Position numbers and translations under genes: made by a program
The notes under the pieces: generated by a model
The model's input: the letters and a program-made list of their open reading frames with translations, nothing else
The model's database searches: none
Told to the model about the DNA's origin: nothing
Assembly: GCF_011421635.1 (NCBI RefSeq)
Contig: NZ_WTLI01000013.1
Coordinates: forward strand, 31,006-95,005
Reading direction: 5' to 3'
Origin: Paenibacillus turpanensis
GTDB lineage: Bacteria > Bacillota > Bacilli > Paenibacillales > YIM-B00363
Length of the DNA: 64,000 bases
Part shown: one piece after another, positions 1 through 64,000 of the stretch
Position numbering within the stretch: position 1 is the stretch's first letter
Layout: the number at the start of each line of letters is the position of its first letter

Positions 1-352
1 CTTCTGTTATATACTCTTTGCTCTCCGGCTGCGAGGGTGTATATTGCGGTGAAGCCGGAACCTGAATCCGGATGGGCGGAAAACTTCCCGATTCATAAGT
101 ATTCCTGCCATTCTCCGTTTTCTCCCCATTCGAGTCCAAGGTTCCCTCGCTTTCGCTCAAGCATCGATCGACATTGTTGAGGTGCATAAATTGGGCCGAC
201 TGAATCAAATGCATATACATTTGACCTATGGACCACTCCTCTTCGTTCTTTTTTTCAAGCAGCTGCTCCATATCGAGGTTTTCCAGTTCAACGAAGTATC
301 GTCCTACTGTCACTTCAAATGCCTTCAAAGCTTCCTTTGTACTGATCATGTT
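1..352 (-). CDS. DinB/YfiT-like (DinB_2 family) protein. Partial: the ORF runs off the window start with no stop codon
   Basis: Reverse-strand ORF from ATG at 350-352 with no stop before position 1. Translation MISTKEALKAFEVTVGRYFVELENLDMEQLLEKKNEEEWSIGQMYMHLIQSAQFMHL is typical of DinB_2 four-helix-bundle proteins. Not in the ORF track because it lacks a stop. Confidence 0.45.
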
Positions 353-416
353 TTAAAACTCCTATTCATAGTTGGGATTAGTCCCAATATAAAACAACGC
401 TACTGACAACAGTGTG

Positions 417-1364
417 TCAGTAGCGTTTTAACATTTTTTCTGCTTCTTCCCGAATGCGCAGGCGAAGAGATTCCGGTTCCAGCACCTCGACATCCCCGCC
501 CCAGCCGAGGATATAAGGCAGCAGCTCCTCAGGCTGTCGGACGCGAAAGTGGGCAACCAAACCGTCCGTCCGCTCCTCAGTCTCTTCCAAATAATATTGA
601 CTAACTTCCGTAATTTTGTCAGCAATATGGGGATTTACCCGAATTCGCACCCACTCCTTTCGAACGTCAGCCGGACGGTAATGGTTCAGATTAAAATCGT
701 GAGGCATACGAAAGCTAGCCTCAAGCACCTCAAGCTCCGTCATCCGCGATAATCGAAAATGACGAATGTCCTCCCGCAGATCACAGCGCGCAATCAAAGT
801 CCAATTTCCTTGAACAAGAACGAGTCCGTATGGAGCGATTACCCGCTTATTCTTGCGATTTCCGTCGGATTCCGCAATTTTTTTCAAATATGTAATGCAA
901 AGCTTTCGCCGATCCATAATCGCGCGCCGCACAAATGCCAAATATTCCTTTACCTTCTGGCCGGTTGCCGGTTCTCCAGCGTGAAGAAGGCGCATCGTTT
1001 CCCGAACGCGCGCCGCCTCGCTTCGCACCTTCTCCGGGAGGACCACTTCAATTTTTCGCCGAGCCGCCTTCGCTACGACGCTATAATGATTGTCCAGCCT
1101 CTGCTCGATAAAATCAGTCCCCATCAGCAGAGCTACGGCCTCTTCCGAAGAAAACCCAATCGGTGGAAGGAAATACCCCTCCATAAGGGAATAGCCCTGC
1201 CCGGGAGCACCAACAATCGGTACCCCCGCTTCACTCAACGCTTGAATGTCCCGATATATCGTCCGCACGCTCGTTTCGAATAGAGCCGATAAATCCTCCG
1301 CTCTGATTGTCTTGTTCCGCTGCAGCTCCAGTGTAATCGCGAGCTGCCGTTCGGTTTTGTTCAT
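417..1364 (-). CDS. YafY/PafBC-like transcriptional regulator (N-terminal HTH, WYL and WCX-like C-terminal region)
   Basis: 315 aa. N-terminal HTH (RAEDLSALFETSVRTIYRDIQAL) followed by a WYL-type domain (NWTLIARC...RHFRLSRM). Confidence 0.8.
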   Translation of the reverse strand: MNKTERQLAITLELQRNKTIRAEDLSALFETSVRTIYRDIQALSEAGVPIVGAPGQGYSLMEGYFLPPIGFSSEEAVALLMGTDFIEQRLDNHYSVVAKAARRKIEVVLPEKVRSEAARVRETMRLLHAGEPATGQKVKEYLAFVRRAIMDRRKLCITYLKKIAESDGNRKNKRVIAPYGLVLVQGNWTLIARCDLREDIRHFRLSRMTELEVLEASFRMPHDFNLNHYRPADVRKEWVRIRVNPHIADKITEVSQYYLEETEERTDGLVAHFRVRQPEELLPYILGWGGDVEVLEPESLRLRIREEAEKMLKRY

Positions 1365-1609
1365 TGTTCGGATCCTCCACTACCGTCCATAAACGTTCTT
1401 CTGTATCACACTAAACGATACATTAAGAATAGATCATAAACAATCACGACTGCCTGCTCACCGGGACTACGCATTATAATCCATGATATTCGTCCTATTT
1501 TATGGAAAAAACCTAGGAAAAACCTACCAATCTATCCGCAAAAAGCAGGTAAACCGTGATGTAAAACGAATTGTTTTTCTCTGCACAAGAGATGACTAGG
1601 AGGATCCAA

Positions 1610-2881
1610 ATGAAGAAAACACGATCATCGTTACGTTTAACCCTCGCCCTCACGGCAGCCGTTTTGGGCACGCAAGTATACCCTTTTTCCGAGCAAATTT
1701 CCGCTGCCAGCTACGACACTTCCTTCATTAAGCAAGTCTCGGATCGCTACGATCAGCTGGAAACGAAATACCATGACCTCTATGAGGCGGACCGCAAAAA
1801 AATCACAGGAGATTATGAAGCGTTCTACGATATGACACACGATAATCACCGTACGCTTACTACATTGCTCGAAAATGATTTGGATTACTTGACCGAGCTG
1901 TTGGATGACGATTATAAAAAGCTAGCGGAACAATATTCCGGAAGTACATACCGGGATGCTCTGAGCAGCTATAAACGTGAAATCAATCCGAATTATTCCT
2001 CTGGGGCTTTATGGAAATATGCAACGGCGTCAAATGAGAACTATTCCTCCAGCACCCATTGGGATTACGACACACAAATCAATGAAAATTACACCTCTAG
2101 CTTGATGTGGAATTACAATAATGAAGTGAACCCGAATTATTCCGGCAGTACGATGTGGGAGTTTACCAATGAAATGAATCCAAACTACTCCGGCGCTAAA
2201 ATGTGGGAGCTTCGCAACGAAGCCAACGCGAACTATTCCGGAAGTACAATGTCGGAATACAGACTCGGATCGCTGACAAGGAAAGAAGCGGAGACGAAAA
2301 TCAATCAAATTTTGACGGAGGGCGAACAAGATCTTCAGAGCATTCGCGACTCTGCTGTAGCCTCGTTGAACAAAACACACCAAGAAACCGTGCAGGAATT
2401 AACGGAGCTCCGTGACAGCACCATTCAGAAGTTGATCAAACAGCGTACGCGTTCGCTTGAAGATATTATGGCCATCCGGAAAAAGCATTTTGGAGGAGAG
2501 CTCGAGATAAAGCCGCTGCAAATCAGCTTCGATAAAATCAAGGTTACGATTGATGGCGAGCTGCAATTCTTTGAGCAGCCTCCAGTAAATCTGGCGGGTA
2601 ATGTTCTTGTTCCGATGAGAGCGATCTTTGAACGGCTTGGAGCAGTGCTTACTTGGAATGCGCAGGAGCAATCCGTTACCGCGACGAAGGGCAGCACATC
2701 GATTTATTTGAAGCTGGGCAGCATGAATGCAACGATTAACGGTGTGGAGAAGCCTCTGAACGTTGCGGCCCAGCTCGTGAATTCGCATACCATGGTGCCG
2801 GTTCGTTTTGTGAGTGAGGCGTTAGGCGCTGAGGTCAGCTGGGATGCCAATACCCAGACAGTCATCATTGAGACGAAGTAA
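1610..2881 (+). CDS. Secreted protein with six tandem ~12-aa aromatic repeats and a C-terminal copper amine oxidase N-terminal (stalk) domain
   Basis: RBS AGGAGG at 1597-1602, ATG at 1610, signal peptide MKKTRSSLRLTLALTAAVLG. Repeats NPNYSSGALWKY/NENYSSSTHWDY/NPNYSGSTMWEF and so on. C-terminal IKVTIDGE...VPMRAIFERLGA...VPVRFVSEALGAEVSWD matches the Cu_amine_oxidN1 domain. Confidence 0.75.
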   Translation: MKKTRSSLRLTLALTAAVLGTQVYPFSEQISAASYDTSFIKQVSDRYDQLETKYHDLYEADRKKITGDYEAFYDMTHDNHRTLTTLLENDLDYLTELLDDDYKKLAEQYSGSTYRDALSSYKREINPNYSSGALWKYATASNENYSSSTHWDYDTQINENYTSSLMWNYNNEVNPNYSGSTMWEFTNEMNPNYSGAKMWELRNEANANYSGSTMSEYRLGSLTRKEAETKINQILTEGEQDLQSIRDSAVASLNKTHQETVQELTELRDSTIQKLIKQRTRSLEDIMAIRKKHFGGELEIKPLQISFDKIKVTIDGELQFFEQPPVNLAGNVLVPMRAIFERLGAVLTWNAQEQSVTATKGSTSIYLKLGSMNATINGVEKPLNVAAQLVNSHTMVPVRFVSEALGAEVSWDANTQTVIIETK

Positions 2882-3056
2882 ATCCATTCGTTTTGGAGAA
2901 TAAACCAAAGATAATGAAAACACGGCAGCCAAGGATTGCATTGATATGCACCGGCTGCCGTTCAATTTTCTTGAGCATTTTTCACCAATAGCCGACAAAA
3001 GACTTGGGTCAAGTTCTTGTCGTTCGTCTATGAGAGGAACTTGTCCGTATCAAAGG

Positions 3057-3083
3057 AAAAACCCGCGTTCAAGGCGGGTTTCA
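3057..3083. terminator. Bidirectional rho-independent terminator between convergent genes
   Basis: Hairpin aaacccgc-gttcaag-gcgggttt with an A-tract on one side and a T-tract on the other. Confidence 0.6.
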
Positions 3084-3124
3084 ATTGGGTTATGTTGTTG
3101 TCGTCGGACACAAAAGAAGTCGCG

Positions 3125-4363
3125 TCATTCACCGTATCGCTTCATCACGATAACGGCGTTGTGCCCGCCGAAACCAAAGGAATTCGACATGCCAATCCGC
3201 AGGTCCGCCTTACGCGCCGTGTTCGGAACGTAATCCAAATCGCATTCCGGATCGGGGTGCGACAAGTTGATCGTTGGTGGAATGACACCTTCCTGCAAGC
3301 TTTTCACAAGCGCGATGGCTTCCACGCCGCCGGCGGCGCCAAACAGATGGCCGAGCATCGATTTATTCGCCGTCACCGGCACTTGATAGGCGGCTTCTCC
3401 GAATAGCCGCTTAATCGCCGCCGTTTCGGAACGATCCCCCAGTTCAGTGCTCGTTGCGTGAGCGCTGATCATATCCACTTCTTCCGGAGAAACTCCAGCC
3501 TCCCTTAAAGCCTCTCTCATCGCGCGATAAGCCCCTGTCCCTTCCGGATGAGTCGCCACCACATGATAGGCGTCCGAGCTTGCTCCATAACCGATCATCT
3601 CGGCGTATACTCTCGCCTTGCGGCGCTTCGCATGCGTCAACGACTCCAGGACAAGAATGCCGGCTCCCTCTCCAATGACGAAACCGTCGCGATCACGGTC
3701 GAACGGCCGGCTTGCCGCCGCCGGGTTATCGTTCCGCGTCGACAGCGCCGTTGCGTTAGCGAAGCTGGCCAGAGAGATGGGAGTCAAGGCCGCTTCCGCT
3801 CCGCCGGCGAGGATGACGTCCGTTCTTCCGGCTTGGATGCGATGGAACGCTTCCCCGATCGCCGTATTCCCTATCGAGCAAGCAGTGACGGGCGATAAGG
3901 TCGGACCATAGAGGCCAAGACGAATGCTGATCGTCGCAGCAGCCATATTCGAGATCATCATAGGAACTAGCGTCGGGCTCACTTTGCCGGGGCCACGGGC
4001 AAGCAAATTCGACTGCTGATCGACGAGCGTCTGAATACCTCCTATGCCGGAGCCGACATAGACGCCAATGCGCTCACGGTCCAGTGCGTCCAGCTCAAGT
4101 TCGGCGTCTTGGACGGCTTGATCCGCGGCGGCAGCGGCGTATTGGCAGAATCGGTCCATGCGTCTCACTTCTTTCGTGCCAAGCAGCTCAGCCCCATCAA
4201 AATCGCGAACCAAAGCCGCGATCTTCACCTTCTGGCCTTCCGTTTCGAAGGCATCGATTTTCGTTACGCCGGAATCCCCGTGTACGAGACGCTCCCACAT
4301 TCGATCTACGGTATTGCCAAGTGGCGTGACCGCTCCCATTCCCGTTACGACGACGCGTTCCAT
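3125..4363 (-). CDS. fabF: Beta-ketoacyl-[acyl-carrier-protein] synthase II
   Basis: 412 aa. MERVVVTGMGAVTPLGN..., active-site Cys context VTACSIGNTAIGEAF, HATSTELGD, GHLFGAAGG motifs of KAS II. Standalone, without other fab genes. Confidence 0.9.
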   Translation of the reverse strand: MERVVVTGMGAVTPLGNTVDRMWERLVHGDSGVTKIDAFETEGQKVKIAALVRDFDGAELLGTKEVRRMDRFCQYAAAAADQAVQDAELELDALDRERIGVYVGSGIGGIQTLVDQQSNLLARGPGKVSPTLVPMMISNMAAATISIRLGLYGPTLSPVTACSIGNTAIGEAFHRIQAGRTDVILAGGAEAALTPISLASFANATALSTRNDNPAAASRPFDRDRDGFVIGEGAGILVLESLTHAKRRKARVYAEMIGYGASSDAYHVVATHPEGTGAYRAMREALREAGVSPEEVDMISAHATSTELGDRSETAAIKRLFGEAAYQVPVTANKSMLGHLFGAAGGVEAIALVKSLQEGVIPPTINLSHPDPECDLDYVPNTARKADLRIGMSNSFGFGGHNAVIVMKRYGE

Positions 4364-4418
4364 TAAATCCCCTCCATACTTGCTTAATATGGATTATCCT
4401 GCCACACCCAACATCCTA

Positions 4419-4447
4419 TTACAAGTTGCTTTTTATCATAGTATAAT
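4419..4447 (+). promoter_or_regulatory. Sigma-A type promoter for the MmyB-like regulator gene
   Basis: -35 TTACAA, 17-bp spacer, -10 TATAAT at 4442-4447. RBS and ATG at 4479 lie downstream. Confidence 0.4.
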
Positions 4448-4478
4448 AAGTACCAGTTTAAGGTTACGAGGTGAGCGA

Positions 4479-5309
4479 ATGAATCGCCAAATAAGACTCC
4501 AAGCTCTATCCGATTTTTTAAAACAAGCCCGGTCACGGATTGCTCCCGACTCGGTCGGATTGCCCGAAGGAACGCGCCGGCGTACTCCGGGATTGCGAAG
4601 AGAGGAAGTCGCGCAACTCGCGGGCGTCAGTTCTACCTGGTACACTTGGCTTGAACAAGGCCGGGATATCAAGGTATCCGCCTTCGTTCTCGAATGTATC
4701 TCCACCGCGTTACGGCTGACGGAGGACGAACGGAAATACGTATTCTCTCTTGCGCTTGAGTCGGGACCTGTCGTCCGGTTGCCGAAGGAAGACGAGCTGC
4801 AGGTCAGCCCTTCGTTGCACAAAATCATTCAGGAGCTTCGCAGTTGTCCGGCGATCATCTCGAACCGTCGTTGCCAAATCGTCGGATGGAACGAAGCGGC
4901 TGCCCAAGTGTTCATCGATTTCGAGCAAATTCCGCCCGAACAACGGAACATGATCCGGCTTGTGTTCGCCCGCAGGGAATTTAAACGGCTCGCCGTGAAT
5001 TGGGAGCAATTCGCGAGCGGATTTCTAGCCATGTTTCGCGCTTATTACGGACAGTACGTTGACGATGATTGGTATGAAGTGTTTCTAAACGAAATGAAGA
5101 ACACGTATCCCGAGTTTCAAACGATTTGGGAACGAAGTGACGTCAGCTTCGCGCCGGAAATGCTGCTCGAATTTCGTCATGCAAAAGCCGGCAAGATGTT
5201 ATTCCATCTCACTTCGCTTCAGGTGCACGGCGAAACCGACCTCCGATGCAGCATTTATACCCCCGCGCCTGATACGAATACGGAAGCCAAGATGAAATCA
5301 TTGTATTAA
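4479..5309 (+). CDS. MmyB-like helix-turn-helix transcriptional regulator (XRE HTH plus MmyB C-terminal ligand-binding domain)
   Basis: MNRQIRLQALSDFLKQARSRIAPDSVGLPEGTRRRTPGLRREEVAQLAGVSSTWYTWLEQGRD is the canonical MmyB-family N-terminus. ATG at 4479 is preferred over the upstream in-frame ORF start at 4158. Confidence 0.75.
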   Translation: MNRQIRLQALSDFLKQARSRIAPDSVGLPEGTRRRTPGLRREEVAQLAGVSSTWYTWLEQGRDIKVSAFVLECISTALRLTEDERKYVFSLALESGPVVRLPKEDELQVSPSLHKIIQELRSCPAIISNRRCQIVGWNEAAAQVFIDFEQIPPEQRNMIRLVFARREFKRLAVNWEQFASGFLAMFRAYYGQYVDDDWYEVFLNEMKNTYPEFQTIWERSDVSFAPEMLLEFRHAKAGKMLFHLTSLQVHGETDLRCSIYTPAPDTNTEAKMKSLY

Positions 5310-5311
5310 TT

Positions 5312-5351
5312 CGCAAGAAAACCTTGCCTACTTTCGGCAAGGTTTTCTTGC
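5312..5351. terminator. Bidirectional terminator
   Basis: Perfect hairpin gcaagaaaaccttgcc-tactttc-ggcaaggttttcttgc. Confidence 0.65.
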
Positions 5352-5508
5352 GGTATTGTTTTATCTTACAACTCGTATTCCCCCGAAAAACCGATTTTAT
5401 AAAATACGATGAACCGTACTTTTGGGGAGACTTTAGAATCTACTGTCTACTTGACGGGGTGCAGTTCACATTCGTTCTAGTTCCGTAGTGATTGAATTCA
5501 ACATTCCG

Positions 5509-5910
5509 TTAGCTTACTTCTTCGATTGGAAAGTCCCAGAGAAAATAATATTTTGAAAACTGTCGGGTTTCTACAATCGTCGTCTGCTTATCTTTTTCAA
5601 AGAGAAGTCCCGAACCCATTTGCTCCTTAAAATTCCAACCCCGATCCTTCATAAATCCCTTGACTATATCGTACCGAGAGCCGCCATTATTTTCTGAAAC
5701 ATATCTAATTTCTTGATCAGATTCCGAGAACTGCTCATAATCACTGCCGGTAAATTCCAATTTGGAAATCGAGATAAGTATCGGCAGCGGGTTTCCCTCT
5801 TGCGATAAGGCACCACCAAATCGAAGCGCAATAAAACCAAGCGCTATCATGGATATAGAAAGCACAATTGTTAAAAGGCGTTTCAAAAGTACATCCCTTT
5901 CCAGTCCCAT
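5509..5910 (-). CDS. Hypothetical membrane-anchored protein
   Basis: RBS AAAGGAGG before ATG (MGLERDVLLKRLLTIVLSISMIALGFIAL...). One N-terminal TM helix. No recognisable family. Confidence 0.5.
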   Translation of the reverse strand: MGLERDVLLKRLLTIVLSISMIALGFIALRFGGALSQEGNPLPILISISKLEFTGSDYEQFSESDQEIRYVSENNGGSRYDIVKGFMKDRGWNFKEQMGSGLLFEKDKQTTIVETRQFSKYYFLWDFPIEEVS

Positions 5911-5977
5911 GATATTTCCTCCTTTGTTAGGTAAATTTCCCACACCTTCCATTGTTGTAATCGTTGCAATCAAAATG

Positions 5978-6138
5978 GTTCATTGTGAATAATAAAAAAA
6001 GCACAACGCTGCAAAGGTCATTGAACTTAGAATAGTTAATGTAGAACCGTTCTTTTCTTCCCTATACATAAATGCTCGAATAGCGCTCAATAAGAAAAGT
6101 ATAAATAAAAACCCGAGAAAGGCAAATACAATATCCAT
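5978..6138 (-). CDS. Putative small membrane protein (53 aa), below the ORF-track size cutoff
   Basis: MDIVFAFLGFLFILFLLSAIRAFMYREEKNGSTLTILSSMTFAALCFFYYSQ with RBS GGGGAGA. Lies in an AT-rich decayed region. Confidence 0.3.
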
Positions 6139-6146
6139 TTTCTCCC

Positions 6147-6299
6147 CTACTCTGGCGCACCCAAAAATCCTTCTTTTTCTAGATGTAAAAGAAGCTCATG
6201 AACACATGGACTCCAATGCCCCGTGGGACGGAGTACCGTGTTTCCACTACGAACTATGTAATTAACATTACCGCCTGTTAATACCTCTTCCTGGGTCAT
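6147..6299 (-). pseudogene. Remnant (N-terminal ~50 codons) of an aminoglycoside/phosphotransferase (APH)-family gene
   Basis: MTQEEVLTGGNVNYIVRSGNTVLRPTGHWSPCVHELLLHLEKEGFLGAPE then stop. This is the conserved N-terminus of Bacillales APH-family proteins (~300 aa). The remainder is absent. Confidence 0.45.
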
Positions 6300-6541
6300 A
6301 AATTTTCGTCCTCGCTTTTCAGTACTTGAGTATTTCCATTAGCTGTTACTTGCCCTCTGCCCCCTAATTATAAGAAACAGTAACGGGCCATTCCTTATAA
6401 AGTTCAATTATTTCTAAACTGCCCCACTTGGAATGCCGCCGATCATCGTCTCCTTAGAACATTACAATGCATAAAGAACCTCTTCATCCGTAAATGAAAC
6501 GGTTTTGGAGGTTCTATCACTGAAGTATTTGCTTTTATCCC

Positions 6542-7729
6542 CTACCCTCGCAGTTCCTTGCTCAGTGGGGCCGGCCGGTAACGAAAGCCCGCCGCTGCAA
6601 ACACAATATACACACTCCCCATAATGGTAAAAAAACTCGCAAGAGACACATGCTGCAGCAGCCATCCCCCCGCATTCGGTCCGATCAAGCTGGCAACGGA
6701 AAAATGAACCGAAGCAATCACATTCGCTGTAGGCAGTATCGTTTTCGGTAAAAGGTCTGCGGCGTAAGCGAGGCCCAGAGAGTAGAACGATCCAATTGCT
6801 CCTCCCGCTAGTAAAAACAGTGCACCAATCATCCATGTATTTATTCCAGCCAGCGGTACTGCCAGGAAAGCGGCCGCACCAACAACGCCGGACAGCATTA
6901 AAATCGGCTTTCTGCCCACTTTATCGCTCCAAATCCCTAACGGAAGCTGCAGAATGAGACTACCCGCCCCAATCAGCGGCAGAAGATAAGAAATTTCACC
7001 GGAAGTTAGCCCCAATCGCAGTCCATAAACAGGAAAATTCCCGTTCATGGAAGCTTCCATATACCCGTACAGAAAAGCCGGAATAAGAGGGAACCAGGCC
7101 AGCCGGTACACTTGGAGAAAACGATTTTCCCGCACCAGGCTGCTCTTTGCGTCATTTGCTCCGGGCGGGCTTTCATTGCGCAAACGAAGCACCATAAAGA
7201 GCACGATTAGAAAAAGCACATTCATACTGACTAGCGGAACAGCCGCACCATAGTGCTGCAAACCAATTGCTAAAGGTCCAATGGAAAACCCGACCCCGTA
7301 CGCCATGCCGTATAGGGAAATGTTTCGGCCTCTGCGCTCCGGCGGGGAATTCGACACGATCCAAAGCTGAGTAGCATAATGAAGAGCACTATCGCCGATC
7401 CCGACCAGGAGTCTCAGCAGAAACCAAATCCACAGGGTATGCGTGAATGAAAATGAGAGCGTTGCAGCGATAACAAGGACGATGCCAACAAGGATCACCG
7501 GCTGAAAACCGTACCGCCTAACCGGCCGTTCAATAAAAAACATCGTTCCAAATACGCCGAGATACAGTGCCGCAGAATTCAACGCATTCATTTGTGGCGA
7601 TACGCCCCGCTGCTCCAGCCAAATGGACAGCAGCGGCAGCAGAAGCCCTTGGCTCGCCCCAGCCACGATCACAACGAGAATAAGTGTAATAAATACAAAC
7701 GTTCCAAAATCTTGTTTTGCAGAATTCAT
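6542..7729 (-). CDS. MFS transporter
   Basis: 395 aa, 12 predicted TM segments, MFS motif-A-like GRRGRN loop. Confidence 0.85.
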   Translation of the reverse strand: MNSAKQDFGTFVFITLILVVIVAGASQGLLLPLLSIWLEQRGVSPQMNALNSAALYLGVFGTMFFIERPVRRYGFQPVILVGIVLVIAATLSFSFTHTLWIWFLLRLLVGIGDSALHYATQLWIVSNSPPERRGRNISLYGMAYGVGFSIGPLAIGLQHYGAAVPLVSMNVLFLIVLFMVLRLRNESPPGANDAKSSLVRENRFLQVYRLAWFPLIPAFLYGYMEASMNGNFPVYGLRLGLTSGEISYLLPLIGAGSLILQLPLGIWSDKVGRKPILMLSGVVGAAAFLAVPLAGINTWMIGALFLLAGGAIGSFYSLGLAYAADLLPKTILPTANVIASVHFSVASLIGPNAGGWLLQHVSLASFFTIMGSVYIVFAAAGFRYRPAPLSKELRG

Positions 7730-7845
7730 GGGGTGACGATCCTCTTTCCTTGAGGTACAATTCTACTTCTATTACCTTTTTTCATCCATCTCCTGCTCCA
7801 TCATAAAATTAACCAAGGGTTAATGCAATATATTGGTAAAATTAT

Positions 7846-8412
7846 TTACGTATGAATATACTTTTGCCTAACAAGCTTCCCAAGCTCCAGCCCGCCCCAA
7901 ACCATAAGAAGCGTAAGCGGCAGCCCTAACGCCATCCCGCTCAGCAGTCGATAACCCTCAAGGTGTCCTTCTGTAAAAAAGCGAGATAGCGCGAATGCTG
8001 CATAGGGAATTTCTACGAGGAGCGCCGTGATAACCCCGGGAGTATAGCTGCGTACAAGGACCGATAATCCGACATGCTTTACCCCGTCGAGCAGCATCAC
8101 TGCAACAATACCAGCGTACAAGGGCAGCAGTTCGCCGCTTACAGCAAAGTGTTCTGCTGCATTGTAGGTTAAAATCAGGATGGCCAATGCCATGAGTGTT
8201 ACGGCAACGGTGAGCTGAAACGTCACGTGCTCCTCAGATAGCAGCTTGCGCTGTGCAGCAGGGATTCGAAGGTCTGCTCCTTTGCTTCTCAACCACTTTT
8301 TCGTACATAGAATCTCTTCCCCATCATGAATAACAAAAGCGACCGGCAGCAGCCAAATCAAAGGATACAGGCTTATCGGAGGTAACCCTAACACATTATT
8401 TATGAAATCCAT
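7846..8412 (-). CDS. HXXEE domain-containing membrane protein
   Basis: RBS GAGAAAGG before ATG (MDFINN...). The ...FVIHDGEEIL... HXXEE motif is in the first TM helix. Confidence 0.7.
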   Translation of the reverse strand: MDFINNVLGLPPISLYPLIWLLPVAFVIHDGEEILCTKKWLRSKGADLRIPAAQRKLLSEEHVTFQLTVAVTLMALAILILTYNAAEHFAVSGELLPLYAGIVAVMLLDGVKHVGLSVLVRSYTPGVITALLVEIPYAAFALSRFFTEGHLEGYRLLSGMALGLPLTLLMVWGGLELGKLVRQKYIHT

Positions 8413-8532
8413 GGTGATCTGCCTTTCTCTGCCCGTGTTCCCACTCCCGAAGAAGCCCCGGTAACGATGGCCCATGGACCATAAGTTTGTTGAATAGAAT
8501 ACATAGAAAAAGCACCTCCAGCTAAAATGGAT

Positions 8533-8548
8533 TTGAGTATTTACTCAA
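8533..8548. promoter_or_regulatory. 16-bp palindromic operator TTGAGTATTTACTCAA (copy 1, upstream of the HXXEE gene)
   Basis: Perfect 7-2-7 inverted repeat. An identical copy lies at 9239-9254 in the promoter of the adjacent TetR gene. Confidence 0.45.
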
Positions 8549-8588
8549 AATTGCGGTAAAAAAAGAGACTGGGTCGGGTATTCCAGCC

Positions 8589-9209
8589 TTAAGACAAGCG
8601 GCGTTCCTGCGAATGCGTTAATCCGTTCACCAGCAAATCCACAAGCTTACGCACATAGGTTTCGTCATCGATCGTCTGCAATTGGGCTCCGAAACGCGAT
8701 GTAACCATATAATGGACCAACAGCGATGAAGTAAAGGTTGTTAACGCAATCACGTAGGTATCGGTATCTTTAGCTTGTTCCTCTGACGATCCGCGGTTCA
8801 GCAAGGCCTCACCGGCTGCCCCCATTTTCTGCAACAGCTGCAGCACCTCCTGAGATACCATCTCATCCTGGAACATTTCCGGCGACCAAATGAGCAGGAT
8901 GTAATCCGAATTCTCTTTTAAAAAGGTAAGATACTTCAACCCGTATTGGACGAGAGCGTCCTCAAGAGACAGGTGACTCAGCTGGGCCTGCGAATCCTCT
9001 ACATGCAGCAGGAAGGTGAATTTTCTTACGATTTCGAGCAGCAGCTTGCGTTTATCTCCGAAATAGTAAAAAATGAGCCCTTCCGCCACGCCGCATTCGG
9101 CCGCGATTTCCTTCGTTGTCGTCGACCCAAAGCCCTGCCGGGAAAACAGCTTCAGCGCTGTTTGAAGGATCCGGTCTTTCTTAAGATTTTTGTCTTCTTT
9201 TCTGGACAA
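8589..9209 (-). CDS. TetR/AcrR family transcriptional regulator
   Basis: HTH DRILQTALKLFSRQGFGSTTTKEIAAECGV. The start is probably TTG at 9209 (RBS AGGA), because the longer ORF start at 9254 would place the promoter -10 and operator inside the coding sequence. Confidence 0.75.
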   Translation of the reverse strand: MSRKEDKNLKKDRILQTALKLFSRQGFGSTTTKEIAAECGVAEGLIFYYFGDKRKLLLEIVRKFTFLLHVEDSQAQLSHLSLEDALVQYGLKYLTFLKENSDYILLIWSPEMFQDEMVSQEVLQLLQKMGAAGEALLNRGSSEEQAKDTDTYVIALTTFTSSLLVHYMVTSRFGAQLQTIDDETYVRKLVDLLVNGLTHSQERRLS

Positions 9210-9238
9210 AACGATAGAATCCTCGCTTTCAGCAAAAC

Positions 9239-9293
9239 TTGAGTATTTACTCAAATTATAGCTTGAGACTTTATAAAACGCAATCCTAGAAAA
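9239..9293 (-). promoter_or_regulatory. Sigma-A promoter (-35 TTGCGT, 17 bp, -10 TATAAT) immediately followed by operator palindrome TTGAGTAAATACTCAA (copy 2)
   Basis: Minus-strand reading is TTGCGTtttataaagtctcaagcTATAATtTGAGTAAATACTCAAg. Consistent with an autoregulated TetR. Confidence 0.5.
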
Positions 9294-9350
9294 AACAGCC
9301 GCCCTAGCAGCAAAAGTACAAACCTTTGCACTGCTTGGGCAGCTGTCCCA
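9282..9350 (-). terminator. Probable terminator of topB
   Basis: Imperfect 15-bp stem (CAGCCGCCCTAGCAG / CTGCTTGGGCAGCTG) followed on the minus strand by TTTTTT. Confidence 0.45.
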
Positions 9351-9363
9351 GCATCGAAGCTGC

Positions 9364-11547
9364 TTATTCTTTATCCTGTTGCTTCAGCGCAGCCTTGAGC
9401 GCATCACCGAGGCTATTTGACAGCGAGGTATCGTCACTGAACTGCTCCACCAGCTTACGCTGCTGCTTGCGTCCCATTCGGCCACCGGCTCCGCTGTCCT
9501 CCAGCTTTTCGACGAATTGGCACGGACGGCATTGGAAGTACTTCCCTGCCTTGCCGTCATGGATTTCCATTCGCTTATGACATTGCGGACAGCGCCGGTT
9601 GGACATCGGGGGCTCCGCCGAACGGCGATAACCGCATTCGCGGTCCGAGCAAACCAGCGATTTCCCGCGTTTGCCCTTCACATCCAGCATCGGCTTGCCG
9701 CATTCCGGACAACGCGAATGGGAGATATTGTGCGGCTTGTACTCCTTCGTCTCCCGCTTCACTTCAGCAACCCAGTGCACAGCCTTCTCACGGATTCCGG
9801 CCATGAAGCGCGTCGGATCACCTTTCCCCTTCGCTATGCTTTCCAGCTGCTGCTCCCACTCCGCCGTCAGCTCGGGACGCCGCAGCTCATCGACCACCAG
9901 CTCGATCAGCTGCTTGCCTTTGCCAGTCGGAAGAAGCCGATTCTGCGCCCGCTCGATCGTATCGGTTGAAAGCAGCTTCTCAATGATGTCGGCGCGGGTT
10001 GCCGGTGTGCCAAGCCCGTACTTCTCCATCTTCGCGAGCAGCGAAGCTTCCGTATACCGGGCCGGCGGCTTGGTTTTCCCCTCGCGAACGCGAGTGCCGC
10101 GCAGCTCCAGCGTCTGACCCTGCGTCAGCGCCGGAAGCAGCTGCTCCGGCTCGCGATCACCCGCGTCACGGCCGGTTTCATCCTCGTCATCCTCCAGATC
10201 GGAGGATGAACCGCCGCCCCCTCCGAATGCTCCTTCGTAGACGGCTTTCCAGCCTTCATCCTTGCGAATTTTTCCCTTCGCGTAGAAGGAGTCGCCGCCA
10301 ACAGTAATGACCACGCTCGTTTCATCGTACCGATACGGAGGATAAAACAACGCAATGAAGCGGCGTACGATCAAGTCGTACAGCTTCCTCTCATCCGCAG
10401 ATAACGCCGACAAATTGACGAATTGCTCGGTCGGAATGATCGCGTGATGATCGGTCACCTTACTGTCATCGACAATACGCTTTGTTACCGGCAGCTGGCT
10501 TTTCAACAGCTTACGTGCGATCGACGCATACGGGCCGACCGCGATGCTTTCGAGCCTGCTTTTCAGCGTCGGCACCATGTCCGACGATAAATACCGCGAA
10601 TCCGTGCGCGGGTACGTCACGAGCTTATGCTGCTCGTACAGCCGCTGCAGCACATTCGACGTCTGCTTCGCCGAGAAGCCGAGCCGCTTGTTCGCGTCGC
10701 GCTGCAGCTCCGTCAAGTCGTACGCCTGCGGATGCGGCTCCGACTTTTCCGTCGTGCGCAGCTTCTCTACCTTGGCGCCGCGACCCTTCACGCGCGCGGC
10801 CACCGCTTCCGCTGCCGCACGCTCCCAGACGCGCCCGTCGTGGCCATCCTTCTCGCGCCACTGCGCTTGAAAGCCGGCAAAATCCGCGCTGACGCTCCAG
10901 TACGGCTTCGGCTGAAACTGCGCGATTTCCTGCTCGCGCTCCATCAGCATCGCAAGCGTCGGCGTCTGCACCCGGCCGGCCGCCAGCTGCGCGTTATACT
11001 TCGTCGTCAGGGCGCGGGTGACGTTCAGCCCGATCAGCCAATCCGCCTCCGCCCGGCATACCGCCGAAGCATACAAATTGTCGTAGGCTTTGCCCGGCTT
11101 CAGCGACGCAAACCCTTCGCGAATCGCCTTGTCCGTCTGCGACGAAATCCACAGCCGCTTAAACGGCTTCCGCCATTTCACCAGCTCCATGATCCACCGC
11201 GCCACCAGCTCCCCTTCGCGCCCGGCATCGGTTGCGATAATAAGCTCGGAAAGATCGTCGCGTTTACATAACTGCGAGACCGCGCGGAATTGATGCGACG
11301 TTTCCTTCAGCACCTTCAGGTTCATGCGCGCCGGCAGAATCGGCAGCTCCTCTAAATTCCATGTCCGGTATTTGGTATCGTAATCCTCCGGCTCCGCCAA
11401 CGTCACCAAATGACCGAGCGCCCAAGTGACGACATAGTTCGGCCCTTCCATATAGCTTTTATGCTTTTGTCCGCAGCCGAGCACACGGGCAATTTCTTTG
11501 GCCACACTTGGTTTTTCGGCTAATACGAGCGATTTCAACGACAACAC
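9364..11547 (-). CDS. topB: DNA topoisomerase III
   Basis: 727 aa. TOPRIM N-terminus MLSLKSLVLAEKPSVAKEIARVLG, topoisomerase IA core, and C-terminal zinc-ribbon repeats (CPECGKPM..., CPQCHKRM...). Confidence 0.9.
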   Translation of the reverse strand: MLSLKSLVLAEKPSVAKEIARVLGCGQKHKSYMEGPNYVVTWALGHLVTLAEPEDYDTKYRTWNLEELPILPARMNLKVLKETSHQFRAVSQLCKRDDLSELIIATDAGREGELVARWIMELVKWRKPFKRLWISSQTDKAIREGFASLKPGKAYDNLYASAVCRAEADWLIGLNVTRALTTKYNAQLAAGRVQTPTLAMLMEREQEIAQFQPKPYWSVSADFAGFQAQWREKDGHDGRVWERAAAEAVAARVKGRGAKVEKLRTTEKSEPHPQAYDLTELQRDANKRLGFSAKQTSNVLQRLYEQHKLVTYPRTDSRYLSSDMVPTLKSRLESIAVGPYASIARKLLKSQLPVTKRIVDDSKVTDHHAIIPTEQFVNLSALSADERKLYDLIVRRFIALFYPPYRYDETSVVITVGGDSFYAKGKIRKDEGWKAVYEGAFGGGGGSSSDLEDDEDETGRDAGDREPEQLLPALTQGQTLELRGTRVREGKTKPPARYTEASLLAKMEKYGLGTPATRADIIEKLLSTDTIERAQNRLLPTGKGKQLIELVVDELRRPELTAEWEQQLESIAKGKGDPTRFMAGIREKAVHWVAEVKRETKEYKPHNISHSRCPECGKPMLDVKGKRGKSLVCSDRECGYRRSAEPPMSNRRCPQCHKRMEIHDGKAGKYFQCRPCQFVEKLEDSGAGGRMGRKQQRKLVEQFSDDTSLSNSLGDALKAALKQQDKE

Positions 11548-11696
11548 TCCTCATCCACAGCGGAAGCTTCACCTTTTCCGCTGCTGTTTTTTTCCATAAT
11601 CCGGTTTTCATCCTCATGCCAAGCTTATTGCAGCATTTCAATCCATCTGTTCATTATCCTAGCTCGCCGCATGCATGTCAAAACGACTGCAAAAAC

Positions 11697-11755
11697 AAGA
11701 AAACCTCTATCGAGGCCTTTTTGATGATAAGGACCGCGTGTAGAGGTTGGTTTTC
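11697..11755 (-). terminator. Rho-independent terminator downstream of the MmcQ/YjbR gene
   Basis: Minus-strand stem AACCTCTA...TAGAGGTT followed by TTCTTGTTTTT. Confidence 0.45.
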
Positions 11756-11801
11756 TTGAAATATTGAAACGTTATCCTTCTATTTCGTTACAAACAAGGC
11801 G

Positions 11802-12155
11802 TCAAACCGGACGCTTCGCCTTCGGCAAGCTTTTCACCACAAGGTCGTATGAATGATCGATCATCCAAACCAGATCCTCACGAGGCACAGTCCCGTCGAC
11901 CACGACGGTATTCCAGTGCGCTTTGTTCAAATGATACCCCGGCTTCACCGATGCAAACTGCTGCCTGAGCAGATCGGCGGTCTCCGGCTTGCATTTCAGC
12001 GATAAATGCGGTGTATCCACGGTGCCACCAAGCAGCGCAAACATTTTAGTCGACACCTTCAACACAAGCGGCTCCGGGCCAAACGGATAATCCTCCCACG
12101 CCCCCGCCTTTTTCATACAATACGATACGATTTCTTCATATTTCATCACGGCCAC
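11802..12155 (-). CDS. MmcQ/YjbR family DNA-binding protein
   Basis: 117 aa, MAVMKYEEIVSYCMKKAGAWEDYPFGPEPLVLKVSTKMFALL... is the typical YjbR fold sequence. Confidence 0.8.
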   Translation of the reverse strand: MAVMKYEEIVSYCMKKAGAWEDYPFGPEPLVLKVSTKMFALLGGTVDTPHLSLKCKPETADLLRQQFASVKPGYHLNKAHWNTVVVDGTVPREDLVWMIDHSYDLVVKSLPKAKRPV

Positions 12156-12172
12156 CGCCTATCAAATAAGCT

Positions 12173-12883
12173 CTATGAAAACCAGTTTACATATAAAAAT
12201 GCCGTGAACGCAAATGTATTTGTTAAAAAATGGGCGATGATCGTCGGAACAACCGTTTGATAACGAAAAGCATACCATCCCCACAGCATGCCCATTCCCA
12301 ATGCTCCACCAGCAAAAGCGGCAATTCCGCCGTCCATCCCGGAATCCTTGGCGAGTGCGGGAGCAAGATGCCACGCCCCGAAGCATACGGTCGGCAGCAC
12401 ATAACCGAGCAGCACCCTCCCTGGGAAAACCGCAGGAAACACCTTGCGCCACAGCAGCTCCTCCAGCGGTGCGTTGATAAGCGCAAAAAACACGGCCAGC
12501 GCAACGACCGTCCAGCCGCCCGCATACGCAGCAGGCGGAAATACGGTGAGTCCGGTTCCCATCGCCGGTAAAAATACCGCTAGCAGCGCAATCCATCGGG
12601 CTCTGCTAAAGCTCGCTCCGTCGCTGCGCTTCCAGCCACCCATTATTGTATCCGCGCGAAATACTCGCCGGTCATTTCCCTTATGTAGAACATTTCGGTA
12701 AACAGCAATAATCGGGACACACCAGCAGACCCAATAAACCACATACCCGAGCAGGTATCCCCACGAATCCCCCAAAAGACGAACAAACAATTGAAAGCAT
12801 ATGATTTGTACCGCTACAAGCATGGGAGCCAGCAGTACAAGCGCCTTTTGTTCACGTGTCAGCAAACGATTCATCGATGTCAT
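12173..12883 (-). CDS. CPBP family intramembrane metalloprotease (CAAX protease / Abi family)
   Basis: Motifs EELLWRKVFP and FGAWHLAP in a multi-TM protein. Confidence 0.8.
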   Translation of the reverse strand: MTSMNRLLTREQKALVLLAPMLVAVQIICFQLFVRLLGDSWGYLLGYVVYWVCWCVPIIAVYRNVLHKGNDRRVFRADTIMGGWKRSDGASFSRARWIALLAVFLPAMGTGLTVFPPAAYAGGWTVVALAVFFALINAPLEELLWRKVFPAVFPGRVLLGYVLPTVCFGAWHLAPALAKDSGMDGGIAAFAGGALGMGMLWGWYAFRYQTVVPTIIAHFLTNTFAFTAFLYVNWFS

Positions 12884-12892
12884 TCCTTCCTG

Positions 12893-13528
12893 TTAGGACG
12901 GTAAACTCCAGTAAAAATAGTGTCGGATGTATTCTAAGGTAAGAGAATGAATGGTTTCCGCTTCTCTGTATTCCCTCACAAGCTGAACAATCCCTTCCAT
13001 AAAGCTGGCGGAAGCCGCCGTTGCGATGCGCGGATCAAAGGGCTTTTCCGGATGCTTCGTATTGTACACCCCAAAAAAATAAGTAAATAAGTTTGCGACA
13101 ACCTTCATCCAGCTTGATTTCACCGGTGCATAAGGCGAGCCTTCACTTCGGTCATACAAAATGAGAAACGCTTCCCGATACGTCGATAGCAGCTTAGGAA
13201 GCTGTTCACCTAGAATTTGAAGCGCAGCAGGCAGCGTCAACCCTTCGGCCGGAGCGGCAAACAGCTGCTTCATCTCCTTGTCCATCGGAAGGACAAGCTC
13301 CTCAAACAAAGCTTCCTTGTTTACATAATACTTATATATGTTACCCGTCGACACCTTCGCCTGTGCCGCAATGCTTCTCATCGAAGCTGCCATAAAGCCT
13401 TTTTCCAAAAACTCCTGCAAAGCAGCTGCTTCAATCGCCTGCTTCACTGCTCGTTTCTGCGTCTGCACGCTGCCCTTCCTCCTCCAAACTCCTACGCCAA
13501 AAGAAAACACTCGTTCACTTTTGAGCAT
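12893..13528 (-). CDS. TetR family transcriptional regulator (probably co-operonic with the CPBP protease)
   Basis: HTH KQAIEAAALQEFLEKGFMAASMRSIAAQAKVSTGNIYKYY. Confidence 0.75.
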   Translation of the reverse strand: MLKSERVFSFGVGVWRRKGSVQTQKRAVKQAIEAAALQEFLEKGFMAASMRSIAAQAKVSTGNIYKYYVNKEALFEELVLPMDKEMKQLFAAPAEGLTLPAALQILGEQLPKLLSTYREAFLILYDRSEGSPYAPVKSSWMKVVANLFTYFFGVYNTKHPEKPFDPRIATAASASFMEGIVQLVREYREAETIHSLTLEYIRHYFYWSLPS

Positions 13529-13611
13529 AGGTTCATGCTACAAGATATTTCCAACATCGTCAAGCTCTTTTATCAAGTATCAAGCATGGCGAGTAAATGA
13601 TCGATCACACG

Positions 13612-13658
13612 CCAAAAAAGTCGGCCTTGGACGCCAACCTCGTCCTAGACCGACTTTC
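13612..13658 (-). terminator. Rho-independent terminator (minus strand)
   Basis: Long hairpin aaagtcggcc...ggccgacttt read on the minus strand, followed by TTTTTT. Confidence 0.5.
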
Positions 13659-13701
13659 TTCATGACCTTCATGTCGATGCGCAGCTATGTAATGTGTACC
13701 G

Positions 13702-13878
13702 TTATTGGAGAGCTCCTTTGCAGCTTGAGCCTGTGGCCAGTTCCCCAGTTCCATGAACAGCAGATCTTCGTTCAGCAAAAAATCGGCGTGCTCGCTTGTT
13801 GTTTTCCATGGCTATAAAAATACAAAGAGCGCTTACGCCAACCAAAACAAAAATAATAAGCGGAAATAACACATTCAT
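13702..13878 (-). CDS. Putative small membrane protein
   Basis: MNVLFPLIIFVLVGVSALCIFIAMENNKRARRFF... with GGGG-type RBS. Its own terminator lies downstream. Confidence 0.3.
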   Translation of the reverse strand: MNVLFPLIIFVLVGVSALCIFIAMENNKRARRFFAERRSAVHGTGELATGSSCKGALQ

Positions 13879-14009
13879 TGAGCATACCCCTAACACAGCC
13901 GAATTGGTAATGATAATTATTTTCATTATATCGTTCGCGTTAAAGGATGGTCAATAGTTTTCCAGCTATCGGATAATTTTCAACAGCGGAACCAAGCTTT
14001 TCACAGCAA

Positions 14010-14040
14010 AAAGCACCCCTCTTCAGCTCAAACAGGGGTC
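14010..14040 (-). terminator. Terminator of the P-type ATPase gene
   Basis: cacccct-cttcagctcaaac-aggggtc hairpin. Minus-strand reading is followed by TGCTTTTT. Confidence 0.45.
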
Positions 14041-14091
14041 ATTCCCTGTTGTAGCTTGAGGAGTGCATCGCCGCACCTTCCCTGTGTTCTA

Positions 14092-16032
14092 TTAGCCGCG
14101 CAGCAGCCGCAATCCATTCAAAATGACGAGTATCGTGCTGCCCTCATGACCGACCACGCCCAGCGGAAGCGCGATCCCTGTCGAGAAATTAGCCGTTATC
14201 AAGCAAGCGATCACCGCTGCAGCAAATAGCAGGTTTTGCTTCACAATCCTTTCCGTGCGGCGCCCAAGTGCGATGGCAGCTGGAATGTTTTCTATCCCGT
14301 CGTTCATGAGAACGAGATCTGCGGTTTCGAGAGCAGCATCGCTTCCCGCTCCACCCATCGCAATGCCAACCGTTGCCAATGCTAACGCAGGCGTGTCATT
14401 CACCCCATCGCCCACCATTGCGATGTGGCCGTGCTTTTGTTTTAACCTCTTCAAATGTTCAACCTTTTCTTCTGGAAGCAGCTCGGCAAACACCGAATCG
14501 ATTCCAGCCTCTTTGGCAATCGCTTGGGCTGTTTTCGTCTGATCCCCAGTCAGCATTACGACTTGAACGCCAAGATTTTTCAAATCCTCAACCGTTTTTC
14601 TCGCTTGTTCCCGAATAGTATCCTGAAGGGCAATCACGCCAATCACCTGGTCGGAATCATGCATCACGGTCACGGTTTTGCCCTGCTGCTCGAGACGGTC
14701 AATGACCCTTTTTAACTCATCCGTTCGTAATTCAGCTTCCAATAGAGTCGGTTTCCCGATTCTCCACGTTTTTCCTCCCCACTTCGCCTGTACCCCCCAG
14801 CCTGTTAACGCTTGAAATTGGGTTGGCCGCTCGAGCGTAAGCCCCTGTTCCTTCGCTTTTTGCACGATGGCTTGCGCTAGAGGGTGCTCCGACAAGCTTT
14901 CGATGGATGCGGCAGCGCGAAGCAGCTCATTTTCCGTATAACCTTGTAAAGGAATAAGATCGGTAACGACAGGCCGGCCGTTGGTAAGCGTTCCTGTTTT
15001 ATCGAAGGCAACGACCTTGATGCGTGCCAGGTTTTGAAGATGCGCCCCTCCCTTAAATAGAAGCCCTTTACTCGCACTGTTGGAAATGGCGGAAAGCATC
15101 GCCGGCATAATCGACGCAACGACAGCGCACGGGGAAGCGACAACCAGGAAAACCATCGCTTTGTACAGCGTATCGTTCCATGACCAGCCGAGGAGCAGCG
15201 GCGGAACAAGGATCAGCAACACGGTCGCCAAAATGATACTTCTTGCATAGATCCGTTCAAACCGCTCAATAAACATTTGGGCTGCAGGCTTTTCGCTCTG
15301 CGCCTCTTGAACAAGACGTATGATCTTTGCAAACAACGTCGATCCGCTTGTTTTTGCAGCTTCGATAAACAGCGCTCCTTGACCGTTAAGCGTGCCGGCG
15401 AACACTTCGTCTCCGACTTTTTTGTCAACGGGGATGGATTCCCCTGTAATCGCAGCCTGATTCACTGCTGAAGCTCCTTCTGTGACGATGCCATCGGCAG
15501 GGATCCGTTCGCCGGGCTTTACGAGAAGAAGATCTCCGACTTCAATCTCTTCAACAGCTACGATGGTTTCTGCTCCATTACGATAACGCGTCGCCGTTTC
15601 CGGCTTTAGCTCCATTAGGGAGGAAATATCTCGGCGGCTGCGCTCCATCGTATAGCTCTCTAAAGCGCCGCTTACGGAGAAAATGAAGATCAGCATCGCG
15701 CCCTCCGCCCAGTAACCAATGCTTGCCGCACCGATCGCGGCAACCAGCATAAGCAAATTCACATCTAGGTCCCGCTCCACCATTAAAGTGTGAAGCCCCT
15801 CTTTCGCTTTGACAAAACCACCGACAATGAATGCCAGCAGGTAAATGCCAATAGACCATTCATGGGACACATCCCCTAACTTCCACGCTACTGCAATGAG
15901 AATCCCGCTTACCAAAGCGGCTAGGCCCTCTCCATACCGCTCAAGCCATGCATAGTCACGCTTCTTAGCCCTCGATTTCGGCCGTTCTGGTATTGCTTTC
16001 TCGGCAGTTCCGAATGATGATGATGTTCTCAT
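14092..16032 (-). CDS. Heavy-metal translocating P1B-type ATPase, P1B-4-like (SPC motif, no N-terminal metal-binding domain)
   Basis: 646 aa. TM SPCAVV motif, DKTGTLT phosphorylation site, GDGVNDTPAL, HEGSTILVILNGLRLL C-terminus. No N-terminal HMA domain. Confidence 0.9.
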   Translation of the reverse strand: MRTSSSFGTAEKAIPERPKSRAKKRDYAWLERYGEGLAALVSGILIAVAWKLGDVSHEWSIGIYLLAFIVGGFVKAKEGLHTLMVERDLDVNLLMLVAAIGAASIGYWAEGAMLIFIFSVSGALESYTMERSRRDISSLMELKPETATRYRNGAETIVAVEEIEVGDLLLVKPGERIPADGIVTEGASAVNQAAITGESIPVDKKVGDEVFAGTLNGQGALFIEAAKTSGSTLFAKIIRLVQEAQSEKPAAQMFIERFERIYARSIILATVLLILVPPLLLGWSWNDTLYKAMVFLVVASPCAVVASIMPAMLSAISNSASKGLLFKGGAHLQNLARIKVVAFDKTGTLTNGRPVVTDLIPLQGYTENELLRAAASIESLSEHPLAQAIVQKAKEQGLTLERPTQFQALTGWGVQAKWGGKTWRIGKPTLLEAELRTDELKRVIDRLEQQGKTVTVMHDSDQVIGVIALQDTIREQARKTVEDLKNLGVQVVMLTGDQTKTAQAIAKEAGIDSVFAELLPEEKVEHLKRLKQKHGHIAMVGDGVNDTPALALATVGIAMGGAGSDAALETADLVLMNDGIENIPAAIALGRRTERIVKQNLLFAAAVIACLITANFSTGIALPLGVVGHEGSTILVILNGLRLLRG

Positions 16033-16095
16033 GTTCTCCCCACTCCTTTACCCTTACTTGAGAATGATTTGCATTTTTAATCCCCTTAAAATGAC

Positions 16096-16150
16096 ACATG
16101 CTGCTCCTAAGCAGGAGCAGCATGTGTAACGAGAATGATTCTCGTTTTTG
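16096..16150. promoter_or_regulatory. Two adjacent hairpins in the ATPase upstream region: a perfect 15-bp-arm palindrome and a second stem-loop followed by a T-run
   Basis: acacatgctgctcct-aag-caggagcagcatgtgt (16096-16129) then cgagaatgattctcg-ttttt. Could be the terminator of the hydrolase gene, an operator for the metal ATPase, or both. Confidence 0.4.
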
Positions 16151-16252
16151 ATGTATTCAATTATTTTGGTGGATAGCAACTTTATAATAATAATTTTAAT
16201 GTAGAGCATTGGAAATGTAAAGTAAAAACTTTCCTCCAAATGAGGCAATTTC

Positions 16253-17032
16253 TTAGACAAATTGTGTCAACACATGGTTAAACCTCTCGCGCTCCTCCCA
16301 AAAAGGGCCATGTCCACTGTAATGAAACGGAATCAACACAGCGTGTTTTATCTTATGGCTGAGCTCTTGGGATTGTGCAAACGGAATGACCTTATCGTGA
16401 ATCCCGTGTATGAGCAACGTCGGTACATGAATCTTTTGCAGGTCAGCATCCAGTGTTTCATCTCTTAACGTTTCGATGATCGCGGCCGTGGACCACCCTG
16501 CTGCCTCGAGCCCCAGCTGGAAAAACCAATCGGAGAACGAACTGCTTATATATTGAAAGAAAAAGGTGTCCGTCACATTCTTCATCATTAGAGGACGGTC
16601 ATGTAATGCTTCCGTCAACAGCCGGTCTGCCGTTTCTTTCGTAAAGCCACGGGGAGCCGCCGCGTCAACAAGGACGAGCTTGTTAACTCCAAACCCGTGA
16701 TGGCGCGCCATATACCGCACGGCAATCGCTCCGCCAGTGGAGTGGCCTACAAGTGTAGCATTGTGAAGCTGAAACGCCTCAATGATATTGCGAATATCAT
16801 CCGCTAATCGGTCAAAGCTGTATCCGTGGATTGGTTTATCGGACTTCCCGAACCCTCTCCAGTCAATCCCAATACACCGATAACCCATTTTCGCTAGGGC
16901 CGTATACTGGTATTCAAATTGCTTATGATTCAAGGGCCAGCCATGCAAAAATACAATCGTCTTCCTGCCGGCAGGGTTAAGCTCCTCCACATAAAGGTTA
17001 ACACCCTGCTCTACACTTACGTAGTATCCCAT
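16253..17032 (-). CDS. Alpha/beta hydrolase fold protein
   Basis: 259 aa. IVFLHGWPLNH, nucleophile elbow GHSTGG. Confidence 0.85.
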   Translation of the reverse strand: MGYYVSVEQGVNLYVEELNPAGRKTIVFLHGWPLNHKQFEYQYTALAKMGYRCIGIDWRGFGKSDKPIHGYSFDRLADDIRNIIEAFQLHNATLVGHSTGGAIAVRYMARHHGFGVNKLVLVDAAAPRGFTKETADRLLTEALHDRPLMMKNVTDTFFFQYISSSFSDWFFQLGLEAAGWSTAAIIETLRDETLDADLQKIHVPTLLIHGIHDKVIPFAQSQELSHKIKHAVLIPFHYSGHGPFWEERERFNHVLTQFV

Positions 17033-17140
17033 TCCAATTCCTCCGCTTCATGTCATGACCTCAACCATAAAATACTCACCTACCGAGAGATAGGTGAGTA
17101 TCACAGAGTGGCCGGTCTGCCGGCGGTATTCAATTGGTAG

Positions 17141-18100
17141 TCATTCCAATGTATATCTTCCGGTTACGTTTACGTTATACCCAAAGTATGTCTTTCCGTT
17201 ATCCCGAACATAAAGCTCCTTATTGGAAAGAAGAGAGATGGTGAGTTCAAATTCCCCATCGCGGTAGACCATATCCCCGTTGGAGGCAACCGCCTTCCCC
17301 GAATGGATCGTACCGATGTTGGGCCCGCCGCTCTCCATCGCTTCTTTGCTCGAAGCATAAATAGCATCAATGGAAAAAATAAGACTTTCTCCAGATGTTT
17401 TCTCGATCGTTAGGATAGATCCAGCTAGTTCATTGGAGCCTTCCAAATGGTAAAAACCAGGCTTTACGCGCTGCCATGCCTTCGAAATGCTCTCTTTCGG
17501 GTCCGTTTGTAAGCCGGTAAGCACATCGTCAATTGTCAAGATTCGATACGGAACGCCGGCCCTCACCCTCTTTTCAAGGTCCTTCTGCTCAACAAAACCG
17601 GAGTCGCTCTGGGTAAAAATGAGAAGCTGCGATACTGGAATTGCCCCCATTTGGCCAAAGCCTGTTGTATAATCCAGAATCACGATAATGTCTTTTACTC
17701 CGTTTATTTCCCTGAACGACACAGCTGAGACCGTATAAAACGACTCCGGCGATTCCGGCTCATACTTCAATTCGGTAACGGAATCACCCTTTTTCAGATA
17801 AAAATGCGGCCGGTCTTTGCCATTGATGGTTTCAATTGTGGTAATGAACTCCGTATCCCCGAGGTTTTCAAAATTGACCTGGAAGGATTGTTCCTTCAAC
17901 GGTTTGCCGATAATCGGATCCGAACGTGTAGAACCGGTCTGTGCTTCGGATGGCGGAACCGATCGGCTCGGGGAAGCGGAACCTTCTTGATGGTGTGGCG
18001 CGGTACCGTTTTCGGTTTCTCCCGACGTCGGATTACTAAAACTGCACCCGGCTAGCAGCAAAACAAGAATGAACATTATTGAACGTTGAATTATTGTCAT
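17141..18100 (-). CDS. Hypothetical lipoprotein
   Basis: Lipobox LLAGCSFS after a signal peptide. No family recognised. Confidence 0.6.
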   Translation of the reverse strand: MTIIQRSIMFILVLLLAGCSFSNPTSGETENGTAPHHQEGSASPSRSVPPSEAQTGSTRSDPIIGKPLKEQSFQVNFENLGDTEFITTIETINGKDRPHFYLKKGDSVTELKYEPESPESFYTVSAVSFREINGVKDIIVILDYTTGFGQMGAIPVSQLLIFTQSDSGFVEQKDLEKRVRAGVPYRILTIDDVLTGLQTDPKESISKAWQRVKPGFYHLEGSNELAGSILTIEKTSGESLIFSIDAIYASSKEAMESGGPNIGTIHSGKAVASNGDMVYRDGEFELTISLLSNKELYVRDNGKTYFGYNVNVTGRYTLE

Positions 18101-18225
18101 TGTTCGGCCTCCTCATGAAAGATGTTGGGTTAACGGAATACTAGGTAAAACAAGTCTCAGACACTAATTAGGTTGCCCACGATTTGGAAATCATAAAAAC
18201 CCGATAAAGAAGAACAGAAGAATGG

Positions 18226-18275
18226 AAACAGCGGCAGCCTTGGACGAAGTTGATACGTCCAAACTACCGCTGTCA
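18226..18275 (-). terminator. Terminator downstream of the GrpB gene
   Basis: Hairpin acagcggcagccttggacg...cgtccaaactaccgctgt, followed on the minus strand by a T-rich tract. Confidence 0.4.
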
Positions 18276-18351
18276 TTTATTCCGGCTAAACCCCCGATTT
18301 GCTAATGTCATGCAGGATGTTGTAAAGGACCACCGAGTGCATACCTTTTCA

Positions 18352-18903
18352 TTACTTTAACTCGTTCGTCCATACATCTTGTAAAGGCAGTCCTTTTTCT
18401 CTTCTTGCTGAGTCAATTACGTGTTGTATAAACTCCGTTTTGGATCGCGTGTATTCCTCCAGGTTACCTATGAATGTGTTAGCGAGATTTTTCTTAAGCT
18501 CTCCATATTTTTCAATTAAATCGGGGTGTTCCTTCAAAAAATCCCTGAACAACAATTCGTTTCTACAATAGAACTCATCGTCATAAGGTAGAATGTGCAG
18601 ATTATGGGTCCAGACTCCACGTGTGAATTTATTGAATAAGTATCGATCTTTCATGTCTGTTTGAACATAAACATAGGACTCTGAGTTAAATTTAGATTTA
18701 TAGTATACGGCCTCATGAAAAGGCGACACTCCGATAAAAATGTCGATGATTGGCTTTGCTTCTTGCCCTGGGATCGATGTACTTCCCACATGTTCGATAA
18801 CAATAACTTCATCACCAAGGATAGAAGATATAGCGTTCTTTTCTTGAAGAAAATCTATTGCCCATTGCGGATTATATTGAACAACCTTGATTTCCTCAGC
18901 CAT
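18352..18903 (-). CDS. GrpB family protein (UPF0157, nucleotidyltransferase-like)
   Basis: MAEEIKVVQYNPQWAIDFLQEK...IEHVGSTSIPG... characteristic of GrpB. Confidence 0.8.
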   Translation of the reverse strand: MAEEIKVVQYNPQWAIDFLQEKNAISSILGDEVIVIEHVGSTSIPGQEAKPIIDIFIGVSPFHEAVYYKSKFNSESYVYVQTDMKDRYLFNKFTRGVWTHNLHILPYDDEFYCRNELLFRDFLKEHPDLIEKYGELKKNLANTFIGNLEEYTRSKTEFIQHVIDSARREKGLPLQDVWTNELK

Positions 18904-19007
18904 GATTATCCCCTTTCGTTATAATCATTTGCAGTAAACAAAACTGTCCCATGTGATAAGGTTAACGACTCTTTTGGCGAGAAGCTTTCTGTGCTGCTGT
19001 ATCATAT

Positions 19008-19451
19008 TCATTTTTTAATAAGATGAAGCAGAGGGAACGGGCGTCCTGAGCCGTCTAGTTCCGATCGTCCCGCTATCACAAAACCTTGCTGTATATAGAA
19101 CGCGTATGCTCCATCGTTTTGCTCATTGACATCAACTTGGAGGTGGCTGCCTTTTAATTTCTCGGCATGTTGTATTAAACGACGGCCAATTCCGTTCTTA
19201 TGGAATGCCGGGTCAATGAAAAGCATCTCGATTTTGGTTCCGTAAAGACCGATAAACCCCGTCGGTTCATTATTTTCGTTATTTGCTACCCAGATCTCAA
19301 CTTCTTTTAGTGCTCCATTTTGTACAATTTGGTGGTAGAACTGAATGTCATCCTTCGATAAAAATGTATGGGTATGACAAACAGCCCGGTACCATATATC
19401 TACCAGTTTATCATGATTACTTTCATGAAAAGGGTCAATTACGATGTGCAT
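19008..19451 (-). CDS. GNAT family N-acetyltransferase
   Basis: RBS GGAGGG before ATG (MHIVIDPF...). Acetyl-CoA motif KNGIGRRLIQHAE. Confidence 0.75.
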   Translation of the reverse strand: MHIVIDPFHESNHDKLVDIWYRAVCHTHTFLSKDDIQFYHQIVQNGALKEVEIWVANNENNEPTGFIGLYGTKIEMLFIDPAFHKNGIGRRLIQHAEKLKGSHLQVDVNEQNDGAYAFYIQQGFVIAGRSELDGSGRPFPLLHLIKK

Positions 19452-19467
19452 GAATAACCCTCCAGAC

Positions 19468-19989
19468 TTAATTCTGCCGCCACTCCGATTCGAGCAGTCC
19501 CATAAAATAAGTATCAAAATATTGCCCGTCTACGTAAGCATGCTGTCTCAGCGTGCCTTCAACAACAAACCCCAGCTTTTTGTATAAAGAGATGGCCTGC
19601 TCATTAAAGCCCCTCGTCGTCAAATAAATCTTATGCAGCCGAAGCCGCTTAAAGCCGATCTCAAGCATCTTCTGCATGACGATCCCGCCGTACCCTTTTC
19701 CCCTTGCTTCCGGAGCCAATAAAATACCGATGCCGGCTCTGCCGTGCTCGTAATCGATATCTTTGAGAAACACCCAGCCGATAAGCTCGTTTTCATTATT
19801 CACCGCAGCTAGTAATAGATCACCGTTCTGCCTTTTCTTCTCTACTTGTTTCACCATCTGCTCGTAGGTTTGTGGAAGTCTTCCTACCGTTGCAAGGGAA
19901 ACAGGATCATTGGTCCAGCGATGCAGGTCCTTCACATCGTCCGATTCAAAGGCACGTAAATGAATCCGCTTTTCATCCATGAACAACAC
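19468..19989 (-). CDS. GNAT family N-acetyltransferase (RimJ/RimL-like)
   Basis: LRAFESDDVKDLHRWTNDP...GRAGIGILLAPEARGKGYG. Confidence 0.8.
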   Translation of the reverse strand: MLFMDEKRIHLRAFESDDVKDLHRWTNDPVSLATVGRLPQTYEQMVKQVEKKRQNGDLLLAAVNNENELIGWVFLKDIDYEHGRAGIGILLAPEARGKGYGGIVMQKMLEIGFKRLRLHKIYLTTRGFNEQAISLYKKLGFVVEGTLRQHAYVDGQYFDTYFMGLLESEWRQN

Positions 19990-20076
19990 TCCTCAATTGT
20001 GCCAAATCGGTTTAATCCATAATCCATAAATATCGTTGTCATCAACCGCACATGAACGATCTGCTGATTGACTGCA

Positions 20077-20535
20077 TCACTCCATTCGTTCTGGGAGAAT
20101 GATCGGCTCATACGCCAAAGCTCGTTCGACGATTTCCTCTGGCTCCAATTCATCCCAATACACAAGGTCTGACACACCCGGCATCGGTACATTTGCTTCC
20201 AGCAGCTGAAGATAAAACGCCGTTTCTCCATGAGGAAGGTCGCCTTGTAGACGGCGCACGATTTCCACAAGCTCCTCTTTCGTTATATCCGAAACGCGCT
20301 GCGGGTCTGGGTTACAGGCCTCTTCGATAAGCCCATCAAGTGAGATCGATCTCCAATAATGCGCAAATATATGGGAATCCCACTGTTTTCCAGTCAACTC
20401 TTGAAACGCAGCAATTTCTTTCTCCGCTGTTTTTCCTTCGTCAAGGAGAGCTTCAATTTCTTCAATATTTGTTTTTACTCTTGCTTTAAATTCTTCATCC
20501 CGCGTTATAGGCAGCAGGCATTCCCGCAATTGCAT
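20077..20535 (-). CDS. Hypothetical cytoplasmic protein
   Basis: 152-aa acidic protein, no family recognised. Confidence 0.5.
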   Translation of the reverse strand: MQLRECLLPITRDEEFKARVKTNIEEIEALLDEGKTAEKEIAAFQELTGKQWDSHIFAHYWRSISLDGLIEEACNPDPQRVSDITKEELVEIVRRLQGDLPHGETAFYLQLLEANVPMPGVSDLVYWDELEPEEIVERALAYEPIILPERME

Positions 20536-20569
20536 CCTTTCACTTCCTTTACTGGTTAAAATGAATGGA

Positions 20570-21466
20570 CTACTCTTCAGATGATGCTCGCTTCAAAGCA
20601 CCTCCGGACAGGGTCACCTCAAAGAAATACGGACGTTCCTCAGGAGTTTTGTTCGGAGCATGAATCGTAACCATCAAACGACCGTCGAAGGTGCGGAAGA
20701 TCATTCCGTGCCCGCCGTCGTCCTGATAAAACGGCTCCGCCTCGTGCACCCAAGGTCCTTTGACGCTGCCCGATTCACTTCGTGCGATCCCAAGAGCGTA
20801 GCGGCCCTCCCGAAAGCTTGCCCACAGCATAAAAAGTTCACCGCTTTCTGTACGCATGAGAAAAGGGCCGTCCGTAACATACACGTCCCCCTCAACCTGT
20901 TGCGGGTGAACCGGAGTCGTCCAAGGAGCTTCCGATGCGCGAAACAACGTAATAGGCTCTTCCATCGTTGAGCGTAGATCCGGCGCCAAACGAACTGCAC
21001 AAATTTCACCATCGATAATTTGCTGCCACTCATGGCAAAACACCATCCACGGCTGACCTTCCTCATCCATATACAGCGTGCCATCCAGCGCGTCCCAGTC
21101 CTGCGGTGTTACCGGACCATCGCTGTAAAGCGTATACGGCCCAAGGATATGATCCGATACAAGCACTGCTGTCCCCAGCCGATTGTTCGTCTTTCTGCGA
21201 AAGGTTGCGAACATATAGTACTTGTCCCCGAAGACATATACCTCCGGCGCCCAAAAATGATTTTCCGCAAAAAACGTTTCATCTGGACGAAATACTGGAA
21301 AAGGCCCCTCCCAAGACTCTAAATCCTTGCTCACATAGGCATCAAATCCGGTGCCTTTGCCCCACACATTTCGATCTGTGCTGCCGAATAAATAGTAGTT
21401 TCCTTCCGCTTCAATCGGCACGACAAACGGATCGCGAATTTGGATGTCCTTCGCTGACAGCTTCAT
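20570..21466 (-). CDS. Glycoside hydrolase family 43 (beta-xylosidase/arabinofuranosidase-like)
   Basis: IRDPFVVPIEAEGNYYLFGST...HFWAPEVYVFGDKYYMF is the typical GH43 five-bladed propeller N-terminus. Confidence 0.85.
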   Translation of the reverse strand: MKLSAKDIQIRDPFVVPIEAEGNYYLFGSTDRNVWGKGTGFDAYVSKDLESWEGPFPVFRPDETFFAENHFWAPEVYVFGDKYYMFATFRRKTNNRLGTAVLVSDHILGPYTLYSDGPVTPQDWDALDGTLYMDEEGQPWMVFCHEWQQIIDGEICAVRLAPDLRSTMEEPITLFRASEAPWTTPVHPQQVEGDVYVTDGPFLMRTESGELFMLWASFREGRYALGIARSESGSVKGPWVHEAEPFYQDDGGHGMIFRTFDGRLMVTIHAPNKTPEERPYFFEVTLSGGALKRASSEE

Positions 21467-22149
21467 AAACTCGTGTCCTCCTCTTTCGGCTGCACCTCTA
21501 CACCGAGTATTGGCAGCAGCTCGCCCATATGCCTGATGCTCGCCGCCGGCTTCACGTTGGCCCTGTTTAATCCGGCTTCGTCTGCACGGTAAGCGATAAA
21601 AGGCACTCCCGCTTCAGCCGCAGCTTTCCCGTCGATCCAAGAATCGCCGACTGCCAGCCACTCGTTCCGGTGTATGTCCGGATATTGGCCCAAGATGGAT
21701 AGAAAGCCGTCCGGATAAGGCTTCAGCCGTCCCATCGTTTCTCGGCCCGCTACACAATCGAAATAAGCAGCGATGCGGTTTTCCTCCAGCGCCTGCATCG
21801 CCGCTGTTACGGAATTATTCGTAACGATGGTAAGTAGAAATCGACCTCTCAATTGCTCCAATAAAGAGGTCACCCCAGGCTCAAGCCGCGCACCCTTCAT
21901 TCCACGCTTTTCATGAGCCACAGCGATATTCCATACCTGCTCTAGCTGCTCCTCACTCATTCGCTTGACTTCCACAGCCGATTCAATAAGGGTGGACGTC
22001 GTCTGACCCTCCAGCCCTACTCCCTCAGGCAGCAGCCTTCTGCTCCTAAGGAAATCGTACGTGTCCTGCTTCATCGCCGCAAAATCAATCGTCGACTTTA
22101 GCAGCGTGTTGTCCATATCAAACATGATGCCTCGAATGGAGTTGCTCAT
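21463..22149 (-). CDS. HAD family hydrolase (HAD-IA)
   Basis: Motif I MFDMDNTLL. 4-nt overlap with the GH43 gene. Confidence 0.8.
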   Translation of the reverse strand: MSNSIRGIMFDMDNTLLKSTIDFAAMKQDTYDFLRSRRLLPEGVGLEGQTTSTLIESAVEVKRMSEEQLEQVWNIAVAHEKRGMKGARLEPGVTSLLEQLRGRFLLTIVTNNSVTAAMQALEENRIAAYFDCVAGRETMGRLKPYPDGFLSILGQYPDIHRNEWLAVGDSWIDGKAAAEAGVPFIAYRADEAGLNRANVKPAASIRHMGELLPILGVEVQPKEEDTSL

Positions 22150-22231
22150 AAAGCCTCCCGTTCTTCCATGTTAATGGAAAATGTGCACAATCAATCAGAT
22201 GGCTGCAAGCAATTTTTTATAAATGTTGGAC

Positions 22232-22693
22232 CTAATTTATCAGCATTTCAAACTCGATCTCGTGCCGAATCGGAATCCCTTCCTCATTCACCAGCGGAAT
22301 GGAAGGCTTGATGATTCGAGCCTCATCCACCGCGAAGCGATGCAGAGCCTTCATATCAAAGCCTCGTTTCTGATAAAAACGGATCGCATGTATATTTTCG
22401 TTCGTTGTAATGAGCCAGACCCTTGCGCAGTTCTCCCCATGGGCTGCCTGCTTTACGAGCTGGATCATCGCACTGCCGATGCCTTGGTTTTCGCGATAGC
22501 TGTCCAAGGATACGATTTCACATTCTCGCTCTGCAATCCGATAAAAAATAAGCCCAACAATTTCTCCATCGATTTCCGCTAAATAGCCCGGCAAATCTTG
22601 AAGGGAATGTCCGATCCCGCGGGATACGACGAGGTTTCCCCGAAGCTTCAAAATCCGCTCCCTGTCTGCCTCCATAATCTCTCGGTAAATCAC
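22232..22693 (-). CDS. GNAT family N-acetyltransferase
   Basis: RENQGIGSAMIQLVKQAA GNAT motif A. Confidence 0.8.
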   Translation of the reverse strand: MIYREIMEADRERILKLRGNLVVSRGIGHSLQDLPGYLAEIDGEIVGLIFYRIAERECEIVSLDSYRENQGIGSAMIQLVKQAAHGENCARVWLITTNENIHAIRFYQKRGFDMKALHRFAVDEARIIKPSIPLVNEEGIPIRHEIEFEMLIN

Positions 22694-22713
22694 CGTTCCT
22701 GCGCTCCTTCCTT

Positions 22714-23145
22714 CTATTCATTCTTCTTTGTCAAAAAGTCCGGCATTCTCCGCATATAACGCTCAGGATCTCTTGAAAACCCATACTGCTCGTACAAGTC
22801 ATGCGCATCGAGCGTTCCTAACACGCCCATAAGATTATTCCACGGCTCCGATGTCGTAATCGTCTCCACCAGACGTTTGCCGATCCCAAATCCACGAAAA
22901 TCCTCGTCGATAAATACATCGCACAGCCAGTACATCGTCGCTCCATCACTCACCAAGCGGGCGAAGCCGATTTGCCTCCCTTGATAATAAACACCATAGC
23001 AATATGAATTTTCGATGGACTTGCGGATCTTGCTTTCCGATCGCTTATTGGCCCAATAGCTGCGTGCCAAAAACCCGCAGATCACATCCAGCTGCAGTAA
23101 GCTTTTATCGTCACTGATCACAATATCCTCAGTATGCATGGCCAT
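22714..23145 (-). CDS. GNAT family N-acetyltransferase
   Basis: RBS GGAGAGG before ATG (MAMHTEDIVI...). FRGFGIGKRLVE motif. Starting here avoids overlap with the next ORF. Confidence 0.7.
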   Translation of the reverse strand: MAMHTEDIVISDDKSLLQLDVICGFLARSYWANKRSESKIRKSIENSYCYGVYYQGRQIGFARLVSDGATMYWLCDVFIDEDFRGFGIGKRLVETITTSEPWNNLMGVLGTLDAHDLYEQYGFSRDPERYMRRMPDFLTKKNE

Positions 23146-23186
23146 TGCCCTCTCCGATTTTTTGTATCCGATCGATGATTTACTCC

Positions 23187-23489
23187 TCAACGCTCCATAC
23201 GGTTCTGTCTCCATCGGGTCCACAGCCAGTAAATGACCCAATACAGGACCATACCACCAGCCAGCCGAGATAAAAACATCCATGGCCCCTCCGGCTTATA
23301 AATCACCCCGAAGCTTACCTTATGCTGCATGTAGTCGACAGACTCGTACGCAGCAGCAATATCCGGCTGATATGTTATCGTTTGAAACATCCCCGCCCCC
23401 ACTTGAATAGCCGTATAAACGACCATCAGCAGGAGCGAAAACATGATGGCCTTCATCCAATGGCCCACCGATCTAAAGCTTTTTTTCAT
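23187..23489 (-). CDS. Small membrane protein (100 aa)
   Basis: RBS AAGGTGGA, MKKSFRSVGHWMKAIMFSLLLMVVYTAIQ..., 2-3 TM. Confidence 0.5.
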   Translation of the reverse strand: MKKSFRSVGHWMKAIMFSLLLMVVYTAIQVGAGMFQTITYQPDIAAAYESVDYMQHKVSFGVIYKPEGPWMFLSRLAGGMVLYWVIYWLWTRWRQNRMER

Positions 23490-24100
23490 TTCAATTCCAC
23501 CTTCATTTTAAAAAGAATAACAAGGTCGTCTTCTTTGATCATATTGGCCACATGCTCGGGATTTTGCATCGAATACGTTCGCAAACTCTCTTGATCTCCG
23601 CGAAAGCCTCCAATGATCTCCTCTTTCCCAGCCTCAAATTGAAGCGGCTGTTCCCCAATCGAGTTCTCCCAGTGGCCGATACCAGGGAAGTAAGGATTGG
23701 GATGAAACTCGGAAAGCGCTGACCGAACCCCCGGCGCATGCAGCGAGAAATACATTTTGTCGTTATTGCCTTGGAATAAAGCGATCCCCATGCTGCCTTC
23801 CACCTTCTCCTTCGTGCTCAATCCGTAAGAAAGCATAACGGGTGACTCCAAATCTATTTTGCTGCCTTTCTGGTATACCTCAGCCCAAATCGTCATCCAG
23901 CTGCGATTTGCTTGTGGTAGTGTTAGGTGATAATGCAAAAGCTCCCCGACAAACATCTGTGTAAAGGACGTAACCAACTCCGAATCTTCATCCTTGGACA
24001 GGATTGCAATTGCGCCCGTCTCATCGCTCTTACTGCAGCCGCTGCCAAAGATGATGAGCAATGCCGCAGCGATCGCAAGAATATAGCCTTTTTGTTTCAT
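23486..24100 (-). CDS. Hypothetical lipoprotein
   Basis: Signal peptide plus lipobox FGSGCSKS. Confidence 0.6.
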   Translation of the reverse strand: MKQKGYILAIAAALLIIFGSGCSKSDETGAIAILSKDEDSELVTSFTQMFVGELLHYHLTLPQANRSWMTIWAEVYQKGSKIDLESPVMLSYGLSTKEKVEGSMGIALFQGNNDKMYFSLHAPGVRSALSEFHPNPYFPGIGHWENSIGEQPLQFEAGKEEIIGGFRGDQESLRTYSMQNPEHVANMIKEDDLVILFKMKVELK

Positions 24101-24110
24101 AGCTTCTCCT

Positions 24111-24470
24111 TCATTCCACTAGATTCCATTCGTCCTTCAGCAGACCGTATACGACATGGTCGAAAAATTGATTCCCTCTCTTTTCCACTTTCCGAAGGAT
24201 GCCTTCCTCCCGGAATCCGAGCCGTAGCGGAATCGCCCTGCTTTTTTCGTTATCCGTGCGTGCGCGAATTTCCATTTTGTTTAAATCCAGAGTATCGAAC
24301 GCATGCCGCAAAAGCTCCTTACAGCATATAGTCACGATCCCTTTTCCCTGGTATTTATTGCTCAGCCAATAGCCGATCGAGCTAAGCCTAGCATCCCAAT
24401 CAATTTCGTGAATGCTGATATTGCCCGCGTGGTCTTTCCTCCTCAAGCGTAATCTGCCACCAATCTGCAT
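24111..24470 (-). pseudogene. N-terminally truncated RimJ/RimL-type GNAT acetyltransferase (about 50 N-terminal residues missing)
   Basis: Begins inside the conserved ...SIHEIDWDARLSSIGYWLSNKYQGKGIVT... region. The upstream gene stop is only 24 nt away. Confidence 0.45.
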
Positions 24471-24494
24471 AGAAGCCCGTTTATCTAGGAATGG

Positions 24495-25241
24495 CTAGAT
24501 TAACATAGCCCTGCCGGTTTCAATCGCATAGGCGTAATCCTCACGGCCATTTGCCCTTGCAGCGGCGCTTGCTCGCTTCCAATCATAAGGAAGCATGACA
24601 TGCTCGAATCCCCATAAGCGCTCTCCGATTTCTGTTGCAATGAGATAAACAGCGTAAGGTGAACCGGACTCCATCACATGAGGATACGGGCATTCATCAT
24701 AATATGCGGGGAGACCGACGCTCCCGGCGTTTACAATCATTTTCCCATTGGGCAAATAAACGCTTCGAAACACATGGCTGTGTCCGCAGACCACATACGA
24801 TTCGGATAAAAGCGCTGTCTCCTCGGTTAATTGATCTGCCTCTTTATACCGGGCACCCTTCTCGCCGACTTCCTCCAGCATGTACTGTTCATTGGAATGC
24901 GGAGTGCCGTGGCAGAACAAGATGTTGTCTATGGAGCATTTCTTACGAAATGAACGGAGCCAATCCTCCACTTCGCGATGGATCCGCGGCTTTACGAACT
25001 GATATGTAGGCGAAGCGTTTTCCCGCTCTAACAAAAGCTGGTCACAATTTCCCATGATATGGATCATGTTTTCATTTTCCATCAAAAGCTTTGCCGTTCC
25101 TAGAGGGTCAATAGGACCAAATAAACTGTCGCCTAAATTGACTATGGTTTGGATGCCCCGATCGGAAATATTCTTCAGCACCGCCTCTAAAGCAAAGCGG
25201 TTGCTATGGATATCAGAAATCACAGCGATTTTTTGCGGCAT
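24495..25241 (-). CDS. Metallophosphoesterase (calcineurin-like phosphoesterase)
   Basis: RBS AGGGAGGG, MPQKIAVISDIHSN...NLGDSLFGP...GHSH motifs. Confidence 0.8.
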   Translation of the reverse strand: MPQKIAVISDIHSNRFALEAVLKNISDRGIQTIVNLGDSLFGPIDPLGTAKLLMENENMIHIMGNCDQLLLERENASPTYQFVKPRIHREVEDWLRSFRKKCSIDNILFCHGTPHSNEQYMLEEVGEKGARYKEADQLTEETALLSESYVVCGHSHVFRSVYLPNGKMIVNAGSVGLPAYYDECPYPHVMESGSPYAVYLIATEIGERLWGFEHVMLPYDWKRASAAARANGREDYAYAIETGRAMLI

Positions 25242-25313
25242 CGGCTCTTTCCCTCCCTTATCTTTAAGATCGTATGGAGCGCCTGATCCGGCAATCTCTA
25301 CCATCACGCAAAA

Positions 25314-25904
25314 TCAAATTCGCAGCTGCTTGAGCTGAGTGAACACACGGTCCGCCTTCTTCTTTAGCGCGCCTCTGGAATCCGGCTGCAGCTCTACTCC
25401 TGCCATTTCCGCAATTTGGGCAACAACCTCGTCGATCGTTAGGTGACTCGTATCAAGATGAAACGCAAAGCAAGGATCGGAAAGCCCGTCCAGGCAGCGG
25501 TCGATTTGCTTGGCCGCCCAGGATTGGGGTCCCTCCCATCTGCTTCGAAGGCGTTTTAGGAGCACTTCCTTCGTTGCCAATAACGAAAAGTGGCAGATGT
25601 TTACACCATCATTTCGCAGTCTGCCGACGATTTCGTCGAAGTACTGCTTGTTGACGATCGTCATCGGAACGATACAGGTACCCTCAAACTGTGTGGCGAT
25701 CGCACTCAGCATCGAATAATTACACTCCCGCCACATGGGAAAATCCTGAAAATCCTTTTTTACGATGCTGCGCGGGAGGTTGCTGCGGATAAAATATCCC
25801 GCATTCTCCGGGTCATAGACGAAGGAACCGGACAGCCGCCGGTGCAGCTCGTAGGCGGTTTGCGTTTTGCCGGCCCCAAATGCGCCGTTAATCCAAATGA
25901 TCAT
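25314..25904 (-). CDS. TmrB-like AAA ATPase (tunicamycin resistance protein family)
   Basis: MIIWINGAFGAGKTQTAYELHRRL P-loop, ~196 aa. Confidence 0.75.
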   Translation of the reverse strand: MIIWINGAFGAGKTQTAYELHRRLSGSFVYDPENAGYFIRSNLPRSIVKKDFQDFPMWRECNYSMLSAIATQFEGTCIVPMTIVNKQYFDEIVGRLRNDGVNICHFSLLATKEVLLKRLRSRWEGPQSWAAKQIDRCLDGLSDPCFAFHLDTSHLTIDEVVAQIAEMAGVELQPDSRGALKKKADRVFTQLKQLRI

Positions 25905-25944
25905 GGTCTCACCTTCGCAATCGATTGTTTCTACCTTTTTACTT

Positions 25945-26700
25945 TTAGCTAGATTTCTTTTCTTGTACGCAGTCGATCAGACCAGCAATTATAAGACCTA
26001 AACTACATCCGCTTATGGAAGACACCACGAGCATACCCAATTGATTTCCGCTCGAAAAGAACGCAAATTTGATAGAAACCGTTACAAAAGTGACGGCAAA
26101 AACGACCGCCCAGTACAAAGATTTCCGCGTGCTGCTATGTGAATGGAGGTGTTCGTTCGGCTGCTTCGATTTAAATAAAAATACGAGTAGAATCAGTGCT
26201 TCTGCTGCAAGTCCCACAATGGATAGGGAGTATTGTAATAGTTTATATCCGGGGAGATCGGGAAGCACTCTTTGCTGCAGGATTGGGAATTGGGTTACAA
26301 AGCCGCCCGATTGATGGGTAAACGCGTCAATCCCAATATGGCTATAAAAGCCAAGCGTTACCGAGGTGAGAAATACCAGTGCTTCACGGAGTCCGCCGAT
26401 TTTCCAAGGTAAGATAAGGGCGTACGCCCTTCGATCAAGACCAAACACGGAGGGCAAGTTTCGGGCAAGCGGCCGTTTGATAAAGTAGTGAAATAAAAAA
26501 GCAAATAATATACTAAGTGGAATTGCCTGCAGGAAAAGCCCCTTCGTCGTATGCCCAATGCTTTGGTATGGCTCCAAGGCAATGAAATATTCAAAATCCG
26601 GCGACATACTGCCGAGAATAATTCCTGTTAAGCTGATCCAGCGGGGAAACAGCCTTTTCACCGGTGCGGCATAGAGCGGATGAGCAAATGTAAACGGCAT
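25945..26700 (-). CDS. DUF4184 family membrane protein
   Basis: MPFTFAHPLYAAPVKRLFPRW...GSMSPDFEYF is the typical DUF4184 N-terminus. Confidence 0.7.
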   Translation of the reverse strand: MPFTFAHPLYAAPVKRLFPRWISLTGIILGSMSPDFEYFIALEPYQSIGHTTKGLFLQAIPLSILFAFLFHYFIKRPLARNLPSVFGLDRRAYALILPWKIGGLREALVFLTSVTLGFYSHIGIDAFTHQSGGFVTQFPILQQRVLPDLPGYKLLQYSLSIVGLAAEALILLVFLFKSKQPNEHLHSHSSTRKSLYWAVVFAVTFVTVSIKFAFFSSGNQLGMLVVSSISGCSLGLIIAGLIDCVQEKKSS

Positions 26701-26857
26701 AAGCTCCTCTCCTTCCTTTTTACAGTCGGATCCAGCAATTATTCATACAGTAGCATGAATCTACTAAAATGGAAATATAAACCTTGCGACTCCGTTTTTT
26801 GGAGAAAAGACAAAAAGGCTGCGCGACAAGTGTGCACGCAGCTTTATGAATTATCAT

Positions 26858-27745
26858 CTATTCAGGTATGTTCACAATGAACGAGACAAGAAAGACTTTT
26901 CCTTCACGCTGGAACTCCGCCCATATCTTATACTTCCCGCTCTTCGGGAAGTTCGCATCGAATTCAAGCTCCGGTCCAGTGCTGGCTTCGTCGTTCGGGT
27001 GGGTATGAATATACGAGGTAGAATCCTCACTCATGATGACAACATGCCCTTTGGACCCGATATAAAATTCAAGATCATGAATCGGCTTCTTCGTTTGCGC
27101 ATCCTCAAAACGGTACGTCAGCTGTACGGTTTCGCCTGCTTTTCGCTTATTAAATGACAATGAGATCTTCTTTCCGTCAACTACCTTCGTCAGCTCTTTA
27201 TCCGGTTGAATCGGCGGAGCCGTAGGGGCCTCTCCCTCGACATGCACCCATTGTTTATTGACGATGGCCGGCTTCCCTTTGCCCATTCCGGTCGGGACAA
27301 AGGTAGAAATCAGCTGGTAATCACCGCCCTTGGGAAAACGTGTCGTAATCATAAATTCGCCGTTTTCCTTCAGATGCGGATGGATATGCTGAAATACGGA
27401 CAAGTCCCGGCTAATGACGATCAGGTGCATTTTATCGACGTGGACGTCCTCGAACTCGGTAATCCTCTTTCCTTCCCCATTGTATGCGACGAGTGTTAGA
27501 TGCTCATCCCGTTTACTTTGCGGAGTACCGTGATCAAACGAAATTTTGAGGCTGACGTCATTTTCATCGTATTGCGTTTGCGAGCTTTTATTCGAAGCTT
27601 CACTGGCCTTGGCCTTCGCCTGCTCTGAAGCACTTTGTTCTTCCCTAGGAACCGGTGCCGCCGCAGGTTTGGAATCCGGTGCAGCCTGACAAGCGGTTAG
27701 CGTAAGCGCGATGCACATAACAACAATAGCCCACGTATTTTTCAA
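26858..27745 (-). CDS. Lipoprotein with two tandem ~110-aa beta-rich domains, each carrying an H-x-H-P motif (putative metal-binding)
   Basis: Lipobox LTACQA. Domain 1 ...FQHIHPHLKENGEF..., domain 2 ...YIHTHPNDEASTGPELEF..., both followed by GxYxLW-like strands. Confidence 0.65.
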   Translation of the reverse strand: MKNTWAIVVMCIALTLTACQAAPDSKPAAAPVPREEQSASEQAKAKASEASNKSSQTQYDENDVSLKISFDHGTPQSKRDEHLTLVAYNGEGKRITEFEDVHVDKMHLIVISRDLSVFQHIHPHLKENGEFMITTRFPKGGDYQLISTFVPTGMGKGKPAIVNKQWVHVEGEAPTAPPIQPDKELTKVVDGKKISLSFNKRKAGETVQLTYRFEDAQTKKPIHDLEFYIGSKGHVVIMSEDSTSYIHTHPNDEASTGPELEFDANFPKSGKYKIWAEFQREGKVFLVSFIVNIPE

Positions 27746-27764
27746 CGATCATCATCCTTTCGTT

Positions 27765-27877
27765 CAGTTACTCTTATTTTTTGAAAATATGCTAAGCAAA
27801 TAGGTTCTTAAAAAGGAGGAAAGTGTAAGGCCGATCGTCAGGTAAATAAACTGTAAAATGATTTGTACCCATTCCAT
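27765..27877 (-). CDS. Putative 36-aa hydrophobic peptide, translationally coupled (TGATG overlap) to the upstream gene
   Basis: MEWVQIILQFIYLTIGLTLSSFLRTYLLSIFSKNKSN. RBS GGAGGA 6 nt upstream. Confidence 0.3.
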
Positions 27878-28164
27878 CAGCTGTCCTCCTTTACCTTGCC
27901 CGACAGCTGCTGCCGCAGAAAATCGGGTACGTTTCTTTCCAAGGCCGAATTCACCCGTGCAAACAAATAGAGGAACACGAGAACAAAGATTAAAAACAAT
28001 CCAATAATCAAAATAGCAAGCACAATTCCAAGCGGCCCACCGGAAAGCGACCCCATGTAAATTGGGGCGTCACGGAAAAAGAGCATCACCAGCAGCTCAA
28101 AAAAGGCGGAAAACGCAAGTCCGATAAAGGAAACTTTAACGGTCTTGAGCCATATTGTTTTCAA
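27877..28164 (-). CDS. Small two-TM membrane protein
   Basis: RBS GAGAGGAGGGG then TTG start (LKTIWLKTVKVSFIGLAFSAFFELLVMLFF...). Confidence 0.5.
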   Translation of the reverse strand: MKTIWLKTVKVSFIGLAFSAFFELLVMLFFRDAPIYMGSLSGGPLGIVLAILIIGLFLIFVLVFLYLFARVNSALERNVPDFLRQQLSGKVKEDS

Positions 28165-28183
28165 ACGATCCCCTCCTCTCATG

Positions 28184-29461
28184 TTAGGAGGGCCCGCTAT
28201 CATGCACTGTCATTTGGCTGGAAGGTGCTTGTGGCGGTTTCTTCCGCCCTCTTCCAGCACGGCTTCTCTCTATGGAGCCAGGCCATATCGAAAGGAAAGC
28301 CATACCGACTAAGCCAACACTCAGCGTAATCAGAAATAAAAGAATGAGAGCTCCAAAAGCGTGAAAGAAAAAGACACCCCAGCCTGAAGAGATTTCAGGA
28401 TTAAAGATGTCAAAAGAGAAAACCGCTGAGCTTGCTGAGGAGTCAGAGGATGCGTTTGAAGCTTGTGAGGAGCTCTGCCCGGAACTGGTAGAATTATCTC
28501 TGCCGGAGGAGCTCGATGAACCCGATGAGCCGCTGCCGCTCATGGAGCCACCTCCGCCACTACCGCTCATGTCCATTCCACTCATGGAGCCACCTCCGCC
28601 CATGGAGCCCATACCTCCCATACCCATCATCATCATCATGCCACCCATCCCGCGCATTCCACCCATGCTCATGCCGCTCATGGAACCGCCTCCGCCGCTA
28701 CTGCCGCTCATGTCCATTCCGCGCATCGCGCCGCCGCCGCCGCTACCGCTCCTGTCCATTCCGCTCCTCGCGCCGCCTCCGCCGCTCCCGCCGCTCATGT
28801 CCCTCCCGCTCATCGCGCCGCCGCCGCCGCTACCGCTCCTGTCCATTCCGCTCCTCGCGCCGCCTCCGCCGCTCCCGCCGCTCATGTCCCTCCCGCTCAT
28901 CGCGCCGCCGCCGCCGCTACCGCTCCTGTCCATTCCGCTCCTCGCGCCGCCTCCGCCGCTCCCGCCGCTCATGTCCATTCCGCTCATGGAGCCACCGCCG
29001 CCACTACCGCTCATGTCCATTCCGCTCATGGAGCCGCCTCCGCCGCCACTGCCGCTCATGTCCATTCCGCGCATCGCGCCGCCGCCTCCGCCGCCGCTGC
29101 CGCTCATGTCCATTCCGCTCATCGCGCCGCCGCCGCCGCCGCCACTGCCGCTCATGTCCGTTCCGCTCATCGCGCCGCCGCCTCCGCCGCCGCTGCCGCT
29201 CATGTCCATTCCGCTCATCGCGCCGCCGCCTCCGCCGCTGTTAGACCCGCTGCTGTTCGAGGAGGAAGAACTGCCGCCGCCGCTTGAACTCTGCGTCGCG
29301 CCGCCCCCCGTTCCCATCCCAGGCAGTCCTACTGCTCCATTGGCAGATGACGATGCTGCCCCACCTTGTGGAAACAATAAAAAGAGCAGTAGATACAAGA
29401 ACAAAACGATAACAATGGCGCCAGCTGTATAGCCCGTTATTCGAAGCCATATGTTTTTCAA
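28184..29461 (-). CDS. Gly/Ser/Met-rich repeat membrane protein (N- and C-terminal TM helices flanking a ~330-aa low-complexity region with M-x-x-M-x-M motifs). Putative Cu(I)-binding.
   Basis: Repeats SGMDMSGSGGGGGGAM..., MGGMRGMGGMMMMMGMGGMGSMGGGG. The reverse strand carries the codon-consistent frame. Confidence 0.7.
   Translation of the reverse strand: MKNIWLRITGYTAGAIVIVLFLYLLLFLLFPQGGAASSSANGAVGLPGMGTGGGATQSSSGGGSSSSSNSSGSNSGGGGGAMSGMDMSGSGGGGGGAMSGTDMSGSGGGGGGAMSGMDMSGSGGGGGGAMRGMDMSGSGGGGGSMSGMDMSGSGGGGSMSGMDMSGGSGGGGARSGMDRSGSGGGGAMSGRDMSGGSGGGGARSGMDRSGSGGGGAMSGRDMSGGSGGGGARSGMDRSGSGGGGAMRGMDMSGSSGGGGSMSGMSMGGMRGMGGMMMMMGMGGMGSMGGGGSMSGMDMSGSGGGGSMSGSGSSGSSSSSGRDNSTSSGQSSSQASNASSDSSASSAVFSFDIFNPEISSGWGVFFFHAFGALILLFLITLSVGLVGMAFLSIWPGSIERSRAGRGRKKPPQAPSSQMTVHDSGPS
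28741..29001. repeat. Three perfect in-frame 87-bp tandem repeats, embedded in a ~700-bp array of degenerate 48-51-bp repeats (about 28540-29230)
   Basis: Unit gctaccgctcctgtccattccgctcctcgcgccgcctccgccgctcccgccgctcatgtccctcccgctcatcgcgccgccgccgcc begins at 28741, 28828 and 28915. Encodes GGSGGGGARSGMDRSGSGGGGAMSGRDMS x3. Confidence 0.85.
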
Positions 29462-29595
29462 CCGTGTTTCCCCCCTCTCTACACCCCATCATAATCCCCA
29501 CTTATGAATTACTTGTTGAGACAATCGTTTTTCCAAAAAATCCACAGCTGCTCCACGCCTTTCTGTTACATTCCAAATTACGGAGGTGAAATAAC

Positions 29596-31512
29596 ATGGT
29601 GCGCAAATGTGTGAACCGATTTCTTGATAAAATGGAAGCCATAAAAAGAAAAGTGACGCGATGGTTCGGTATTTTCCTCCTCATCACAGTCACCTTCATC
29701 GTTATTATTTTACTGCTGATTTTAACTTGGGCACTTCGTCAGTTAGCGCCTCCTTCCGCCTACTCGGCTCAGCCCCCTGCAGCTGCAGCAACTCAGATCG
29801 ACCGGCAGGTACAGTCCGGACAAAACAACGAAGGCCAGTCCGCTCCGCAGACCCGAACTCATCCGCCAACAAGCATGTCTGGCAATGAGACAGAGTTAGA
29901 CGGCTCTACAGCTGAGGCCAATAGTCAAGTAGAGAAGCCTCTCCCCGAAGATTTGCTTGGCACCGCCCAAAAGTTAAGTCAGGATTCTACGGCGGATCTC
30001 CAGGATTCGCCGCTGCTTGGAGAGCGCACGCTTGCCGAAAGAACCATAACAGACGACGGGACCATCGAGTTTCGGCTTTCCGCCGCACCGGAGACCGTTA
30101 ACATCAGTCCTACGCTCCCCTTTGAAGCATGGACCTATAACGGCATGCTGCCCGGCCCTATTATCCGGGTAACAGAAGGAGAACGCGTCCGCATTGTTTT
30201 TGAAAATCACGTTCCCGGCATCGGCACAGCCGTCCATTGGCATGGCATTCCAACTCGCAATGAGGTTGACGGCGTTCCTGAGCTTACCCAACCCAGCGTA
30301 AATACCGGCGAATCGTACGTATATGAATTTACTGCCTCTCCCTCCGGAACGTATTCCTACCATGCTCACGGGGCCAACAAAGGTGCCGAACAGCTCGATC
30401 GAGGGTTATATGGACCGTTTATTATCGATCCCGCTGAACCGACATGGCTTCCGAAAGCAAGTGTGGAATGGATTCTGAGCGTCGATGAAATGCAGATTCC
30501 CGGAGCCGGATCCGCCCCGCCGGCGAGCGACGGCAACCTGATGGATCAAGAAATGATGCAGCGGATGATGCCCCGTGCAATTCTCGGCTCCGCCGACGTG
30601 TACAATGTGTTTATAATAAACGGTAAGCGAAGCCCGCAGCAGCCGCTGGTGGCCCGTGCGGGAGAATGGATCCGCATTCGACTGCTGAATTTCGGGTACC
30701 AAAAGCACAGGTTCACGATTGACGGGCTGAAGCTGTTCGCCACGCACATGGACGGAAGAGCGCTGCCCGCAGCACAGCCGGTTGAAATCCTGGAGATTGC
30801 CCCATATGAGCGGCTTGATGCCTACATTTACGGCATGACCCCAGGAACCTACACATTAAAGGATATCGACCCGGGCCACAGCGAGTCCGGTATGAAAGCA
30901 AAGATCCGGCTTCAACCGCCGAAAGGGCCGAACCAGACCGAGGACATGGATAATTTGAAAAATACACCGTCCGCTACCGGGAGTCCTCTCCCCATTCCCC
31001 GTATCAAAACAGCGGATATCCCTGAAGGAGCGCCGCGTTACCAGCAGGTTGCCGCCGGAGTACCCGGCCCCGATAATACCACGTACGACCGTATTTATAA
31101 TATGACGCTTGGCATGACCATGGATGACGGGCAAATGGCTTGGGCGATTAACGGCCGGAGCTGGGACTCCTTTGAGGATACAGAGCCTTATCTTCTGAAA
31201 AAAGGAGAAAAAGTACGTATTAACCTTACGAACATGTCTCCGGAAAGTCATCCGATGCATCTTCACGGACACTTGTTTCATATCGTCGAAATCAACGGAC
31301 AGCCGATTGCTGAGCCTTGGCTGCTCAAGGATACGATCAATCTTCGTCCGATGGACCGTATTTCCATTGCCTTTACAGCCGACAACCCCGGAGACTGGTT
31401 CTTCCACTGCCATCAAGAGCTGCATGCCGACCACGGCTTGAAAACCTATTTCACCTACGAAAAGATAGAAACCCGGAATAAAGACGCGGGCGGGACGCCA
31501 GCAGATCGCTGA
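29596..31512 (+). CDS. Multicopper oxidase (CueO/CopA-like), N-terminally membrane-anchored, with a Met-rich segment
   Basis: RBS GGAGGTGA. Copper-site motifs HWHG, HAHG, HPMHLHGH and HCHQELHADHGL, all four present. Met-rich insert LMDQEMMQRMMP. N-terminal TM FGIFLLITVTFIVIILLLILTWAL. Confidence 0.9.
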   Translation: MVRKCVNRFLDKMEAIKRKVTRWFGIFLLITVTFIVIILLLILTWALRQLAPPSAYSAQPPAAAATQIDRQVQSGQNNEGQSAPQTRTHPPTSMSGNETELDGSTAEANSQVEKPLPEDLLGTAQKLSQDSTADLQDSPLLGERTLAERTITDDGTIEFRLSAAPETVNISPTLPFEAWTYNGMLPGPIIRVTEGERVRIVFENHVPGIGTAVHWHGIPTRNEVDGVPELTQPSVNTGESYVYEFTASPSGTYSYHAHGANKGAEQLDRGLYGPFIIDPAEPTWLPKASVEWILSVDEMQIPGAGSAPPASDGNLMDQEMMQRMMPRAILGSADVYNVFIINGKRSPQQPLVARAGEWIRIRLLNFGYQKHRFTIDGLKLFATHMDGRALPAAQPVEILEIAPYERLDAYIYGMTPGTYTLKDIDPGHSESGMKAKIRLQPPKGPNQTEDMDNLKNTPSATGSPLPIPRIKTADIPEGAPRYQQVAAGVPGPDNTTYDRIYNMTLGMTMDDGQMAWAINGRSWDSFEDTEPYLLKKGEKVRINLTNMSPESHPMHLHGHLFHIVEINGQPIAEPWLLKDTINLRPMDRISIAFTADNPGDWFFHCHQELHADHGLKTYFTYEKIETRNKDAGGTPADR

Positions 31513-31545
31513 ATGGTGTCAATAGCTGCACCGGCGGAAATACTA

Positions 31546-31579
31546 AAAAAAGGAAAGGGGCGTTTACCCTTTCCTTTTA
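31546..31579. terminator. Bidirectional terminator between the convergent MCO and encapsulin genes
   Basis: aaaggaaaggg-gcgtttac-cctttcctttt hairpin with A and T tracts. Confidence 0.6.
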
Positions 31580-32425
31580 CGCTTTGACGAGAGTGCACAC
31601 TGCCGTGGGACGCTTAATGCGGGGAACTAAGCATTCATATACGCGGTAATAGTAGTTCATATTATCATCATTTAAAAAAGCAACGTCGACGTCCTGGGCA
31701 ATGGCGAGATCGACATTTTGCCCGCCTGTCGCAACCAGTACCCCTAGCCCGTTCTTGATCTGCGAGGATTGGTAAATGCCTTCCGTAAACAAATCCCGAA
31801 TATGCTCAATCTCCAGCAAATTTGAGCCCGGCTGCACTTGATGAAGCTGTGCGTACGCATCGGGCGACAAGGCCAGTGCGAACGGTCCGTTATGGCCGTT
31901 TTTCAAGAGACGGTTGCGCGCGTGAACAATATCTTGAAACCCTCGCCCTGCCTCAGACCAATTTCCGCATGGCTGCACCTCTCTGCCGTCCACATTCATC
32001 AAGCCTGGAATGTTGAGCGGAGGATGGCCGTTAAAAATCAACTCATCCTCAAGCAGTGCCACATCCGCCGTAGCGCTTACCGCCGCCGAATAGTCGAGCG
32101 GATTGCCCGTTTCTCTGGCCTGCTCGATATCTCTCCAATACAGCACAAAATCCTTATACAAGATCGGAATGGTCAACGTTTCCTTTTCATCCGGCTTAGC
32201 AACGCTAATCTTTTCCCCGTGGAGACTAATGTTTCCTGGCTCCGGCTCCAAATATACCGGGTTGGAGACAGATTGGGCCCCAGCGCCGATCGGCCCATAA
32301 ATGTCAAGAAACTTCGCGACAACAATATGCTCCCTCGCCGTATCGACTACCGTATCGATCAAGCGATCCCATTGCTTTGCCGTAAGCGGCCCGCGGGAGG
32401 AGACTCGTTTCCGTTTATTGCTCAT
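31577..32425 (-). CDS. Family 1 encapsulin nanocompartment shell protein (HK97 fold, linocin M18-like)
   Basis: 282 aa. RBS AAGGGGGAA. Aligns along its full length with the T. maritima encapsulin (PLTAKQWDRLID..., ...ALLEDELIFNGHP..., ...LVATGGQNVDLAIAQDVDV..., C-terminal ...YYRVYECLVPRIKRPTAVCTLV). Confidence 0.85.
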   Translation of the reverse strand: MSNKRKRVSSRGPLTAKQWDRLIDTVVDTAREHIVVAKFLDIYGPIGAGAQSVSNPVYLEPEPGNISLHGEKISVAKPDEKETLTIPILYKDFVLYWRDIEQARETGNPLDYSAAVSATADVALLEDELIFNGHPPLNIPGLMNVDGREVQPCGNWSEAGRGFQDIVHARNRLLKNGHNGPFALALSPDAYAQLHQVQPGSNLLEIEHIRDLFTEGIYQSSQIKNGLGVLVATGGQNVDLAIAQDVDVAFLNDDNMNYYYRVYECLVPRIKRPTAVCTLVKA

Positions 32426-32457
32426 CGGTGTTCCCCCTTATCTAACCAAAGATGATG

Positions 32458-32682
32458 TCACGGATCATTTTCCGCCGAATCCGCGGCTTCCGCCGGTTGT
32501 TCCCTAGGTTTATTCGATTTCTTTTTTTCGGAAAAGAAGTACATAAGAACGACGAAATAGAAGGCGGAAATATCAAACGATGTCTTGTAGTTAAAAATCT
32601 GATTAATGATGGGCAGCTTATACGTGAAAAACCCGAGTAGGATGCTTAAACTCAGGAGGATAAACTTCTTAACCGTTAGCAT
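32458..32682 (-). CDS. Small membrane protein (74 aa) with polar C-terminal tail
   Basis: Two hydrophobic segments. Weak RBS. Position and strand are consistent with the operon. Confidence 0.4.
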   Translation of the reverse strand: MLTVKKFILLSLSILLGFFTYKLPIINQIFNYKTSFDISAFYFVVLMYFFSEKKKSNKPREQPAEAADSAENDP

Positions 32683-32703
32683 CGGATCCGGCCCAGCTCG
32701 CCA

Positions 32704-33066
32704 TCATCGATGTGTGGTGCGGCGTCCTCTTCTTGGGCCGCGATCGTCATCCTCGTCGTCATAATCGTCGTCCTCGAATAAACGCACATCATGCCGTTCG
32801 AAGTATTTAATCGTAATGCCGATCAACCCGACAATCAGCCCGATCACTGCCAAGATAATTAACGTGATAAATATAAAATTAAATATGGCAATAACCGCGC
32901 CCGCCCCGGAGAACGCTGACCCGCTGCTCGAGCTGCTTGAACCGCCTCCCGATACGCCGCTATAACCAACAAACCCTACGAATAGAAATTCGATGAATCC
33001 GAAAATCAAAATGGCTACGACCGAATATACGGTAAGCTTCAAAAATGGTCTCTGCTGTCGATTCAT
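32704..33066 (-). CDS. Membrane protein with Gly/Ser linker and poly-acidic C-terminal tail (EDDDYDDEDDD)
   Basis: RBS GGAGGGAG, two TM segments, acidic tail suggests cation binding. Confidence 0.55.
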   Translation of the reverse strand: MNRQQRPFLKLTVYSVVAILIFGFIEFLFVGFVGYSGVSGGGSSSSSSGSAFSGAGAVIAIFNFIFITLIILAVIGLIVGLIGITIKYFERHDVRLFEDDDYDDEDDDRGPRRGRRTTHR

Positions 33067-33145
33067 AGCTCTCCCTCCTTTGCTACCATCATAGCCGACA
33101 CTTATGGAGGGACAATGGAGAAGCCATTTTTATAACAAAATCGGG

Positions 33146-33583
33146 CTAAAATCGGTCTGGGAAATATTTCTGAATCGCGCGTACGAATAGCATTGCGATT
33201 CCGGCTAGCAGCGTAAGAAGAAAGAGAACGGTCAGACTGTAGAATAAGAAGTCGATCACCTGGACAAATAAGACGTTAGCCAATCCCAGTCCTCCGCGAA
33301 AGCCCATCATGGTGTGAGTTGTGAATGCCTGGATAAAAACCAAGTCCATAATGCCAAAAAACACAATGCCGACCAGTAGATAAATGACCCACGTTAACCA
33401 GCTACCGAGCCCCCAACCGCCGCTGTCTTTTGTATTGCGTTCTTGTCTTGGTCCCGACACACCCGATACCTTACCCCATAACGCCTGAATACCGCCAATA
33501 AACAGTGCTGCCAGCACCAAAAAGATGAGAATGATAAAGAAGATACTTAAAGCTGCGCTGATCAGGTGCCCGTTTGCGTTCAT
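33146..33583 (-). CDS. Four-TM membrane protein
   Basis: Start ATG in ATGA overlap with the upstream gene stop. MNANGHLISAALSIFFIILIF... Confidence 0.55.
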   Translation of the reverse strand: MNANGHLISAALSIFFIILIFLVLAALFIGGIQALWGKVSGVSGPRQERNTKDSGGWGLGSWLTWVIYLLVGIVFFGIMDLVFIQAFTTHTMMGFRGGLGLANVLFVQVIDFLFYSLTVLFLLTLLAGIAMLFVRAIQKYFPDRF

Positions 33584-33993
33584 TTGCGAAGACCTCCTTT
33601 TCCTCTCCCCTTCCGATCCGTTCGTGGCAGCCAAAGTATGACCCATACAATACAGGTCCCCGTAAACACTGCCGTCACAACAACAAGAAGCAGTGACAGG
33701 ACGTAGTTAATCGGGTCAAGTACCGGGTTCGCCATCCCGGACATGTGCATATGCATATCCATCCCCGTTAGCTCCTCGCACATCCGCATGCAAACCTCGA
33801 TCATAGGGGTAAGGGTGTGAAATGAATTCATCATAGTGTGACCGAACCACATCATCATCGCCATCGACAACATATCCTTCATCGACGGCTGCGCACGGTA
33901 TTCCGGCTGCACGAAGACCAACACCGCCGCCCCTGTATACAGCAGCACTATCGCCAGCATCCAATGCCCGAAGCTTGACCGCTTCGGCTTCAT
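33580..33993 (-). CDS. Met/His-rich membrane protein
   Basis: ATGA-coupled start. MKDMLSMAMMMWFGHTMMNSFHTLTPMIEVCMRMCEELTGMDMHMHMSGMANP. Confidence 0.55.
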   Translation of the reverse strand: MKPKRSSFGHWMLAIVLLYTGAAVLVFVQPEYRAQPSMKDMLSMAMMMWFGHTMMNSFHTLTPMIEVCMRMCEELTGMDMHMHMSGMANPVLDPINYVLSLLLVVVTAVFTGTCIVWVILWLPRTDRKGRGKGGLRK

Positions 33994-34304
33994 TTTGCCG
34001 CACCCAACCGTTTGCGTAAGCAACAGCCAACGATAAGGCTAAGAGGCAGAAGCCCAAACGATACGAGTGTGACACTCCAAAACAAGGTGCTCCAACCACC
34101 CGCAGGGCCGGACATGCCCATCAGCTGCCGCATCATGGAAGACATCAGCGTGCCGGATTGACAGGCTTGCATCATGCTGGTCATGTACTGCATCGCCTGT
34201 TCAGGGGGGAGTACCGGATTCACAAGCGATAACAAGACGGAGGCGGCAAGAAAGGCAAATAAAAAAGAAAGCGACCGGACGAATAGAACGAACCAATGAT
34301 TCAT
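33990..34304 (-). CDS. Met-rich membrane protein
   Basis: MQYMTSMMQACQSGTLMSSMMRQLMGMSGPAGG between TM segments. Confidence 0.55.
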   Translation of the reverse strand: MNHWFVLFVRSLSFLFAFLAASVLLSLVNPVLPPEQAMQYMTSMMQACQSGTLMSSMMRQLMGMSGPAGGWSTLFWSVTLVSFGLLPLSLIVGCCLRKRLGAAK

Positions 34305-34346
34305 TCCAACGGAATCACCTCCTCTCCTTTAGATAAAAGTAGGGGC

Positions 34347-34829
34347 TTATTGTTTTCTACCTCTGCGTTTTGGCTTAACCAAAGGCAGACGATACAAGTG
34401 GCGCTTTTGCACCATATGCCAGACGATAACCGCCATCAGTACAAATGCGAGCAGCTCATGAAGCATAAAGCTTACAACCGCCACGCGGAAGGGAACCGCC
34501 GGCATAAACCAAAGAATCACTCCTGTTATCACTAACACGAAGGTGATCGCAAAATTAAACCCTGCAAAGCCGCTGCTGCCAATCGGCAGCCATTTTCGGA
34601 CCATCGGCTTCTCTGTGATCAATTGCTTTACCTCGTAGATCGCAACCCAAGCAACCCAAATCACCCACACAAAGCCCACCAACCGGTGCACGGTATCCAT
34701 TAGCGGGAAGTGATTCCCCATCATCCAGCTAAACCTTCCTCCAATAATCGAAAACCCGCTGAGCAGCAGGAAAAAGGTTAGCACACCCCATATCCAATGC
34801 GCGATGAAATCAAACGGGATTGGTCTCAA
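34347..34829 (-). CDS. Cytochrome b561 family protein (PF01292-like di-heme membrane cytochrome)
   Basis: TTG start inside a TTGA overlap, preceded by RBS AAAGGAGGA. Conserved His in TM helices (IAHWIWGV, TVHRLVGF, MLHELLAFVLMAVIVWHM) as in E. coli CybB. Confidence 0.7.
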   Translation of the reverse strand: MRPIPFDFIAHWIWGVLTFFLLLSGFSIIGGRFSWMMGNHFPLMDTVHRLVGFVWVIWVAWVAIYEVKQLITEKPMVRKWLPIGSSGFAGFNFAITFVLVITGVILWFMPAVPFRVAVVSFMLHELLAFVLMAVIVWHMVQKRHLYRLPLVKPKRRGRKQ

Positions 34830-35800
34830 GATTCTTCCTCCTTTCCGGCTTCCTCTTTTGTGATTTCCTGCTTCTTTTGTGATCGGCTCTTTTGCAGCTG
34901 CTTCTTCGCCTTCGAAGATTTGGTAATCCCCCGATCTTTGATCACGCTTACCACATACGCAATGATACATATGAATAGCACGAGCAGCAGGATCATGAGG
35001 ATTATTTTAAAGGCAATCACCATAGTCTCGTAGAAGCTTCCTTGAGCCTTGGGGCCACCGGTGTAATCAACACTGACGTTGGACCGCATGGAGCCCATAT
35101 TCATACCGTTCATGGCCCCGCTGCCGGAGACGGAGCTCTTGTTCGTATTCATGCCCGACATATCAGATGAACCGCTGCCCATGTTCATCTGAGAGCCGAC
35201 TATATTTTGTGCGTCGCCCATATCCATAGGAGAGCCGGAAGAACTCTCCATCCCTCCGCTCGTTGTCCCTGTGCCTTCCATGGCATTCATTCCGCGCCCC
35301 TGCTTGCCCGCTTGCCCGCTTCCGGTATCCTCATTCGTGTTCCGATTGCCGTCCACACCGTTATTCTGGTTGTTTGCGTTTCCCTGCGCTTCCATTCCGC
35401 CCGGTGCATTCTCCACGCTTTGCTGCAATAAATCAATCGCCTGCCGTACAAGCCGGAGCGCTTCCAGCTGCTGCTGCTTCCAAGTCTTCTGCTCTTGGCT
35501 TGCTTCCGAGCTGCCAGAATTCTGACCGGAGGCTGCCGCATCCCCTTCCGACGCTTCTGCCCGATTTGATTGTTCATGGGCCGAATCGGGCTGCTCCTCT
35601 TTTGTCATCCCTTCCATCGAGCCTTGCTGCTGCCCGGCCTCAGTTCCCTCCTGCTTCGGCTCTGTCTGCTGCCTTGAGGCCTGAGCGCTGTCCTGCATCT
35701 CTGACATTCCTTGTTGTTCGGCAGATACAGAACCCCCCAGGAAAAGCAGCAAGCAAACGGAGCACCACAATCCTTTTAGCAGCTGCTTCCGCTTCATCAT
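34826..35800 (-). CDS. Secreted Gln/Gly/Ser/Met-rich low-complexity protein with C-terminal TM anchor
   Basis: Signal peptide MMKRKQLLKGLWCSVCLLLFLGGSVSA. ...SPMDMGDAQNIVGSQMNMGSGSSDMSGMNTNK...GAMNGMNMGSMRS. C-terminal TM plus Lys-rich tail. Confidence 0.6.
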   Translation of the reverse strand: MMKRKQLLKGLWCSVCLLLFLGGSVSAEQQGMSEMQDSAQASRQQTEPKQEGTEAGQQQGSMEGMTKEEQPDSAHEQSNRAEASEGDAAASGQNSGSSEASQEQKTWKQQQLEALRLVRQAIDLLQQSVENAPGGMEAQGNANNQNNGVDGNRNTNEDTGSGQAGKQGRGMNAMEGTGTTSGGMESSSGSPMDMGDAQNIVGSQMNMGSGSSDMSGMNTNKSSVSGSGAMNGMNMGSMRSNVSVDYTGGPKAQGSFYETMVIAFKIILMILLLVLFICIIAYVVSVIKDRGITKSSKAKKQLQKSRSQKKQEITKEEAGKEEES

Positions 35801-36732
35801 TCCCCCTCCTTCCGCTTATCTAATGGATTTGACATTGGGAGTGTAAAAGTAAATCGGCAGCCTCCTGCCTGATCACATTCGACAAAGACATGACCGCCTT
35901 GTAGCATGATCAAATGCTTTACAATACTCAGCCCAAGGCCGCTTCGGCCAGATCGTGTCCCCTGATGCAGCTGAACGCTCCTTTCAAACACACGATCCAT
36001 TTGTTCCTCCGGAATGCCCGGACCTGTGTCGCGCACCGTTGTCACAGCGTGCTGTTTTATCCTATCGACGCGAACCTCGACGGTGACCGAACCGCCATCC
36101 GGCGTATGCCGAATTGCGTTCTGAAGTAAATTGTGCAGCACCTGACGGATACGCTCCCGATCACCAAGCACATAGATCCCGTACGAGGCAGGCACCAAAT
36201 ATCGGACCGAAACTCTTTTTTTGGCTCCAGATAGCCTTTCGTCCACGGCAACATCCCTTACGATCTCGGTAAGATCAAAGGAATGGCACGAAACACGAAA
36301 CCACGGGATTTGTTCATCGGAAGCCGTTTCGATATCTTCAACCAACCGAGAAACATGCATCGCTTTTTCATAAATGATCTGCAGCTCCTGTTCCGTCATA
36401 GGAATCAAATGGTCGTTTAACGCTTCGAGACGGGTACAAAGCACATGAACGACATTGCGCAGCTCGTGGGAAACTTCCTCATAAAAATGCACCTTTTCCC
36501 GATTGCTCACCTGATGCATCAGCTCTAAACGCCTATCGTAATACCCGCTTACGGCATAAGAGGACAATAATGCGAAAACAAGACTGGCCACAAGGCATTC
36601 CGGTACCCTAACATAAGAAAAAGAAGTCCACGATCCGGCCATTGTGTTATGCTCCATCACAAAGCATAGCACCGTGGAACAGATAGACACCCCAAATATC
36701 GCAACCGTCATTTTGTACTTGGGTTTAAGCAT
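35797..36732 (-). CDS. Sensor histidine kinase (HisKA plus HATPase_c), two N-terminal TM segments
   Basis: H-box SHELRNVVHV, N/G boxes NLLQNAIRHT, DTGPGI, GLGLSIV. Confidence 0.85.
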   Translation of the reverse strand: MLKPKYKMTVAIFGVSICSTVLCFVMEHNTMAGSWTSFSYVRVPECLVASLVFALLSSYAVSGYYDRRLELMHQVSNREKVHFYEEVSHELRNVVHVLCTRLEALNDHLIPMTEQELQIIYEKAMHVSRLVEDIETASDEQIPWFRVSCHSFDLTEIVRDVAVDERLSGAKKRVSVRYLVPASYGIYVLGDRERIRQVLHNLLQNAIRHTPDGGSVTVEVRVDRIKQHAVTTVRDTGPGIPEEQMDRVFERSVQLHQGTRSGRSGLGLSIVKHLIMLQGGHVFVECDQAGGCRFTFTLPMSNPLDKRKEGE

Positions 36733-37421
36733 TGCAGCCTCTGAAATTGATACCCTTCTCGAAACACGGTAACGATATATTGAGGGTTTTTAGGATCTTC
36801 TTCGATTTTGCTTCTTAAATTTTTGATATGGCTGTCCAGGGTTCTATCCATGCCTTCGTAAAAATGACCGTGTACCCGTTCGATCAACTGCTGTCTCGAA
36901 AGAATCTGCCCCGCATGTTCCATGAAAACCCGCAGCAGCTTAAATTCAATCGGCGTAACCTCTACCTCGTGGCCTCCCACCCATACGCGTTTTTGTTTCT
37001 TTTCAATGCGGATATCGCCGACCATGATATTTTCCAGCTTAGGTTCCGGCATCCAAACCCGCCGCAGCATCGCCTTTATACGGGCAACCAGCTCCCGTGG
37101 TCGAAACGGCTTTGTGATGTAATCATCCGCTCCGGCCCCAAGACCTCTTAGAATATCCTCCTCCTGATTGCGACCTGAAAGGATAATGATCGGGGTGTTG
37201 GAACGGGATCGAATATCTTTGCATATCTCGATACCGCATGCATCCGGAAGACGAATGTCAAGCAATACCAATATTGGCTGTACTCGGTCAAATGCCGCCG
37301 TTGCCTCTGCTCCGTTATAAGCAATCTCCACTTTGTATCCTTCACCCTTTATATATGTCTTAATAGTTTGGGCAAGCAGTCGCTCGTCTTCCACTAGCAA
37401 GATCGTATTGGGCGTGCTCAT
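36708..37421 (-). CDS. OmpR-family response regulator
   Basis: ILLVEDERLL...LLDIRLPD receiver, C-terminal winged helix (TVFREGYQF). Overlaps the HK gene. Confidence 0.9.
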   Translation of the reverse strand: MSTPNTILLVEDERLLAQTIKTYIKGEGYKVEIAYNGAEATAAFDRVQPILVLLDIRLPDACGIEICKDIRSRSNTPIIILSGRNQEEDILRGLGAGADDYITKPFRPRELVARIKAMLRRVWMPEPKLENIMVGDIRIEKKQKRVWVGGHEVEVTPIEFKLLRVFMEHAGQILSRQQLIERVHGHFYEGMDRTLDSHIKNLRSKIEEDPKNPQYIVTVFREGYQFQRLQCLNPSTK

Positions 37422-37453
37422 TATAACCCTCCTCTAGGTGTATTGAACTTGTC

Positions 37454-37478
37454 GTTCCGTGGTGCAAGAATAGGAACG
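37454..37478. promoter_or_regulatory. Inverted repeat CGTTCC-N13-GGAACG upstream of the response-regulator gene
   Basis: Lies in the 236-bp divergent intergenic region between the two-component operon and the cupredoxin-like gene. Confidence 0.3.
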
Positions 37479-37657
37479 CAAGATTAAAGTGAAATCCCCC
37501 TTTCATCCCGATTCTATGACTTCCTTCCAACTCTTGAATTTATTTGTGCTATACCTATGAGACAAATATTTTGATTATTCTCCATCACTTCTCCACAACT
37601 AGCTGGTATTGTTTTCCACAGGTTCGTCAGGAATTCTTGTAAACTATTTTCGGAGGA

Positions 37658-38032
37658 GTGTGCAAAATGTTCATGAAAAAAGCCAAAACGTTGATTCTGC
37701 CTGCTATGCTGATGCTATTGTTTTCGCTGCTTGCCGGTTGCTCCAGCGAGCCTGCCAAGCCGATTGATATCGTCATTACGGCCAAAGACATGATGTTTAC
37801 GCCGGACCGCATTACCGTCGATAAGGGAAGCTCTATCAAGCTGACCTTCCGCAACCAAGAAGGTGTGGTTAACGATTTAATGATGAAAGGAACCGATGTC
37901 ATGATACAAGATGTGGGGCCGAATCAGGAGAAATCAACCACATTTACCGCTGACCGCGCGGGGACCTTTACGATCATGACCTCCGCCCCAGGCATGGAGA
38001 ATATGACAGCGGATTTTATTGTCAAAGAGTAA
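37658..38032 (+). CDS. Cupredoxin-like lipoprotein lacking canonical Cys/His copper ligands, Met-rich
   Basis: RBS GGAGGAG. Lipobox LLAGCSS. Beta-sandwich pattern ...IVITAKDMMFTPDRITVDKGSSIKLTFRNQ...TFTADRAGTFTIMTSAPGMENM.... No His, and no Cys beyond the lipobox. Confidence 0.6.
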   Translation: MCKMFMKKAKTLILPAMLMLLFSLLAGCSSEPAKPIDIVITAKDMMFTPDRITVDKGSSIKLTFRNQEGVVNDLMMKGTDVMIQDVGPNQEKSTTFTADRAGTFTIMTSAPGMENMTADFIVKE

Positions 38033-38045
38033 GACCTTCAGACAC

Positions 38046-38078
38046 AAAAAACGGGGGCTCCCCTGAGCCCCCTCTTAA
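38046..38078. terminator. Bidirectional terminator
   Basis: aaaaaacgggggctc-ccctg-agcccccTCTT hairpin. Minus-strand reading is followed by TTTTTT. Confidence 0.5.
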
Positions 38079-38290
38079 TCGCGAACTTGTATTATTCGTC
38101 ATCCACATCCATCAAAACAACTTCAAAAATCGTCGTTTCATTACTTTCGAATGGCTTCTCGCTGCAGATGGTTTATCCAGCCAAGTGGTGTTAAAACAAA
38201 AGGTTTCAGCAACCCCACCTGTGTCAACAGCTGACTCCATGCAAAATTCTTGAATGACGTTTTAAACCTTGGGTCACCGCTGGTCGCCGA

Positions 38291-38836
38291 TTAACTGCTC
38301 TCCCATACTTCATGTAAATCTGCTTTTATGAAGTCGGGAATCGCTTGCTCCCTTATCAACCGTTGCAGCAACTCACGATTTGGCGCCGCACCGCCGGACT
38401 TCAAGTATTTCAATAGCAAATCCGCCTTCGCCTTTCTCTGCATTAAAGAATAAGCGACAAACCACAGTTCAGGGCTGGAGAGCCGAACTCCATTCCAGCT
38501 TCTGGAATCGACCAAAGGGACGCGAAAAATACCTGTTTCGGTATGTAATGCAAATCCACCGATCAAATCCACATTAATATCCGGAATACAGATTCGGTAT
38601 TGACTCGCAAACGGAGGGTCACCACTGTGTTCCTCTATCCAAGGAAACGCTTCAATGCTGCGAAGCAGGTGATCCTTGGGACAGTCAACCAGCACATCCC
38701 AATCATTCACCTGATCCGTTAGCTTCATCGAATAAAGCAGGGCGCTCCCGCCAAGGTTGTAGCTGATCTTGTTTTTCTCTAGCGATTCGATAAGTGGTAT
38801 TAGTCTTTTGATATTGGGTGTCATGAAATCATCCAA
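38291..38836 (-). CDS. Nucleotidyltransferase-fold protein
   Basis: GGSALLYS...DWDVLVD NTase signature. Confidence 0.6.
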   Translation of the reverse strand: MDDFMTPNIKRLIPLIESLEKNKISYNLGGSALLYSMKLTDQVNDWDVLVDCPKDHLLRSIEAFPWIEEHSGDPPFASQYRICIPDINVDLIGGFALHTETGIFRVPLVDSRSWNGVRLSSPELWFVAYSLMQRKAKADLLLKYLKSGGAAPNRELLQRLIREQAIPDFIKADLHEVWESS

Positions 38837-38931
38837 CTTTACGGTCGATTTTTTTACTTTCCGAATTCAATAAAATCCCGGTCATCTTCCAGCATCCGGA
38901 GCCCTATTCAAGGCATGAGCCACCTCAGCCT

Positions 38932-39282
38932 CTAATCGATTACTTCCTCGATCACGGAAAATCCTTTAGAACGGTCTTTACACGTCCATTCCCATTCCTC
39001 ATGCATTCTTAGGCGGCCATCAGGCAAAACCTCCGGCTTCGATTTGCAAATTCCCGTCATCCGCTCAAGAGATTCGTTAATATGATGGTATCTCATATCC
39101 AATCCGCCCTCATCGTCAACAACCGCTACCAGATGCCCGACGATAATGCCGCCTCCGGAATAGTCCGCCCATACGACTTGATCCTTCTGATAATAACGGA
39201 AAATCGTTTGTTGATTGACCTCGCCATTCGCTGTGTTATTGATCGTTTTGAATATTCTTCCGTCATAATGAATTGTGCTCAT
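38932..39282 (-). CDS. Hypothetical protein
   Basis: RBS AAGGGAGAG before ATG (MSTIHYDGRIFK...). The longer upstream extension would run through a hairpin. Confidence 0.45.
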   Translation of the reverse strand: MSTIHYDGRIFKTINNTANGEVNQQTIFRYYQKDQVVWADYSGGGIIVGHLVAVVDDEGGLDMRYHHINESLERMTGICKSKPEVLPDGRLRMHEEWEWTCKDRSKGFSVIEEVID

Positions 39283-39496
39283 GTTTACACTCTCCCTTAT
39301 TATTTCAACAGCACCGGTCGGTGTTGACTTGATCTCGTTATTCGCGGGTTTCATTTCAATTTGTCTTATGATATGATTTGAAGTAATGAAGCCGAGTGCT
39401 GCGAACACCCGGCTGTACAATTGGCTTGGATGGGGTTCCCTTCCAGGTCGTAAACCTAAAGAACCCACCTTCGGCCGTTAACCTTGGGGTGGGTTT

Positions 39497-39592
39497 TTAC
39501 TTTCTCTTGAAGTTATTCCCAATGAACGTTAAAAGAGCAACGACAAAGGTTGCAAATCCGATCATGATGAGAATTGCGTCTTTAACTTCCAT
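39497..39592 (-). CDS. 31-aa holin-like type-I toxin family peptide
   Basis: MEVKDAILIMIGFATFVVALLTFIGNNFKRK with RBS AGGAGGTGA. Resembles Firmicute putative holin-like toxin peptides. Followed by a hairpin. Confidence 0.5.
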   Translation of the reverse strand: MEVKDAILIMIGFATFVVALLTFIGNNFKRK

Positions 39593-39992
39593 GGCCTCAC
39601 CTCCTTTCGAAGGGAAACCATGCCCACCCAAGATTCAATTGTACTTGTCTATTATAACACTGCCTATCACACAAAAACAGAACATTTGTTCCTATTTATT
39701 CGGTTACTCATCGATCCCAATAAACGTTAAGATTTCTCGTTCCCCTGCTTTGGCGCCTGATCCTCCACGGGTTCACCGCATGCGCACTTTGTCGAATGGA
39801 TGCATCCGCTAAGAAGAAGCGCGGTAATCAAGAGCAGCGACAAGGTTTTTATACGAAAACCTTTTATCATAGAAAGCCCCTCCTCATCTCCTTTTCTTAT
39901 TCTATCACCAATGACAATTTCAGGAAAACAACAAAAGGATACAACGTCTCTTTCAACGCTGTATCCTCTAAAACGACATGGACCTGCTTAGC

Positions 39993-41978
39993 TTATTGTA
40001 ATGTGCTTACATCGTTATTTATCCCTACCGGCTGAGCAAGCACCCACATAAAATATAACGCCTTTGCCGCCTTTGCCCGGGTTACGATCAGCTTCGGTTC
40101 AAGCTCCGTACCATTCATCATTTTCCCTCTCACAATGCCCTTCTCTGAACGGAAAAGTCCGAGTTCATAAGCTGCCTTTACTTTATCCGCCAATTGCGGA
40201 TCAATCTCAGCGGTGTCCGTGAGGCGATCGTATGAAACCATAGTATCATAGCCTGTCGCGGCAGCGCCCGTATCCAAATTTGGGTCATAGCCCGCATCAC
40301 CGGGCTTCACCGTTTTCCCATTATAATCCGTCATATACTTAGGCTTATTCTCGAATCTAGCCATATAAGCGTCGTACAAGATTGCTCCCATTACCTCGCG
40401 CGAAAGCTCCTTCGCCCGTTCATAACCCGCACAAACCGCACTCAGCGAATGCCCAAGCACTTTGCCGAGAGCATCCATAAACTCGCCTGCCATCATCGGC
40501 CTGCTTGGTTCGAAGCTTCCATTCTCACCGCACTGCATAACGCCCAGCTGCCGCAGCTTTTCAATCTGGTTGCGGTAGTAGGAGCCTTGCCCGGTAAGCG
40601 TGTCTGTGGTCATTTCCGGGTAAATGCCCGACCAGTCACCGCTTTCCACAGCTTCCAGCACCTCGTCCTTCAAGAAGGCCGCAATTTCTCCTGCAACACG
40701 GTCTCCGGCACCGCCGAGACGGACAAGCTCGGCTACAACGAGCCGGGCAAACTGCTTGGAAAGCGCCTCTTTATAATGCGTACCGTCAATCTTATTGGAC
40801 GGATGCCCGTTGGCGTAGCTGCCGTCATTCGTTTTCCCCGGAGTCTCACCGGCTTCGATAGACATAAAGAGCGCTGTCGTTGCCTCAACGCCAATTTCAT
40901 TGTAATACTCCACGCTGCGCGCGTTTAAATCGACCACAGGGATGCCGAGCTCGGCGCCAACCTTCCGCATAATCTCGGGAAAACGCCGGTTCACAAAGGA
41001 ATCCGTGTATACATGGCCCGGCTGTGCAGCCCCGAGAACTCTCGACATCGGTGTCACTAAAACCGGGAGCATCCCCCTGGCACGGACGGCAGGAATATAG
41101 ACCTCTCTGATATAAGTTTCATAGGAGGACTCGATAGAGCCGCGGCCAAAACGCCAATGTTCATCCGCTCTCTCGTCATTGTGGCCGAACTGGATAAGCA
41201 CATAATCGCCGACATTGCCGCTTAATACAAGATCGTTAAACCGCCCTTCTGTGTAGGCATTCTTAAACGAACGGCCGCCCATGGAATAATTTACAATCCG
41301 CACTTTCTTCGGATCAAACAGCCGATCAATGACCTGTCCCCATCCGCTCATCGGCGCTTCTTCAAAAATATAAGACTTCACAGTCGAATCTCCCAGCAAA
41401 AACACCGTCGGTAACTCCGTGGACTCGCGCGGCTCCAAGGCGATCGGCTCCAGCACAATTTCTTGTATACCGACAGGGGTACCTACATGCTTCGGCTCAA
41501 TCTCGATTTCAATAAACGATCTTCCATTTGCGAAAGCAAACGTCCACTCATTCCCGTTTGCTTCGGCGTAATGCTTTACAGGAACTAGCTTCGCGGCATC
41601 CCAATGTCCACCCTGCACCAGCTTTGTGCCCTGCATCGCGGAAACCGACACTGTTGTGTCCGCTGCATTGGAGGTTGTTTTTACATAGATCCGGTAAGCT
41701 CCAGGCTCCGCTTGCAGCCGAAATGCCATACCAAAGTGATTATAATGATCCTGCTCTAGGCCCTGCTCCGCAAAAAAAGAAGACTCCTGTATCGTAAACC
41801 CCGAACCGTTCGCTTGAATCTGCTCGACATGAACCTCCCGAGCGGGAATCGCGCAGGTTTCCATTACAAATCCATAGCCTGTGGATGCTTGGTAAAGAGG
41901 AGCTCCTTGCTCCGGCTCGAAAGGAACCGAAACATACCCTTCCTTCGGCTCATCGGTAAAGTTATATTTGTATTTCAT
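39993..41978 (-). CDS. Rhamnogalacturonan acetylesterase-like SGNH hydrolase (CE12) with C-terminal SLH-like region
   Basis: FLLGDSTVKSY (GDS motif), GGRS, DxxH of the SGNH fold. C-terminal ...TRAKAAKALYFMWVL... is SLH-like. No obvious signal peptide. Confidence 0.8.
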   Translation of the reverse strand: MKYKYNFTDEPKEGYVSVPFEPEQGAPLYQASTGYGFVMETCAIPAREVHVEQIQANGSGFTIQESSFFAEQGLEQDHYNHFGMAFRLQAEPGAYRIYVKTTSNAADTTVSVSAMQGTKLVQGGHWDAAKLVPVKHYAEANGNEWTFAFANGRSFIEIEIEPKHVGTPVGIQEIVLEPIALEPRESTELPTVFLLGDSTVKSYIFEEAPMSGWGQVIDRLFDPKKVRIVNYSMGGRSFKNAYTEGRFNDLVLSGNVGDYVLIQFGHNDERADEHWRFGRGSIESSYETYIREVYIPAVRARGMLPVLVTPMSRVLGAAQPGHVYTDSFVNRRFPEIMRKVGAELGIPVVDLNARSVEYYNEIGVEATTALFMSIEAGETPGKTNDGSYANGHPSNKIDGTHYKEALSKQFARLVVAELVRLGGAGDRVAGEIAAFLKDEVLEAVESGDWSGIYPEMTTDTLTGQGSYYRNQIEKLRQLGVMQCGENGSFEPSRPMMAGEFMDALGKVLGHSLSAVCAGYERAKELSREVMGAILYDAYMARFENKPKYMTDYNGKTVKPGDAGYDPNLDTGAAATGYDTMVSYDRLTDTAEIDPQLADKVKAAYELGLFRSEKGIVRGKMMNGTELEPKLIVTRAKAAKALYFMWVLAQPVGINNDVSTLQ

Positions 41979-42039
41979 CTATCTTTTTCCTCTCCGAATT
42001 GTTTTTTCTTTCTAGTATAACGGCCGCTTATCGGCCTAA

Positions 42040-42077
42040 CAACTCAAAGACCCGGCCTAAGGCCAGGTCTTTAGGTC
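42040..42077 (-). terminator. Probable terminator after the substrate-binding-protein gene
   Basis: aaagacccggcc-taa-ggccaggtcttt imperfect hairpin. Confidence 0.4.
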
Positions 42078-42078
42078 G

Positions 42079-43617
42079 TTACTTAAACTTCGCATGCTGC
42101 TCGTTATACTCTTCAATTACCTTGTCGCCGCCCTCCGACTTCCACTTTTCAACTGCGGCTTGGAAGCCTGATTCGTCCATTTTGCCCAAAATATATTGGT
42201 ACGTCGCGTCTGTGATGATTTGCTGGAGCTGCAGCCCCTTATGGTCCTCGGTTGGCGAGCTGTACGCCGAAGCCGGGTTATTGATCAAAATATTGTTGTT
42301 ATCGGCCATTGCGGCGTTGGTCTTCTCCTGCAGCGGGTCGTCTACATACGCCTTCAAGCCGTCGATGGTCTCTTCGCCGCCGATCCGCAGGCTGAGCAGC
42401 GGTCTTACCTCGCGGTCTTTAATCGCAACATTTTCGGCATCCCGGTAGCCTTTGGCCTTGCCGTCAACAAGATCGTAATGCTTCCCTTCGATGCCATGCG
42501 TGAGCAGATTGTAAATTTCCGGGCTCATCACGTGGTTAAAATACGCCAAAATTCTTTTTAGCTCGGCTTCGTCCTTCACCGCAGATTTCGGGAACAGCAC
42601 CATGTTGCCATAGCCCGGCACCGACCATACGCCTTCCTTGCCATCCGGCCCTGTAATGCGGTTAACCACAGCCAGCTCTACATTCGGGTTCGTCTTGCGC
42701 ATATCCCTTTGGTATCCCGGAGCGGCACAAAGGCAGCCTACATATACACCAGCCTTACCGGATTTAAACAGCGCTTCGTGATCGGATTTGCTCGTTACCG
42801 GGAAATCGCGGTTAATGAGTCCTTCCGACGAAAGCTTTTTGAAGAAATTCATCGTATCGATATACTGCGGGAACATAAACTCCGGCTGAAGCTTACCATC
42901 CTTCTCTCCCCAGTAGTTCGGGGTTCCAAAGTAAGAGCTGATCGTCTTAAACGCTCCGTATACAAGATCGCTCCGGTCGCCCACGCCAATAGTATTGTCC
43001 TGTCCGTCGCCGTCCGGATCCTTTTCTTTAAACGCTTTCATCATTTGGTATAAATCCTCGGTTGTTTTCGGTTCCGGCAAGCCGAGCTTATCCGCCCAAT
43101 CCTTCCGATAAATGACACCCTGGCGCGATAATGGCGTCGATTGATACAGTCCGTAAATCTTACCGTCAATCGCACTATTCTTTAGGACGACCGGATCGAG
43201 ATTGCTCAAATAAGGATAATCCTTGAGGTAAGGTCCGATTTCCCAAAACTGACCGTCACGAAGCGAGCTTTTGAATTTATTGTAGATCGCCACATTCCCG
43301 ACAAATACTGCTTGCGGCAGGGTTTCAGTAGCCATTCCGGCGTTTACCTTTTCCTCATATACCCCTTGAGGGACCCAGTTGACTTTGAGATTGGTGTTCG
43401 TTTTCTTCTCGATCTCGCTAATAACAGGACCGCTTGGAATATCTGGAGTATGCAGCACCGCCATAATCGTTAAGTCCAGCGGCTTATTCGCGTCTGCTTC
43501 CTGTGTACCGGAGCCGGTTTGCGTACTCTCCGGAGTCGAGCAGGCCACACTGCTAGCCAGCAACCCGACCGTTCCCATCGCAGCCAGCAAACGTTTTGTT
43601 TTTGTCATCATCGCCAT
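42079..43617 (-). CDS. ABC transporter extracellular solute-binding lipoprotein (carbohydrate, family 1)
   Basis: Signal peptide plus lipobox LASSVACS, 512 aa, typical of Paenibacillus sugar-binding proteins. Confidence 0.85.
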   Translation of the reverse strand: MAMMTKTKRLLAAMGTVGLLASSVACSTPESTQTGSGTQEADANKPLDLTIMAVLHTPDIPSGPVISEIEKKTNTNLKVNWVPQGVYEEKVNAGMATETLPQAVFVGNVAIYNKFKSSLRDGQFWEIGPYLKDYPYLSNLDPVVLKNSAIDGKIYGLYQSTPLSRQGVIYRKDWADKLGLPEPKTTEDLYQMMKAFKEKDPDGDGQDNTIGVGDRSDLVYGAFKTISSYFGTPNYWGEKDGKLQPEFMFPQYIDTMNFFKKLSSEGLINRDFPVTSKSDHEALFKSGKAGVYVGCLCAAPGYQRDMRKTNPNVELAVVNRITGPDGKEGVWSVPGYGNMVLFPKSAVKDEAELKRILAYFNHVMSPEIYNLLTHGIEGKHYDLVDGKAKGYRDAENVAIKDREVRPLLSLRIGGEETIDGLKAYVDDPLQEKTNAAMADNNNILINNPASAYSSPTEDHKGLQLQQIITDATYQYILGKMDESGFQAAVEKWKSEGGDKVIEEYNEQHAKFK

Positions 43618-44002
43618 TCCTATTACCCCCTAAGCAAAGTACGGACATGTTTGATGGGTGAAAATGTGCGCAGAAAGACGCCCCAGAAGCTCTTACCTCT
43701 TCCCGAAACAGGCTAAGCCTAGCTTCAGATAAAAGATCGATGACTCGACTCCCAAGTTTCCTTCTTCTTATAAAACACTCCACACGAATGCGATGCTAAG
43801 CGTTCCTTCTGGGCACATCCTCCTCACCTTTACTTAGCTGGAAGGCATTTTTGATAGCGCTTCCAACCTCTGCGAATATCGTACCACAGGATTGTAACCG
43901 CTTTCGATGATTAGAATTGCGAAAAAAGCAATTGTTTGCTATTTCCGCACATACAAAATTGCCTTTTTCTTAAAAGTTATCTATTTCCGCACTTCCAACG
44001 CC

Positions 44003-44869
44003 CTATTTGTTCTTTTCCAAAAATTCACTTGAGTATCTCAGCGTAACGTCGTCCATTCCTTCCGTCATTTTTTTATACTGGAGCGGAGACATCTGCGTGA
44101 TTTGCTTAAACGTTTTGTTAAAATGCGTTTTGTTGATATATCCGACCCGCTGGGACACATCCTCGATTTTCAACTGCTCCTCACGAAGCAGCCGCTGCGC
44201 CTCGCGAATACGAAGCGAATTCAAATACTCCGGGAATGAAAACCCTGTATATTTTCGAAATAACCGTCCCACATACGATGGCGATAAAAAGAAATCCTTT
44301 GAGATTTGATTCAGCGTAAGCTGCTCTTTGTAATGCTCGTTGCAGTAGCGAATGATTTCGTGAATGGATTTTCCCGCTGCCGAGAGCGTCTCTTGATCCG
44401 GCTTATCCGGTATCTTTCGTATGACAAATAAAAGCAGCTGATTGAGCAAGGAGCGGAAAAACAAGCTTCTCCCCTTCTTCTGCGGATCCGAGTACTCACT
44501 TATCATTTGCAGGAATAAATTTTCTGCGAACGCCTGCTCCTGCAAATTCAGCTCAAAAACTTTCGGTGGAGCTGTAAAAGGCAGCAGCAGGTCCGGCTGC
44601 TCTTGAAGCGAAGGCTCTACAAACGAATCGGAGAAATAAATCAAAAAACGTTCATGCTCCGGACGGCTGGCCATCATCGTTTTATGCAGCGCATTCTTAT
44701 TAACAAACACCAAGGAACCTTTTTGGATAGGGAAGCACTGATCTTCGATATAATAATTCCGTTCTCCGGAAAGCAAATAGTACACTTCATAATAGTCATG
44801 GTAGTGAACCTTTGGGAAATTAAACGGCGTGCTAATTTTTGAAATCGAAACTTCAAACTCACCCTTCAC
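44003..44869 (-). CDS. AraC family transcriptional regulator (cupin plus HTH)
   Basis: C-terminal AraC HTH ...LNQISKDFFLSPSYVGRLFRKYTG... Confidence 0.85.
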   Translation of the reverse strand: MKGEFEVSISKISTPFNFPKVHYHDYYEVYYLLSGERNYYIEDQCFPIQKGSLVFVNKNALHKTMMASRPEHERFLIYFSDSFVEPSLQEQPDLLLPFTAPPKVFELNLQEQAFAENLFLQMISEYSDPQKKGRSLFFRSLLNQLLLFVIRKIPDKPDQETLSAAGKSIHEIIRYCNEHYKEQLTLNQISKDFFLSPSYVGRLFRKYTGFSFPEYLNSLRIREAQRLLREEQLKIEDVSQRVGYINKTHFNKTFKQITQMSPLQYKKMTEGMDDVTLRYSSEFLEKNK

Positions 44870-45027
44870 AAACGTCCCTCCTCACCGAATGTCGGGTGCA
44901 CTTGGCACCTAACCTTTTTTCTAGTCTCATAAGTTCTGCATGAATCTCCTCGTTCCTTCTTTAGAAAGGAAAAAGGCAGCCGAGTCGGCCACCCTCATTT
45001 CAATCCTATTGTAGTCCCTACCTGTCA

Positions 45028-45432
45028 TTAGAAGCTGCAAACTCCGATCAAGTGACCATTGAGATCGTAGAAGTCAAAGCCTTGCATTTTGCCAAAATCA
45101 TTGATGGCGCTTACCTCGACCTCATTTGCTGAAAGAAACGCATGTGTTTGACTAATATCTTTTGTATACAGATTAATTACCGGATGCTTCCGATCTTGAT
45201 AGCTGAAATGTAACGGCTGGAAATCACTCGTTTGAACGAGCGTCACCATGGCCTGTCCAAGCTTCGTATTGGCCTGCCCTTCTTCCGGATGTACGCTGTT
45301 TACATTTAGCGCCGCGTAATCCCCATGAATCCACATCAGCTTACAACCGATTTTCTTCGTGTACCATTCCACGGATGCTTCCAGCTCACGTACAGGGATG
45401 AAATTACAATCGATTCTTGCAAAAAGCTCCAT
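45028..45432 (-). CDS. VOC family (glyoxalase/bleomycin resistance fold) protein
   Basis: 134 aa, beta-alpha-beta-beta-beta pattern. Confidence 0.75.
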   Translation of the reverse strand: MELFARIDCNFIPVRELEASVEWYTKKIGCKLMWIHGDYAALNVNSVHPEEGQANTKLGQAMVTLVQTSDFQPLHFSYQDRKHPVINLYTKDISQTHAFLSANEVEVSAINDFGKMQGFDFYDLNGHLIGVCSF

Positions 45433-45438
45433 TCTTTC

Positions 45439-45981
45439 TTATCTCCCTTCTATCGTATATTCATGAACACTGCATAAATCAACCTGACCCGGACCATACC
45501 CCTTTAGAATCGCGATGACCATTCCATGACAAACGACGATTACATTTTCGTAGGTTAGGTATCTCTCCAGCACGGCTTTTGTCCGGTCCAGCACCGATTG
45601 CTTCGTCTCCCACAGTCTCGTCTCGCCTTGCGGGTATATGCCGTCGTTTTTATAAAAGTCGCGATGCAGGGCTTGAATGTCCTCGTAACTCTCCTTTTGA
45701 AAAGAGTCCGGCACCCACTCATGCAGATCAAACTCCACCTGTAAGGGCAGACCTAATCTGCGGTTAAGAATCGCTGCCGTTTGCAAAGATCTTGTAAACG
45801 GTGAAGATACAATGAGGTCACAAACCGAGAATAGCTGTTGATGGCTCGCCCCTGCTTCTTCGGCTTGAGCAATCCCGCGCTGGGTTAAAGGTACATAATC
45901 CCGCATTGGCCCCTGAAGCTTTCTCGCATTTTTTAAGTCCCAATCCGGTTCTCCATGTCGAATGAGATAAAAGGTGGTCAT
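45439..45981 (-). CDS. Histidine phosphatase family (phosphoglycerate mutase-like) protein
   Basis: LIRHGEPDW catalytic RHG motif. Confidence 0.8.
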   Translation of the reverse strand: MTTFYLIRHGEPDWDLKNARKLQGPMRDYVPLTQRGIAQAEEAGASHQQLFSVCDLIVSSPFTRSLQTAAILNRRLGLPLQVEFDLHEWVPDSFQKESYEDIQALHRDFYKNDGIYPQGETRLWETKQSVLDRTKAVLERYLTYENVIVVCHGMVIAILKGYGPGQVDLCSVHEYTIEGR

Positions 45982-46006
45982 GAAAAGTCCCCCTGTAAGG
46001 CTTCAC

Positions 46007-46819
46007 TTAATTTTCAAGCATCGATAGCCGCAGGGCAGTGTTGATTACGGCAAAATATTCCCGCAGCATATAGTTGATTCTAACCAGAGCCGGTGTTGGA
46101 CTGGAAAGGCCAAGGGTTGTGAAGCCATGAGCCTTGGATATCATCTTGGAACGAAACATGTGGAAGTCACTCGTGACAAGAAGTATGGAAGGTGCCTGAA
46201 TGCCCTTTTCCGATAAGATAACCTTGGAAAATGCCAAATTTTCCTCCGTACTTGTCGATCGGTCTTCCATCGTGATTCTCTCACTATCTAGTCCCTTGCG
46301 GAGCAAATACTCTTTCATGGCAGCGGCCTCCGTTCTCGTCTCTCCCGGCCCCTGACCTCCTGATAGAAGAACGGGGACATTCGGGTTGCTCTGAAGATAC
46401 GAAAGGCTCGTGTCCAGCCGATGCTTTAACGTATTCGATACTTGGTCTCCGCGCAGTCCGGCACCGAGAACAATGACATAATCAACCTTTTGCCGGTCGC
46501 CCTCAGCGCAGTCATATTCGGAAATGACGAGAAATTCAATCATGAGGAAGCTGACAAGAAAAAGCATACCGCCCGCAACCACAATCCGTTTCAAAACGGG
46601 CACCTTATCCCAAGGGATTCTCCTCATCAGCAGTAAAAATGCGCCCAGTGTACACCAAAAAATCACCGCAAAGCTCGGTCCAAAGCTAAAAAACAAAATT
46701 ATGCAAATAAGGACGAAGACCAGCTCCGCTCGCTTTCCTACCAACCCATTCACGGTTTCACCTTTTCGCTGATTTATACTTTTGAAGCCATTCCTTGCCG
46801 GTGGACCAGCCTTAGACAC
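46007..46819 (-). CDS. YdcF/DUF218 family membrane-anchored protein
   Basis: DUF218 core ...VLLSGGQGPGETRTEAAAMKEYL... Confidence 0.7.
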   Translation of the reverse strand: MSKAGPPARNGFKSINQRKGETVNGLVGKRAELVFVLICIILFFSFGPSFAVIFWCTLGAFLLLMRRIPWDKVPVLKRIVVAGGMLFLVSFLMIEFLVISEYDCAEGDRQKVDYVIVLGAGLRGDQVSNTLKHRLDTSLSYLQSNPNVPVLLSGGQGPGETRTEAAAMKEYLLRKGLDSERITMEDRSTSTEENLAFSKVILSEKGIQAPSILLVTSDFHMFRSKMISKAHGFTTLGLSSPTPALVRINYMLREYFAVINTALRLSMLEN

Positions 46820-46822
46820 CTG

Positions 46823-47188
46823 TTATTTCCAGCTCCTAAAAAACTTCAATATTTCGAAGGATTGAAACATCGCATGACGGTTCATCACATTTAGATAGAT
46901 CGGCTTTAGCCAGGGATCGAGGTTCATGAGCAATAAAGTAGCAGCGATAATCAGGGCAGCCATTGTCCAAGAAACTCGGGTTTTTCGAATCAACCAAATA
47001 TTTCCGAGCACCCATACGGTCAGCACAAGAACAGGTCCGCCTATGAGAAGCGCTGCGGGGATGTAACCTTCCAAACACCAGTACATCAACCTTGACCCGT
47101 AAAACCAGATGAGCATCATCAATATATTAAAAGGAACGAAGATGAGAGTTTTACGCAGATAAATCCCCCTTACTTGATCAATATACAT
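46823..47188 (-). CDS. Hypothetical membrane protein
   Basis: Three or four TM segments. No family recognised. Confidence 0.5.
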   Translation of the reverse strand: MYIDQVRGIYLRKTLIFVPFNILMMLIWFYGSRLMYWCLEGYIPAALLIGGPVLVLTVWVLGNIWLIRKTRVSWTMAALIIAATLLLMNLDPWLKPIYLNVMNRHAMFQSFEILKFFRSWK

Positions 47189-47288
47189 ATCATCTGGTCA
47201 GATCGTCGGCTCAGAAGGTAAACGCACATTCGTGCTTTTACTTTTCCCGGCTTCCTTCCATGTGAGTAGGTCAACCCCATCATATTCA

Positions 47289-47681
47289 TTAACCACCGAA
47301 CAAAATATCCAGCACCGTGCCAAGCTTGCCGCTCTTCTTTCCTGCTAGGATGTCCGGATTGTATACCTCGACATAGCCGCAATAATAACAGGACACGAAT
47401 AAAAAGTGATTATGCTGGAAATCAAACAGCTTGCTGATGCCCGTGCCTGTCATGGCAACCTCTTTCACTTCGCACTCGGAATGACCGCATTTTACGCATT
47501 TGAAACGTTCTTTCAAAATTTGATCGATGCTTTTATCTATGTAAGGGCTTTCGTCTTCGTTATCATGAAAGCTTTCGAATATTACATTGCCCCTAGCATC
47601 AAGCAGCACCTCATGGTTGCATTCCGGGCAAACATCATTATGAATTTCTACCTTCTTCGTGCACCATGGACATTCGATCAT
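47289..47681 (-). CDS. Zinc-ribbon domain protein
   Basis: RBS AAAGGAGTGG. Three CxxC pairs (CPWC, CPEC, CVKCGH, CYYCGY). Confidence 0.6.
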   Translation of the reverse strand: MIECPWCTKKVEIHNDVCPECNHEVLLDARGNVIFESFHDNEDESPYIDKSIDQILKERFKCVKCGHSECEVKEVAMTGTGISKLFDFQHNHFLFVSCYYCGYVEVYNPDILAGKKSGKLGTVLDILFGG

Positions 47682-47861
47682 ACAACCACTCCTTTTCAAC
47701 AGGTACGACTCCAATAGGCAAAGCAATAGATTTACCTTATTGTACTACATGGCAACCAATCTAGGAACGATTTGGAAGTAGATTCTCACGCCGCTATATA
47801 AACAAAAAAATCATTTCGCTGCTCTTAACCTTTCGTTAAGCAGTAAAATGATTTATGTATC

Positions 47862-48452
47862 CTATATTTTTTGCTTCGCTGCTTCAAGCTGAAATCCCCG
47901 CGTCTCCAAATACTGTGCGATATACTCTTCACGAAGCCGTTCACTTTCCTCAATCATCGGATCAAGCTTCGAGCTATGCTGTGCAATCAACCGATTGCCT
48001 ATGTACACGCTGTGATAGTGATAACAACCCAAATCATACAGAACCTTTTCCAGACAGCCTGGGATATTGGAGGCTACTCCAGTATTCTCTTGATGCAAGA
48101 TCCATTCGGCTTCCTTCCAATCCAAAATGCCCTCAACCGTTCTTCTCGGTGTGGGATAGCATACAACGTCCGAAAGCTCCGCTAAATATAAATAAAGGCC
48201 GCCAAAGCCCTCACCTTCCGGTGTTGACCACGTTATGATTCCTTTAAAAATGGCATCGGGAAGATCAAGTCCCGTTTCCTCACGTATTTCTCGCAGCATC
48301 GAAGCTTTTGGCGACTCCCCATCCTCGAGCTTTCCTCCCACTCCGTTCCAGCTGCCCATCCAGGGAGGATTTTCACGGTTCAGCAGTAAAACCTTCGTGT
48401 CTTGTCTAATTAACCCTAAGGTATATTTCATCATTTCGCTGCCTCTCCTCAT
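47862..48452 (-). CDS. NUDIX hydrolase
   Basis: Nudix box GGKLEDGESPKASMLREIREETG. Confidence 0.8.
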   Translation of the reverse strand: MRRGSEMMKYTLGLIRQDTKVLLLNRENPPWMGSWNGVGGKLEDGESPKASMLREIREETGLDLPDAIFKGIITWSTPEGEGFGGLYLYLAELSDVVCYPTPRRTVEGILDWKEAEWILHQENTGVASNIPGCLEKVLYDLGCYHYHSVYIGNRLIAQHSSKLDPMIEESERLREEYIAQYLETRGFQLEAAKQKI

Positions 48453-48524
48453 CCCCGATTTCTATCTATTTCAATAGTAAAGTTATGCCAACCGCCAACA
48501 CCATTATGCTTCTTCGAGGTCGAT

Positions 48525-49217
48525 TTACTCCCAGATTACAATCCTCTCTTCATCACCCTGCACAAAATGAACGCCTCCGGCAGCCGTAGATCCGCTAGAA
48601 TTCCTTTTTCCAAAAAGCAGCTGCAGCGGCTGTGCCGTGTAATTCAGTGTATAACGATGGCTAGAACGCGGCGGGAGCAGCACCTCCTGATGCTCGATCT
48701 TAAGCTTAGATAAGCCAATGTATTTATGAAACTCGTCCTGCAGCAAGGGCTTCACGCCTACCTGCATTGGACTTGAACCGTAATTCATAAGCTGAAGCTC
48801 ACACCGTATATTGACCTCTTCTTTCCCAGTATTAAAATTACATTGACTATCCTTCGCCGAATAATCAAGTGTGGGTAGGCCGGATCGATTCACATTCAGT
48901 GCGAGCGTTGACCAATAGCTAAGCGTCGGAAAAGCAAAAATAAGTATGACACAGCTTAACACAGCCCTTCGGCCTATTTTGGGGTACCGCCCCCTGCAGT
49001 AATCCATGAAGAGCTTTCCGCTTACCACCAGCAGCAGAACGCCGAACACAATCGGGTAATGGATTCCTTCGCCGGGACTCTTACTCCACGGAGGAATGCC
49101 AATCGACTTAAAAACAAAATCACCAAAGTACATGCCACGATGATCCACCACTAACATGAGCAAGGATAAGCAGAACAGCAGAAAATAGCCAATCCCTTTG
49201 TTCCATCTCCATTTCAA
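48525..49217 (-). CDS. Hypothetical membrane protein
   Basis: N-terminal TM helices, C-terminal soluble domain. No family recognised. Confidence 0.5.
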   Translation of the reverse strand: MKWRWNKGIGYFLLFCLSLLMLVVDHRGMYFGDFVFKSIGIPPWSKSPGEGIHYPIVFGVLLLVVSGKLFMDYCRGRYPKIGRRAVLSCVILIFAFPTLSYWSTLALNVNRSGLPTLDYSAKDSQCNFNTGKEEVNIRCELQLMNYGSSPMQVGVKPLLQDEFHKYIGLSKLKIEHQEVLLPPRSSHRYTLNYTAQPLQLLFGKRNSSGSTAAGGVHFVQGDEERIVIWE

Positions 49218-49283
49218 CTTTATTCCCCCTCGCCATTACATAACTCTTGTAAACAACGTACCTTCCTCTTTGCGAAATCCTGC

Positions 49284-49799
49284 TTATGTAAAAAAAGTCT
49301 CAGGATACTGCAGCTCTCCGTTTACCTTCTCCAGTTCACCAGCCGCAAGCTCACAAACCATAAACACTTCGTCCGGTACCTTGAATTGGAGCAGCTCAAA
49401 CTGGAATGCTCTAGCAGGCTTAAAGCCAAAGCGCGGATAATAGCTTGGATGGCCGATCAAGAAAACAAGCCCCGCTCCAAGCTCACGGCATCGGCTTAAA
49501 CCTTCTTCCACCAGCATACTGCCAATTTTTCGCTTCTGCTGATCTGGGATCACTGCAATAGGTGCAAGCACAATGACCTTATGCGCAAGGTCATTCTCTA
49601 CCACGACGGCCTCACTCAGCAGGATATGCCCTACAACCCGTCCGTCCTGCTCCGCAACGATTGAGAGCTCCGGCACGAAATGGGACGAAGCCCGAATTCG
49701 CTCTACTAATGTAGATTCGTCTTCCCGTCCCCCAAAAGCATGATAATGAATAGAGTAAACCGCCTCGTAGTCCTTTTTTTCTTCGGTTCGTATGATCAT
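49284..49799 (-). CDS. GNAT family N-acetyltransferase
   Basis: QQKRKIGSMLVEEGL motif A. Confidence 0.8.
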   Translation of the reverse strand: MIIRTEEKKDYEAVYSIHYHAFGGREDESTLVERIRASSHFVPELSIVAEQDGRVVGHILLSEAVVVENDLAHKVIVLAPIAVIPDQQKRKIGSMLVEEGLSRCRELGAGLVFLIGHPSYYPRFGFKPARAFQFELLQFKVPDEVFMVCELAAGELEKVNGELQYPETFFT

Positions 49800-50569
49800 C
49801 TGTACTCGTATTCCCCCTTTCCTTTAAATGCGGTGATCAAATAACGCTTCGAGTTCGTTCGGATCCCCTTCTCATCTCGATTCACATTTACATAATCACG
49901 CAAATACTGAAAGTCACAATCCTGTTCGCCAAAATGCGGGATAATCGGGGTATGCTTCAGCAGAAAGATCAGATCCTCCACCGACGGATAGTACTCCACC
50001 GCATTGTATTCTTGAACCTCAATGCGGGCGAAGCCAGCGGCATGCAGCGCTTCTACATAGGCCGCTCGCTGAGCTCCATCTTTTACCCCGAAAGACTGAC
50101 CGCGTTGAAACGCCATTTTCAAATCAAATTTATCGTGTTCACTTACCTGCTGCGTGACGAAAATTCCATTCTCCCCAAGGACGCGGTATACCTCATGCGG
50201 GTGAAAAGGAGCGTGCCTGCACGACACGATGTCAAAACTTCCGTCCAGAAACAGCAGCTCCGCGGAATCCATTTGGCAAAATCGAAACGGCACGCCCCCG
50301 TGTAGAGAAGCAAGCTCCTGCGCCTTCTTTATCATTTCAACTGATCGGTCGATTCCTACAACGTGCCGGAAATTCCGGCAGTTCTCGAGCAGCAGCTCCC
50401 CGCCCCCAGAACCGATATCCAATAAACGCGGCCGTTCAGTTGAATAACTCGCCACCAGCGGATAGAAATCCCACAACGCTCCTTCTACATGAACCTTCAG
50501 AGAACGAAAGTCCCAACCATTTTCCCTGCCGATCCGCTCATAAAAGTCCTTTTCATCAAAATCGGTCAT
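49796..50569 (-). CDS. Class I SAM-dependent methyltransferase
   Basis: RBS AAGGGGAAG, ATG (MTDFDEKDFY...), motif I LLDIGSGGGELL. Confidence 0.8.
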   Translation of the reverse strand: MTDFDEKDFYERIGRENGWDFRSLKVHVEGALWDFYPLVASYSTERPRLLDIGSGGGELLLENCRNFRHVVGIDRSVEMIKKAQELASLHGGVPFRFCQMDSAELLFLDGSFDIVSCRHAPFHPHEVYRVLGENGIFVTQQVSEHDKFDLKMAFQRGQSFGVKDGAQRAAYVEALHAAGFARIEVQEYNAVEYYPSVEDLIFLLKHTPIIPHFGEQDCDFQYLRDYVNVNRDEKGIRTNSKRYLITAFKGKGEYEYR

Positions 50570-50655
50570 GATATCCCTTCTTCCCCTTGCCCAGCGCGAG
50601 AATCCTTTTCGGACCAACTCGCAAATGGTTCTCCCATGATCGGGGCGCGGGACCC

Positions 50656-51297
50656 CTATATTCCAGACGCACGCTTCGGCCTTAAAGCAATCTCCCACAA
50701 TACCTTTTTATTTTCGTACCGATCGAGCTCGTACTCTTCCATATGCACAAACTCCCACATTTCATTCGTAAAAAAGCGTTGGATTTCGTCCCGATTAAAA
50801 AATCTTCTAAAAATCCCTTCATTTTCGAAAAGGTAGCTATCCGTGCTTTCTTTTACTTCCCCTACGTTACCCATTTCGTGAATGGAGTTTAAGCGGCAGA
50901 GCAGCAACCCGCTTTCTGTAAGCACCCGATGAATGTCTTGAATGACTTGAATCGTCGTTTGCGCGTCAAAATAGTGAAGACTTAAGTCCGCAATCAGCAC
51001 CTTAACCGATTGATCCTCAAACGGCAGACCCTTCGTCATATCAAAACAATACGTGACGCACTCCGGCAAAACGCTTTTTAACCGGTGTAACGCTTCTTCG
51101 GAAATATCGCATGCAAGCGGCTGCATTCCCTTTTCTACCAAATAAACGCTATTGTTACCCAGCCCGCAGCCGAGATCAACAATCGCACCGCTACCTGCAG
51201 CGAGCTGCTCCGCATATTTATCCAGCCACAAATCGTATCTCGGAAACAGCTCAGGTCTTTGAAACATAGCGTTCCAATATTCTTTCAGACTTTTCAC
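50656..51297 (-). CDS. Class I SAM-dependent methyltransferase
   Basis: Motif I IVDLGCGLGNNSVYL. Confidence 0.8.
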   Translation of the reverse strand: MKSLKEYWNAMFQRPELFPRYDLWLDKYAEQLAAGSGAIVDLGCGLGNNSVYLVEKGMQPLACDISEEALHRLKSVLPECVTYCFDMTKGLPFEDQSVKVLIADLSLHYFDAQTTIQVIQDIHRVLTESGLLLCRLNSIHEMGNVGEVKESTDSYLFENEGIFRRFFNRDEIQRFFTNEMWEFVHMEEYELDRYENKKVLWEIALRPKRASGI

Positions 51298-51337
51298 GTT
51301 CGCGCGCCATCCTTTATGTCGAAATAAAAAGCTACCT

Positions 51338-51694
51338 TCAAGGGGCCCTCCTCGTATCCTGCATAATCAGCTTATGCAGTACGCTTTTACCGCTGACCAG
51401 CTCAAAGCTTCGAATAAAAAACCATAGAAACCCCGCATAAAATCCGACCCAGGGGTACCGAAAAGACGCCGGCTTGTTGCCCTCGAAGCAGAAGTGTCCG
51501 ACCCACGAAAAGAGATAATGCAGCACAGCCAATACCAAGGTTGCCCAAATATTCACAAACAAAAAGATCCAACCAAGGAACGCAAATAAAAAGGCAAAAT
51601 AATGCAATATTTGATTCCAATGATTTTGATGGGCGTTCACGTAATACGTTACATCTCTTCGTACCGTCTGCGTAAGCTTCGGCCAAGGCGTCAT
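51338..51694 (-). CDS. DUF962 (Mpo1-like) membrane protein
   Basis: ...HYFAFLFAFLGW...GHFCFEGNKPASFRYP... resembles DUF962 family members. Confidence 0.6.
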   Translation of the reverse strand: MTPWPKLTQTVRRDVTYYVNAHQNHWNQILHYFAFLFAFLGWIFLFVNIWATLVLAVLHYLFSWVGHFCFEGNKPASFRYPWVGFYAGFLWFFIRSFELVSGKSVLHKLIMQDTRRAP

Positions 51695-52161
51695 GTCTGA
51701 ATATACCCAGTTTTTCGAAGTAAGAGCTCCGAAAAAGGGTTGAGATTTGCAATTGGCTTGTCTAAGGGAAAATAAGCGAGCTCCAAGCCCTCATCGTCCT
51801 GGATTGTCGGTTCTCCCGTGACCCCCGTCGCTTCATAAACCGCCAAAACGTTATAAACCTCGTCCCCGTGCGGGTACTTAAAGTACATCTCTTTTCCGGA
51901 CAAAACGGTGACGAACGTGAACTTCTCTGCCGTCAATCCCGCTTCCTCAAGTAATTCCCTAGCGGCGGCTTCCTCTAAAGATTCACCCAGCTCCAGCGCT
52001 CCGCCAATCGTGCCCCAGTCCTTGGTATCGGTTCGTTTTTGCAGCAAAATATGCCCTGCATCGTTTTTCACTATGACACAGGCACCTGCCATAATTAGGG
52101 GCCGGGAGCCCACCATTTTACGCAAATCCATAATGTATCCCATGTTTTCGCCTACTCTCAC
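51691..52161 (-). CDS. NUDIX hydrolase
   Basis: Nudix box GGALELGESLEEAAARELLEEAG. Confidence 0.8.
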   Translation of the reverse strand: MRVGENMGYIMDLRKMVGSRPLIMAGACVIVKNDAGHILLQKRTDTKDWGTIGGALELGESLEEAAARELLEEAGLTAEKFTFVTVLSGKEMYFKYPHGDEVYNVLAVYEATGVTGEPTIQDDEGLELAYFPLDKPIANLNPFSELLLRKTGYIQT

Positions 52162-52201
52162 ATTTCGTAATGAACTTCATAAGGACGATCGTACTCTTGC
52201 T

Positions 52202-52675
52202 TCACGTCAGCACCTTTTCCATACAGAAAAATGGAAGTGTCCTCCTAGGAAAATGAACCTGACCTCGCAGCTCGTATCCTAGCTTGCGGTAAAACGAAAC
52301 CGCTCTATCATTTCCGCTATATACATCTAAACGGATGGAATTGTAGTGCTCTCGAATGCAAGAGGCATGGGCAAATTCCATCAATTCCAACGCAATTCCT
52401 TTCCCCTGGTGCTCTGGCCTTACCGATAACCGATGAATGATGGCATACTTGTCGTTCGCATCGTTCCAATCGATGGATCGATAGGGTTCTGGCTCTAGCT
52501 GATCCATGGTTACAACACCTGCAATATCGCCATGAACTTTCAAGATATAAATCGTATGGTGCTGGAGATCCTCCTGAATCACTTCTCGATTCGGATAAAT
52601 TTCGTCCCATTGATGGATGCCTTGAGCCTCTAGCTCCAATCTGCATTGCTGAAACATGGAGTATATCGACTCCAC
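52202..52675 (-). CDS. GNAT family N-acetyltransferase
   Basis: HQGKGIALELMEFA motif A. Confidence 0.8.
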   Translation of the reverse strand: MESIYSMFQQCRLELEAQGIHQWDEIYPNREVIQEDLQHHTIYILKVHGDIAGVVTMDQLEPEPYRSIDWNDANDKYAIIHRLSVRPEHQGKGIALELMEFAHASCIREHYNSIRLDVYSGNDRAVSFYRKLGYELRGQVHFPRRTLPFFCMEKVLT

Positions 52676-52759
52676 ATCGTGTTCACCAGGCCTTGTGATG
52701 ACGATAAGAATCCCCCCTGCTATTAAATGAAGTCAGTTTTGGGGTTTCGCGGCTCGATC

Positions 52760-53197
52760 TTACTGTATCGAATAGTGATACAAAAACATTCCGGAATATC
52801 GGACGTGAAATCCGTTCTTTATCTTTTCATACTCACTTGGATCAATACCAAAAGAAAAATCGGAGCCCGGTCCAATCCCGATTTGTCCAATTCGGATATC
52901 ATTGCCCTCAAGATCCGTTAGCTGAAAATCCTTATACGAGCCTACCGTGGTAAAGGTCCCGTCATCATTAATGACCATATTGTACAGCAGTGTTCCCTCG
53001 CTGTAATTCATGTCACGGAATGTCGTATGAAAGCTAAAATAGATGTCGTTCTGTTCGACCACGTAGCGATCCCGGTCCAAAATATTTTGCACAATTCTAC
53101 GGTCACCGAAGCGATCTTGAACGTATTCGTAGCTCAGATAGCCTCCAATGATGAGCAATACTACCAAGAAGGTCCTCATTACGTGTCTTTTTTTCAT
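52760..53197 (-). CDS. Hypothetical membrane-anchored protein
   Basis: N-terminal TM. No family recognised. Confidence 0.45.
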   Translation of the reverse strand: MKKRHVMRTFLVVLLIIGGYLSYEYVQDRFGDRRIVQNILDRDRYVVEQNDIYFSFHTTFRDMNYSEGTLLYNMVINDDGTFTTVGSYKDFQLTDLEGNDIRIGQIGIGPGSDFSFGIDPSEYEKIKNGFHVRYSGMFLYHYSIQ

Positions 53198-53447
53198 TGT
53201 TTCGATCCTTTCCGAAGACCCGCAGCGCTTGCCTTCTTAGCGTTGTTTCAGTTTAATCGTCCACCCAAAACTTATAATTCAACCCGTTGACGTTTGCGAG
53301 ATAAATATAAGTAGAAATGCCGGAGACGGCACTAACAATCAAGGATTTGATAATCGACTGGTTTAACCCCAGCTGAAGAAGAAAGCACATCATAAGAAAG
53401 GTAACGACAAAAAAAATGCCTCAAGGATGGCCATAATATACAGAACC

Positions 53448-53951
53448 TTAGATTTCGATACGTTGACCTCCTTCGCATAAATGACGTTCAGACAAACTTT
53501 TGCTCATCGTATACCAGCGGTCCCTCTTACAGGGGTACTCGTGTTCCTGGATGAGAACATAGTTCAGCTTCGTATAGTAGTTGACGTTCTCCGGCAGTGA
53601 CTGTCGCACTTCCAGCCTCACTTGAGCAAGACCTTTCGTTCGAGCCGTATCCTCCAAATAAGCAACGATCCTTCGGCCGATCCCTCTTCCTCTCCAAGCT
53701 GGCAAAACGGAAATCCGACCGATATACAGATAATCCTCTTCCACATAATACTGGGCCGAACCAACAGGCTCCGACTCCGCCCAAACCAAAACAGCACCGC
53801 CACGACCCTGAATTTTTTGCCGAATCGCGTCCACCGTTTCCGTGATCGCCCCGCTAGGAGGGATCAGCTTATCCTTGTACTCTATGAATGACTCAAACAT
53901 AATCATTCTTACTAACTCCAGCTCATTGTCTTTGGCTTCACAAATCAGCAT
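53448..53951 (-). CDS. GNAT family N-acetyltransferase
   Basis: WRGRGIGRRIVAYLE motif A. Confidence 0.8.
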   Translation of the reverse strand: MLICEAKDNELELVRMIMFESFIEYKDKLIPPSGAITETVDAIRQKIQGRGGAVLVWAESEPVGSAQYYVEEDYLYIGRISVLPAWRGRGIGRRIVAYLEDTARTKGLAQVRLEVRQSLPENVNYYTKLNYVLIQEHEYPCKRDRWYTMSKSLSERHLCEGGQRIEI

Positions 53952-54016
53952 CCCGGCAACTCTGCACTCCTTATCATTTACAGGTGTAATGTCATCTTTT
54001 ATGCATGATTCCTTGA

Positions 54017-54823
54017 TTATTTAGCTAGACTTTCCTCATTGATTTTCGGAAAATTTGCATCCTGGATATGGAAATCCCGTAATGGTGCGAGGTCATGTTT
54101 TCCCAGATTGCCTTTGATTTGCTTCGTTTTTCCCTGCTCATCCGTTCTTTGCAGGATATAATCTCCTGTCAACAGGTTATAGTCCTCTTCATCCGCATTC
54201 TCTTGAATGGCATTCCCTGTATAATAGGAGCCCGTCGTCACCCCAATCAAATACCAATCGTTATCCTGGTATCGAAACCGATAATCGTTATACCATCTCC
54301 AATTACTGCCCCCATAATGGCTGACCACAATGGAGCCTCGATTTATCGTAATGCCCTCAAACGGATCTCCCCATATTCCGCCCTCATCTGCTTTTAAAAT
54401 GACATGGTCTGCAAGGATCGAAAGTGAATACGAATGGTCCTTCTCGCCAAATGCAATAAGGAGCGAGCGGGCCGGGGCTTCCTCATTTGGACTTTTCGTC
54501 TGCTCTAGGACGACCGCAGCATCCAGAATGCCGTCTTGGTTTATATCCCCTTCAGCTTTGACAGGTACATCCTTCTGTATCTCTAGGATTCGCCAGCCTT
54601 CCGGAATAAGAGAAACGAATGGATCTTCCGGTTGTTGAATCTTCCTGTCCTGCGGAGCGGGAGCATCCCCGGCTTTCGCCTCCTTCCGCACCTGTTCAGG
54701 CTCTTGTATGGAGGGCGTTGGCGTTGGTACCGGAGCAGGCTCAGGACTTGGTGAATCATTACACCCAGCGAGCATCCCGCTTACCGCAGAAACAAACATA
54801 CAAACGAATAACAGCTTTTTCAT
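54017..54823 (-). CDS. Hypothetical lipoprotein with Pro-rich linker
   Basis: Lipobox LAGCNDS followed by PSPEPAPVPTPTPS. Confidence 0.6.
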   Translation of the reverse strand: MKKLLFVCMFVSAVSGMLAGCNDSPSPEPAPVPTPTPSIQEPEQVRKEAKAGDAPAPQDRKIQQPEDPFVSLIPEGWRILEIQKDVPVKAEGDINQDGILDAAVVLEQTKSPNEEAPARSLLIAFGEKDHSYSLSILADHVILKADEGGIWGDPFEGITINRGSIVVSHYGGSNWRWYNDYRFRYQDNDWYLIGVTTGSYYTGNAIQENADEEDYNLLTGDYILQRTDEQGKTKQIKGNLGKHDLAPLRDFHIQDANFPKINEESLAK

Positions 54824-54858
54824 AAAATCTCCTTAGATGATGAAGTTTTGAAGTATTA

Positions 54859-55425
54859 TCACTTTTCCTGGAATTTTAATTTCGTCCTTAGGAGAATCCC
54901 CGCCAATAGAAAATATAAGAGTCCGACATTACCGAATAAAACCTCTGACTCCCCGGTGGAAAAGAAATAAAATCCCACGAAAAGGCTGGCTACCGGAAGG
55001 GCATAGAACAAGCTCGTTTCATAAATCGCTCTGAATACGTCCTTCAGCCGTATGAGGTGATAAACGAACAAGAAAAGCATAAGCAAAAAAATAAAGATCG
55101 GATTTAATAAAGCGATTCCTCTATTCACTGCAAAAAAATAAGCGAAATCAAGGTTAATGTAGCCCGATGCAATCAAATACGTAATCGGTGCTGCTCCGGT
55201 CACAAAACCAATCCCATACATTACACGCAAGCTATTGCAAAATCTTTGCAGTAACTTTTCCATTTCTAATATCAACGTATAAATCAAAACAAAAATAAAG
55301 GATAGAAATAATCCAGCCAATAAATAAAGGTAGTTAGGTTCTGTACGAATAAACAACATCGGTCCAAGCCATGCAGCGGCCGAACAAATGAAAATGATCA
55401 TTAGCTGAATTTTGAAATGATTCAA
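54859..55425 (-). CDS. Hypothetical polytopic membrane protein
   Basis: Six hydrophobic segments. Confidence 0.5.
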   Translation of the reverse strand: MNHFKIQLMIIFICSAAAWLGPMLFIRTEPNYLYLLAGLFLSFIFVLIYTLILEMEKLLQRFCNSLRVMYGIGFVTGAAPITYLIASGYINLDFAYFFAVNRGIALLNPIFIFLLMLFLFVYHLIRLKDVFRAIYETSLFYALPVASLFVGFYFFSTGESEVLFGNVGLLYFLLAGILLRTKLKFQEK

Positions 55426-55619
55426 CGCGATTGCTCCTTTATATCATTTTGCTTACACTCCTCCAACTATTGTACATGATTCCATCCATTCAAGGAACGA
55501 TTTGGAAGAGCGGAACGAGAAAAAGAGGACGCAGCGAATGCATCCTCCTTCAAATTCAATTCTACTAAAAACCGTAACCCAGCAGGGTTAACGCCCAGCC
55601 ATCAAAAAGTTTCTTCTGC

Positions 55620-58600
55620 TTATTCCTTGATCTGATCAATCAAGAACCCAAGGTCAGACAGCAAATGCTGCGCAAACGTTTGATCAATATGCTTCCCGCT
55701 TTGGGCGGTAACTTCGTGTTCCAACGCAATGAGGGCATTTCTGGCCTGCTCTTCGCGATTGGCGTTTTGCACCTGCTTCACCTTCGCCCGCAAGCTATTG
55801 TATACGCCGTGATTCGAGATCCATCCGTTGTCGGAGGCCATTTGCAGCGCCTTATCCAGGTGAGCGCGGTCCATCGTTACATGCAGCACCGACTCGTAAA
55901 CCGTAACGTTTCCGGCATGGTCTTGAGCGGTAATGACAATGCGATGATCACCTATCGATAACGTGTACGGATTCACGGTCAGCGGCAGCTCTGCGGCTCC
56001 CCCATTTAATGAGGCCTCCACCTTCGCAACACCACTTAACGAATCCGTGATTTGGAATGGCAGGGACAGAGAGTCCGAACGGTAAACCGTTGTGGTCACG
56101 GTTGGCACCACATTGGGTCCAGTAACATCCACCTGAATCTCAATCTGTTGGATGGACTCTTCATTTCCTGCCGCGTCCACACTGTAATAGCGGAGGGTAT
56201 GGAGTCCTTCTTCATGAATCGTCACTTCATTTCCAGAAACAAACGGTTCATCGTTTACACTATAGTAGGTGGCGCCAACCACTCCTTCGGCATCGACAGC
56301 TGTTAGTATAATAACCTGCGCTGCATTCTGCCAACCGGTTTTCGCGTTTGTGGTCGTTACAGGAGGAGTAACGTCCTTGGGTGTTTCCAGCGTTTTTACC
56401 TTCACGACATTGGACGCTTCCGATTCGCCGCTGGCGTTTTGCGCTTTAATATAGTAAGTGTATTCGATTCCCGGTTCTACGGAACGATCATAGAAGGTAT
56501 CCACCTTGGCGTATCCTACCATCACGACCGGGCTGCCTTCCGACTCCCGATAAATATTGTACTGAGCGGCACCGCCATGCGAAGTCCAAAGCAGTCCGAC
56601 AAAGTCTTCCCCTTTAGCTCCTACCGTCAGATTGGACGGCGTAGCAGGCAGCGGCATCGCCAAGGCAAGCTCATCAGACGGTACCGACTCGCCCATCTCG
56701 TTGGCGGCTGTAACGCGGTAGCTGTAGCCATTCCGACTCACGCTTACGCTATCGTCTACGTAGGAAGGTGCTGTAGCGCTGCCCACTCGCACAAAGTCAT
56801 TTGCGCTTTCATTGGCCGCTCTTCGATAAATATTGTAGGATTCCGCTGCTTCAACCGGATTCCAATGGAATGAAAAATTCGATGTGGTTACTTCATCCGC
56901 TGTTAAGCCTGCAGGCTTTTGCGGGATCGCCACCGGCGGCTTGGTTGTAGCACTGACCGTGTCAGACATTGCCGTTTCACCGCCAATTCCAGTCGCCGTA
57001 ATTCGGTAATAATAGGCTGTCGCTGGGGTAACGGTAAGATCGTTATAGTCTGCATATAAAGAGTGGGCAATTTTCGTAAAAGGACCATCCTGCGACGGTG
57101 CCCGGTAAATGCTATAGTACATCGCACCTTCGACAGGTCCCCACTCGAGTCCGACGGAAATACTGTTAACGGATGTAACGGATACTTTAGCCGGTACGCT
57201 AGGCTTCGACTGTGAAGGGTCAAACGTAGACACCGAGACTGATGTAGAATGCGGTGATTCCCCTCCGGCGTTGACAGCGGATACCTTATAATCATAGACC
57301 ATTCCCTGCTCTGCACCCGTGTCCGTATATCCTTCCGTCCCTGCACTTGCAATCACGCGGAACCGGTGATCCAGCATGGAGGCGCGATAAACCAAGTACC
57401 GTTCTGCACCATCAACGGCAGACCATTGCAAAGCTACGACATTATCCTCTGTTTGCGCAGCTGTCACCTCAGCCGGGCCCGCTGCAGGAGGAGCCGCTTC
57501 TGGACTTGCAGGCTTCACAATAACAAAGTAATTCATCCGAGAGGTGCTGCCATTCGGACCCATCTGAACGAAAGATCCCGCAGCGAAATTCTTCTTATAA
57601 AGCTTAAACTGAACCGGCTGGCTGTCCTCGATGACCAAACCGGTGTCCTCATACGCCCTAAGCCATGCAGGCAGCGTCGTGATCCGTGAATCATGCCCCA
57701 CATACACTTCAGTATCCGCCGTTATATAGAAGGAGACCAAGTCGTCGGTCGAGGAACTTCTCGAGCCCACGGCCGAACGAATCCATTCCATCCCCTTTAC
57801 TTCATCAGGTACGGTGACAAATCGATAGCCATTGCTTCCGGTCATGCGATCCCCGGCGACAAAGTCTCCCGGCTGAAGATTTTGCTGAATCGAATAATTC
57901 GCCGCGTTCGTACTGCCGCTTCCGCTGTTATCGTGAATCACTACATTACGCAGGAGCTCCCCATCCAAAATCGGCGCCGGCGTAGGGTCTGGTTCCGGTT
58001 CCGGTGTCGGCTGCACCGGTGGAATGAAAGGAGATCCCGCCCATGGCAGCGGCGACATCGGATAGATCGCTGGAAATCCGGGTGCGGCCAGCTCATTTAA
58101 GTAGTCCTCCAAATGCGTGTACCCGTCGCCATTGCTGTCGCCGTTCCGGTCCTCCGGATTGGAAGGGTCCAGCCCCTTCGCCGTTTCCCACGCATCCGGC
58201 ATTCCGTCCCGGTCGCTGTCTGCTGCAGCAGTTCCCTTCGGCAGCTGCGGAAATCCTCCCGCATCGTCCTCGTGACCGATGATGACACCCGTTTGATAAC
58301 GAACACTATCCGTTACGCGCTGATCGACGGCGTCCCGATATAAAGAAGCGCCCGCGTAATCCAGCACATACTCATAAGCGGCTTCCGGCTCCTGGGTATG
58401 TACCGGCGGATATTCAAAGCGCTCCGGTACAATCAGGCTGGGACGCTCGGCTTCCATCATCCCGATTCCCGTATCGCTGCCGTCCAGCACACCGTTTTTA
58501 TTGCTGTCGATCCGGTTGTTATCCAAGTAGAGGCTGTAATTTTCATTCCCGCGGACAACGGCATATTGAGGGTCGGCCGAGTTTAATCCCGCAACAAAAT

Positions 58601-59408
58601 AGTTGCCGACCACGTTTCCGTAGCCCTTCGTTCCAGATTCTCCCCCTGCCACATAAGGGTAACCGCCCCAGTTGTAAACGATATTGTTGACAAAATCGAT
58701 CTGGCCCTTGGTCTTCGGGTTACGGTCATTGTTATGGGCATACAAATTGTGATGCATTGTGATCGTGTTCATCTCAATTAAGCCGCCCATCGAGTGCGTG
58801 AGCAGTCCTTCCGAAATGATCGACCATTGTACGGTAATGTTTTTGGATTTCGGGTCTTCGTAGTTCTTACTTTTAATGGACAAGACTTCATCGGTGCCCC
58901 ATGAAAAAGAGGAATGGTCTATGATTACATTTTGGCAGTCTTCAAAATACATCGTATCGTCCTGGAACGACTGCCTTCCCAAACGGAAGGTCATGTACCG
59001 GATGATGATGTCGCTGCAATTAATAAAACGGATGTTATTCCCGCGGATCGTTACTCCGCCGCCAGGCGCCGTTTGCCCTGCAATCGTAATCTTTGACTTA
59101 TTGCGAAGCACAATCTGTGGAATGGTAATCTCACCGGAAATATCAAAGACGATCGTACGAGGTGTGGAGCCGGCTGTTGTAAGCGCGTCGTGGAAGGTTC
59201 CCGGACCCTTAAGCTCATAGCTTGTGACATGATATACCTCTCCCCCTCGTCCGCCTACGGCGGCATAACCGAACCCTTCGGCTCCCGGAAACGCAGGCAG
59301 CGCATCATAGCCCGCTTTTACGGTAGAAACCGGCAGCTGGAACAAGGACAAAACCATCACAACAGACAAAAGGAACGTCAACAGCTTCTTCAAACGCTGC
59401 ACCTCCAC
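55620..59408 (-). CDS. Large secreted multidomain pectate lyase (PL1-like right-handed beta-helix) with four fibronectin type III repeats and C-terminal Ig-like domains
   Basis: Signal peptide. ...LPAFPGAEGFGYAAVGGRGGEVYHVT... pectate-lyase signature. Repeated LQWSAVDGAERYLVYRA / LEWGPVEGAMYYSIYRA FN3 motifs. Confidence 0.85.
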   Translation of the reverse strand: MEVQRLKKLLTFLLSVVMVLSLFQLPVSTVKAGYDALPAFPGAEGFGYAAVGGRGGEVYHVTSYELKGPGTFHDALTTAGSTPRTIVFDISGEITIPQIVLRNKSKITIAGQTAPGGGVTIRGNNIRFINCSDIIIRYMTFRLGRQSFQDDTMYFEDCQNVIIDHSSFSWGTDEVLSIKSKNYEDPKSKNITVQWSIISEGLLTHSMGGLIEMNTITMHHNLYAHNNDRNPKTKGQIDFVNNIVYNWGGYPYVAGGESGTKGYGNVVGNYFVAGLNSADPQYAVVRGNENYSLYLDNNRIDSNKNGVLDGSDTGIGMMEAERPSLIVPERFEYPPVHTQEPEAAYEYVLDYAGASLYRDAVDQRVTDSVRYQTGVIIGHEDDAGGFPQLPKGTAAADSDRDGMPDAWETAKGLDPSNPEDRNGDSNGDGYTHLEDYLNELAAPGFPAIYPMSPLPWAGSPFIPPVQPTPEPEPDPTPAPILDGELLRNVVIHDNSGSGSTNAANYSIQQNLQPGDFVAGDRMTGSNGYRFVTVPDEVKGMEWIRSAVGSRSSSTDDLVSFYITADTEVYVGHDSRITTLPAWLRAYEDTGLVIEDSQPVQFKLYKKNFAAGSFVQMGPNGSTSRMNYFVIVKPASPEAAPPAAGPAEVTAAQTEDNVVALQWSAVDGAERYLVYRASMLDHRFRVIASAGTEGYTDTGAEQGMVYDYKVSAVNAGGESPHSTSVSVSTFDPSQSKPSVPAKVSVTSVNSISVGLEWGPVEGAMYYSIYRAPSQDGPFTKIAHSLYADYNDLTVTPATAYYYRITATGIGGETAMSDTVSATTKPPVAIPQKPAGLTADEVTTSNFSFHWNPVEAAESYNIYRRAANESANDFVRVGSATAPSYVDDSVSVSRNGYSYRVTAANEMGESVPSDELALAMPLPATPSNLTVGAKGEDFVGLLWTSHGGAAQYNIYRESEGSPVVMVGYAKVDTFYDRSVEPGIEYTYYIKAQNASGESEASNVVKVKTLETPKDVTPPVTTTNAKTGWQNAAQVIILTAVDAEGVVGATYYSVNDEPFVSGNEVTIHEEGLHTLRYYSVDAAGNEESIQQIEIQVDVTGPNVVPTVTTTVYRSDSLSLPFQITDSLSGVAKVEASLNGGAAELPLTVNPYTLSIGDHRIVITAQDHAGNVTVYESVLHVTMDRAHLDKALQMASDNGWISNHGVYNSLRAKVKQVQNANREEQARNALIALEHEVTAQSGKHIDQTFAQHLLSDLGFLIDQIKE

Positions 59409-59705
59409 AAATCTAAATTTTTCAACCCTTCAAACTGCACGGCAAGCAACGAAAACCGTAAACGCTTTCAAAACCTCGGGTACCAAACGCCCCTCTCCTT
59501 GATCTCCTCAATCACCTCCTTTGTTCGATGTTACCGCCATCTTACTCCCGCTGGAACTCACTGGCAATCAATCGATCCTACACACAATGTGCAAAAATTG
59601 GATGCGGATACTAACGCGCTGTGCACAAAAACTGTGCTTAAAAATCACATATTTGTTGATGTCCTGTAACAATTGTGCCCCGGCCTTGCCCTCCTAGCAA
59701 AAAAA

Positions 59706-59730
59706 GCCAACCGGCTTCGGTTGACTGCGA
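59706..59730 (-). terminator. Terminator-like hairpin with T7 tail (minus strand)
   Basis: caaccggcttcggttg followed on the minus strand by TTTTTTT. Probably the ancestral terminator of the AraC gene, before the insertion. Confidence 0.4.
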
Positions 59731-59748
59731 GCATAATTTAATGGGGTC

Positions 59749-59801
59749 AAAAATTCGGTACATGCTTATCGTAACATGGTAGTGGAGCTCCCTTGCCGAA
59801 A
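59749..59801. repeat. 53-bp direct repeat, copy 1 (duplicate of the 3' end of the AraC regulator gene)
   Basis: aaaattcggTacatgcttatcgtaacatggtagtggagctcccttgccgaaac. 52/53 identical to 60723-60775. Confidence 0.85.
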
Positions 59802-59904
59802 CTCTTGATTCCGGACTACCAACCGGTTTTTACCACTAACATAAATGGTCAGAAAGAACTTGTTTTCAAAAAAGGGATATGAAGACGCAGAGAAGATGGT
59901 GACT

Positions 59905-59945
59905 AGATAATAAAAAATAAATAGACGTCGTCCATATAGACGACG
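59905..59945 (-). terminator. Terminator of the PPC-domain gene
   Basis: agacgtcgtc-catata-gacgacgtct perfect 10-bp stem. Minus-strand reading is followed by an A/T-rich T tract. Confidence 0.5.
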
Positions 59946-59958
59946 TCTTGAGAAAGAT

Positions 59959-60435
59959 TTAGTTTACAGCTAATTGATAATAAAATTGATTGACATCGCT
60001 ATTTTCGCTATAGGGTGAAACATGCAACTTATATTTCGTATTAGGTGACAATTGGATTCTTACTTGTGTCAAAGTTTCATTATCAATGAGCCACTCTTTT
60101 GAAACATAGCCACCGTTTTCTGTAGTAATTGAAAGTGAGTATCTTACACCACCATATGGATTTACTAGTGTAATTAGAGCAGTATCACTAGGGAAGTTTT
60201 GTGGAATCTCAAGTAAATACCAATCATGGTCGGAAGTACTGCTAAGAGTACCCAATTTATTAAGACCAAAAGGATTTGTGCTTACAGAACCAGCTGTATA
60301 TAACTCTGGAGTGTAATAACTGTTATTCTGAATGTCGTTTTGTTCATAGATATTGCTATTAGCGAAGGCACTTTGTGATCCAAAAGTTAATGATGCTACT
60401 GCTGTTAAAATAACTGCGATTTTTTTGATTTTCAT
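59959..60435 (-). CDS. Small secreted protein with pre-peptidase C-terminal (PPC)-like domain, in an AT-rich insert
   Basis: Signal peptide MKIKKIAVILTAVASLTFGSQSAFA. ...SDHDWYLLEIP...TKYKLHVSPYS resembles PPC/collagenase-type beta-sandwich domains. Local GC is well below its surroundings. Confidence 0.55.
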   Translation of the reverse strand: MKIKKIAVILTAVASLTFGSQSAFANSNIYEQNDIQNNSYYTPELYTAGSVSTNPFGLNKLGTLSSTSDHDWYLLEIPQNFPSDTALITLVNPYGGVRYSLSITTENGGYVSKEWLIDNETLTQVRIQLSPNTKYKLHVSPYSENSDVNQFYYQLAVN

Positions 60436-60722
60436 AGCTTCTCCTCCTAGAATAAAATGGAACGGCTGGCCAACCTATCCATGTAATATATTACCATAGT
60501 AAATGTAAATATCAACCATTAATTGTAAACTACAATATTTAATATAATTTCCCCCAATGTATAAAATATAATAATTACCAATCTTACCCTAAAACACTAA
60601 TAACCGTTTATTCGTCATCATGAACATTCTTCCGTGTAATTGATAGATTTGGACAAATTCCATTCAGAGTTATCGCAAGCTATAAAACGTATAGCTCTGG
60701 CCCCCTCCTTAGCCCAAAACTC

Positions 60723-60775
60723 AAAATTCGGCACATGCTTATCGTAACATGGTAGTGGAGCTCCCTTGCCGAAAC
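60723..60775. repeat. 53-bp direct repeat, copy 2 (overlaps the last 13 codons of the AraC regulator gene)
   Basis: aaaattcggCacatgcttatcgtaacatggtagtggagctcccttgccgaaac. Confidence 0.85.
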
Positions 60776-63051
60776 GCATCCGATTTCATTGGAGTTGAAC
60801 GATATTCACCGGGAGTCATTCCCGTCAGCTGCTTGAATCGCCGAATAAAGCTGGAAACATTATAATAACCCACCTCCTCCGATACGGTCTTTAGTGGCAA
60901 TTGGGTGGTAATCAAAAGCTGCTTCGCTTTCTCCATCCGTAAAGTGGTTGTGTATTCCAGTAAGGTCTGCCCCGTTCGTTCCTTGAAAAATTGCCCAAGG
61001 TTGGGCAGAGCCATGCCGAAACGTTCGGACATGGCCTGCAATGAGAACTCGCAGCTGTCGTAATTGGTTTCAATATAGCCAAGCATAGCTTGGATTGAAC
61101 GTACATCCGATGCATCTTCGACTTTATCCAAAGCAGGTTGACGATTTGCAATGGCATTGTATAAGTCCGAGCTGACTTCCTTCATCAGATACTCAAATTC
61201 ATCAATGGTCTCCATTTGCTCAAGAGAGAAAATGTCAGGGTAACGATCCGACACTTTGTCATGCAAGCCGGCCTCTCTCCAAACCCCGTTCATGATACGA
61301 ATCATTTCAAAACAAAGACCTCGAGTGATGAGAAGAGGAGGCTGCTTTTCCTTAATGAACAAAATGAGTAAAGAAACGCTCTCTTGAATGCTCTCTTTGC
61401 TCCCCGCTTGAATCGCCCTTTTTAAGTCTTCGACCCCGGAAACCGGATAATCGTCCACTCCATTCGGCCGCAGAGGGATACGGTCAAAATAGATCACTCG
61501 ATTGATCCCTTGGATAAAACGATAGCCTATCGCCGTTTGCGCCTCGAGATAAGATTGAGGAGCATTCCCCAAGCGAGTGGGAGCCCCTACACCGATCGTT
61601 ACGGATGCTTTCACGGATTGGCTTATAGCCTGGTGAAATGCTTGAAGTCCTACATCTGCTTCCTCCATGAACTCCATTTCCGTAAATATCACAAACACAT
61701 ACCGGTTACTTTCCATATGCTCAATTCCGTAGGCCAGACATGACGATGTGAAACGTTGTTCCATCTCTTCGATTCTCGGATGCTGGTTCAGATGCAAGTG
61801 GGACGGAAACTCAACAATTGCTACACGTACATAAGGATAAATAGGGATTGCCAACCCGATTTCCCCGCCATACTGAATCATCCCATCTAAATCTCGAATC
61901 TCTCCCTTTAGCAACGAGAGCATCAATTGCCTTTTGGCTGCCGAGGCCTGATTTTTCACCCGCTCATCCAGCTCTTGGTTTCGGATCGCCAAGCGGGTTA
62001 ATACCTCCCTGACCGTATCCAGCTCGTTCAGAATCTTCCCCTTTGGGAATAAAACCTGGATGCTGTCATTCCGCAGCCGATGGATGGGCTTATAATTGAA
62101 AAGCATGCTAAAGTAAATGATCGCTCCACCAAATATCAATAATAAAACAACGCCTATGGTGAACCATTTTTGCGCAAGCTCGACCTTATGTAAGACGAGA
62201 TGGACGGGCTGTAAAGAAACATACTTCCAACCCGTTTGTTCCGATTCCACGAAAAACATGTAATAGGGTTTCCCCTCAATATCGAGCTTCTGATATTCCA
62301 AGGAAGGTTGATGTGCCACTAATTCCGCTATGGATTGCTTAGTAGGACCATCCCTTGTCTCGATGCCGGTTACGAGCTGGTTGTTTTGATCAAAAATCCA
62401 AGTCGACCTCTCTGCCTCCGTGGAATCATAAGAGGACATCAAACGATGAATTGCTTCTTCCTTGATCAGATAAACAAGTGTTCCGTAGGATTCCTTCTGA
62501 TTCGGAAATAGAGGAACAAACATTCGAAGGTATTTCTGTCCCGATACCGCATCCTTTTGCGGAGTAAGGATTTCTGTGCGGACCGTACTATGAAGGCCCC
62601 GTTCCAACTCTGTCTCCGAAAGATCCTCGAATTTATAAATTTGATTCGCCAGAACCGGAATGGTGTAGACACCGCTGCTGGTGAAAACCGAATTTTCATT
62701 TTTATAATACAGCCAAATTTCATGAACGTATGGGGCAAGTCTTTGAAAGCGCTTAAGTTCGCGTGTAATCCCCCATGCTTTGTACCCCCATTGATTGGAG
62801 ATACGGTATGGATAAAGACTGTTATCATACAGGAGCAGCTGACGGGTCATATCCTCAATCCATAGTAGTTGGTTATCCATGGAGTAGCGGACCTTATCCA
62901 GGTTCGTAAGGTTATTGGAAATTACCTCTTCCTGCAGCTTGTTTACAAAGAGAGTATTGACGACAAGTGTTAGGACGGTAATTGGGATGAGAAGAATCAG
63001 CAAATAAGAAGCCAGGTATTTCAAAAAAAATCGGTACGCATTTGTACGCAC
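60739..63051 (-). CDS. Membrane-bound AraC-family one-component regulator (N-terminal TM plus extracytoplasmic sensor domain, second TM, C-terminal AraC HTH)
   Basis: 770 aa. TM helices at ~15-35 and ~290-312. C-terminal ...VSEEVGYYNVSSFIRRFKQLTGMTPGEYR AraC HTH. Confidence 0.8.
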   Translation of the reverse strand: MRTNAYRFFLKYLASYLLILLIPITVLTLVVNTLFVNKLQEEVISNNLTNLDKVRYSMDNQLLWIEDMTRQLLLYDNSLYPYRISNQWGYKAWGITRELKRFQRLAPYVHEIWLYYKNENSVFTSSGVYTIPVLANQIYKFEDLSETELERGLHSTVRTEILTPQKDAVSGQKYLRMFVPLFPNQKESYGTLVYLIKEEAIHRLMSSYDSTEAERSTWIFDQNNQLVTGIETRDGPTKQSIAELVAHQPSLEYQKLDIEGKPYYMFFVESEQTGWKYVSLQPVHLVLHKVELAQKWFTIGVVLLLIFGGAIIYFSMLFNYKPIHRLRNDSIQVLFPKGKILNELDTVREVLTRLAIRNQELDERVKNQASAAKRQLMLSLLKGEIRDLDGMIQYGGEIGLAIPIYPYVRVAIVEFPSHLHLNQHPRIEEMEQRFTSSCLAYGIEHMESNRYVFVIFTEMEFMEEADVGLQAFHQAISQSVKASVTIGVGAPTRLGNAPQSYLEAQTAIGYRFIQGINRVIYFDRIPLRPNGVDDYPVSGVEDLKRAIQAGSKESIQESVSLLILFIKEKQPPLLITRGLCFEMIRIMNGVWREAGLHDKVSDRYPDIFSLEQMETIDEFEYLMKEVSSDLYNAIANRQPALDKVEDASDVRSIQAMLGYIETNYDSCEFSLQAMSERFGMALPNLGQFFKERTGQTLLEYTTTLRMEKAKQLLITTQLPLKTVSEEVGYYNVSSFIRRFKQLTGMTPGEYRSTPMKSDAFRQGSSTTMLR

Positions 63052-63123
63052 ATCCTGCCCCCTTGACTCGCAAATGGATGCAGGTTGGCTACATTCGATA
63101 CGTAACCAACCTGCTTCACACGA

Positions 63124-64000
63124 TTATCTTTTTTGGTAACGGTCGTAAGCCGCCTGATATATTTCGATCGCTCTTTCAATATTCATTTTCTTCAACGTTC
63201 CTCTGTAATTCTCGAAGTTCTCTAATGATTCATTGCCCATAATGAATTTGAGCAGCATTTCTTTCATATACGTATCCGCTTCGCTCATGATTTTACTGAT
63301 TTCCTGACTCTCGTCCCCCTTAAACAAAAGCGGCGGAAGAAGAAGCGTTCGATCTGCATTGAACCAGCGCTCATTGGCTTCTGCAGCTTCGGGATATTGC
63401 AGCTCAAACGAAGCCCATGCGTCGAAATCCATCACTTTTACCATACCGGAAGTCGGATAGGCATAGCGTGAAATGGCAACCCTTGCTTCATAATTCGGGT
63501 TCTTCGTAATCTCATCGGTAAACTTCTTTTTTCCGTTTTCTACAATATAGCTTTTTCCTTCAATTCCCCAGTTTTGCAGGTCGCTGCCTTCCGGGCTGAT
63601 CATAAAATCCAGAAGCTTGACGACAGCTTCCGGGTCCTTGGCTTGCGAACTGACTACAGCGCCTTCTAATGGAACATACTGCGCCAGCTGCGCACTCGCA
63701 CTGAAGGATTTTCCAGCCGGGCCGATCGGAGGAGTGACTCCAATTAGCTTGAATTCCGGAATGCTCCCCTTCATCAGGTTCTTATAGGAGTTGATTCCTG
63801 TAATGGTCCCGCTGTACGCCCCGACCGTGTTGTTGGAAAATTTCGCCTCGAAGCCCTTCTTATCCGTTGCGGCAAATTCACTGTCGATAAGCCCCTCCTG
63901 GTACCATTTATGCATCGTTGTCAGGAAATCCTTAAAGGCAGGATCGTATGGACCGTAAGTAACCTTGCCGGTATCCGGGTGAATTTGGAAGGTGGTCAAA
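63124..64000 (-). CDS. ABC transporter extracellular solute-binding protein. C-terminal part only: the gene continues beyond the window end.
   Basis: C-terminal ...YRGTLKKMNIERAIEIYQAAYDRYQKR typical of Paenibacillus family-1 solute-binding proteins. The listed ATG at 63999 is internal. Confidence 0.75.
   Translation of the reverse strand, partial: LTTFQIHPDTGKVTYGPYDPAFKDFLTTMHKWYQEGLIDSEFAATDKKGFEAKFSNNTVGAYSGTITGINSYKNLMKGSIPEFKLIGVTPPIGPAGKSFSASAQLAQYVPLEGAVVSSQAKDPEAVVKLLDFMISPEGSDLQNWGIEGKSYIVENGKKKFTDEITKNPNYEARVAISRYAYPTSGMVKVMDFDAWASFELQYPEAAEANERWFNADRTLLLPPLLFKGDESQEISKIMSEADTYMKEMLLKFIMGNESLENFENYRGTLKKMNIERAIEIYQAAYDRYQKR

Follow-up and report, generated by a model that had tools for sequence, protein, structure and literature searches.

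An encapsulin system of an apparently undescribed kind, probably for copper handling, in Paenibacillus turpanensis and other spore-forming Bacillales

Introduction

Family 1 encapsulins of the IMEF type, represented by the solved T=4 shells of Quasibacillus thermotolerans (PDB 6NJ8) and Bacillus methanolicus (9FY6), are iron compartments of spore-forming Bacillales, in which a shell protein of the HK97 fold, encoded by the gene that closes the operon, is combined with the IMEF ferroxidase cargo and its targeting peptide, TVGSL. Copper-resistance systems of the CopA/PcoA/CueO kind employ three-domain multicopper oxidases (MCOs) with all copper ligands and short Met-rich loops, together with Met-rich outer partners such as CopB/PcoB, CopC and CusF and two-component control of the OmpR type; Met-rich motifs of the MxxMxM form are typical of CopA, PcoA, CopB, CusF and CTR1. 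In yeast, reductive metal uptake involves the cytochrome b reductase Fre1 with Ctr1, which carries Met motifs, and the MCO Fet3 with Ftr1. The diheme cytochromes b of the FdnI/HyaC type (PF01292) contain four transmembrane (TM) helices and act as partners of formate dehydrogenases or hydrogenases. Finally, a Family 1 encapsulin gene with an MCO gene downstream has been reported in Candidatus Scalindua rubra (PMC6934571), a system placed under “Minor” in PMC8346489. That MCO, from an anammox bacterium, is a nitrite-reductase-like, two-domain protein of 324 aa that lacks a canonical targeting peptide and was proposed to be a luminal cargo.

Here, we describe a gene cluster of Paenibacillus turpanensis that shares features with these systems and differs from each of them. 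The best available reading, which we favor tentatively, is that of a copper or soft-metal envelope system coupled to a retooled encapsulin, where both the metal and the role of the shell are inferred.

Results

The cluster and its conservation in Bacillales

The window, i.e. the whole stretch of 64 kb that was analysed, contains the cluster at positions 26858-38032. Ten genes form an operon on the minus strand and encode, in this order, an OmpR-type regulator, a histidine kinase, a Met-rich protein denoted Met324, a diheme cytochrome b, the small membrane proteins sA, sB, sC-sD, sE and sF, and an encapsulin. The operon is flanked on one side by the gene for a Met-liganded cupredoxin lipoprotein, beyond which a GC-rich hairpin (38053-38072, minus strand) bounds the cluster on the right, and on the other side by the genes for a membrane-anchored CopA-like MCO, a Gly/Met-repeat protein and the small protein tm108. 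Three gene starts were revised, to 34829 for the cytochrome b, 33993 for sB and 33583 for sC-sD.

A preliminary description of this DNA had proposed a copper/silver or oxidative-stress island of Met-rich extracytoplasmic proteins assembled around the MCO, with a non-canonical list of parts. The Met enrichment is evident, with 6.8-13.1% Met in five cluster proteins versus 3.0% in the 40 long open reading frames of the window, and the genes for CopZ, CsoR and the CopA ATPase are indeed absent from the cluster, which contains no copper-specific regulator, chaperone or exporter. The Pfam profile searches suggested there, now run on the open reading frames, yielded matches to the Cu-oxidase families, PF01292, PF13473 and PF04454; the last of these is the encapsulin, which was absent from the preliminary description and the presence of which changes the reading of the cluster.

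A core of 12 genes, encoding the Met-rich anchored proteins, the diheme cytochrome b, six or seven small membrane proteins, the encapsulin, the CopA-like MCO and the Gly/Met-repeat protein, is present in at least six Bacillales lineages besides the window, and all hosts are spore-forming. The gene order is common to the window, loci L027-L029, L030, L033, L032 (Aquibacillus kalidii), L037 (Radiobacillus deserti) and, in part, L038 (Halobacillus naozhouensis). The 12 core genes of A. kalidii and R. deserti all share one strand, with the MCO gene starting 33-72 nt past the encapsulin gene. The encapsulin gene is syntenic with the cluster genes in seven lineages and is always the final gene of the operon or the final gene ahead of the MCO; in L030, a GH68-like gene, and no MCO gene, comes after the encapsulin. 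Wherever dS is unsaturated, dN/dS is 0.05-0.25, indicating purifying selection.

A Family 1 encapsulin with altered cargo-binding and pore residues

The encapsulin (31577-32425, minus strand; 282 aa) matches PF04454 with 215 bits and NF041155 with 260 bits, and aligns with 9FY6 and 6NJ8 at E=1e-88 to 1e-90; its closest shells are of the T=4 iron-storage type, with which it shares family and length. An AlphaFold2 model searched with Foldseek predicts the HK97 fold, with a TM score of about 0.7 to T=4 shells. The protein is 47-50% identical to the solved IMEF-type shells in a structure-based alignment and 46-57% identical to its classical relatives. Members of its own clade are 67-72% identical, separated by a gap from the next tier, which reaches only 57%. 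A strong hairpin terminator (31548-31578, minus strand; a 12-bp stem followed by a T run), which begins at the encapsulin stop codon, separates this gene from the convergent MCO gene.

Unlike the IMEF-type systems, the cluster encodes neither an IMEF cargo nor a TVGSL peptide. An IMEF-like cargo gene, recognized as an open reading frame ending in (L/F)T(V/I)GSL, adjoins the shell gene in 25 of 26 classical relatives, and PF24309 (IMEF) was confirmed in the four such frames tested (E about 1e-54 to 1e-58). Among the open reading frames of the window and the related loci, no TVGSL-type C-terminus was found, and a profile of the 25 cargo proteins gave no match better than E=5 there, versus about 1e-95 for positive controls. 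This search covered 64 kb of the P. turpanensis genome and 5-20 kb per relative, so that the genome may encode, outside this range, a cargo with a novel targeting signal.

The residues that face cargo and pore in the classical shells have changed as well, as judged from the sequence register rather than from coordinates. The Gly-Arg pair of the LVGRRFID motif is present in 111/111 classical relatives, whereas all nine clade members have Ala or Val followed by Ala, Ser, Asp or Gly. In the same register, the lost Arg corresponds to Arg34 of the Klebsiella pneumoniae shell, which is important in cargo-peptide binding (PMC10960027). Position 32 of the window protein, R/K in the classical shells, is D/E in the clade. 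The position equivalent to Asp9, a residue of the 3-fold pore in the Q. thermotolerans shell (PMC6668986), is D/E in 107/111 classical relatives, whereas the eight clade sequences readable there have Arg (six sequences), Gly or Gln. The clade has also gained a Cys at position 153 (9/9 members) and another at 227 (7/9), and six members, i.e. most, have a basic N-terminal arm with a charge of +3 to +5. The gene surroundings also differ from those of the IMEF-type loci, in that genes for small membrane proteins are found upstream and the shell comes together with an MCO and a two-component system.

The absence of a cargo gene and the loss of the cargo-binding Arg would also be expected if the encapsulin were a decaying bystander that merely resides in a copper island. 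However, nine lineages retain an intact reading frame, at 67-72% identity and with dN/dS of 0.05-0.14; the gene keeps its place in the same operon, as described above, and shares a regulator box with sE and sF (see below); and the substitutions are clade-specific and conserved, unlike random decay. Decay is thus very improbable.

A two-component system and its candidate regulon

The response regulator (36708-37421, minus strand; Response_reg and Trans_reg_C domains) belongs to the OmpR/PhoB family and is 58% identical to the regulator of L027. The histidine kinase (35797-36732, minus strand; HisKA and HATPase_c) contains two TM helices and an outer loop of 12 residues, as in kinases of the intramembrane-sensing type, in contrast to the copper-resistance systems, in which the kinase has a periplasmic sensor domain. 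The OmpR family assignment of the preliminary description therefore stands, whereas its CusRS/CopRS subtype does not: besides the short loop, the scores of the heavy-metal NCBIfam models fall far short of cut-off and are surpassed by those of PhoR, MtrA and WalK, and the best NCBIfam matches of the kinase are PnpS, PhoR and BaeS rather than CusS. The two-component system of the cluster is a generic one.

A direct-repeat box, TCCAT-N6-TCCA, precedes the cupredoxin gene, the sE-sF-encapsulin genes and the MCO gene. Ahead of the cupredoxin gene, the box TCCATCACTTCTCCA (37581-37595, plus strand; 63-77 nt upstream of the start codon) lies within a 23-nt block identical in L027, and ahead of sE-sF-encapsulin, TCCATTGTCCCTCCA (33105-33119, minus strand) overlaps the -35 region of a putative internal promoter with the -10 element TATGAT. 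The box read upstream of the MCO gene in the window, TCCACAGCTGCTCCA (29540-29554, plus strand; 42-56 nt before the start codon), is degenerate, with two mismatches, and shares its position, orientation and 11-nt spacing to a TAnnnT hexamer with the exact box of the L027 MCO gene; the same arrangement of box, 11 nt and TAnnnT was read by eye in five promoters. In L027, the boxes are exact before the cupredoxin and MCO genes; before sE, L027 and L030 each have a box with one mismatch, located as in the window. The form TGGAG-N6-TGGAG occurs exactly twice in the 64 kb (0.09 expected), both times within the cluster and with the same orientation and distance to the downstream gene. A. kalidii has no cluster two-component system and no box upstream of its cluster genes. 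The shared box suggests that the cupredoxin, sE-sF-encapsulin and MCO genes constitute one regulon of the OmpR-type system of the cluster, and the encapsulin appears to be co-regulated with the cluster genes in the two lineages that carry the two-component system.

The multicopper oxidase

The MCO (29596-31512, plus strand; 638 aa) consists of three Cu-oxidase domains (Cu-oxidase_3, Cu-oxidase_2 and Cu-oxidase; E from 1e-12 to 4e-37) with all four copper-ligand motifs (H214WH, H256AH, HPMH555LH and H604CH...H610), and has short Met runs at 320-329 and 507-518. Its N-terminal TM helix (20-52) is an N-in anchor, which implies that the enzyme faces outward. This sets it apart from the proposed luminal cargo of Ca. 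Scalindua rubra, with which the locus shares the direct succession of shell and MCO genes and the lack of a canonical targeting peptide; the size, the three domains and the Met-rich membrane proteins of the operon also distinguish the present system. The best family match is TIGR01480 (copper_res_A), at 183 bits versus a cut-off of 479. The protein resembles CopA/PcoA in its domains, ligands and Met-rich loops, and differs in this low score, in an anchor in place of a Tat signal (no clear one was found on the MCO) and in a Leu as axial type-1 ligand; given these features, a laccase, ferroxidase or Mn oxidase activity is possible. Other differences from copper-resistance systems are the Gram-positive host, the coupling to an encapsulin and a cytochrome b, and the absence of CopB, CopC and CopD from the cluster. 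Homologues of at least 48% identity were found only in L028, A. kalidii and R. deserti, all of which hold the same encapsulin clade. Outside the system, the surroundings of the outgroup homologue (43% identity) include SCO1/SenC, DUF305, CtaG, another MCO and a P-type ATPase; the copper-binding protein CopM consists of a DUF305 domain.

An iron system, in which the IMEF-descended shell still stores iron, the MCO works as an outer ferroxidase in the manner of Fet3 or EfeO, and the cytochrome b serves as a ferric reductase or electron conduit, would agree with the nature of the nearest solved shells, with the presence of Fet3 among the PDB matches of the MCO and with the Cupredoxin_1 domain, which is also the fold of the EfeO N-terminal domain. 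We consider it unlikely, since the ferroxidase cargo and the residue that binds its targeting peptide are gone, Arg has taken the place of the acidic 3-fold pore residue to which the funnelling of Fe2+ is ascribed, Met-rich motifs are ligands of soft metals and not of iron, and the neighborhood of the outgroup MCO is of the copper type. Less probable still is a surface laccase or Mn-oxidase module, in which the MCO, located at the surface of the cell or spore, oxidizes organics or Mn(II), with the repeat proteins as a matrix and the encapsulin as an accessory: the axial Leu, as in high-potential laccases, the JGI label “manganese oxidase” on some distant homologues and the exclusively spore-forming hosts fit this scheme, but CopA remains the best family match, spore-coat genes and a sigma-K/sigma-E type context are absent, the promoters are of the two-component-system type, and the Met/His/Cys ectodomains would be left unexplained.

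Met-rich ectodomains, small membrane proteins and the cytochrome b

Met324 (34826-35800, minus strand; 6.8% Met) is composed of a signal peptide, an acidic, Met-rich disordered ectodomain, a C-terminal TM helix and a Lys-rich tail. Similar proteins occupy the same position in L027, L032 and L033 (BLASTP E 1e-14 to 1e-19) and, judging from position and inspection, in L037 and L038. The Gly/Met-repeat protein (28184-29461, minus strand), a core component, comprises an N-terminal anchor, an extracytoplasmic low-complexity stretch of about 340 aa built of MSGMDMSG repeats, and a C-terminal TM helix with a basic tail; it contains 11.3% Met, 32% Gly and nine MxxMxM motifs, and its gene includes a 45-bp tandem repeat of 12.8 copies (28670-29240). 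In L027 and L032, a homologue (E=7e-34) is encoded next to the MCO, as is, in L037, a Met-rich counterpart of 332 aa. Next to it, the core protein tm108 (27877-28203, minus strand) has two hydrophobic segments and is predicted to be a small two-TM membrane protein; its homologue in A. kalidii (41% identity, E=3e-21) comes after the Gly/Met gene, and a similar two-TM protein of 86 aa holds this position in R. deserti.

At least four small Met-rich proteins had been counted in the preliminary description; only two qualify, sA (104 aa, 9.6% Met) and sB (137 aa, 13.1% Met), while tm108, sF, sE and sC-sD (108, 74, 120 and 145 aa) contain 0.8-3.7% Met. sA (33990-34304, minus strand) has two TM helices and a Met-rich outer loop of 40 aa with one conserved Cys, and is 43-51% identical to its homologues in L027, L030 and L032. 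sB (33580-33993, minus strand), also a two-TM protein, has an outer loop of 59 aa that is rich in Met and His and contains CxxxC, as seen in the alignment; its revised start agrees with the 137-aa database entry P0196, and only five clear relatives (E<=1e-7, self excluded) were found among 1.84 billion representatives. The sC-sD fusion (33146-33583, minus strand) spans four TM helices from a start supported by an ATGA overlap and a Shine-Dalgarno sequence; in relatives, homologues of its C-terminal half are encoded by separate sD genes. As sC is fused to sD in the window and to sB in L030, L032, L033, L037 and L038, these proteins may make up one complex. sE (32704-33066, minus strand), a two-TM paralogue of sD (hhalign probability 96%), ends in a cytoplasmic poly-Asp tail that the alignment shows to terminate in RRxRR(T/S)(T/S)H(R/K); it has only four homologues among 5.8 billion proteins and a dN/dS of 0.05-0.25. 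sF (32458-32682, minus strand) is a hydrophobic hairpin protein with the nearly invariant core LGFFTYKLPIINQIFNYKTSFD, about 30 residues that are almost identical throughout; overall, it is 61-67% identical to its homologues in L027, L030 and L032, with a dN/dS of 0.16.

The cytochrome b (34347-34829, minus strand; 160 aa, with a TTG start preceded by a Shine-Dalgarno sequence) has the four TM helices and the four His residues of the FdnI/HyaC type. TM1 and TM2 contribute a single His each and TM4 a pair with a spacing of 14 residues, and these His are conserved in the homologues that span them. In contrast to FdnI/HyaC, it scores barely above the PF01292 cut-off (30.4 versus 30.1 bits) and has Met-rich neighbors instead of a formate dehydrogenase or hydrogenase partner. 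This cytochrome, the small membrane proteins with Met-rich ectodomains and the anchored MCO may be compared with yeast reductive uptake, as an analogy in which no sequence relationship is expected and which does not extend to the shell, as yeast has none.

These proteins also bear on the possibility of an oxidative or hypochlorite defence, in which the Met-rich ectodomains would be sacrificial Met sinks at the surface, the cytochrome b would power Met repair by analogy with MsrQ and the encapsulin would shield a redox reaction. Several long, disordered Met-rich surface proteins, a quinone-linked cytochrome b in the same operon and the frequent involvement of known encapsulins in oxidative-stress defence (PMC8346489) are in line with this scheme. 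It is nonetheless as unlikely as the iron system, given that no MsrP, MsrA/B, peroxidase or DyP gene occurs across the examined loci, that the cytochrome b belongs to the FdnI/HyaC family and not to that of MsrQ, and that the MCO, the Met-substituted cupredoxin and the CxxxC/His loop point to metal binding, as the copper or soft-metal reading has it.

The two lipoproteins

The cupredoxin-fold lipoprotein (37658-38032, plus strand; PF13473 Cupredoxin_1, E=7e-11) contains 10.5% Met and is devoid of His, and its only Cys residues are those at position 2 and in the lipobox, so that, as noted in the preliminary description, the canonical copper ligands are missing. Met replaces the type-1 ligands: in an alignment with nitrosocyanin, M107/T108 lie opposite the ligand Cys, and the Met positions are conserved between the window and L027. 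The second lipoprotein (26858-27745, minus strand; lipobox LTAC) consists of two YtkA-like beta domains, each with H-x-H-P (HIHP120 and HTHP247), and its halves align with each other at E=4e-7, in agreement with the duplication previously noted. Its weak match to the Pfam YtkA model (E=0.002) does not reach cut-off, its AlphaFold2 model is poor (pLDDT 46), no regulatory box precedes its gene, and no homologue was found in the Aquibacillus or Radiobacillus loci. This peripheral protein may or may not belong to the system.

Discussion

The copper or silver island originally proposed survives in part. The best reading at hand is a link to copper or another soft metal, supported by the TIGR01480 match of the MCO, the copper-type neighborhood of the outgroup homologue, the Met/His/CxxxC ectodomains and the Met-substituted cupredoxin. 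The island is, however, more than a set of extracytoplasmic Met-rich proteins around an MCO, because the conserved core includes a cytoplasmic Family 1 encapsulin.

As the gene content suggests, the system would respond to copper or another soft metal, e.g. Cu(I)/Ag(I), in the envelope. Cu(I) may be captured outside the membrane by the disordered Met-rich ectodomains, the Met/His/CxxxC loops of sA and sB and the cupredoxin; judging from their residues, ectodomains of this composition and a cupredoxin whose ligands are replaced by Met are compatible with the chemistry of Cu(I)/Ag(I). The MCO would then oxidize Cu(I) to Cu(II), and the cytochrome b could connect this redox step outside the membrane with the quinone pool. 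On the cytoplasmic side, the retooled encapsulin may form a compartment for sequestration or docking; in place of a classical TVGSL cargo, its candidate contacts are sE and sF, by way of their conserved cytoplasmic tails. A closed shell cannot easily bind the tails of membrane proteins at its luminal site, and any route for metal into the encapsulin, or for its docking at the membrane, is speculative.

The sequences show the conserved gene order, a locus devoid of a classical cargo gene, a shell that no longer has the cargo-binding Arg or the acidic pore residue, and where the regulator boxes lie. On the tentative reading preferred here, the region would be a single conserved functional unit and a new operon type of Family 1 encapsulin; it looks like an encapsulin system of an apparently undescribed kind, probably for copper handling.

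Gene content of the cluster

The cluster at positions 26858-38032, whose gene set was established from an ORF listing together with Pfam and NCBIfam searches, contains most of what the preliminary description had reported, namely a methionine-rich candidate copper/silver or oxidative-stress island around a multicopper oxidase (MCO), and in addition an encapsulin gene that had gone unreported. The latter (31577-32425, minus strand) encodes a Family 1 encapsulin shell protein and ends a series of genes on the same strand that starts with an OmpR-family response regulator (36708-37421) and a histidine kinase (35797-36732) and continues through Met324, a Met-rich anchored protein (34826-35800), a diheme cytochrome b (34347-34829) and the small membrane proteins sA (33990-34304), sB (33580-33993), a sC-sD fusion (33146-33583), sE (120 aa, 32704-33066) and sF (74 aa, 32458-32682). 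From the regulator to the encapsulin, neighboring genes overlap or are separated by gaps of at most 79 nt, and a terminator with a 12-bp stem directly follows the encapsulin stop codon. A cupredoxin-fold lipoprotein is encoded next to the regulator (37658-38032, plus strand). On the other side of the encapsulin lie the genes for a three-domain MCO with an N-terminal membrane anchor (29596-31512, plus strand) and, on the minus strand, for a Gly/Met-repeat protein (28184-29461), the small membrane protein tm108 with two transmembrane (TM) helices (27877-28203) and a lipoprotein with two H-x-H-P beta domains (26858-27745). Three gene starts were corrected using ATGA/TTGA overlaps and Shine-Dalgarno sequences, and one of the corrections is confirmed by a 137-aa database entry. 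Database proteins with sequences identical to those of the encapsulin and the MCO bear the name Paenibacillus turpanensis, the source of the window. No RNA family match was obtained with Rfam within 26-39 kb of the window.

Methionine accounts for 6.8-13.1% of the residues in five of the cluster proteins, compared with 3.0% in 40 long ORFs of the window; among the small proteins left unnamed and described earlier as Met-rich, two bear out this description and the others do not. The Gly/Met gene includes a 45-bp repeat in 12.8 copies. Long antisense Pro-/Arg-rich ORFs (28407-29432 and 28516-29244, both plus strand) are artefacts of this Gly-rich repeat, and in the related locus L027 an antisense frame (11450-11638) has been called as a gene in place of the true gene on the other strand, that of the Gly/Met protein. 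According to the predicted topology, the encapsulin and the regulator are the only soluble cytoplasmic proteins of the cluster, and nearly all the others reside in the membrane or outside it.

The membership of the H-x-H-P lipoprotein in the cluster is doubtful, because its gene lacks the putative regulator site (the box) found at other cluster genes and because it has no homologue in the two single-strand operons among the related loci. It has no sequence match in PDB, and its AF2 model, built without an alignment, reached a pLDDT of 46, too low for a fold search. Directly to the left of the cluster, a DUF4184 / Zn-dependent phospholipase-C-like membrane protein is encoded (25945-26700, minus strand), with no sign of membership. 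A P1B-type heavy-metal ATPase (14092-16032, minus strand; TIGR01525, 623 bits) with an SPC motif and without an N-terminal HMA domain is closer in type to PfeT or CzcP than to CopA, and is separated from the cluster by 11 kb containing unrelated genes.

Conservation of the gene set in related genomes

Database homologues of the encapsulin form two tiers, a small clade with 67-72% identity and, after a gap, hundreds of classical sequences at no more than 57%. The small clade comes from Halobacillus naozhouensis, Tuberibacillus sp., Aquibacillus kalidii, two Radiobacillus species and three metagenome lineages; the genomic context was recovered for six of its members and the encoded proteins were compared. 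Wherever the recovered DNA extends, the gene order is constant: Met-rich anchored protein, cytochrome b, sA, sB, sC, sD, sE, sF, encapsulin. The MCO gene comes next after the encapsulin gene in four lineages, convergently in the window and L027 and co-directionally in A. kalidii (72-nt gap) and Radiobacillus deserti (33-nt gap), where it is followed by the genes for the Gly/Met protein and then tm108; the operon of Aquibacillus and Radiobacillus is a compact one of 12 genes. In L027, the Gly/Met protein gene sits at the contig end, and a two-component system and a divergent cupredoxin gene are also present; neither of these two is found at the locus in A. kalidii or R. deserti. The sC protein is fused to sD in the window and to sB in five other loci, and on account of these differing fusions the fused proteins are argued to act in one complex.

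Outside this system, the accessory proteins are hardly ever found. Four sE homologues were found among 5.8 billion proteins, and none turned up when the sE alignment was run against JGI metagenomes; for sB, five clear relatives stand out among 1.84 billion representatives; and for the MCO, the sole sources of homologues with at least 48% identity are a relative's locus (L028), A. kalidii and R. deserti. In comparisons with unsaturated dS, dN/dS values for the encapsulin, sE and sF are 0.05-0.25. The cluster is a conserved unit that unites a retooled encapsulin without a classical cargo with an outward-facing CopA-like MCO, Met-rich binding proteins and a transmembrane electron carrier.

Several further genes were observed at the related loci. 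In A. kalidii (L032, 9849-9998) and R. deserti (L037, 10590-10712), the variants without the two-component system, a conserved soluble ORF of 40-49 aa (...KSG(L/I)(I/V)YEENWNV.LK.LE.K.L.ERRK) stops 2 nt before the encapsulin start codon; it has no counterpart in the window, and could be an adaptor or mini-cargo. Downstream of the tm108 homologue, the same two loci (L032, 14368-20843; L037, 14838-20351) have in common genes for two pyridine-nucleotide disulfide oxidoreductases, a GT2 glycosyltransferase, DUF2064, a choline-kinase-like gene and a solute-binding protein, which may reflect a link to the system or merely the relatedness of the hosts. In A. kalidii, a gene some 6 kb ahead of the operon (L032, 1-455) encodes a PCYCGC-domain protein with a putative metal-binding motif. 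In H. naozhouensis (L038), the main operon starts at 17400, and roughly 7 kb upstream of it lies an orphan sE paralogue (10001-10351) without the conserved C-terminal RRSxHR. Halobacillus-type loci have a GH68 (levansucrase-like) gene beside the system (L030, 3854-5302; L038, 15338-16978), in the position occupied elsewhere by the MCO.

Regulation

The spacer between the regulator and cupredoxin genes contains a 23-nt block, TTATTCTCCATCACTTCTCCACA, that is identical in the window and L027, the proteins being only 54-58% identical. The block includes a direct repeat with half-sites 11 bp apart, the spacing expected for an OmpR/PhoB-type regulator. The corresponding box, TGGAG-N6-TGGAG, occurs at exactly two sites in the 64-kb window, against 0.09 expected and with none of 100 shuffles reaching two; the cupredoxin start codon is preceded by one of them at 63-77 nt and the sE start by the other at 39-53 nt, both in the same orientation relative to the downstream gene. 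L027 has exact boxes before the cupredoxin gene and 36-50 nt before the MCO start, and a box with one mismatch 41-55 nt before the sE start; L030 has one with one mismatch 42-56 nt before the sE start. At the matching position in the MCO promoter of the window, TCCACAGCTGCTCCA deviates from the box by two mismatches. In A. kalidii, where the locus has no two-component system, no box was found upstream of the cluster genes. A TAnnnT hexamer follows 11 nt after the box in all five promoters read by eye, a spacing compatible with a class II activator site. Few loci were used in deriving the box and in testing it. We infer from these sites that the cluster's own two-component system probably controls the cupredoxin gene, the MCO gene and a sub-operon of sE, sF and the encapsulin, and the conserved unit is apparently under common regulation.

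The earlier assignment of this two-component system to the CusRS/CopRS type was not borne out, since the heavy-metal models score far below their cut-offs (TIGR01386, 81 bits against 293; TIGR01387, 145 bits against 279). The cztS_silS_copS and cztR_silR_copR models are outranked by many others, and the best family matches of the kinase are PnpS, PhoR, BaeS and WalK instead of CusS. The predicted topology of the kinase, two TM helices with an outer loop of only 12 residues, leaves no room for the periplasmic metal-sensing domain of a CusRS/CopRS-type kinase; sensing probably occurs via a membrane partner.

The explanation that the encapsulin is a bystander shell that happens to lie among these genes is contradicted by the synteny, by the selection acting on the gene and by the box. 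That the encapsulin is a functional member of the unit is likely, much more so than the overall reading of the system.

The encapsulin shell and the lack of a classical cargo at the locus

Family 1 encapsulins are defined by a shell protein together with a cargo protein that bears a targeting peptide, and their known roles are in iron storage and in peroxide, nitric-oxide or sulfur chemistry. The shell protein of the cluster belongs to Family 1 in both sequence and fold: it scores 215 bits against PF04454 (Linocin_M18; cut-off 24.3) and 260 bits against NF041155 (encap_f1; cut-off 100), two T=4 shells, 9FY6 (E=9e-90) and 6NJ8, are its nearest solved structures (E about 1e-88 to 1e-90 for the pair), and the AF2 monomer model (pLDDT 63.5) matches T=4 shells in Foldseek with a TM of 0.67-0.70 and has the HK97 fold. 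Identity of 47-50% to assembling shells suggests that it would assemble into a closed icosahedral shell.

A genome scan with the encapsulin yielded 26 classical relatives (46-54% identity), which were used as a control for the classical arrangement with IMEF cargo. In 25 of them the ORF just upstream of the shell gene ends with (L/F)T(V/I)GSL(K/I), the remaining one being cut by a contig end, and the four upstream ORFs tested are PF24309 IMEF cargo proteins (E about 1e-54 to 1e-58). No ORF with an LTVGSL-type C-terminus exists within the 64-kb window, and no real gene of the window, L027, L030 or L031 matched in a looser scan for targeting motifs. A profile built from 25 cargo proteins, for which positive controls score about 1e-95, reached at best an E of 5 or more, no match, across the window, L027, L030, L032 and L033, and no PF24309 IMEF ferroxidase cargo adjoining the clade shell gene was found at these same loci.

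The residues of nine aligned clade members were compared with 111 classical sequences and placed by sequence register; the classical consensus MDKLRKYPDS has Asp at position 9, and GRxFxD holds Arg34 and Asp38. In the Klebsiella pneumoniae shell, the residues that bind the targeting peptide include Arg34 and Asp38, and mutagenesis has identified Arg34 as important for this binding (PMC10960027). The G-R of the LVGRRFID cargo-binding site is present in all 111 classical sequences and is replaced by A/V followed by A/S/D/G in all nine clade members; the Asp of GRxFxD (Asp38 in K. pneumoniae numbering) is retained. Two defining features of Family 1 operons fail here, as no targeting-peptide cargo is seen within the 64-kb window and the Arg that binds it has been lost; a cargo could still be encoded farther away in the host genome, of which these 64 kb were covered.

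Other changes affect the pores and further positions of the shell protein. Asp9 is a 3-fold pore residue in the Quasibacillus thermotolerans shell (PMC6668986); its equivalent is D/E in 107 of the 111 classical sequences, whereas six clade sequences have Arg there and two others have Gly or Gln. By sequence register, the equivalents of Q. thermotolerans Asp71 and Glu251/252 are still acidic in the clade. The 5-fold pore Asn200 equivalent has become Lys in five of nine members, the charge is reversed from R/K to D/E at position 32 of the window protein, and new cysteines appear at 153 (9/9) and 227 (7/9). Six clade members have a basic N-terminal extension (+3 to +5), which is disordered in the AF2 model. 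Being specific to the clade and conserved within it, these changes do not resemble decay. As an explanation of the system, the iron handling familiar from this family is weakened, since both IMEF and the acidic residue of the Asp9 pore position have been lost.

Envelope components

All four copper-ligand motifs are present in the MCO (HWH214-216, HAH256-258, HxxHxH552-557 and HCH604-606 plus H610); its axial ligand is Leu, and Met runs occupy 320-329 and 507-518. Its best-scoring model is TIGR01480 (copper_res_A), yet the score of 183.3 bits is far below the cut-off of 478.95. An outgroup homologue with 43% identity has SCO1/SenC, DUF305, DUF3105, CtaG, a second MCO and a P-type ATPase as neighbors; another, with 33% identity, is encoded beside a BlaI/CopY-type repressor, DsbD/thioredoxin genes, a two-component system and another MCO. 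The possibility that the MCO is the luminal cargo of the shell was set aside in view of the seven K/R residues at its N-terminus, the long TM helix and the linker of about 100 residues, features from which an outward-facing enzyme is predicted. A rival explanation takes the system to be a surface laccase or Mn oxidase.

The cupredoxin-fold lipoprotein matches PF13473 (E=7e-11). Its mature domain has no His and no Cys, so the His-Cys-His-Met type-1 ligands are absent; Met fills the Cys/His ligand region, and these Met residues are conserved in L027. The small proteins sA and sB expose Met-rich loops of 40 and 59 residues, respectively; the sB loop also has His and a CxxxC motif, which six of the seven examined lineages show. 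Methionines in such abundance might also serve as a sink in oxidative defence, a rival reading against which the lack of Msr or peroxidase genes in the cluster can be set. The cytochrome b has four TM helices and just exceeds the PF01292 cut-off (30.4 bits against 30.1); it has one His in TM1, one in TM2 and two, 14 residues apart, in TM4, which is the FdnI/HyaC pattern, and the four are conserved in those homologues whose called protein covers them. The sD and sE proteins are paralogous two-TM hairpins (hhalign probability 96%); tm108 was considered as a further sE paralogue and rejected, the profile comparison not being significant (probability 15%). The cytoplasmic end of sE has a poly-Asp stretch and a conserved RRxRR(T/S)(T/S)H(R/K), and a core of about 30 residues in sF is nearly invariant, more conserved than the shell itself.

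Discussion

We rate the cluster as a new operon type of Family 1 encapsulin and also as a non-canonical Gram-positive copper-type island. A survey published in 2021 recognized six cargo types and 90 unassigned 'Minor' systems and makes no mention of copper; the present host genera do not occur in the part of its supplement that was searched (PMC8346489). The sole encapsulin-MCO pairing found in the literature is that of Scalindua rubra, where a two-domain, nitrite-reductase-like protein has been proposed as cargo (PMC6934571); the outward-facing three-domain MCO described here represents a different arrangement. The literature otherwise contained nothing relevant joining an encapsulin with a multicopper oxidase, cupredoxin, copper resistance, Met-rich proteins or cytochrome b561.

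On this computational evidence, the system as a whole can be read, tentatively and with doubt slightly prevailing, as a copper/soft-metal envelope system with a retooled encapsulin; family resemblance and gene neighborhoods suggest copper or a similar metal. The stimulus would be copper or a similar soft metal in the envelope. Cu(I) would be bound by the Met-rich ectodomains and the cupredoxin and oxidised by the MCO, the cytochrome b would tie the metal redox chemistry to quinones, and the encapsulin on the cytoplasmic face would act as a sink or docking compartment, perhaps via the tails of sE and sF. Any specific role assigned to the shell is unlikely to be the right one. Improbable in its particulars is also the proposal that the shell, devoid of classical cargo, is docked to or loaded through a complex of the small membrane proteins and stores or detoxifies copper, another soft metal or an anionic metal species. 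Under this proposal, the candidate contacts would be the poly-Asp/Arg-rich sE tail and the invariant sF core on the membrane side and the Cys pair, the basic N-terminal arm and the Arg at the 3-fold pore on the shell, with metal delivered by the Met-lined proteins and the cytochrome b. If true, the shell would be the first example of an encapsulin partnered with the membrane instead of a soluble cargo, and the first to store a metal other than iron.

An entire clade of encapsulins has parted with its classical cargo and with the cargo-binding residue and nevertheless remains under purifying selection amid membrane and extracytoplasmic genes of metal type. The compact 12-gene operon and the predicted regulator box make the question of a functional link directly testable. 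If the link is functional, encapsulin biology would extend to membrane-coupled processes, probably involving copper; a protein shell would be loaded or docked in a new way, useful for engineering; and Gram-positive bacteria would have a copper-handling route that operates without CopZ, CopA or CsoR.

Follow-up and report, generated by a model that had tools for sequence, protein, structure and literature searches.

There is growing evidence that, in copper-detoxification machines, the recruitment of Cu(I) falls to disordered segments rich in methionine, which have so far been studied as portions of Gram-negative periplasmic and outer-membrane proteins. In CueO from Escherichia coli or Hafnia alvei, as in PcoA and CopA, a flexible Met-dense segment is tied to a multicopper oxidase; the role shown for the Met-rich domain of CueO is to draw in chelated Cu(I) for oxidation, and activity correlates with the length of this domain (PMC11494321, PMC12041951). 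The size and Met number of the CueO and PcoA domains are highly diverse between species. Another disordered region, the N-terminus of PcoB, is needed for copper resistance and stabilises the oxidase PcoA (PMC12509749), while SilE is a disordered "molecular sponge" with multiple Ag(I)/Cu(I) sites that acts as a buffer (PMC5008109). In human Ctr1, the methionine-only MxMxxM motif is selective for Cu(I)/Ag(I) (PMC9117721).

Here we describe a gene of Paenibacillus turpanensis, located in a window of 64,000 nucleotides (the whole stretch of DNA that was analysed), whose product may belong with these systems (Table 1). We consider it somewhat probable that this Gly/Ser/Met-rich protein exposes a disordered loop, tethered at both ends outside the cytoplasm, that binds Cu(I)/Ag(I) and cooperates with a neighbouring oxidase, as the Met-rich domains of CueO or PcoB do, but in trans. 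It would then be a new format of a known trick and not a new principle.

The 425-aa ORF is a genuine gene, found on the minus strand at the position given in the preliminary description; it starts with a TTG codon, and an RBS-like AGAGGGGGG lies 8 nt upstream. The whole protein contains 136 Gly, 94 Ser and 47 Met. A central part of about 330 residues had been described as almost entirely Gly, Ser and Met: this description was confirmed, and the loop measures 313 aa and is 81% Gly/Ser/Met (125 Gly, 83 Ser and 45 Met, with 15 Asp and 12 Arg), which reaches about 95% once Ala, Asp and Arg are added. It contains neither His nor Cys, and MxxMxM motifs occur ten times in it. The MMMMM run is there as described, and the assignment to the membrane was borne out by two hydrophobic segments, a basic N-terminal flank and a strongly basic C-terminal tail. 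Two ORFs on the complementary strand (28407-29432 and 28516-29244) are present and had been called artefacts; we agree and reject plus-strand coding over the array, because four of the six frames (every plus frame and, on the minus strand, the coding one) are free of stop codons in a repeat of 72% G+C, from composition alone. Sequence searches of Pfam, NCBIfam and the PDB with the protein gave no match, no exact or clustered copy of it turned up in the protein collection, the exact look-up having covered six possible start codons, and an Rfam scan of positions 26000-38500 returned nothing.

Table 1. Features of the target gene and its neighbours (positions in the window)
Feature	Position	Strand	Remarks
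Lipoprotein, lipobox LTAC, two Ig-like beta-sandwich domains, each with an invariant H...HxHP triad	26858..27745	-	co-operonic
95-aa two-pass membrane protein, WP_166242993.1	27877..28164	-	co-operonic; starts 19 nt past the target stop
Target CDS, 425-aa Gly/Ser/Met-rich two-pass membrane protein	28184..29461	-	ORF; relatives with matching ends and neighbours
Predicted basic cytoplasmic tail, ERSRAGRGRKK...MTVHDSGPS	28187..28282	-	
Conserved juxtamembrane block and C-terminal membrane segment, residues 346-393, FFFxAF...LFLxxL..GL.G	28283..28426	-	
Low-complexity loop, residues 33-345, predicted extracytoplasmic	28427..29365	-	topology from the positive-inside rule
Array of 13 units of 42/45/48 bp, [AS][MR][SR]G[MTR]D[MR]SG plus G/S spacer	28541..29221	-	
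Methionine cluster MSGMSMGGMRGMGGMMMMMGMGGMGSMG, residues 261-288	28598..28681	-	inside unit 12
Perfect period-87 tract, 253 bp, 2.9 copies	28724..28976	-	every AGG codon for Arg (eight) falls here
N-terminal membrane segment, residues 8-30, after MKNIWLR	29372..29440	-	
Divergent intergenic region between target operon and oxidase gene, 134 bp	29462..29595	.	presumed shared promoter
Membrane-anchored multicopper oxidase, WP_166242997.1, all four Cu-ligand motifs, short Met-rich segment EMMQRMMP	29596..31512	+	divergent
120-aa paralogous two-pass hairpin, short G/S loop without Met	32704..33066	-	hhalign probability 95.5%, E 1.4e-8

The cytoplasmic-side flanks of the two membrane segments are basic (MKNIWLR and ERSRAGRGRKK) and the first segment is uncharged on its loop side, a distribution that would place both termini in the cytoplasm and the loop outside. 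From its composition, the loop is expected to be disordered.

Exhaustive searches found only two relatives of the target, one in Tuberibacillus (P0060) and a partial gene in a read-archive assembly (L055/L056), and both share with it the membrane ends, the MMMGMGG methionine cluster and the gene neighbours. The three genes form a new family of membrane hairpins. When the C-terminal 96 aa were compared with 1.84 billion representatives using phmmer, five matches were returned, among which P0060 alone (E 3e-5) is real, the four others being rejected as spurious repeat or low-complexity proteins, and a profile search with the membrane ends also recovered P0060 only. A homology search with the whole protein gave nothing, its 8000 candidates being swamped by low-complexity words, and two scans of metagenomes, one using the alignment of the small protein and one that of the membrane ends, gave no match. 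Scanning genome contigs with the oxidase yielded only relatives from other phyla (at most 36% identity) and no sister Paenibacillus locus. The contig index has no exact entry for either the oxidase or the lipoprotein. Since the family is tiny (three organisms), its conservation statistics are weak; in alignment A1 identity is 35-39%, with 21 invariant columns. The family's C-terminal block reads ..P..S.G.G.FFFxAF..L..LFL..L..GL.G and is followed by a basic tail, the N-terminal segment opens with MK..WL[KR], and the target fits both patterns. A start with Trp, Leu and a basic residue is common to the target (MKNIWLR), P0060 (MKDPWLK) and a 251-aa Tuberibacillus paralogue (MKNPWLR), and the tail ends in MT[VA]HD in both the target and the L055 relative. 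Loop length is very different between relatives, and within the loop, conservation across all four of them is limited to the methionine cluster (MMMMMGMGG / MRMMMGMGG / MMKMMGMGG; alignment A5), which as [MRK]MMGMGG stands about 45-85 residues ahead of the C-terminal membrane segment; the rest of the loop is unalignable.

The loop of P. turpanensis is dominated by its repeat array, with units of 14-16 aa, the first and the third of which are identical. Tandem Repeats Finder (TRF) described positions 28670-29240 both as period 45 (12.8 copies) and as period 87 (6.3 copies); the double unit of the perfect tract consists of 42+45 bp and encodes ARSGMDRSGSGGGG-AMSGRDMSGGSGGGG, and degenerate units border this tract on either side. 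The preliminary description had given a unit length of 48-51 bp, which our measurement of thirteen 42-, 45- or 48-bp units replaces, and three identical 87-bp copies at 28741-29001, of which the first two are indeed identical while the third carries 5 mismatches in 87. Its reading of perfect identity as the trace of a recent event holds, as a perfect periodic tract of 253 bp cannot arise by chance and implies a recent in-frame duplication. Units with Arg in place of Met also exist as reported, but they do not speak for ongoing diversification: all eight AGG codons fall inside the perfect tract, so that three ATG-to-AGG changes must have arisen in a single double unit and then been copied. Having lost three of its six Met to Arg, this most recently amplified double unit is the Met-poorest one, so the last expansion did not raise Met density and looks neutral, which counts against a role in metal binding.

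The long array is best read as a recent expansion of the loop specific to this lineage, through unequal recombination or slippage of blocks of one or two units. Because all blocks are multiples of 3 bp, loop length can change with the frame unbroken. Changes in the repeats would affect the length of the protein and not its expression, and we rejected a phase-variable contingency locus since units of 42, 45, 48 and 87 bp are all in frame and inside the CDS. With a single P. turpanensis assembly on record, variation in repeat number between strains is plausible and has indirect support in the widely differing loop lengths of the relatives, and this amplification could be a case where the length of a metal-binding disordered region is tuned by repeat dynamics.

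The genes around the target point to copper. The small two-pass protein encoded next to it has a conserved counterpart of 86 aa in L055 and in Tuberibacillus, where its gene comes immediately after the target homologue. The lipoprotein resembles the YtkA domain (Pfam PF13115) over 22 residues only and below threshold (19.1 bits for a cut-off of 25.9, E 0.0022); its predicted model has two Ig-like beta sandwiches (pLDDT 86.6) and a fold search in the PDB gave generic Ig-like matches only. In five Paenibacillus-type loci, the gene immediately after copA encodes a homologue of this lipoprotein; a copZ-like HMA gene precedes copA in four of these (L053, L058, L060, L063) and a csoR-type repressor gene as well in three of the four. 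A sixth locus (L057) has heavy-metal ATPases and a two-component system. The divergently encoded oxidase matches Cu-oxidase_3 and Cu-oxidase_2 (E 1e-37 and 1e-36) and the copper-resistance CopA subfamily model TIGR01480 (E 7e-54, a match that falls short of the model's cut-off); we assume that it is a cuprous oxidase. An OmpR-type two-component system (35797-37421), a cupredoxin, a cytochrome b561 and further Met-rich membrane ORFs also belong to this island. The earlier idea that the repeat binds Cu(I)/Ag(I) fits this gene neighbourhood. In the divergent promoter region, a promoter and terminator scan and a shared-k-mer search of intergenic regions detected no consensus sigma-70 site and no known or copper-responsive operator, which weighs against a copper role; a CTTATG...GAGACAA resemblance was loose and not significant.

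By analogy with the described systems, we infer metal binding by the target and a partnership with the oxidase as follows. The ten or so MxxMxM motifs, with their Asp, and the MMMMMGMGG cluster would bind Cu(I) and Ag(I) via methionine thioethers, making the target a membrane-tethered trap or antenna that buffers Cu(I) on the membrane surface. Cu(I) could then be passed to the membrane-anchored oxidase for conversion to Cu(II), and/or to the His-triad lipoprotein. The target would in this way take over, as a separate protein acting in trans, the part played in cis by the Met-rich domains of CueO and PcoA and by the disordered N-terminus of PcoB. Loop peptides that are candidates for Cu(I)/Ag(I) binding are AMSGMDMSGSGGGG, ARSGMDRSGSGGGG and GMGGMMMMMGMGGMG.

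The likeness to CueO, PcoA and CopA lies in a flexible Met-dense segment associated with a multicopper oxidase, and the M-x-x-M-D-M unit of the target can be set beside the Cu5 site of CueO type, with its Met and Asp ligands. In contrast to the CueO/PcoA domains, the segment lies outside the oxidase, in a separate and divergently encoded two-pass protein without a Cu-oxidase domain; with 313 aa and 45 Met it greatly exceeds those domains in length, it consists almost purely of Gly/Ser/Met in near-identical tandem units, and it would operate in a Gram-positive envelope that has no periplasm bounded by an outer membrane. The N-terminus of PcoB/CopB is, like the predicted loop, disordered, poorly conserved, tolerant of length changes, tethered to a membrane and encoded beside an oxidase gene. 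Whereas the PcoB region depends on His and is carried by an outer-membrane beta-barrel, the target loop has no His and both its ends in the cytoplasmic membrane, and the Pfam and NCBIfam searches revealed no sequence homology between the two. SilE also differs in being soluble, in its combined His and Met motifs and in becoming helical upon binding, while the target is tethered, free of His and too Gly-rich for helices; homology to SilE/PcoE was not found in Pfam, NCBIfam or the PDB, and HxxM or MxxH motifs are absent from the loop. The missing His and Cys, in which the loop is unlike SilE/PcoE and the PcoB N-terminus, count against a copper trap. Ctr1 shares with the predicted target extracellular Met-only motifs (MxMxxM and MxxM) beside a membrane segment, but it is a eukaryotic trimeric importer with three helices and an MxxxM filter in the second, and the target's context is one of export and oxidation instead of import. 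A Ctr1-type transporter was rejected for the target, which has two hydrophobic segments only, the C-terminal one with a single Met and no MxxxM. Genes for separate Met-rich proteins, either secreted or lipoproteins, also occur close to distant homologues of the oxidase in Gemmatimonadaceae (L003, 124 aa) and in Hyphomicrobiaceae (L038/L051): they too are separate genes with Met-dense, low-complexity extracytoplasmic products near a multicopper oxidase, but their sequences are unrelated, they carry a signal peptide or lipobox and not a two-pass hairpin, and their repeats (GMMRDSM; MPGMMG) are unlike those of the target, with no long perfect DNA repeats. If our favoured reading is right, this stand-alone, doubly anchored Gram-positive version would show that a "Met antenna" can act in trans, and it would offer a modular test object with unit number, Met-to-Arg variants and the MMMMMGMGG core within one gene.

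The target could also be a structural subunit, for example one of several paralogous hairpins of a membrane complex, whose function lies in the two membrane segments and whose loop is a drifting spacer, with a Met content that reflects the amplification of one motif and not selection for metal binding. The 120-aa hairpin (Table 1) is the supported paralogue here, with 69% identity to a 123-aa Tuberibacillus protein and thus conservation across families; being a matching hairpin with a Met-free loop, it suggests that what the fold has conserved may be a function of its membrane segments. The 95-aa protein (BLASTP not significant; hhalign 48%, N-terminal segment only) and the product of 33146-33646 (hhalign 22.5%) are weak paralogue candidates of similar layout, loops range from about 25 to more than 300 aa, and the latest duplication copied a Met-poor variant. 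We nevertheless regard such a subunit as unlikely, because all four relatives in the target subfamily retain MMMGMGG amid an otherwise unalignable loop, MxxMxM recurs ten times and the Met richness of other island ORFs is also placed outside their membrane parts. Alternatively, the array or at least its copy number could be a mis-assembly of short reads, the true gene being shorter, longer or interrupted. The sequence comes from a 153-kb contig of a draft assembly, the 253-bp perfect tract exceeds common read and k-mer lengths, and the protein collection includes the neighbours but not the protein itself. Two short-read assemblies of a sister organism (L055/L056) moreover break at the identical base in the homologous array, so the copy number in the P. 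turpanensis draft could be wrong. Yet the frame runs intact through the array and links two conserved membrane ends, whose order is that of the 183-aa Tuberibacillus relative, and the perfect tract has degenerate units to its left and right; the gene is therefore real, copy number alone is in doubt, and an artefact is very improbable.

Two further explanations keep the loop exposed at the cell surface and give it another task. It might serve copper acquisition and not detoxification, as an antenna resembling the Ctr1 ectodomain that collects scarce Cu(I) for metallation of the oxidase, the cupredoxin or respiratory oxidases via the His-triad (YtkA/CtaK-like) lipoprotein. The MxxMxM units do mirror the Mets motif of Ctr1 (PMC9117721), and YtkA-domain proteins (CtaK, the YcnJ C-terminus) support CuA assembly in Bacillus subtilis (PMC13344008), to which the weak YtkA-like match of the lipoprotein can be added. 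As the homologues of the lipoprotein are encoded in copA export loci, which are detoxification operons and several of which include csoR and copZ, and as no CopC/CopD-type importer was found in the island, acquisition appears distinctly unlikely. The loop could instead be a sacrificial methionine sink for oxidants (reactive oxygen species, HOCl or copper-driven radicals) whose oxidised Met are re-reduced or turned over at the membrane, in keeping with its Met density, flexibility and exposure and with the cytochrome b561 gene of the cluster; or, in a variant, a flexible and mildly hydrophobic segment that acts on unfolded envelope proteins in the manner of the GroEL C-terminal tail, which is (GGM)n and which the GMGGM pattern resembles. 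Both are highly improbable, given that every recognisable neighbour indicates copper and that the scanned island ORFs include no methionine sulfoxide reductase gene.

The favoured copper trap may finally be part of something larger. The whole cluster is conserved in Tuberibacillus, including a family-1 encapsulin (31577-32425 in the window) without recognisable cargo gene; among relatives, the oxidase/encapsulin neighbourhood could be followed in Tuberibacillus only, as the L055 contig ends in the array. A search with the 120-aa and 95-aa hairpins against plasmids (tblastn) gave no match, no canonical encapsulin targeting peptide was seen among the window's ORFs near the shell gene, and literature searches found no precedent for an encapsulin combined with a multicopper oxidase or copper, nor for Gly/Met-rich Paenibacillus proteins. 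It is a speculative and rather improbable extension that the target is the copper-capturing outer antenna of an undescribed envelope system common to the distantly related Bacillales Paenibacillus and Tuberibacillus, in which several paralogous hairpins, other Met-rich membrane proteins, b561 and the membrane-anchored oxidase are coupled to the encapsulin. Such a system might direct copper (or a different soft metal) to a protein nanocompartment, or sequester it there, the compartment being docked to the charged cytoplasmic tails that are conserved in the hairpins. The conserved link to an encapsulin for which no cargo gene was recognised is a lead of its own.

The Gly/Ser/Met-rich protein holds 136 glycines, 94 serines and 47 methionines and has two hydrophobic segments (residues 8-30 and 361-393), in agreement with its preliminary description as a Gly/Met-rich membrane protein. 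The 313-residue loop between these segments comprises 125 Gly, 83 Ser, 45 Met, 18 Ala, 15 Asp and 12 Arg, with no His or Cys and few other residues, and carries ten MxxMxM motifs. Basic residues mark the N-terminus (MKNIWLR) and the C-terminal tail (ERSRAGRGRKK...), and the start of the loop is uncharged; by the positive-inside rule, both ends are therefore predicted to be cytoplasmic, with the loop outside the membrane. The protein had no match in Pfam, NCBIfam or PDB, and its exact sequence, tried with six start codons, was absent from a collection of 15 billion proteins in which its neighbours WP_166242993.1, WP_166242997.1, WP_166242999.1 and WP_166243007.1 are present; it may have been left unannotated, annotated otherwise or filtered out.

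Features of the Met-rich locus and of the loci compared with it (window coordinates unless a retrieved locus, L0xx, is named)
Feature	Position	Strand	Remarks
Gly/Ser/Met-rich two-pass protein	28184-29461	minus	425 aa; TTG start with AGAGGGGGG ahead
Two-pass membrane protein, WP_166242993.1	27877-28164		95 aa; begins 19 nt past the stop of the Gly/Ser/Met-rich gene
His-triad lipoprotein	26858-27745	minus	131-bp gap after the 95-aa protein gene
Multicopper oxidase, WP_166242997.1	29596-31512		638 aa; divergent from the Gly/Ser/Met-rich gene across 134 bp
Two-pass hairpin protein	32704-33066	minus	120 aa; paralogue of the Gly/Ser/Met-rich protein (hhalign 95.5%, E 1.4e-8)
Membrane ORF		minus	74 aa; listed between 120-aa hairpin and encapsulin
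Family-1 encapsulin, WP_166242999.1		minus	
Small Met-rich membrane ORF	33580-34023	minus	Met-dense non-membrane segment MLSMAMMMWFGHTMM...TGMDMHMHMSGM
Small Met-rich membrane ORF, WP_166243007.1	33990-34304	minus	Met-dense non-membrane segment QAMQYMTSMMQACQSGTLMSSMMRQLMGMSG
Secreted, C-terminally anchored Q/S/G/M-rich protein	34826-35800	minus	324 aa
Cytochrome b561		minus	same cluster
OmpR-type response regulator and histidine kinase		minus	further along from the oxidase
Cupredoxin lipoprotein			divergent from the response regulator
Whole cluster	31577-37421 (minus) and 29596-31512		Tuberibacillus counterpart L064 1-10819
Tuberibacillus Met-rich gene, copy beside the oxidase	L064 5553-6308		251 aa
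Tuberibacillus Met-rich gene, P0060	L064 10001-10552		full-length
Stand-alone Met-dense low-complexity proteins	L003 844-1218; L038/L051 about 7467-8378		unrelated to the Gly/Ser/Met-rich protein

Within the loop, TRF described 28670-29240 with a period of 45 (12.8 copies, 79% matches) and a period of 87 (6.3 copies, 90% matches). A codon-wise parse gave 13 units of 14-16 aa (42, 45 or 48 bp), in place of the degenerate 48-51-bp units proposed earlier, each with the motif [AS][MR][SR]G[MTR]D[MR]SG and then a Gly/Ser spacer; the methionine cluster GMRGMGGMMMMMGMGGMG sits within unit 12. The 87-bp block joins two units (42+45 bp) and encodes ARSGMDRSGSGGGG-AMSGRDMSGGSGGGG. Of the three identical 87-bp copies reported at 28741-29001, the perfect tract is real, covering 28724-28976 (253 bp, 2.9 copies), but in that register the third copy has five mismatches. 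A recent duplication within the array is certain, so the proposed recent expansion stands, and the DNA identity of units 1 and 3 points to additional two-unit duplications. The eight AGG Arg codons of the array are confined to the perfect tract, indicating that three ATG-to-AGG changes arose once and that the block was then copied; the Arg-for-Met replacements, previously taken for ongoing diversification, thus reflect the amplification of one Met-poor variant. Since all unit lengths are multiples of three, changes in copy number alter protein length without on/off switching, and such a switch is ruled out. The G+C content of the array is 72% versus 49% for the window, and four of its six frames (the three on the plus strand and, on the minus strand, the coding one) are free of stops, so the plus-strand ORFs 28407-29432 and 28516-29244 are artefacts of composition, as had been suspected.

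Because of its low complexity, the whole protein failed as a query in homology searches. An exhaustive phmmer search with its C-terminal 96 aa returned one genuine relative, P0060 (183 aa, E 3e-5) from Tuberibacillus sp. Marseille-P3662; four other matches were spurious repeat proteins. P0060 was again the sole match of a membrane-end profile, and two metagenome scans found no relatives. A third relative was recovered by synteny in L055 and L056, two read-archive assemblies of a sister organism, where it lies upstream of the nearest homologue of the lipoprotein (45% identity): this truncated gene encodes ...MSGMSGGGSS...GMGMGMGMMMMMGMGGMG..., a C-terminal membrane block like that of the P. turpanensis protein and an MTAHDT tail, and both proteins terminate in MT[VA]HD. 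The 251-aa Tuberibacillus copy, which adjoins the oxidase, has the N-terminal segment and an MMKMMGMGG cluster and lacks the C-terminal membrane segment; a modABC-like transporter operon separates it from P0060, and sequence blocks common to the regions upstream of both copies indicate that the promoter was duplicated too. Among these four sequences, the membrane ends align at 35-39% identity with 21 invariant columns and the cluster [MRK]MMGMGG is common to all, while the rest of the loops is unalignable. The loop measures about 100 aa in P0060 versus more than 300 aa in P. turpanensis; the MSGMDMSG array has thus expanded specifically in this lineage, around a methionine core that is older.

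The neighbouring genes give this protein a copper-related setting. The oxidase has an N-terminal membrane anchor, all four copper-ligand motifs and a short Met-rich stretch, EMMQRMMP; its match to the copper-resistance CopA subfamily is under the cut-off. An 86-aa counterpart of the 95-aa protein (45-48% identity) occupies the equivalent place in L055 and in Tuberibacillus. The lipoprotein matches a protein of Paenibacillus turpanensis on a 153-kb contig at 100% identity (the accessions of the 95-aa protein, the oxidase and the encapsulin also belong to that species), its structure model contains two Ig-like beta sandwiches (pLDDT 86.6), and an alignment of 31 homologues revealed two invariant H...HxHP triads in these tandem domains. 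Its YtkA-like Pfam match scores below threshold, and beyond weak YtkA-like or HMBD (PF19335) matches in distant members the family is without a Pfam assignment. Homologues lie directly 3' of copA in five Paenibacillus-type loci (L053, L058, L060, L062 and L063), where a copZ-like gene (4/5) and a csoR-type repressor gene (3/5) are found upstream of copA, and in a sixth locus amid heavy-metal ATPases and a two-component system. The family looks like uncharacterised extracytoplasmic copper-handling lipoproteins.

On the simplest interpretation, the loop would be a disordered array of methionines outside the cytoplasm that can bind Cu(I)/Ag(I). Held close to the membrane by its two anchors, it would act as a copper buffer and as a donor to the membrane-anchored oxidase, the His-triad lipoprotein or both. 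We infer metal binding by analogy. Methionine-only MxMxxM motifs are selective for Cu(I)/Ag(I) (PMC9117721), and SilE is a disordered metal sponge (PMC5008109). CueO can do without its Met-rich domain when Cu(I) is free; the domain serves to recruit Cu(I) that is strongly chelated. Its size is "highly diverse" among species, and activity correlates with the length of the domain (PMC11494321, PMC12041951). The Cu5 site of CueO uses two Met and two Asp as ligands (PMC12041951); by comparison, each unit of the array supplies M-x-x-M-D-M. In PcoB, the disordered N-terminus can be swapped or truncated; it is required for resistance and has a stabilising effect on the oxidase PcoA (PMC12509749). Stand-alone Met-dense proteins also occur near distant oxidase homologues in one Gemmatimonadaceae and two Hyphomicrobiaceae loci, one being a lipoprotein with GMMRDSM repeats and the other secreted, with MPGMMG...EMMQRMMP, suggesting that a separate Met-dense protein beside an oxidase evolved repeatedly. 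A methionine-rich disordered copper-binding segment beside a multicopper oxidase is a known principle. The format is new in several respects: the segment belongs to a separate two-pass membrane protein, and the host is Gram-positive; the loop, assembled from nearly identical tandem units in frame, has 45 Met but lacks His; and the family has almost no other members and no model in the databases.

A substantial rival to copper buffering is that function resides in the membrane hairpin and that the loop is a tolerated spacer. We retain it because half the Met was already gone from the unit copied in the last duplication and because the loop of the paralogous 120-aa hairpin is short and Met-free; both observations also speak against an adaptive "more Met is better" story. 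Lesser weight falls on a role in copper acquisition, and likewise on a sacrificial oxidant sink or a GGM-type chaperone-like tail. An assembly artefact, too, is a lesser alternative. The proposed variation in repeat number between strains is plausible; the repeat counts come from a single P. turpanensis genome on a draft contig. The independent short-read assemblies L055 and L056 (SRR30181647 and SRR30181648; 4 SNPs in 4.3 kb) both stop at the identical base (position 1) inside the homologous Met/Gly/Ser array. Such arrays therefore defeat short-read assembly, which puts the copy number in the P. turpanensis contig in question.

More unusual than the protein itself is the conserved cluster that joins such proteins to an encapsulin without a recognisable cargo gene. 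Over about 10 kb, P. turpanensis and Tuberibacillus sp. Marseille-P3662 are collinear for a Met-rich anchored protein, cytochrome b561, several small membrane proteins, the 120-aa hairpin, the 74-aa membrane ORF, the encapsulin, the convergent oxidase and the divergent Met-rich hairpin with its small two-pass protein. The two bacteria come from different families of Bacillales, so the shared arrangement marks a conserved system rather than genes that are neighbours by chance. DyP, ferritin-like and IMEF cargo genes were not found near the shell gene, nearby ORFs contain no canonical encapsulin targeting peptide, and we found no literature precedent for an encapsulin/oxidase linkage. The 120-aa hairpin is 69% identical to a Tuberibacillus 123-aa protein, including the striking cytoplasmic tail DDEDDDR..RRxRRTTHR; this tail and the MT[VA]HD ends might conceivably dock a cytoplasmic partner such as the encapsulin. 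A Tuberibacillus 219-aa ORF appears to fuse the counterparts of 33580-34023 and of the N-terminal part of 33146-33646. The 324-aa protein, a second Met-rich tethered protein of the island, matches nothing in Pfam and consists of a signal peptide, a Q/E/S/G/M-rich low-complexity region (MNMGSGSSDMSGMNTNK...GAMNGMNMGSM), a C-terminal anchor and a Lys-rich tail; its ORF and that of cytochrome b561 share 145 nt, and one of the two therefore probably starts further in. A loose element, CTTATG(A/G)...GAGACAA, recurs in three intergenic regions of the island (29462-29595, 33067-33145 and 37422-37657) and, without statistical support, could be a response-regulator site.

Follow-up and report, generated by a model that had tools for sequence, protein, structure and literature searches.

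The genes for encapsulin shell proteins normally adjoin the gene for the enzyme that is packaged. In the IMEF-type loci, the sisters of the one described here, the cargo and ferredoxin genes stay adjacent to the shell gene in all nine sampled (9/9). The sister shells are iron stores, and their pores are described as uniformly acidic (PMC6668986). An encapsulin paired with a multicopper oxidase (MCO) as cargo has been proposed in Scalindua rubra, but encapsulation was never demonstrated (PMC6934571), and a 2021 census lists 90 unassigned Family 1 systems, with nothing more specific recorded. No description of the arrangement presented below was found in the literature searched, which agrees with the first-pass annotation that it matches no known Family 1 arrangement.

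In Paenibacillus turpanensis, an encapsulin gene is the last of ten co-directional genes, all on the minus strand, at 31577-37421 of the window (the whole 64-kb stretch of DNA that was analysed). The earlier count of nine was wrong, as ten are listed and present; the coordinates and strand of every listed gene checked out. The module reaches past the coordinates first given, to 27877-38032, and the MCO and two further membrane genes outside them are members. Its features are as follows.

27877-28203, minus strand: 108-aa two-transmembrane (two-TM) protein, last module of the cluster (orthologues)
28184-29461, minus strand: protein with a TM span, Gly/Ser/Met-rich repeats and a second TM span (repeat analysis)
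29596-31512, plus strand: three-domain MCO (Pfam, model, orthologues)
31548-31578, minus strand: 12-bp hairpin then T-run, a likely terminator, between the encapsulin and MCO stop codons
31577-32425, minus strand: encapsulin shell, Family 1, 282 aa, related to T=4 shells (NF041155, PF04454)
32458-32682, minus strand: 74-aa two-TM protein with an acidic tail (alignment A2)
32704-33066, minus strand: acidic-tail small membrane protein, 120 aa (alignment A1)
33105-33122, plus strand: second regulator-box-like repeat with 2 mismatches, upstream of 33066 in a gap of 79 nt
33146-33583, minus strand: multi-TM protein (hydropathy, start correction, orthologue comparison)
33580-33993, minus strand: two-TM protein with a Met/His/Cys-rich loop (13% Met, orthologues)
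33990-34304, minus strand: two-TM protein with an extracytoplasmic Met-rich loop, 104 aa (hydropathy, orthologues)
34347-34829, minus strand: cytochrome b, prokaryotic b561 type, four-TM, 160 aa, TTG start (PF01292)
34826-35800, minus strand: secreted Met/Gln/Ser-rich protein (module A), 324 aa (composition, hydropathy, orthologues)
35797-36732, minus strand: histidine kinase (HisKA, HATPase_c)
36708-37421, minus strand: OmpR-family response regulator (PF00072, PF00486)
37578-37595, minus strand: direct repeat TGGAGAA-N4-TGGAGAA, 11-bp period, between the regulator and cupredoxin genes
37658-38032, plus strand: cupredoxin-like lipoprotein (PF13473 6.7e-11, lipobox)

The overlaps reported earlier are all present (TTGA at 34826-34829, ATGA at 33990-33993 and 33580-33583, and 25 nt between the regulator and kinase genes), with an additional ATGA at 35797-35800. 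The remaining junctions are gaps of 21-79 nt, so the translational coupling first ascribed to the operon holds at only four or five of its nine junctions. Shine-Dalgarno sequences favour shorter starts for cytochrome b (TTG at 34829) and for the multi-TM gene (ATG at 33583), and after this correction the supposed four-TM protein has three predicted hydrophobic spans.

The module, of about 12 genes, recurs in a metagenomic Paenibacillus-like contig, in Aquibacillus kalidii and in Radiobacillus deserti, and partially in Halobacillus naozhouensis; the gene order is repeated in loci L028/L029/L030, L027 and L031, and partly in L032. At five loci in three families the shell gene holds the same slot of the cluster, and the arrangement, conserved across at least three bacterial families, is not a chance neighbourhood. 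Divergence at synonymous sites has reached saturation (pS about 0.75), while the pN of the shell gene (0.14-0.24) is among the lowest of the five cluster genes measured; the cluster is under purifying selection and the shell is about the best conserved of the five proteins. A comparison of 115 encapsulin loci (1.37 Mb) placed the cytochrome b and small-protein modules in this clade and no other. A 40-aa accessory ORF is found in some copies of the module and is missing from the window.

The identity of the shell was borne out by its match to NF041155 (260 bits, cut-off 100), by PF04454 (1e-63) and by an alignment to 6NJ8, a solved T=4 shell for iron storage, with 52% identity and free of internal gaps. 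The gene has its own Shine-Dalgarno sequence and terminator; no copy has a broken reading frame, and 127 positions are invariant over nine clade members. In all nine clade shells, R/K32 is replaced by D/E, R37 by S, A, D or G, R/K153 by C, and R196 by Q. Across 111 sister shells, fixation of these basic residues is complete or nearly so, with R37 and R196 invariant. Two of the four positions are in the N-terminal helix, a component of the cargo-binding site; the other two sit elsewhere, one of them in the 5-fold pore loop. The pore residue D/E11 becomes R, a charge reversal, in six of seven clade shells, N202 is K in five of nine, and Cys 153 and Cys 227 are clade-specific. Compared to the IMEF shells (PMC6668986), the clade has partly lost the uniformly acidic pores. 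The replaced basic residues and altered pore residues argue for a changed partner and a changed ion selectivity. The residues that contact the targeting peptide in Myxococcus xanthus EncA (D39, D214 and Y217; PMC11126975) are retained in the window shell as D41, E215 and Y218, so a canonical peptide might still bind and a cargo could be encoded elsewhere.

At the locus itself, DyP, ferritin-like, IMEF, rubrerythrin and hemerythrin domains are absent from the 50 proteins scanned across 17-51 kb. A GSL-type terminal peptide is absent from every real ORF of the 64-kb window, and no targeting peptide was found in the real ORFs of L027, L028, L031 and L032. The same regular expression finds TVGSL on both flanking genes in 9/9 sister IMEF-type loci. 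The first-pass view that no neighbour is a known cargo or carries such a peptide therefore stands, and no obvious metal-binding cargo for the shell was found at the locus.

What surrounds the shell gene instead is a series of Met-rich envelope proteins. The 324-aa protein has a signal peptide and a C-terminal TM anchor, and has orthologues in L027, L028, L031 and L032. The cytochrome b match is borderline (PF01292, 30.4 bits, cut-off 30.1), a mark not carried by the PF01292 matches of its orthologues, which are 46-51% identical to it; its four His are conserved by inspection of the orthologue sequences. The 104-aa protein has the conserved motif C-x-S-x2-LMSSM, and the loop of the protein at 33580-33993 contains QPSM..SMAMMM, a C-x3-C pair in most orthologues, and ..HGNP/ANP.LD. 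Orthologues of the latter have 214-220 aa in other genomes, and the multi-TM protein is a fusion: it joins the C-terminal half of the orthologue of 214 aa to the product of an 86-aa two-TM gene that is separate there. On the far side of the MCO gene, the protein at 28184-29461 (11% Met) repeats a 15-aa Met/Asp/Gly unit about 13 times; its equivalents (332-356 aa) lie downstream of the MCO in L027 and L031, where the orthologues of the 108-aa protein have 86-94 aa.

The MCO begins with a helix or TM anchor, followed by a disordered linker of about 90 residues (model pLDDT 80.5). Its Met-rich insert, MDQEMMQRMMP, is conserved in each of the four orthologues; orthologue identity is 55-59% by tblastn and 48-60% by protein search. 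The T1 axial position is Leu in the sequence, whereas the axial ligand of CueO is Met. The closest solved folds to the model are laccases, Fet3p and metallo-oxidases alike, so they do not fix the substrate. The first-pass annotation saw the gene as a convergent neighbour; it does converge on the shell gene in the window, but in A. kalidii and R. deserti it is a co-directional member of the module, 33-72 nt downstream of the shell gene.

Met-rich repeats of the M-x-M kind are a signature of Cu(I) or Ag(I), and not of iron, as in CopA/PcoA, CueO and Ctr1. The nearest MCOs outside the cluster are found in two contexts, one with SCO1, DUF305, CtaG and a P-type ATPase and the other with a CopY-like repressor, DsbD and a second MCO, neither with an encapsulin. 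The Met-rich ectodomains, the oxidase insert and these contexts point to Cu(I) handling, copper specificity being read here from composition and association only. The copper/redox role first proposed fits these copper-homeostasis neighbourhoods and Met-rich proteins, including the Met-rich cupredoxin lipoprotein.

Directly upstream of the shell gene lie two small membrane proteins, both of tiny families found essentially only in this module. The cytoplasmic tail of the 120-aa protein carries ERHD-x2-LF-(E/D)D, a poly-acidic run and a basic C-terminus (R-R/G-x-S/T-H-R/K). Its family (mean column identity of 79% in alignment A1) has only eight relatives in 5.8 billion clusters; in the protein search the family is mainly in genomes or contigs that also bear the clade shell, with a few stand-alone copies. 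The stand-alone copy of H. naozhouensis (P0127) is named DUF4064 in UniRef, and the window protein has no match in Pfam. The 74-aa protein contains the invariant block SILLGFFTYKLPIINQIFNYKTSFD (alignment A2), and synonymous differences in the DNA show that the constraint acts on the protein; among 1.84 billion proteins, its family is represented once.

The histidine kinase has, by hydropathy, two TM spans with a loop of about nine residues between them, as in the intramembrane-sensing type, and the response regulator matches no NCBIfam equivalog above cut-off. The cupredoxin lipoprotein (no His, 9.7% Met) is divergent from the operon, and L028 has an orthologue in the corresponding place. Of all the copies, just the window and L028/L029, the two Paenibacillus-type loci, have the two-component system and the cupredoxin; the Bacillaceae copies lack the system, so the positional evidence for co-regulation is confined to two loci. 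The repeat TGGAGAA-N4-TGGAGAA, the only perfect match in the window, resembles an OmpR/PhoB-type response-regulator site and lies within a near-identical block of about 25-30 nt common to the window and L028 (perfect copy at 3430-3447). The second repeat overlaps promoter-like hexamers (33088-33115, minus strand), and L028 has copies with three mismatches in the equivalent gap; an internal promoter upstream of 33066 is possible.

Our tentative explanation, which we hold with somewhat less than even confidence, is a rare module, about 12 genes long and spread horizontally, that would combine extracytoplasmic Cu(I) handling with a repurposed encapsulin and a non-canonical partner. The methionine-rich loops or repeats of the anchored proteins would bind Cu(I) or Ag(I) outside the membrane, and the membrane-anchored, three-domain MCO with its Met-rich insert would oxidise Cu(I) to Cu(II). 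The four-TM cytochrome b, presumably di-haem, may link this chemistry to the quinone pool or the cytoplasmic side. In P. turpanensis, the kinase and the OmpR-type regulator would control the module, with the direct repeat upstream of the regulator gene as the likely site and its degenerate copy acting ahead of the 120-aa, 74-aa and encapsulin genes. The shell probably descended from T=4 iron-mineralising (IMEF) Firmicutes shells and has lost the IMEF and ferredoxin cargo genes once beside it. Produced along with the envelope proteins, this compartment could be the cytoplasmic arm that sequesters metal or metal-damaged species under copper stress. Its partner would not be a TVGSL-type cargo; the best candidates are the ultra-conserved 120-aa and 74-aa proteins, whose charged tails are predicted to face the cytoplasm. 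One objection is that the tail of a membrane-embedded protein would have to be processed or threaded to end up inside a closed shell.

It is also conceivable, if unlikely, that this is an ordinary Family 1 shell with a canonical cargo (IMEF, Flp, DyP or bacterioferritin) that bears a targeting peptide at its C-terminus and is encoded elsewhere in the genome, its place in a copper cluster reflecting only co-regulation or chance. There is a Family 1 precedent, since BfrB of Mycobacterium tuberculosis has been proposed as a cargo from outside the operon (PMC8346489); the retained EncA contacts and the ungapped identity to an iron-storing shell agree with it, our data on this genome span 64 kb, and storing iron freed from Fe-S clusters in copper stress is a possible logic. 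However, the shell slot is kept at five loci in three families despite saturated synonymous divergence, the sampled sister loci all keep cargo and ferredoxin adjacent, and the clade-wide loss of R37, R196 and basic residues 32 and 153, with the changes at D/E11 and N202, also counts against it.

An iron system is improbable. Here the MCO would be an extracellular ferroxidase like Fet3p, one of the best fold matches to the model, the membrane proteins would pass iron inward, and the shell would store it as the sister shells do (PMC6668986). Ferroxidase cargo was not found at the locus, however, and the M-x-M repeats, the copper contexts of the nearest MCOs and the partly lost acidic pores all speak against it. 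Eukaryotic b561-type cytochromes can be ferric reductases, a point in its favour.

Still less probable is that the MCO itself is the cargo, tethered by a terminal element and a long flexible linker. The disordered linker after the N-terminal element of the enzyme resembles those of cargo proteins, its gene closely follows the shell gene in A. kalidii and R. deserti, and S. rubra offers a parallel (PMC6934571), although there encapsulation is only proposed and the MCO is two-domain and NirK-like, not three-domain as in the window. However, the uninterrupted hydrophobic span of 25 residues after six K/R at the N-terminus is a signal-anchor that places the enzyme outside the cell, a targeting peptide is absent from both ends, and all the other Met-rich partners are likewise extracytoplasmic. 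That the shell gene is a functionless, decaying IMEF remnant inserted by chance in a copper island, as the absent cargo genes and the missing 40-aa ORF might suggest, is highly improbable and largely refuted by its low pN at saturated pS; its intact frame and invariant positions and its own Shine-Dalgarno sequence and terminator also count against it.

The observation is confirmed, and the locus represents a new type of operon in a compartment family already known. A shell gene fixed in a copper-type cluster without recognisable cargo suggests an undescribed use of encapsulin nanocompartments.

The ten minus-strand genes between 37421 and 31577 end in a 282-aa protein that passes the curated models for a Family 1 encapsulin shell, as the first-pass annotation had called it. 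It scores 260.2 bits against the NCBIfam equivalog NF041155 (cut-off 100) and 215 bits against PF04454 (cut-off 24.3; 1e-63). The HK97 fold was checked in two ways. The protein is ~52% identical, over its full length and without internal gaps, to the solved shells of Quasibacillus thermotolerans (Qs; 6NJ8, a T=4 iron-storage shell) and B. methanolicus (9FY6), and its similarity to 6NJ8 suggests that it, too, would be a T=4 shell. An AlphaFold model from a 33-sequence alignment is of low confidence (pLDDT 56) and has a helix at 16-33, where Family 1 shells have an N-terminal helix in place of an extended N-arm; it shows the N-terminal helix, E-loop strands, spine helix and A-domain in the expected order, and its top 50 matches to folds in the PDB are all Family 1 shells. 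A prophage or defence origin of the shell was considered and rejected: PADLOC returned no matches, and the shell is an equivalog-level Family 1 match.

Both the shell and the MCO described below match NCBI proteins of Paenibacillus turpanensis at 100% identity. The first-pass annotation had also recognized the co-directional set in which the shell gene lies. The set itself stands, its count of nine genes does not, and the four-base overlaps that it listed are all present, with one more at 35797-35800. Shine-Dalgarno placement fixes two of the starts given below.

Minus-strand genes from 37421 to 31577, in order, and the gene that converges on them
1 (-): OmpR-type regulator, overlapping the next gene by 25 nt
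2 (-): histidine kinase
3 (-): secreted Met/Gln-rich protein, 324-aa, with a C-terminal anchor
4 (-): cytochrome b, start at the TTG at 34829
5 and 6 (-): proteins of 104-aa and 137-aa with Met-rich loops
7 (-): multi-TM protein, start at 33583
8, 32704-33066 (-): 120-aa protein with a poly-acidic tail
9, 32458-32682 (-): 74-aa two-TM protein
10, 31577-32425 (-): 282-aa encapsulin
Convergent, 29596-31512 (+): multicopper oxidase (MCO)

A 12-bp hairpin with a T-run lies directly 3' of the encapsulin stop codon, between the encapsulin gene and the convergent MCO gene. The conserved module is wider than the first reading had it and spans 27877-38032. Its extent was set by comparative genomics: look-ups of the exact shell proteins of the window, Halobacillus, Tuberibacillus and both Radiobacillus species gave no record, and the neighbourhoods of relatives were reached through matches to the 120-aa protein. 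Wherever context was fetched, the same modules occur in the same order; the combination of encapsulin, cytochrome b and Met-rich proteins recurs in other genomes and is not a one-off. This comparison of gene order leaves out Tuberibacillus, R. kanasensis and two metagenomic members, and the context from Halobacillus naozhouensis is partial.

Conserved modules of the cluster, in order
1: secreted Met-rich anchored protein
2: cytochrome b
3: two-TM Met-loop protein
4: Met/His/Cys-loop protein
5: 86-aa two-TM protein, in the window fused to its neighbour
6: 120-aa acidic-tail protein
7: 74-aa protein
8: soluble peptide of 40-49 aa, missing from the window
9: encapsulin
10: multicopper oxidase
11: TM / Gly-Ser-Met-rich / TM protein
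12: two-TM protein of 86-108 aa

In Aquibacillus kalidii and Radiobacillus deserti, the MCO gene is on the same strand as the shell gene and 33-72 nt downstream of it; the only gene inverted in the window and in L028, a metagenomic Paenibacillus-like contig, is that of the MCO. The two-component system and a divergent Met-rich cupredoxin lipoprotein are present only in these two Paenibacillus-type loci. The 40-49 aa peptide abuts the encapsulin gene, directly upstream, in three cluster copies (A. kalidii, L027:9849-9998; R. deserti, L031:10590-10712; L028, ~8480-8620). Its consensus is ..SG[IL][IV]YEENWNV[FI]LK.LE.K.L.ERRK, and it occupies the classical cargo position; none of the three carries a GSL-type peptide. 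In the window, where this peptide is missing, just 32 nt separate 32458 from 32425. Following the cluster in A. kalidii and R. deserti is a syntenic set (L027:14368-20843, L031:14838-20351) of two pyridine-nucleotide disulfide oxidoreductases, a GT2 glycosyltransferase, DUF2064, an APH/choline-kinase-like protein and a solute-binding protein, no member of which adjoins the window copy. Just outside the window cluster, 26858-27745 (-) encodes a 295-aa lipoprotein (lipobox LTAC) with HIHPH and HTHP motifs and a weak YtkA-like match (E 0.002, below cut-off). This may be another metal-binding envelope protein, and no equivalent was found among the called genes of the other loci.

The shell belongs to a small clade. 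Protein search recovered eight relatives at 65-72% identity (three metagenomic sequences, H. naozhouensis, Tuberibacillus sp., A. kalidii and two Radiobacillus species), and all remaining matches are at <=57%. A metagenome scan with the shell-clade alignment gave no match above 57% identity and no further members, and a plasmid search gave only distant shells (<=25% identity) and no sign of a plasmid-borne cluster. A contig search with patterns from one sequence found only sister shells, that is, IMEF-type relatives outside the clade, at <=54% identity; these sister loci served as a control set. Among 115 encapsulin loci (1.37 Mb), the cytochrome b and the modules of small proteins accompany this clade only, and protein search found MCOs of >45% identity in cluster genomes only. 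Members occur in Paenibacillaceae, in Bacillaceae and in Tuberibacillus, which belongs to neither family, and this spread points to the unit having been transferred horizontally as a whole.

The small proteins are rare as well. The 74-aa family has a single representative in 1.84 billion protein clusters and no relative in a metagenome scan. The 120-aa family has eight relatives in 5.8 billion clusters, made up of three cluster copies in fetched genomes or contigs, two on contigs that equal those of shell matches in length, two stand-alone copies and one on a short contig. The stand-alone copies (L032:10001-10351 and L033:8199-8549; one is DUF4064 in UniRef) are 54% identical to the window protein, and the one in H. 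naozhouensis (L032) is ~7 kb upstream of the real cluster. Since they lie outside any cluster, the 120-aa family is not strictly confined to the module.

Between cluster copies, synonymous sites are saturated (pS ~0.75). The pN of the shell is the lowest or near-lowest in each comparison (0.14-0.24); the two small proteins are at 0.15-0.25, and the MCO is at 0.26-0.34. Gene decay of the shell is excluded by this analysis. The 74-aa protein has 36 invariant residues, ~25 of them in one unbroken block, and third-codon positions vary in the DNA while the peptide does not, which rules out a conserved RNA in place of the gene.

One of the main questions about any Family 1 shell is its cargo. Searches for DyP, ferritin-like, IMEF, rubrerythrin, hemerythrin and bacterioferritin proteins gave no match among the cluster proteins and 30 others (~17-51 kb of the window). 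A regular expression found no GSL/TVGSL-type peptides in any real ORF of the 64-kb window or of the A. kalidii, R. deserti, H. naozhouensis and L028 loci. As a positive control, the same expression found '[LF]TVGSL[KI]' <=7 residues from the C-terminus of the upstream gene in 9/9 sister loci. In the same nine, the peptide is also near the N-terminus of a second ORF, <=~2 kb downstream and presumably a ferredoxin. The earlier observation that the neighbours include no known cargo and no targeting peptide is upheld by the domain and peptide scans alike. Because these peptides are absent here and present in all the sister loci sampled, the clade has lost the IMEF and ferredoxin partners that its closest relatives keep. 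Compared by eye, the cytoplasmic tails of the cluster proteins have no conserved match to a relaxed consensus for targeting peptides, L/F-x-V/I-x-x-L/I (PMC11202242).

The shell itself has changed at positions most of which are nearly invariant outside the clade, as a comparison of the 9 clade members with 111 sister shells indicates.

Shell positions that differ between the clade and sister shells
Position 11: sisters D/E in 107/111; clade R in 6/7
Position 32: sisters R/K in 110/111; clade D/E in 9/9
Position 36: sisters G in 111/111; clade A/V
Position 37: sisters R in 111/111; clade S/A/D/G in 9/9
Position 153: sisters R/K in 103/111; clade C in 9/9
Position 196: sisters R in 111/111; clade Q in 9/9
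Position 202: sisters N/H; clade K in 5/9
Position 227: sisters most commonly A/T/S/R, Cys not among these; clade C in 7/9

Positions 32-37 are on the N-terminal helix. The targeting-peptide site is made up of this helix and the P-domain, and in 6NJ8 two conserved basic residues, not named there, "lock" this site (PMC6668986). Position 11 corresponds to Asp9 (3-fold pore) of 6NJ8 and position 202 to Asn200 (5-fold pore), with 196 in the same 5-fold pore loop. Acidic or Asn residues line every pore of IMEF shells (Qs D9, D71, E251, E252, N200); the window shell keeps N202 and D253/D254, but its D9 equivalent is Arg and its D71 equivalent is Ile. Pointing the other way, the residues that contact the LTVGSLR peptide in EncA of M. 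xanthus, D39, D214 and Y217 (PMC11126975), are retained in the window shell as D41, E215 and Y218 (EncA sequence verified against 4PT2). The replacements would give the clade a remodelled, more acidic cargo site and an altered pore charge. The ends of the shell differ also. A Lys/Arg-rich N-terminal extension, 10-16 residues long (such as MSNKRKRVSSRG), is present in six of the nine clade shells and absent from the aligned sister shell; the Lys/Arg-rich start is seen in encapsulin residues 1-12 (window 32390-32425) and in clade members P0002-P0007. Three clade shells have a C-terminal extension, ..NGNNQGEGNESSAGGKF. Charge complementarity between the basic shell extensions and the poly-acidic tails of the adjacent small proteins is possible.

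The main rival explanation, to us a less likely one, is that a canonical cargo is encoded elsewhere in the genome, of which the window represents 64 kb. Three things sit badly with this rival: the shell keeps a fixed place in the cluster, cargo is universally adjacent in the sister clade, and conserved basic shell residues have been lost. A TVGSL cargo is probably not what loads or docks the shell; another partner would do so.

What the shell travels with are membrane and copper-type genes, and we infer copper specificity from this association and from composition. Hydropathy and the positive-inside rule predict that the Met-rich loops and repeats are outside the membrane and the K/R-rich ends inside, and the Met content of the loops reaches 13%. 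A 425-aa membrane protein contains ~13 copies (12.8) of a 15-aa GMDMSGSGGGG-type unit of Gly, Ser, Met and Asp, which we take to resemble the Met/Asp/His repeats of CopA/PcoA. The unit is encoded by a 45-nt tandem repeat (window 28670-29240, ~12.8 copies, GC ~0.70), and the reverse strand of this repeat gives long spurious ORFs, Pro-rich and Arg/Ser-rich (28407-29432, 28516-29244). The cupredoxin lipoprotein is Met-rich and without His. The cytochrome b scores 30.4 bits against PF01292 (cut-off 30.1), a borderline match, and the PF01292 matches of its orthologues are unmarked; it has four predicted TM helices, and four His are conserved in five orthologues by inspection.

The MCO matches PF07732 and PF07731 and has all four copper-ligand motifs (HWH, HAH, HPMHLH, HCHQELH), whose invariant His/Cys columns are seen in alignment A4. 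Four orthologues share a Met-rich insert, MDQEMMQRMMP, where the model has a helix at 318-324, and the T1 axial ligand is Leu, not Met. In the model (pLDDT 80.5), an N-terminal helix with a 25-residue hydrophobic span is followed by a ~90-residue disordered linker and three cupredoxin domains. The fold matches are generic for three-domain MCOs and therefore do not settle the substrate. The closest MCOs outside the cluster (43% and 33% identity) have as neighbours either SCO1, DUF305, CtaG and a P-type ATPase or a CopY-like repressor, DsbD, a two-component system and a second MCO, and there is no encapsulin near either of them. Two metagenome IMEF-type encapsulin loci end at a match to the MCO N-terminal domain (L036:11560-11916 and L038:20457-20813; 45% over 122 aa), ~10 kb downstream of the shell gene, which is probably coincidental.

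An alternative to copper is that the cluster is a module for iron uptake and storage. The cluster has no ferroxidase cargo, and the Met chemistry is a poor fit with iron. That the MCO itself is the cargo is unlikely given its topology, which includes a predicted membrane anchor.

Regulation of the cluster can be considered from its two-component system and upstream repeats. The system fell short of the CopRS/CusRS models TIGR01386 and TIGR01387 (81 bits against 292.55 and 145 bits against 279.2), and its histidine kinase has an external loop of only ~9 residues, without a periplasmic metal-sensing domain. Upstream of the regulator gene is a perfect direct repeat, TGGAGAA-N4-TGGAGAA, with an 11-bp period (37578-37595, -). 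It sits in a ~25-30-nt block that is near-identical in the window and L028, whose spacers are otherwise divergent; the L028 copy, also perfect, is at 3430-3447 upstream of the response-regulator gene. The repeat is a candidate binding site of the regulator. The 79-nt gap ahead of the 120-aa gene, at 33067-33145, holds a copy with 2 mismatches (33105-33122, +), which overlaps promoter-like hexamers at 33088-33115, and L028 has copies with 3 mismatches in the same gap (7842-7870) and upstream of the MCO (11365-11382). This placement speaks for a single regulon in which the unit of the 120-aa, 74-aa and encapsulin genes has a promoter of its own. The whole window has 15 repeat matches compared with 7.4 ± 2.9 expected by chance, and since this is only a modest excess the weaker copies are leads only.

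The nearest known systems are the IMEF encapsulins of Qs (6NJ8) and B. methanolicus (9FY6), which share the 282 aa length and the host group, spore-forming Bacillales. Unlike them, the window cluster has no upstream IMEF cargo ending in TVGSL, no downstream ferredoxin and no TVGSL nearby, and its neighbours are membrane and copper-type genes rather than iron genes. Also related are the Anammox/Scalindua systems, cEnc with NIR-HAO and, in S. rubra, an encapsulin followed by an MCO (PMC6934571, PMC8346489); there, as in the window, the gene next after a Family 1 shell gene encodes a cupredoxin-family oxidase without a consensus targeting peptide. The 2021 census enters these, in the portion available, as "minor" or unassigned (PMC8346489). 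In S. rubra, of the Planctomycetes, the protein has 324 aa and two domains, is NirK-like and belongs to a nitrogen-metabolism context, and its encapsulation was never shown (PMC6934571). The window oxidase, from Bacillales, is in contrast an MCO with three domains, a membrane anchor and a Met-rich insert, and is accompanied by ~nine further conserved membrane genes.

The copper partners can be compared with the Cop/Pco/CueO systems (P. syringae CopABCD, E. coli PcoA/CueO), in which an MCO with a Met-rich segment works alongside extracytoplasmic accessory proteins with Met/Asp/(His) repeats. Two-component control, found in some cluster copies, is a further likeness. The accessory proteins of the window, however, have no homology to CopB, CopC or CopD, and the cluster differs in being Gram-positive and membrane-anchored, in including a cytochrome b and an encapsulin and in its T1 axial Leu. 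B. subtilis Csp3, which supplies the MCO CotA (PMC9484137), may be a functional analogy only: it is a cytoplasmic high-capacity store linked, genetically or in function, to an MCO in a spore-former, but Csp3 is a Cys-lined four-helix bundle and the candidate store here would be an HK97-fold shell, with no relationship in sequence or fold.

The 2021 census by Andreas and Giessen lists 90 unassigned Family 1 systems without detail (PMC8346489). Like these, the window shell has none of the six defined cargo types and an unusual neighbourhood; unlike them, its neighbourhood is conserved and specific. In the available portion of the census and its supplement, the cluster is not described, the genera of the clade are not in the supplementary tables, and the sole MCO neighbour in the supplementary text is the Scalindua rubra case. 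Nowhere in the literature searched is a Bacillales encapsulin described from a cluster of copper or membrane-protein genes, a 2025 review mentions none, and pairing encapsulin with copper, MCO or cytochrome b561 themes returned only the Scalindua paper and unrelated lignin papers. This agrees with the first-pass view that the arrangement matches none known, and in our assessment the cluster represents a new type of operon within a known family of compartments.

From sequence comparison, the reading with the best support is that the cluster is an envelope module that handles Cu(I), in which a repurposed shell of the T=4 type would be the only structural cytoplasmic component. A more specific version, which we consider improbable, is that the shell clade has been re-targeted. 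Having lost the basic residues of the cargo site, the shell would bind a basic or acidic cytoplasmic tail of a membrane protein of its own cluster, and the compartment would form at, or be fed from, the membrane and sequester copper (or silver) entering the cytoplasm. The best tail candidate would be that of the 120-aa protein, in which ERHD-x2-LF-DD leads into a poly-acidic run and then RRSTHR-COOH; further candidates would be the 74-aa protein and, from the other genomes, the 40-aa peptide. If this were true, it would be the first case of an encapsulin coupled to the membrane, and of one that stores copper instead of iron or sulfur.

Family 1 encapsulins are understood through their cargo, such as peroxidases, ferritin-like ferroxidases and hemerythrins. 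Purifying selection on the present clade is strong, although no such cargo lies near the shell gene. Residues of its cargo site and pores are changed, and the shell travels as one unit with an MCO, a cytochrome b and ~eight orphan membrane proteins. The ~1.5-kb three-gene unit of the 120-aa protein, the 74-aa protein and the shell, inside the ~10-kb cluster, offers a small test system. Should a canonical cargo be encoded elsewhere, an iron-storage compartment would sit in a cluster apparently under copper-stress control, which would still be informative. If the shell works with its cluster partners, encapsulin biology would reach into copper and silver stress and the cell envelope, with a new mode of loading or docking.
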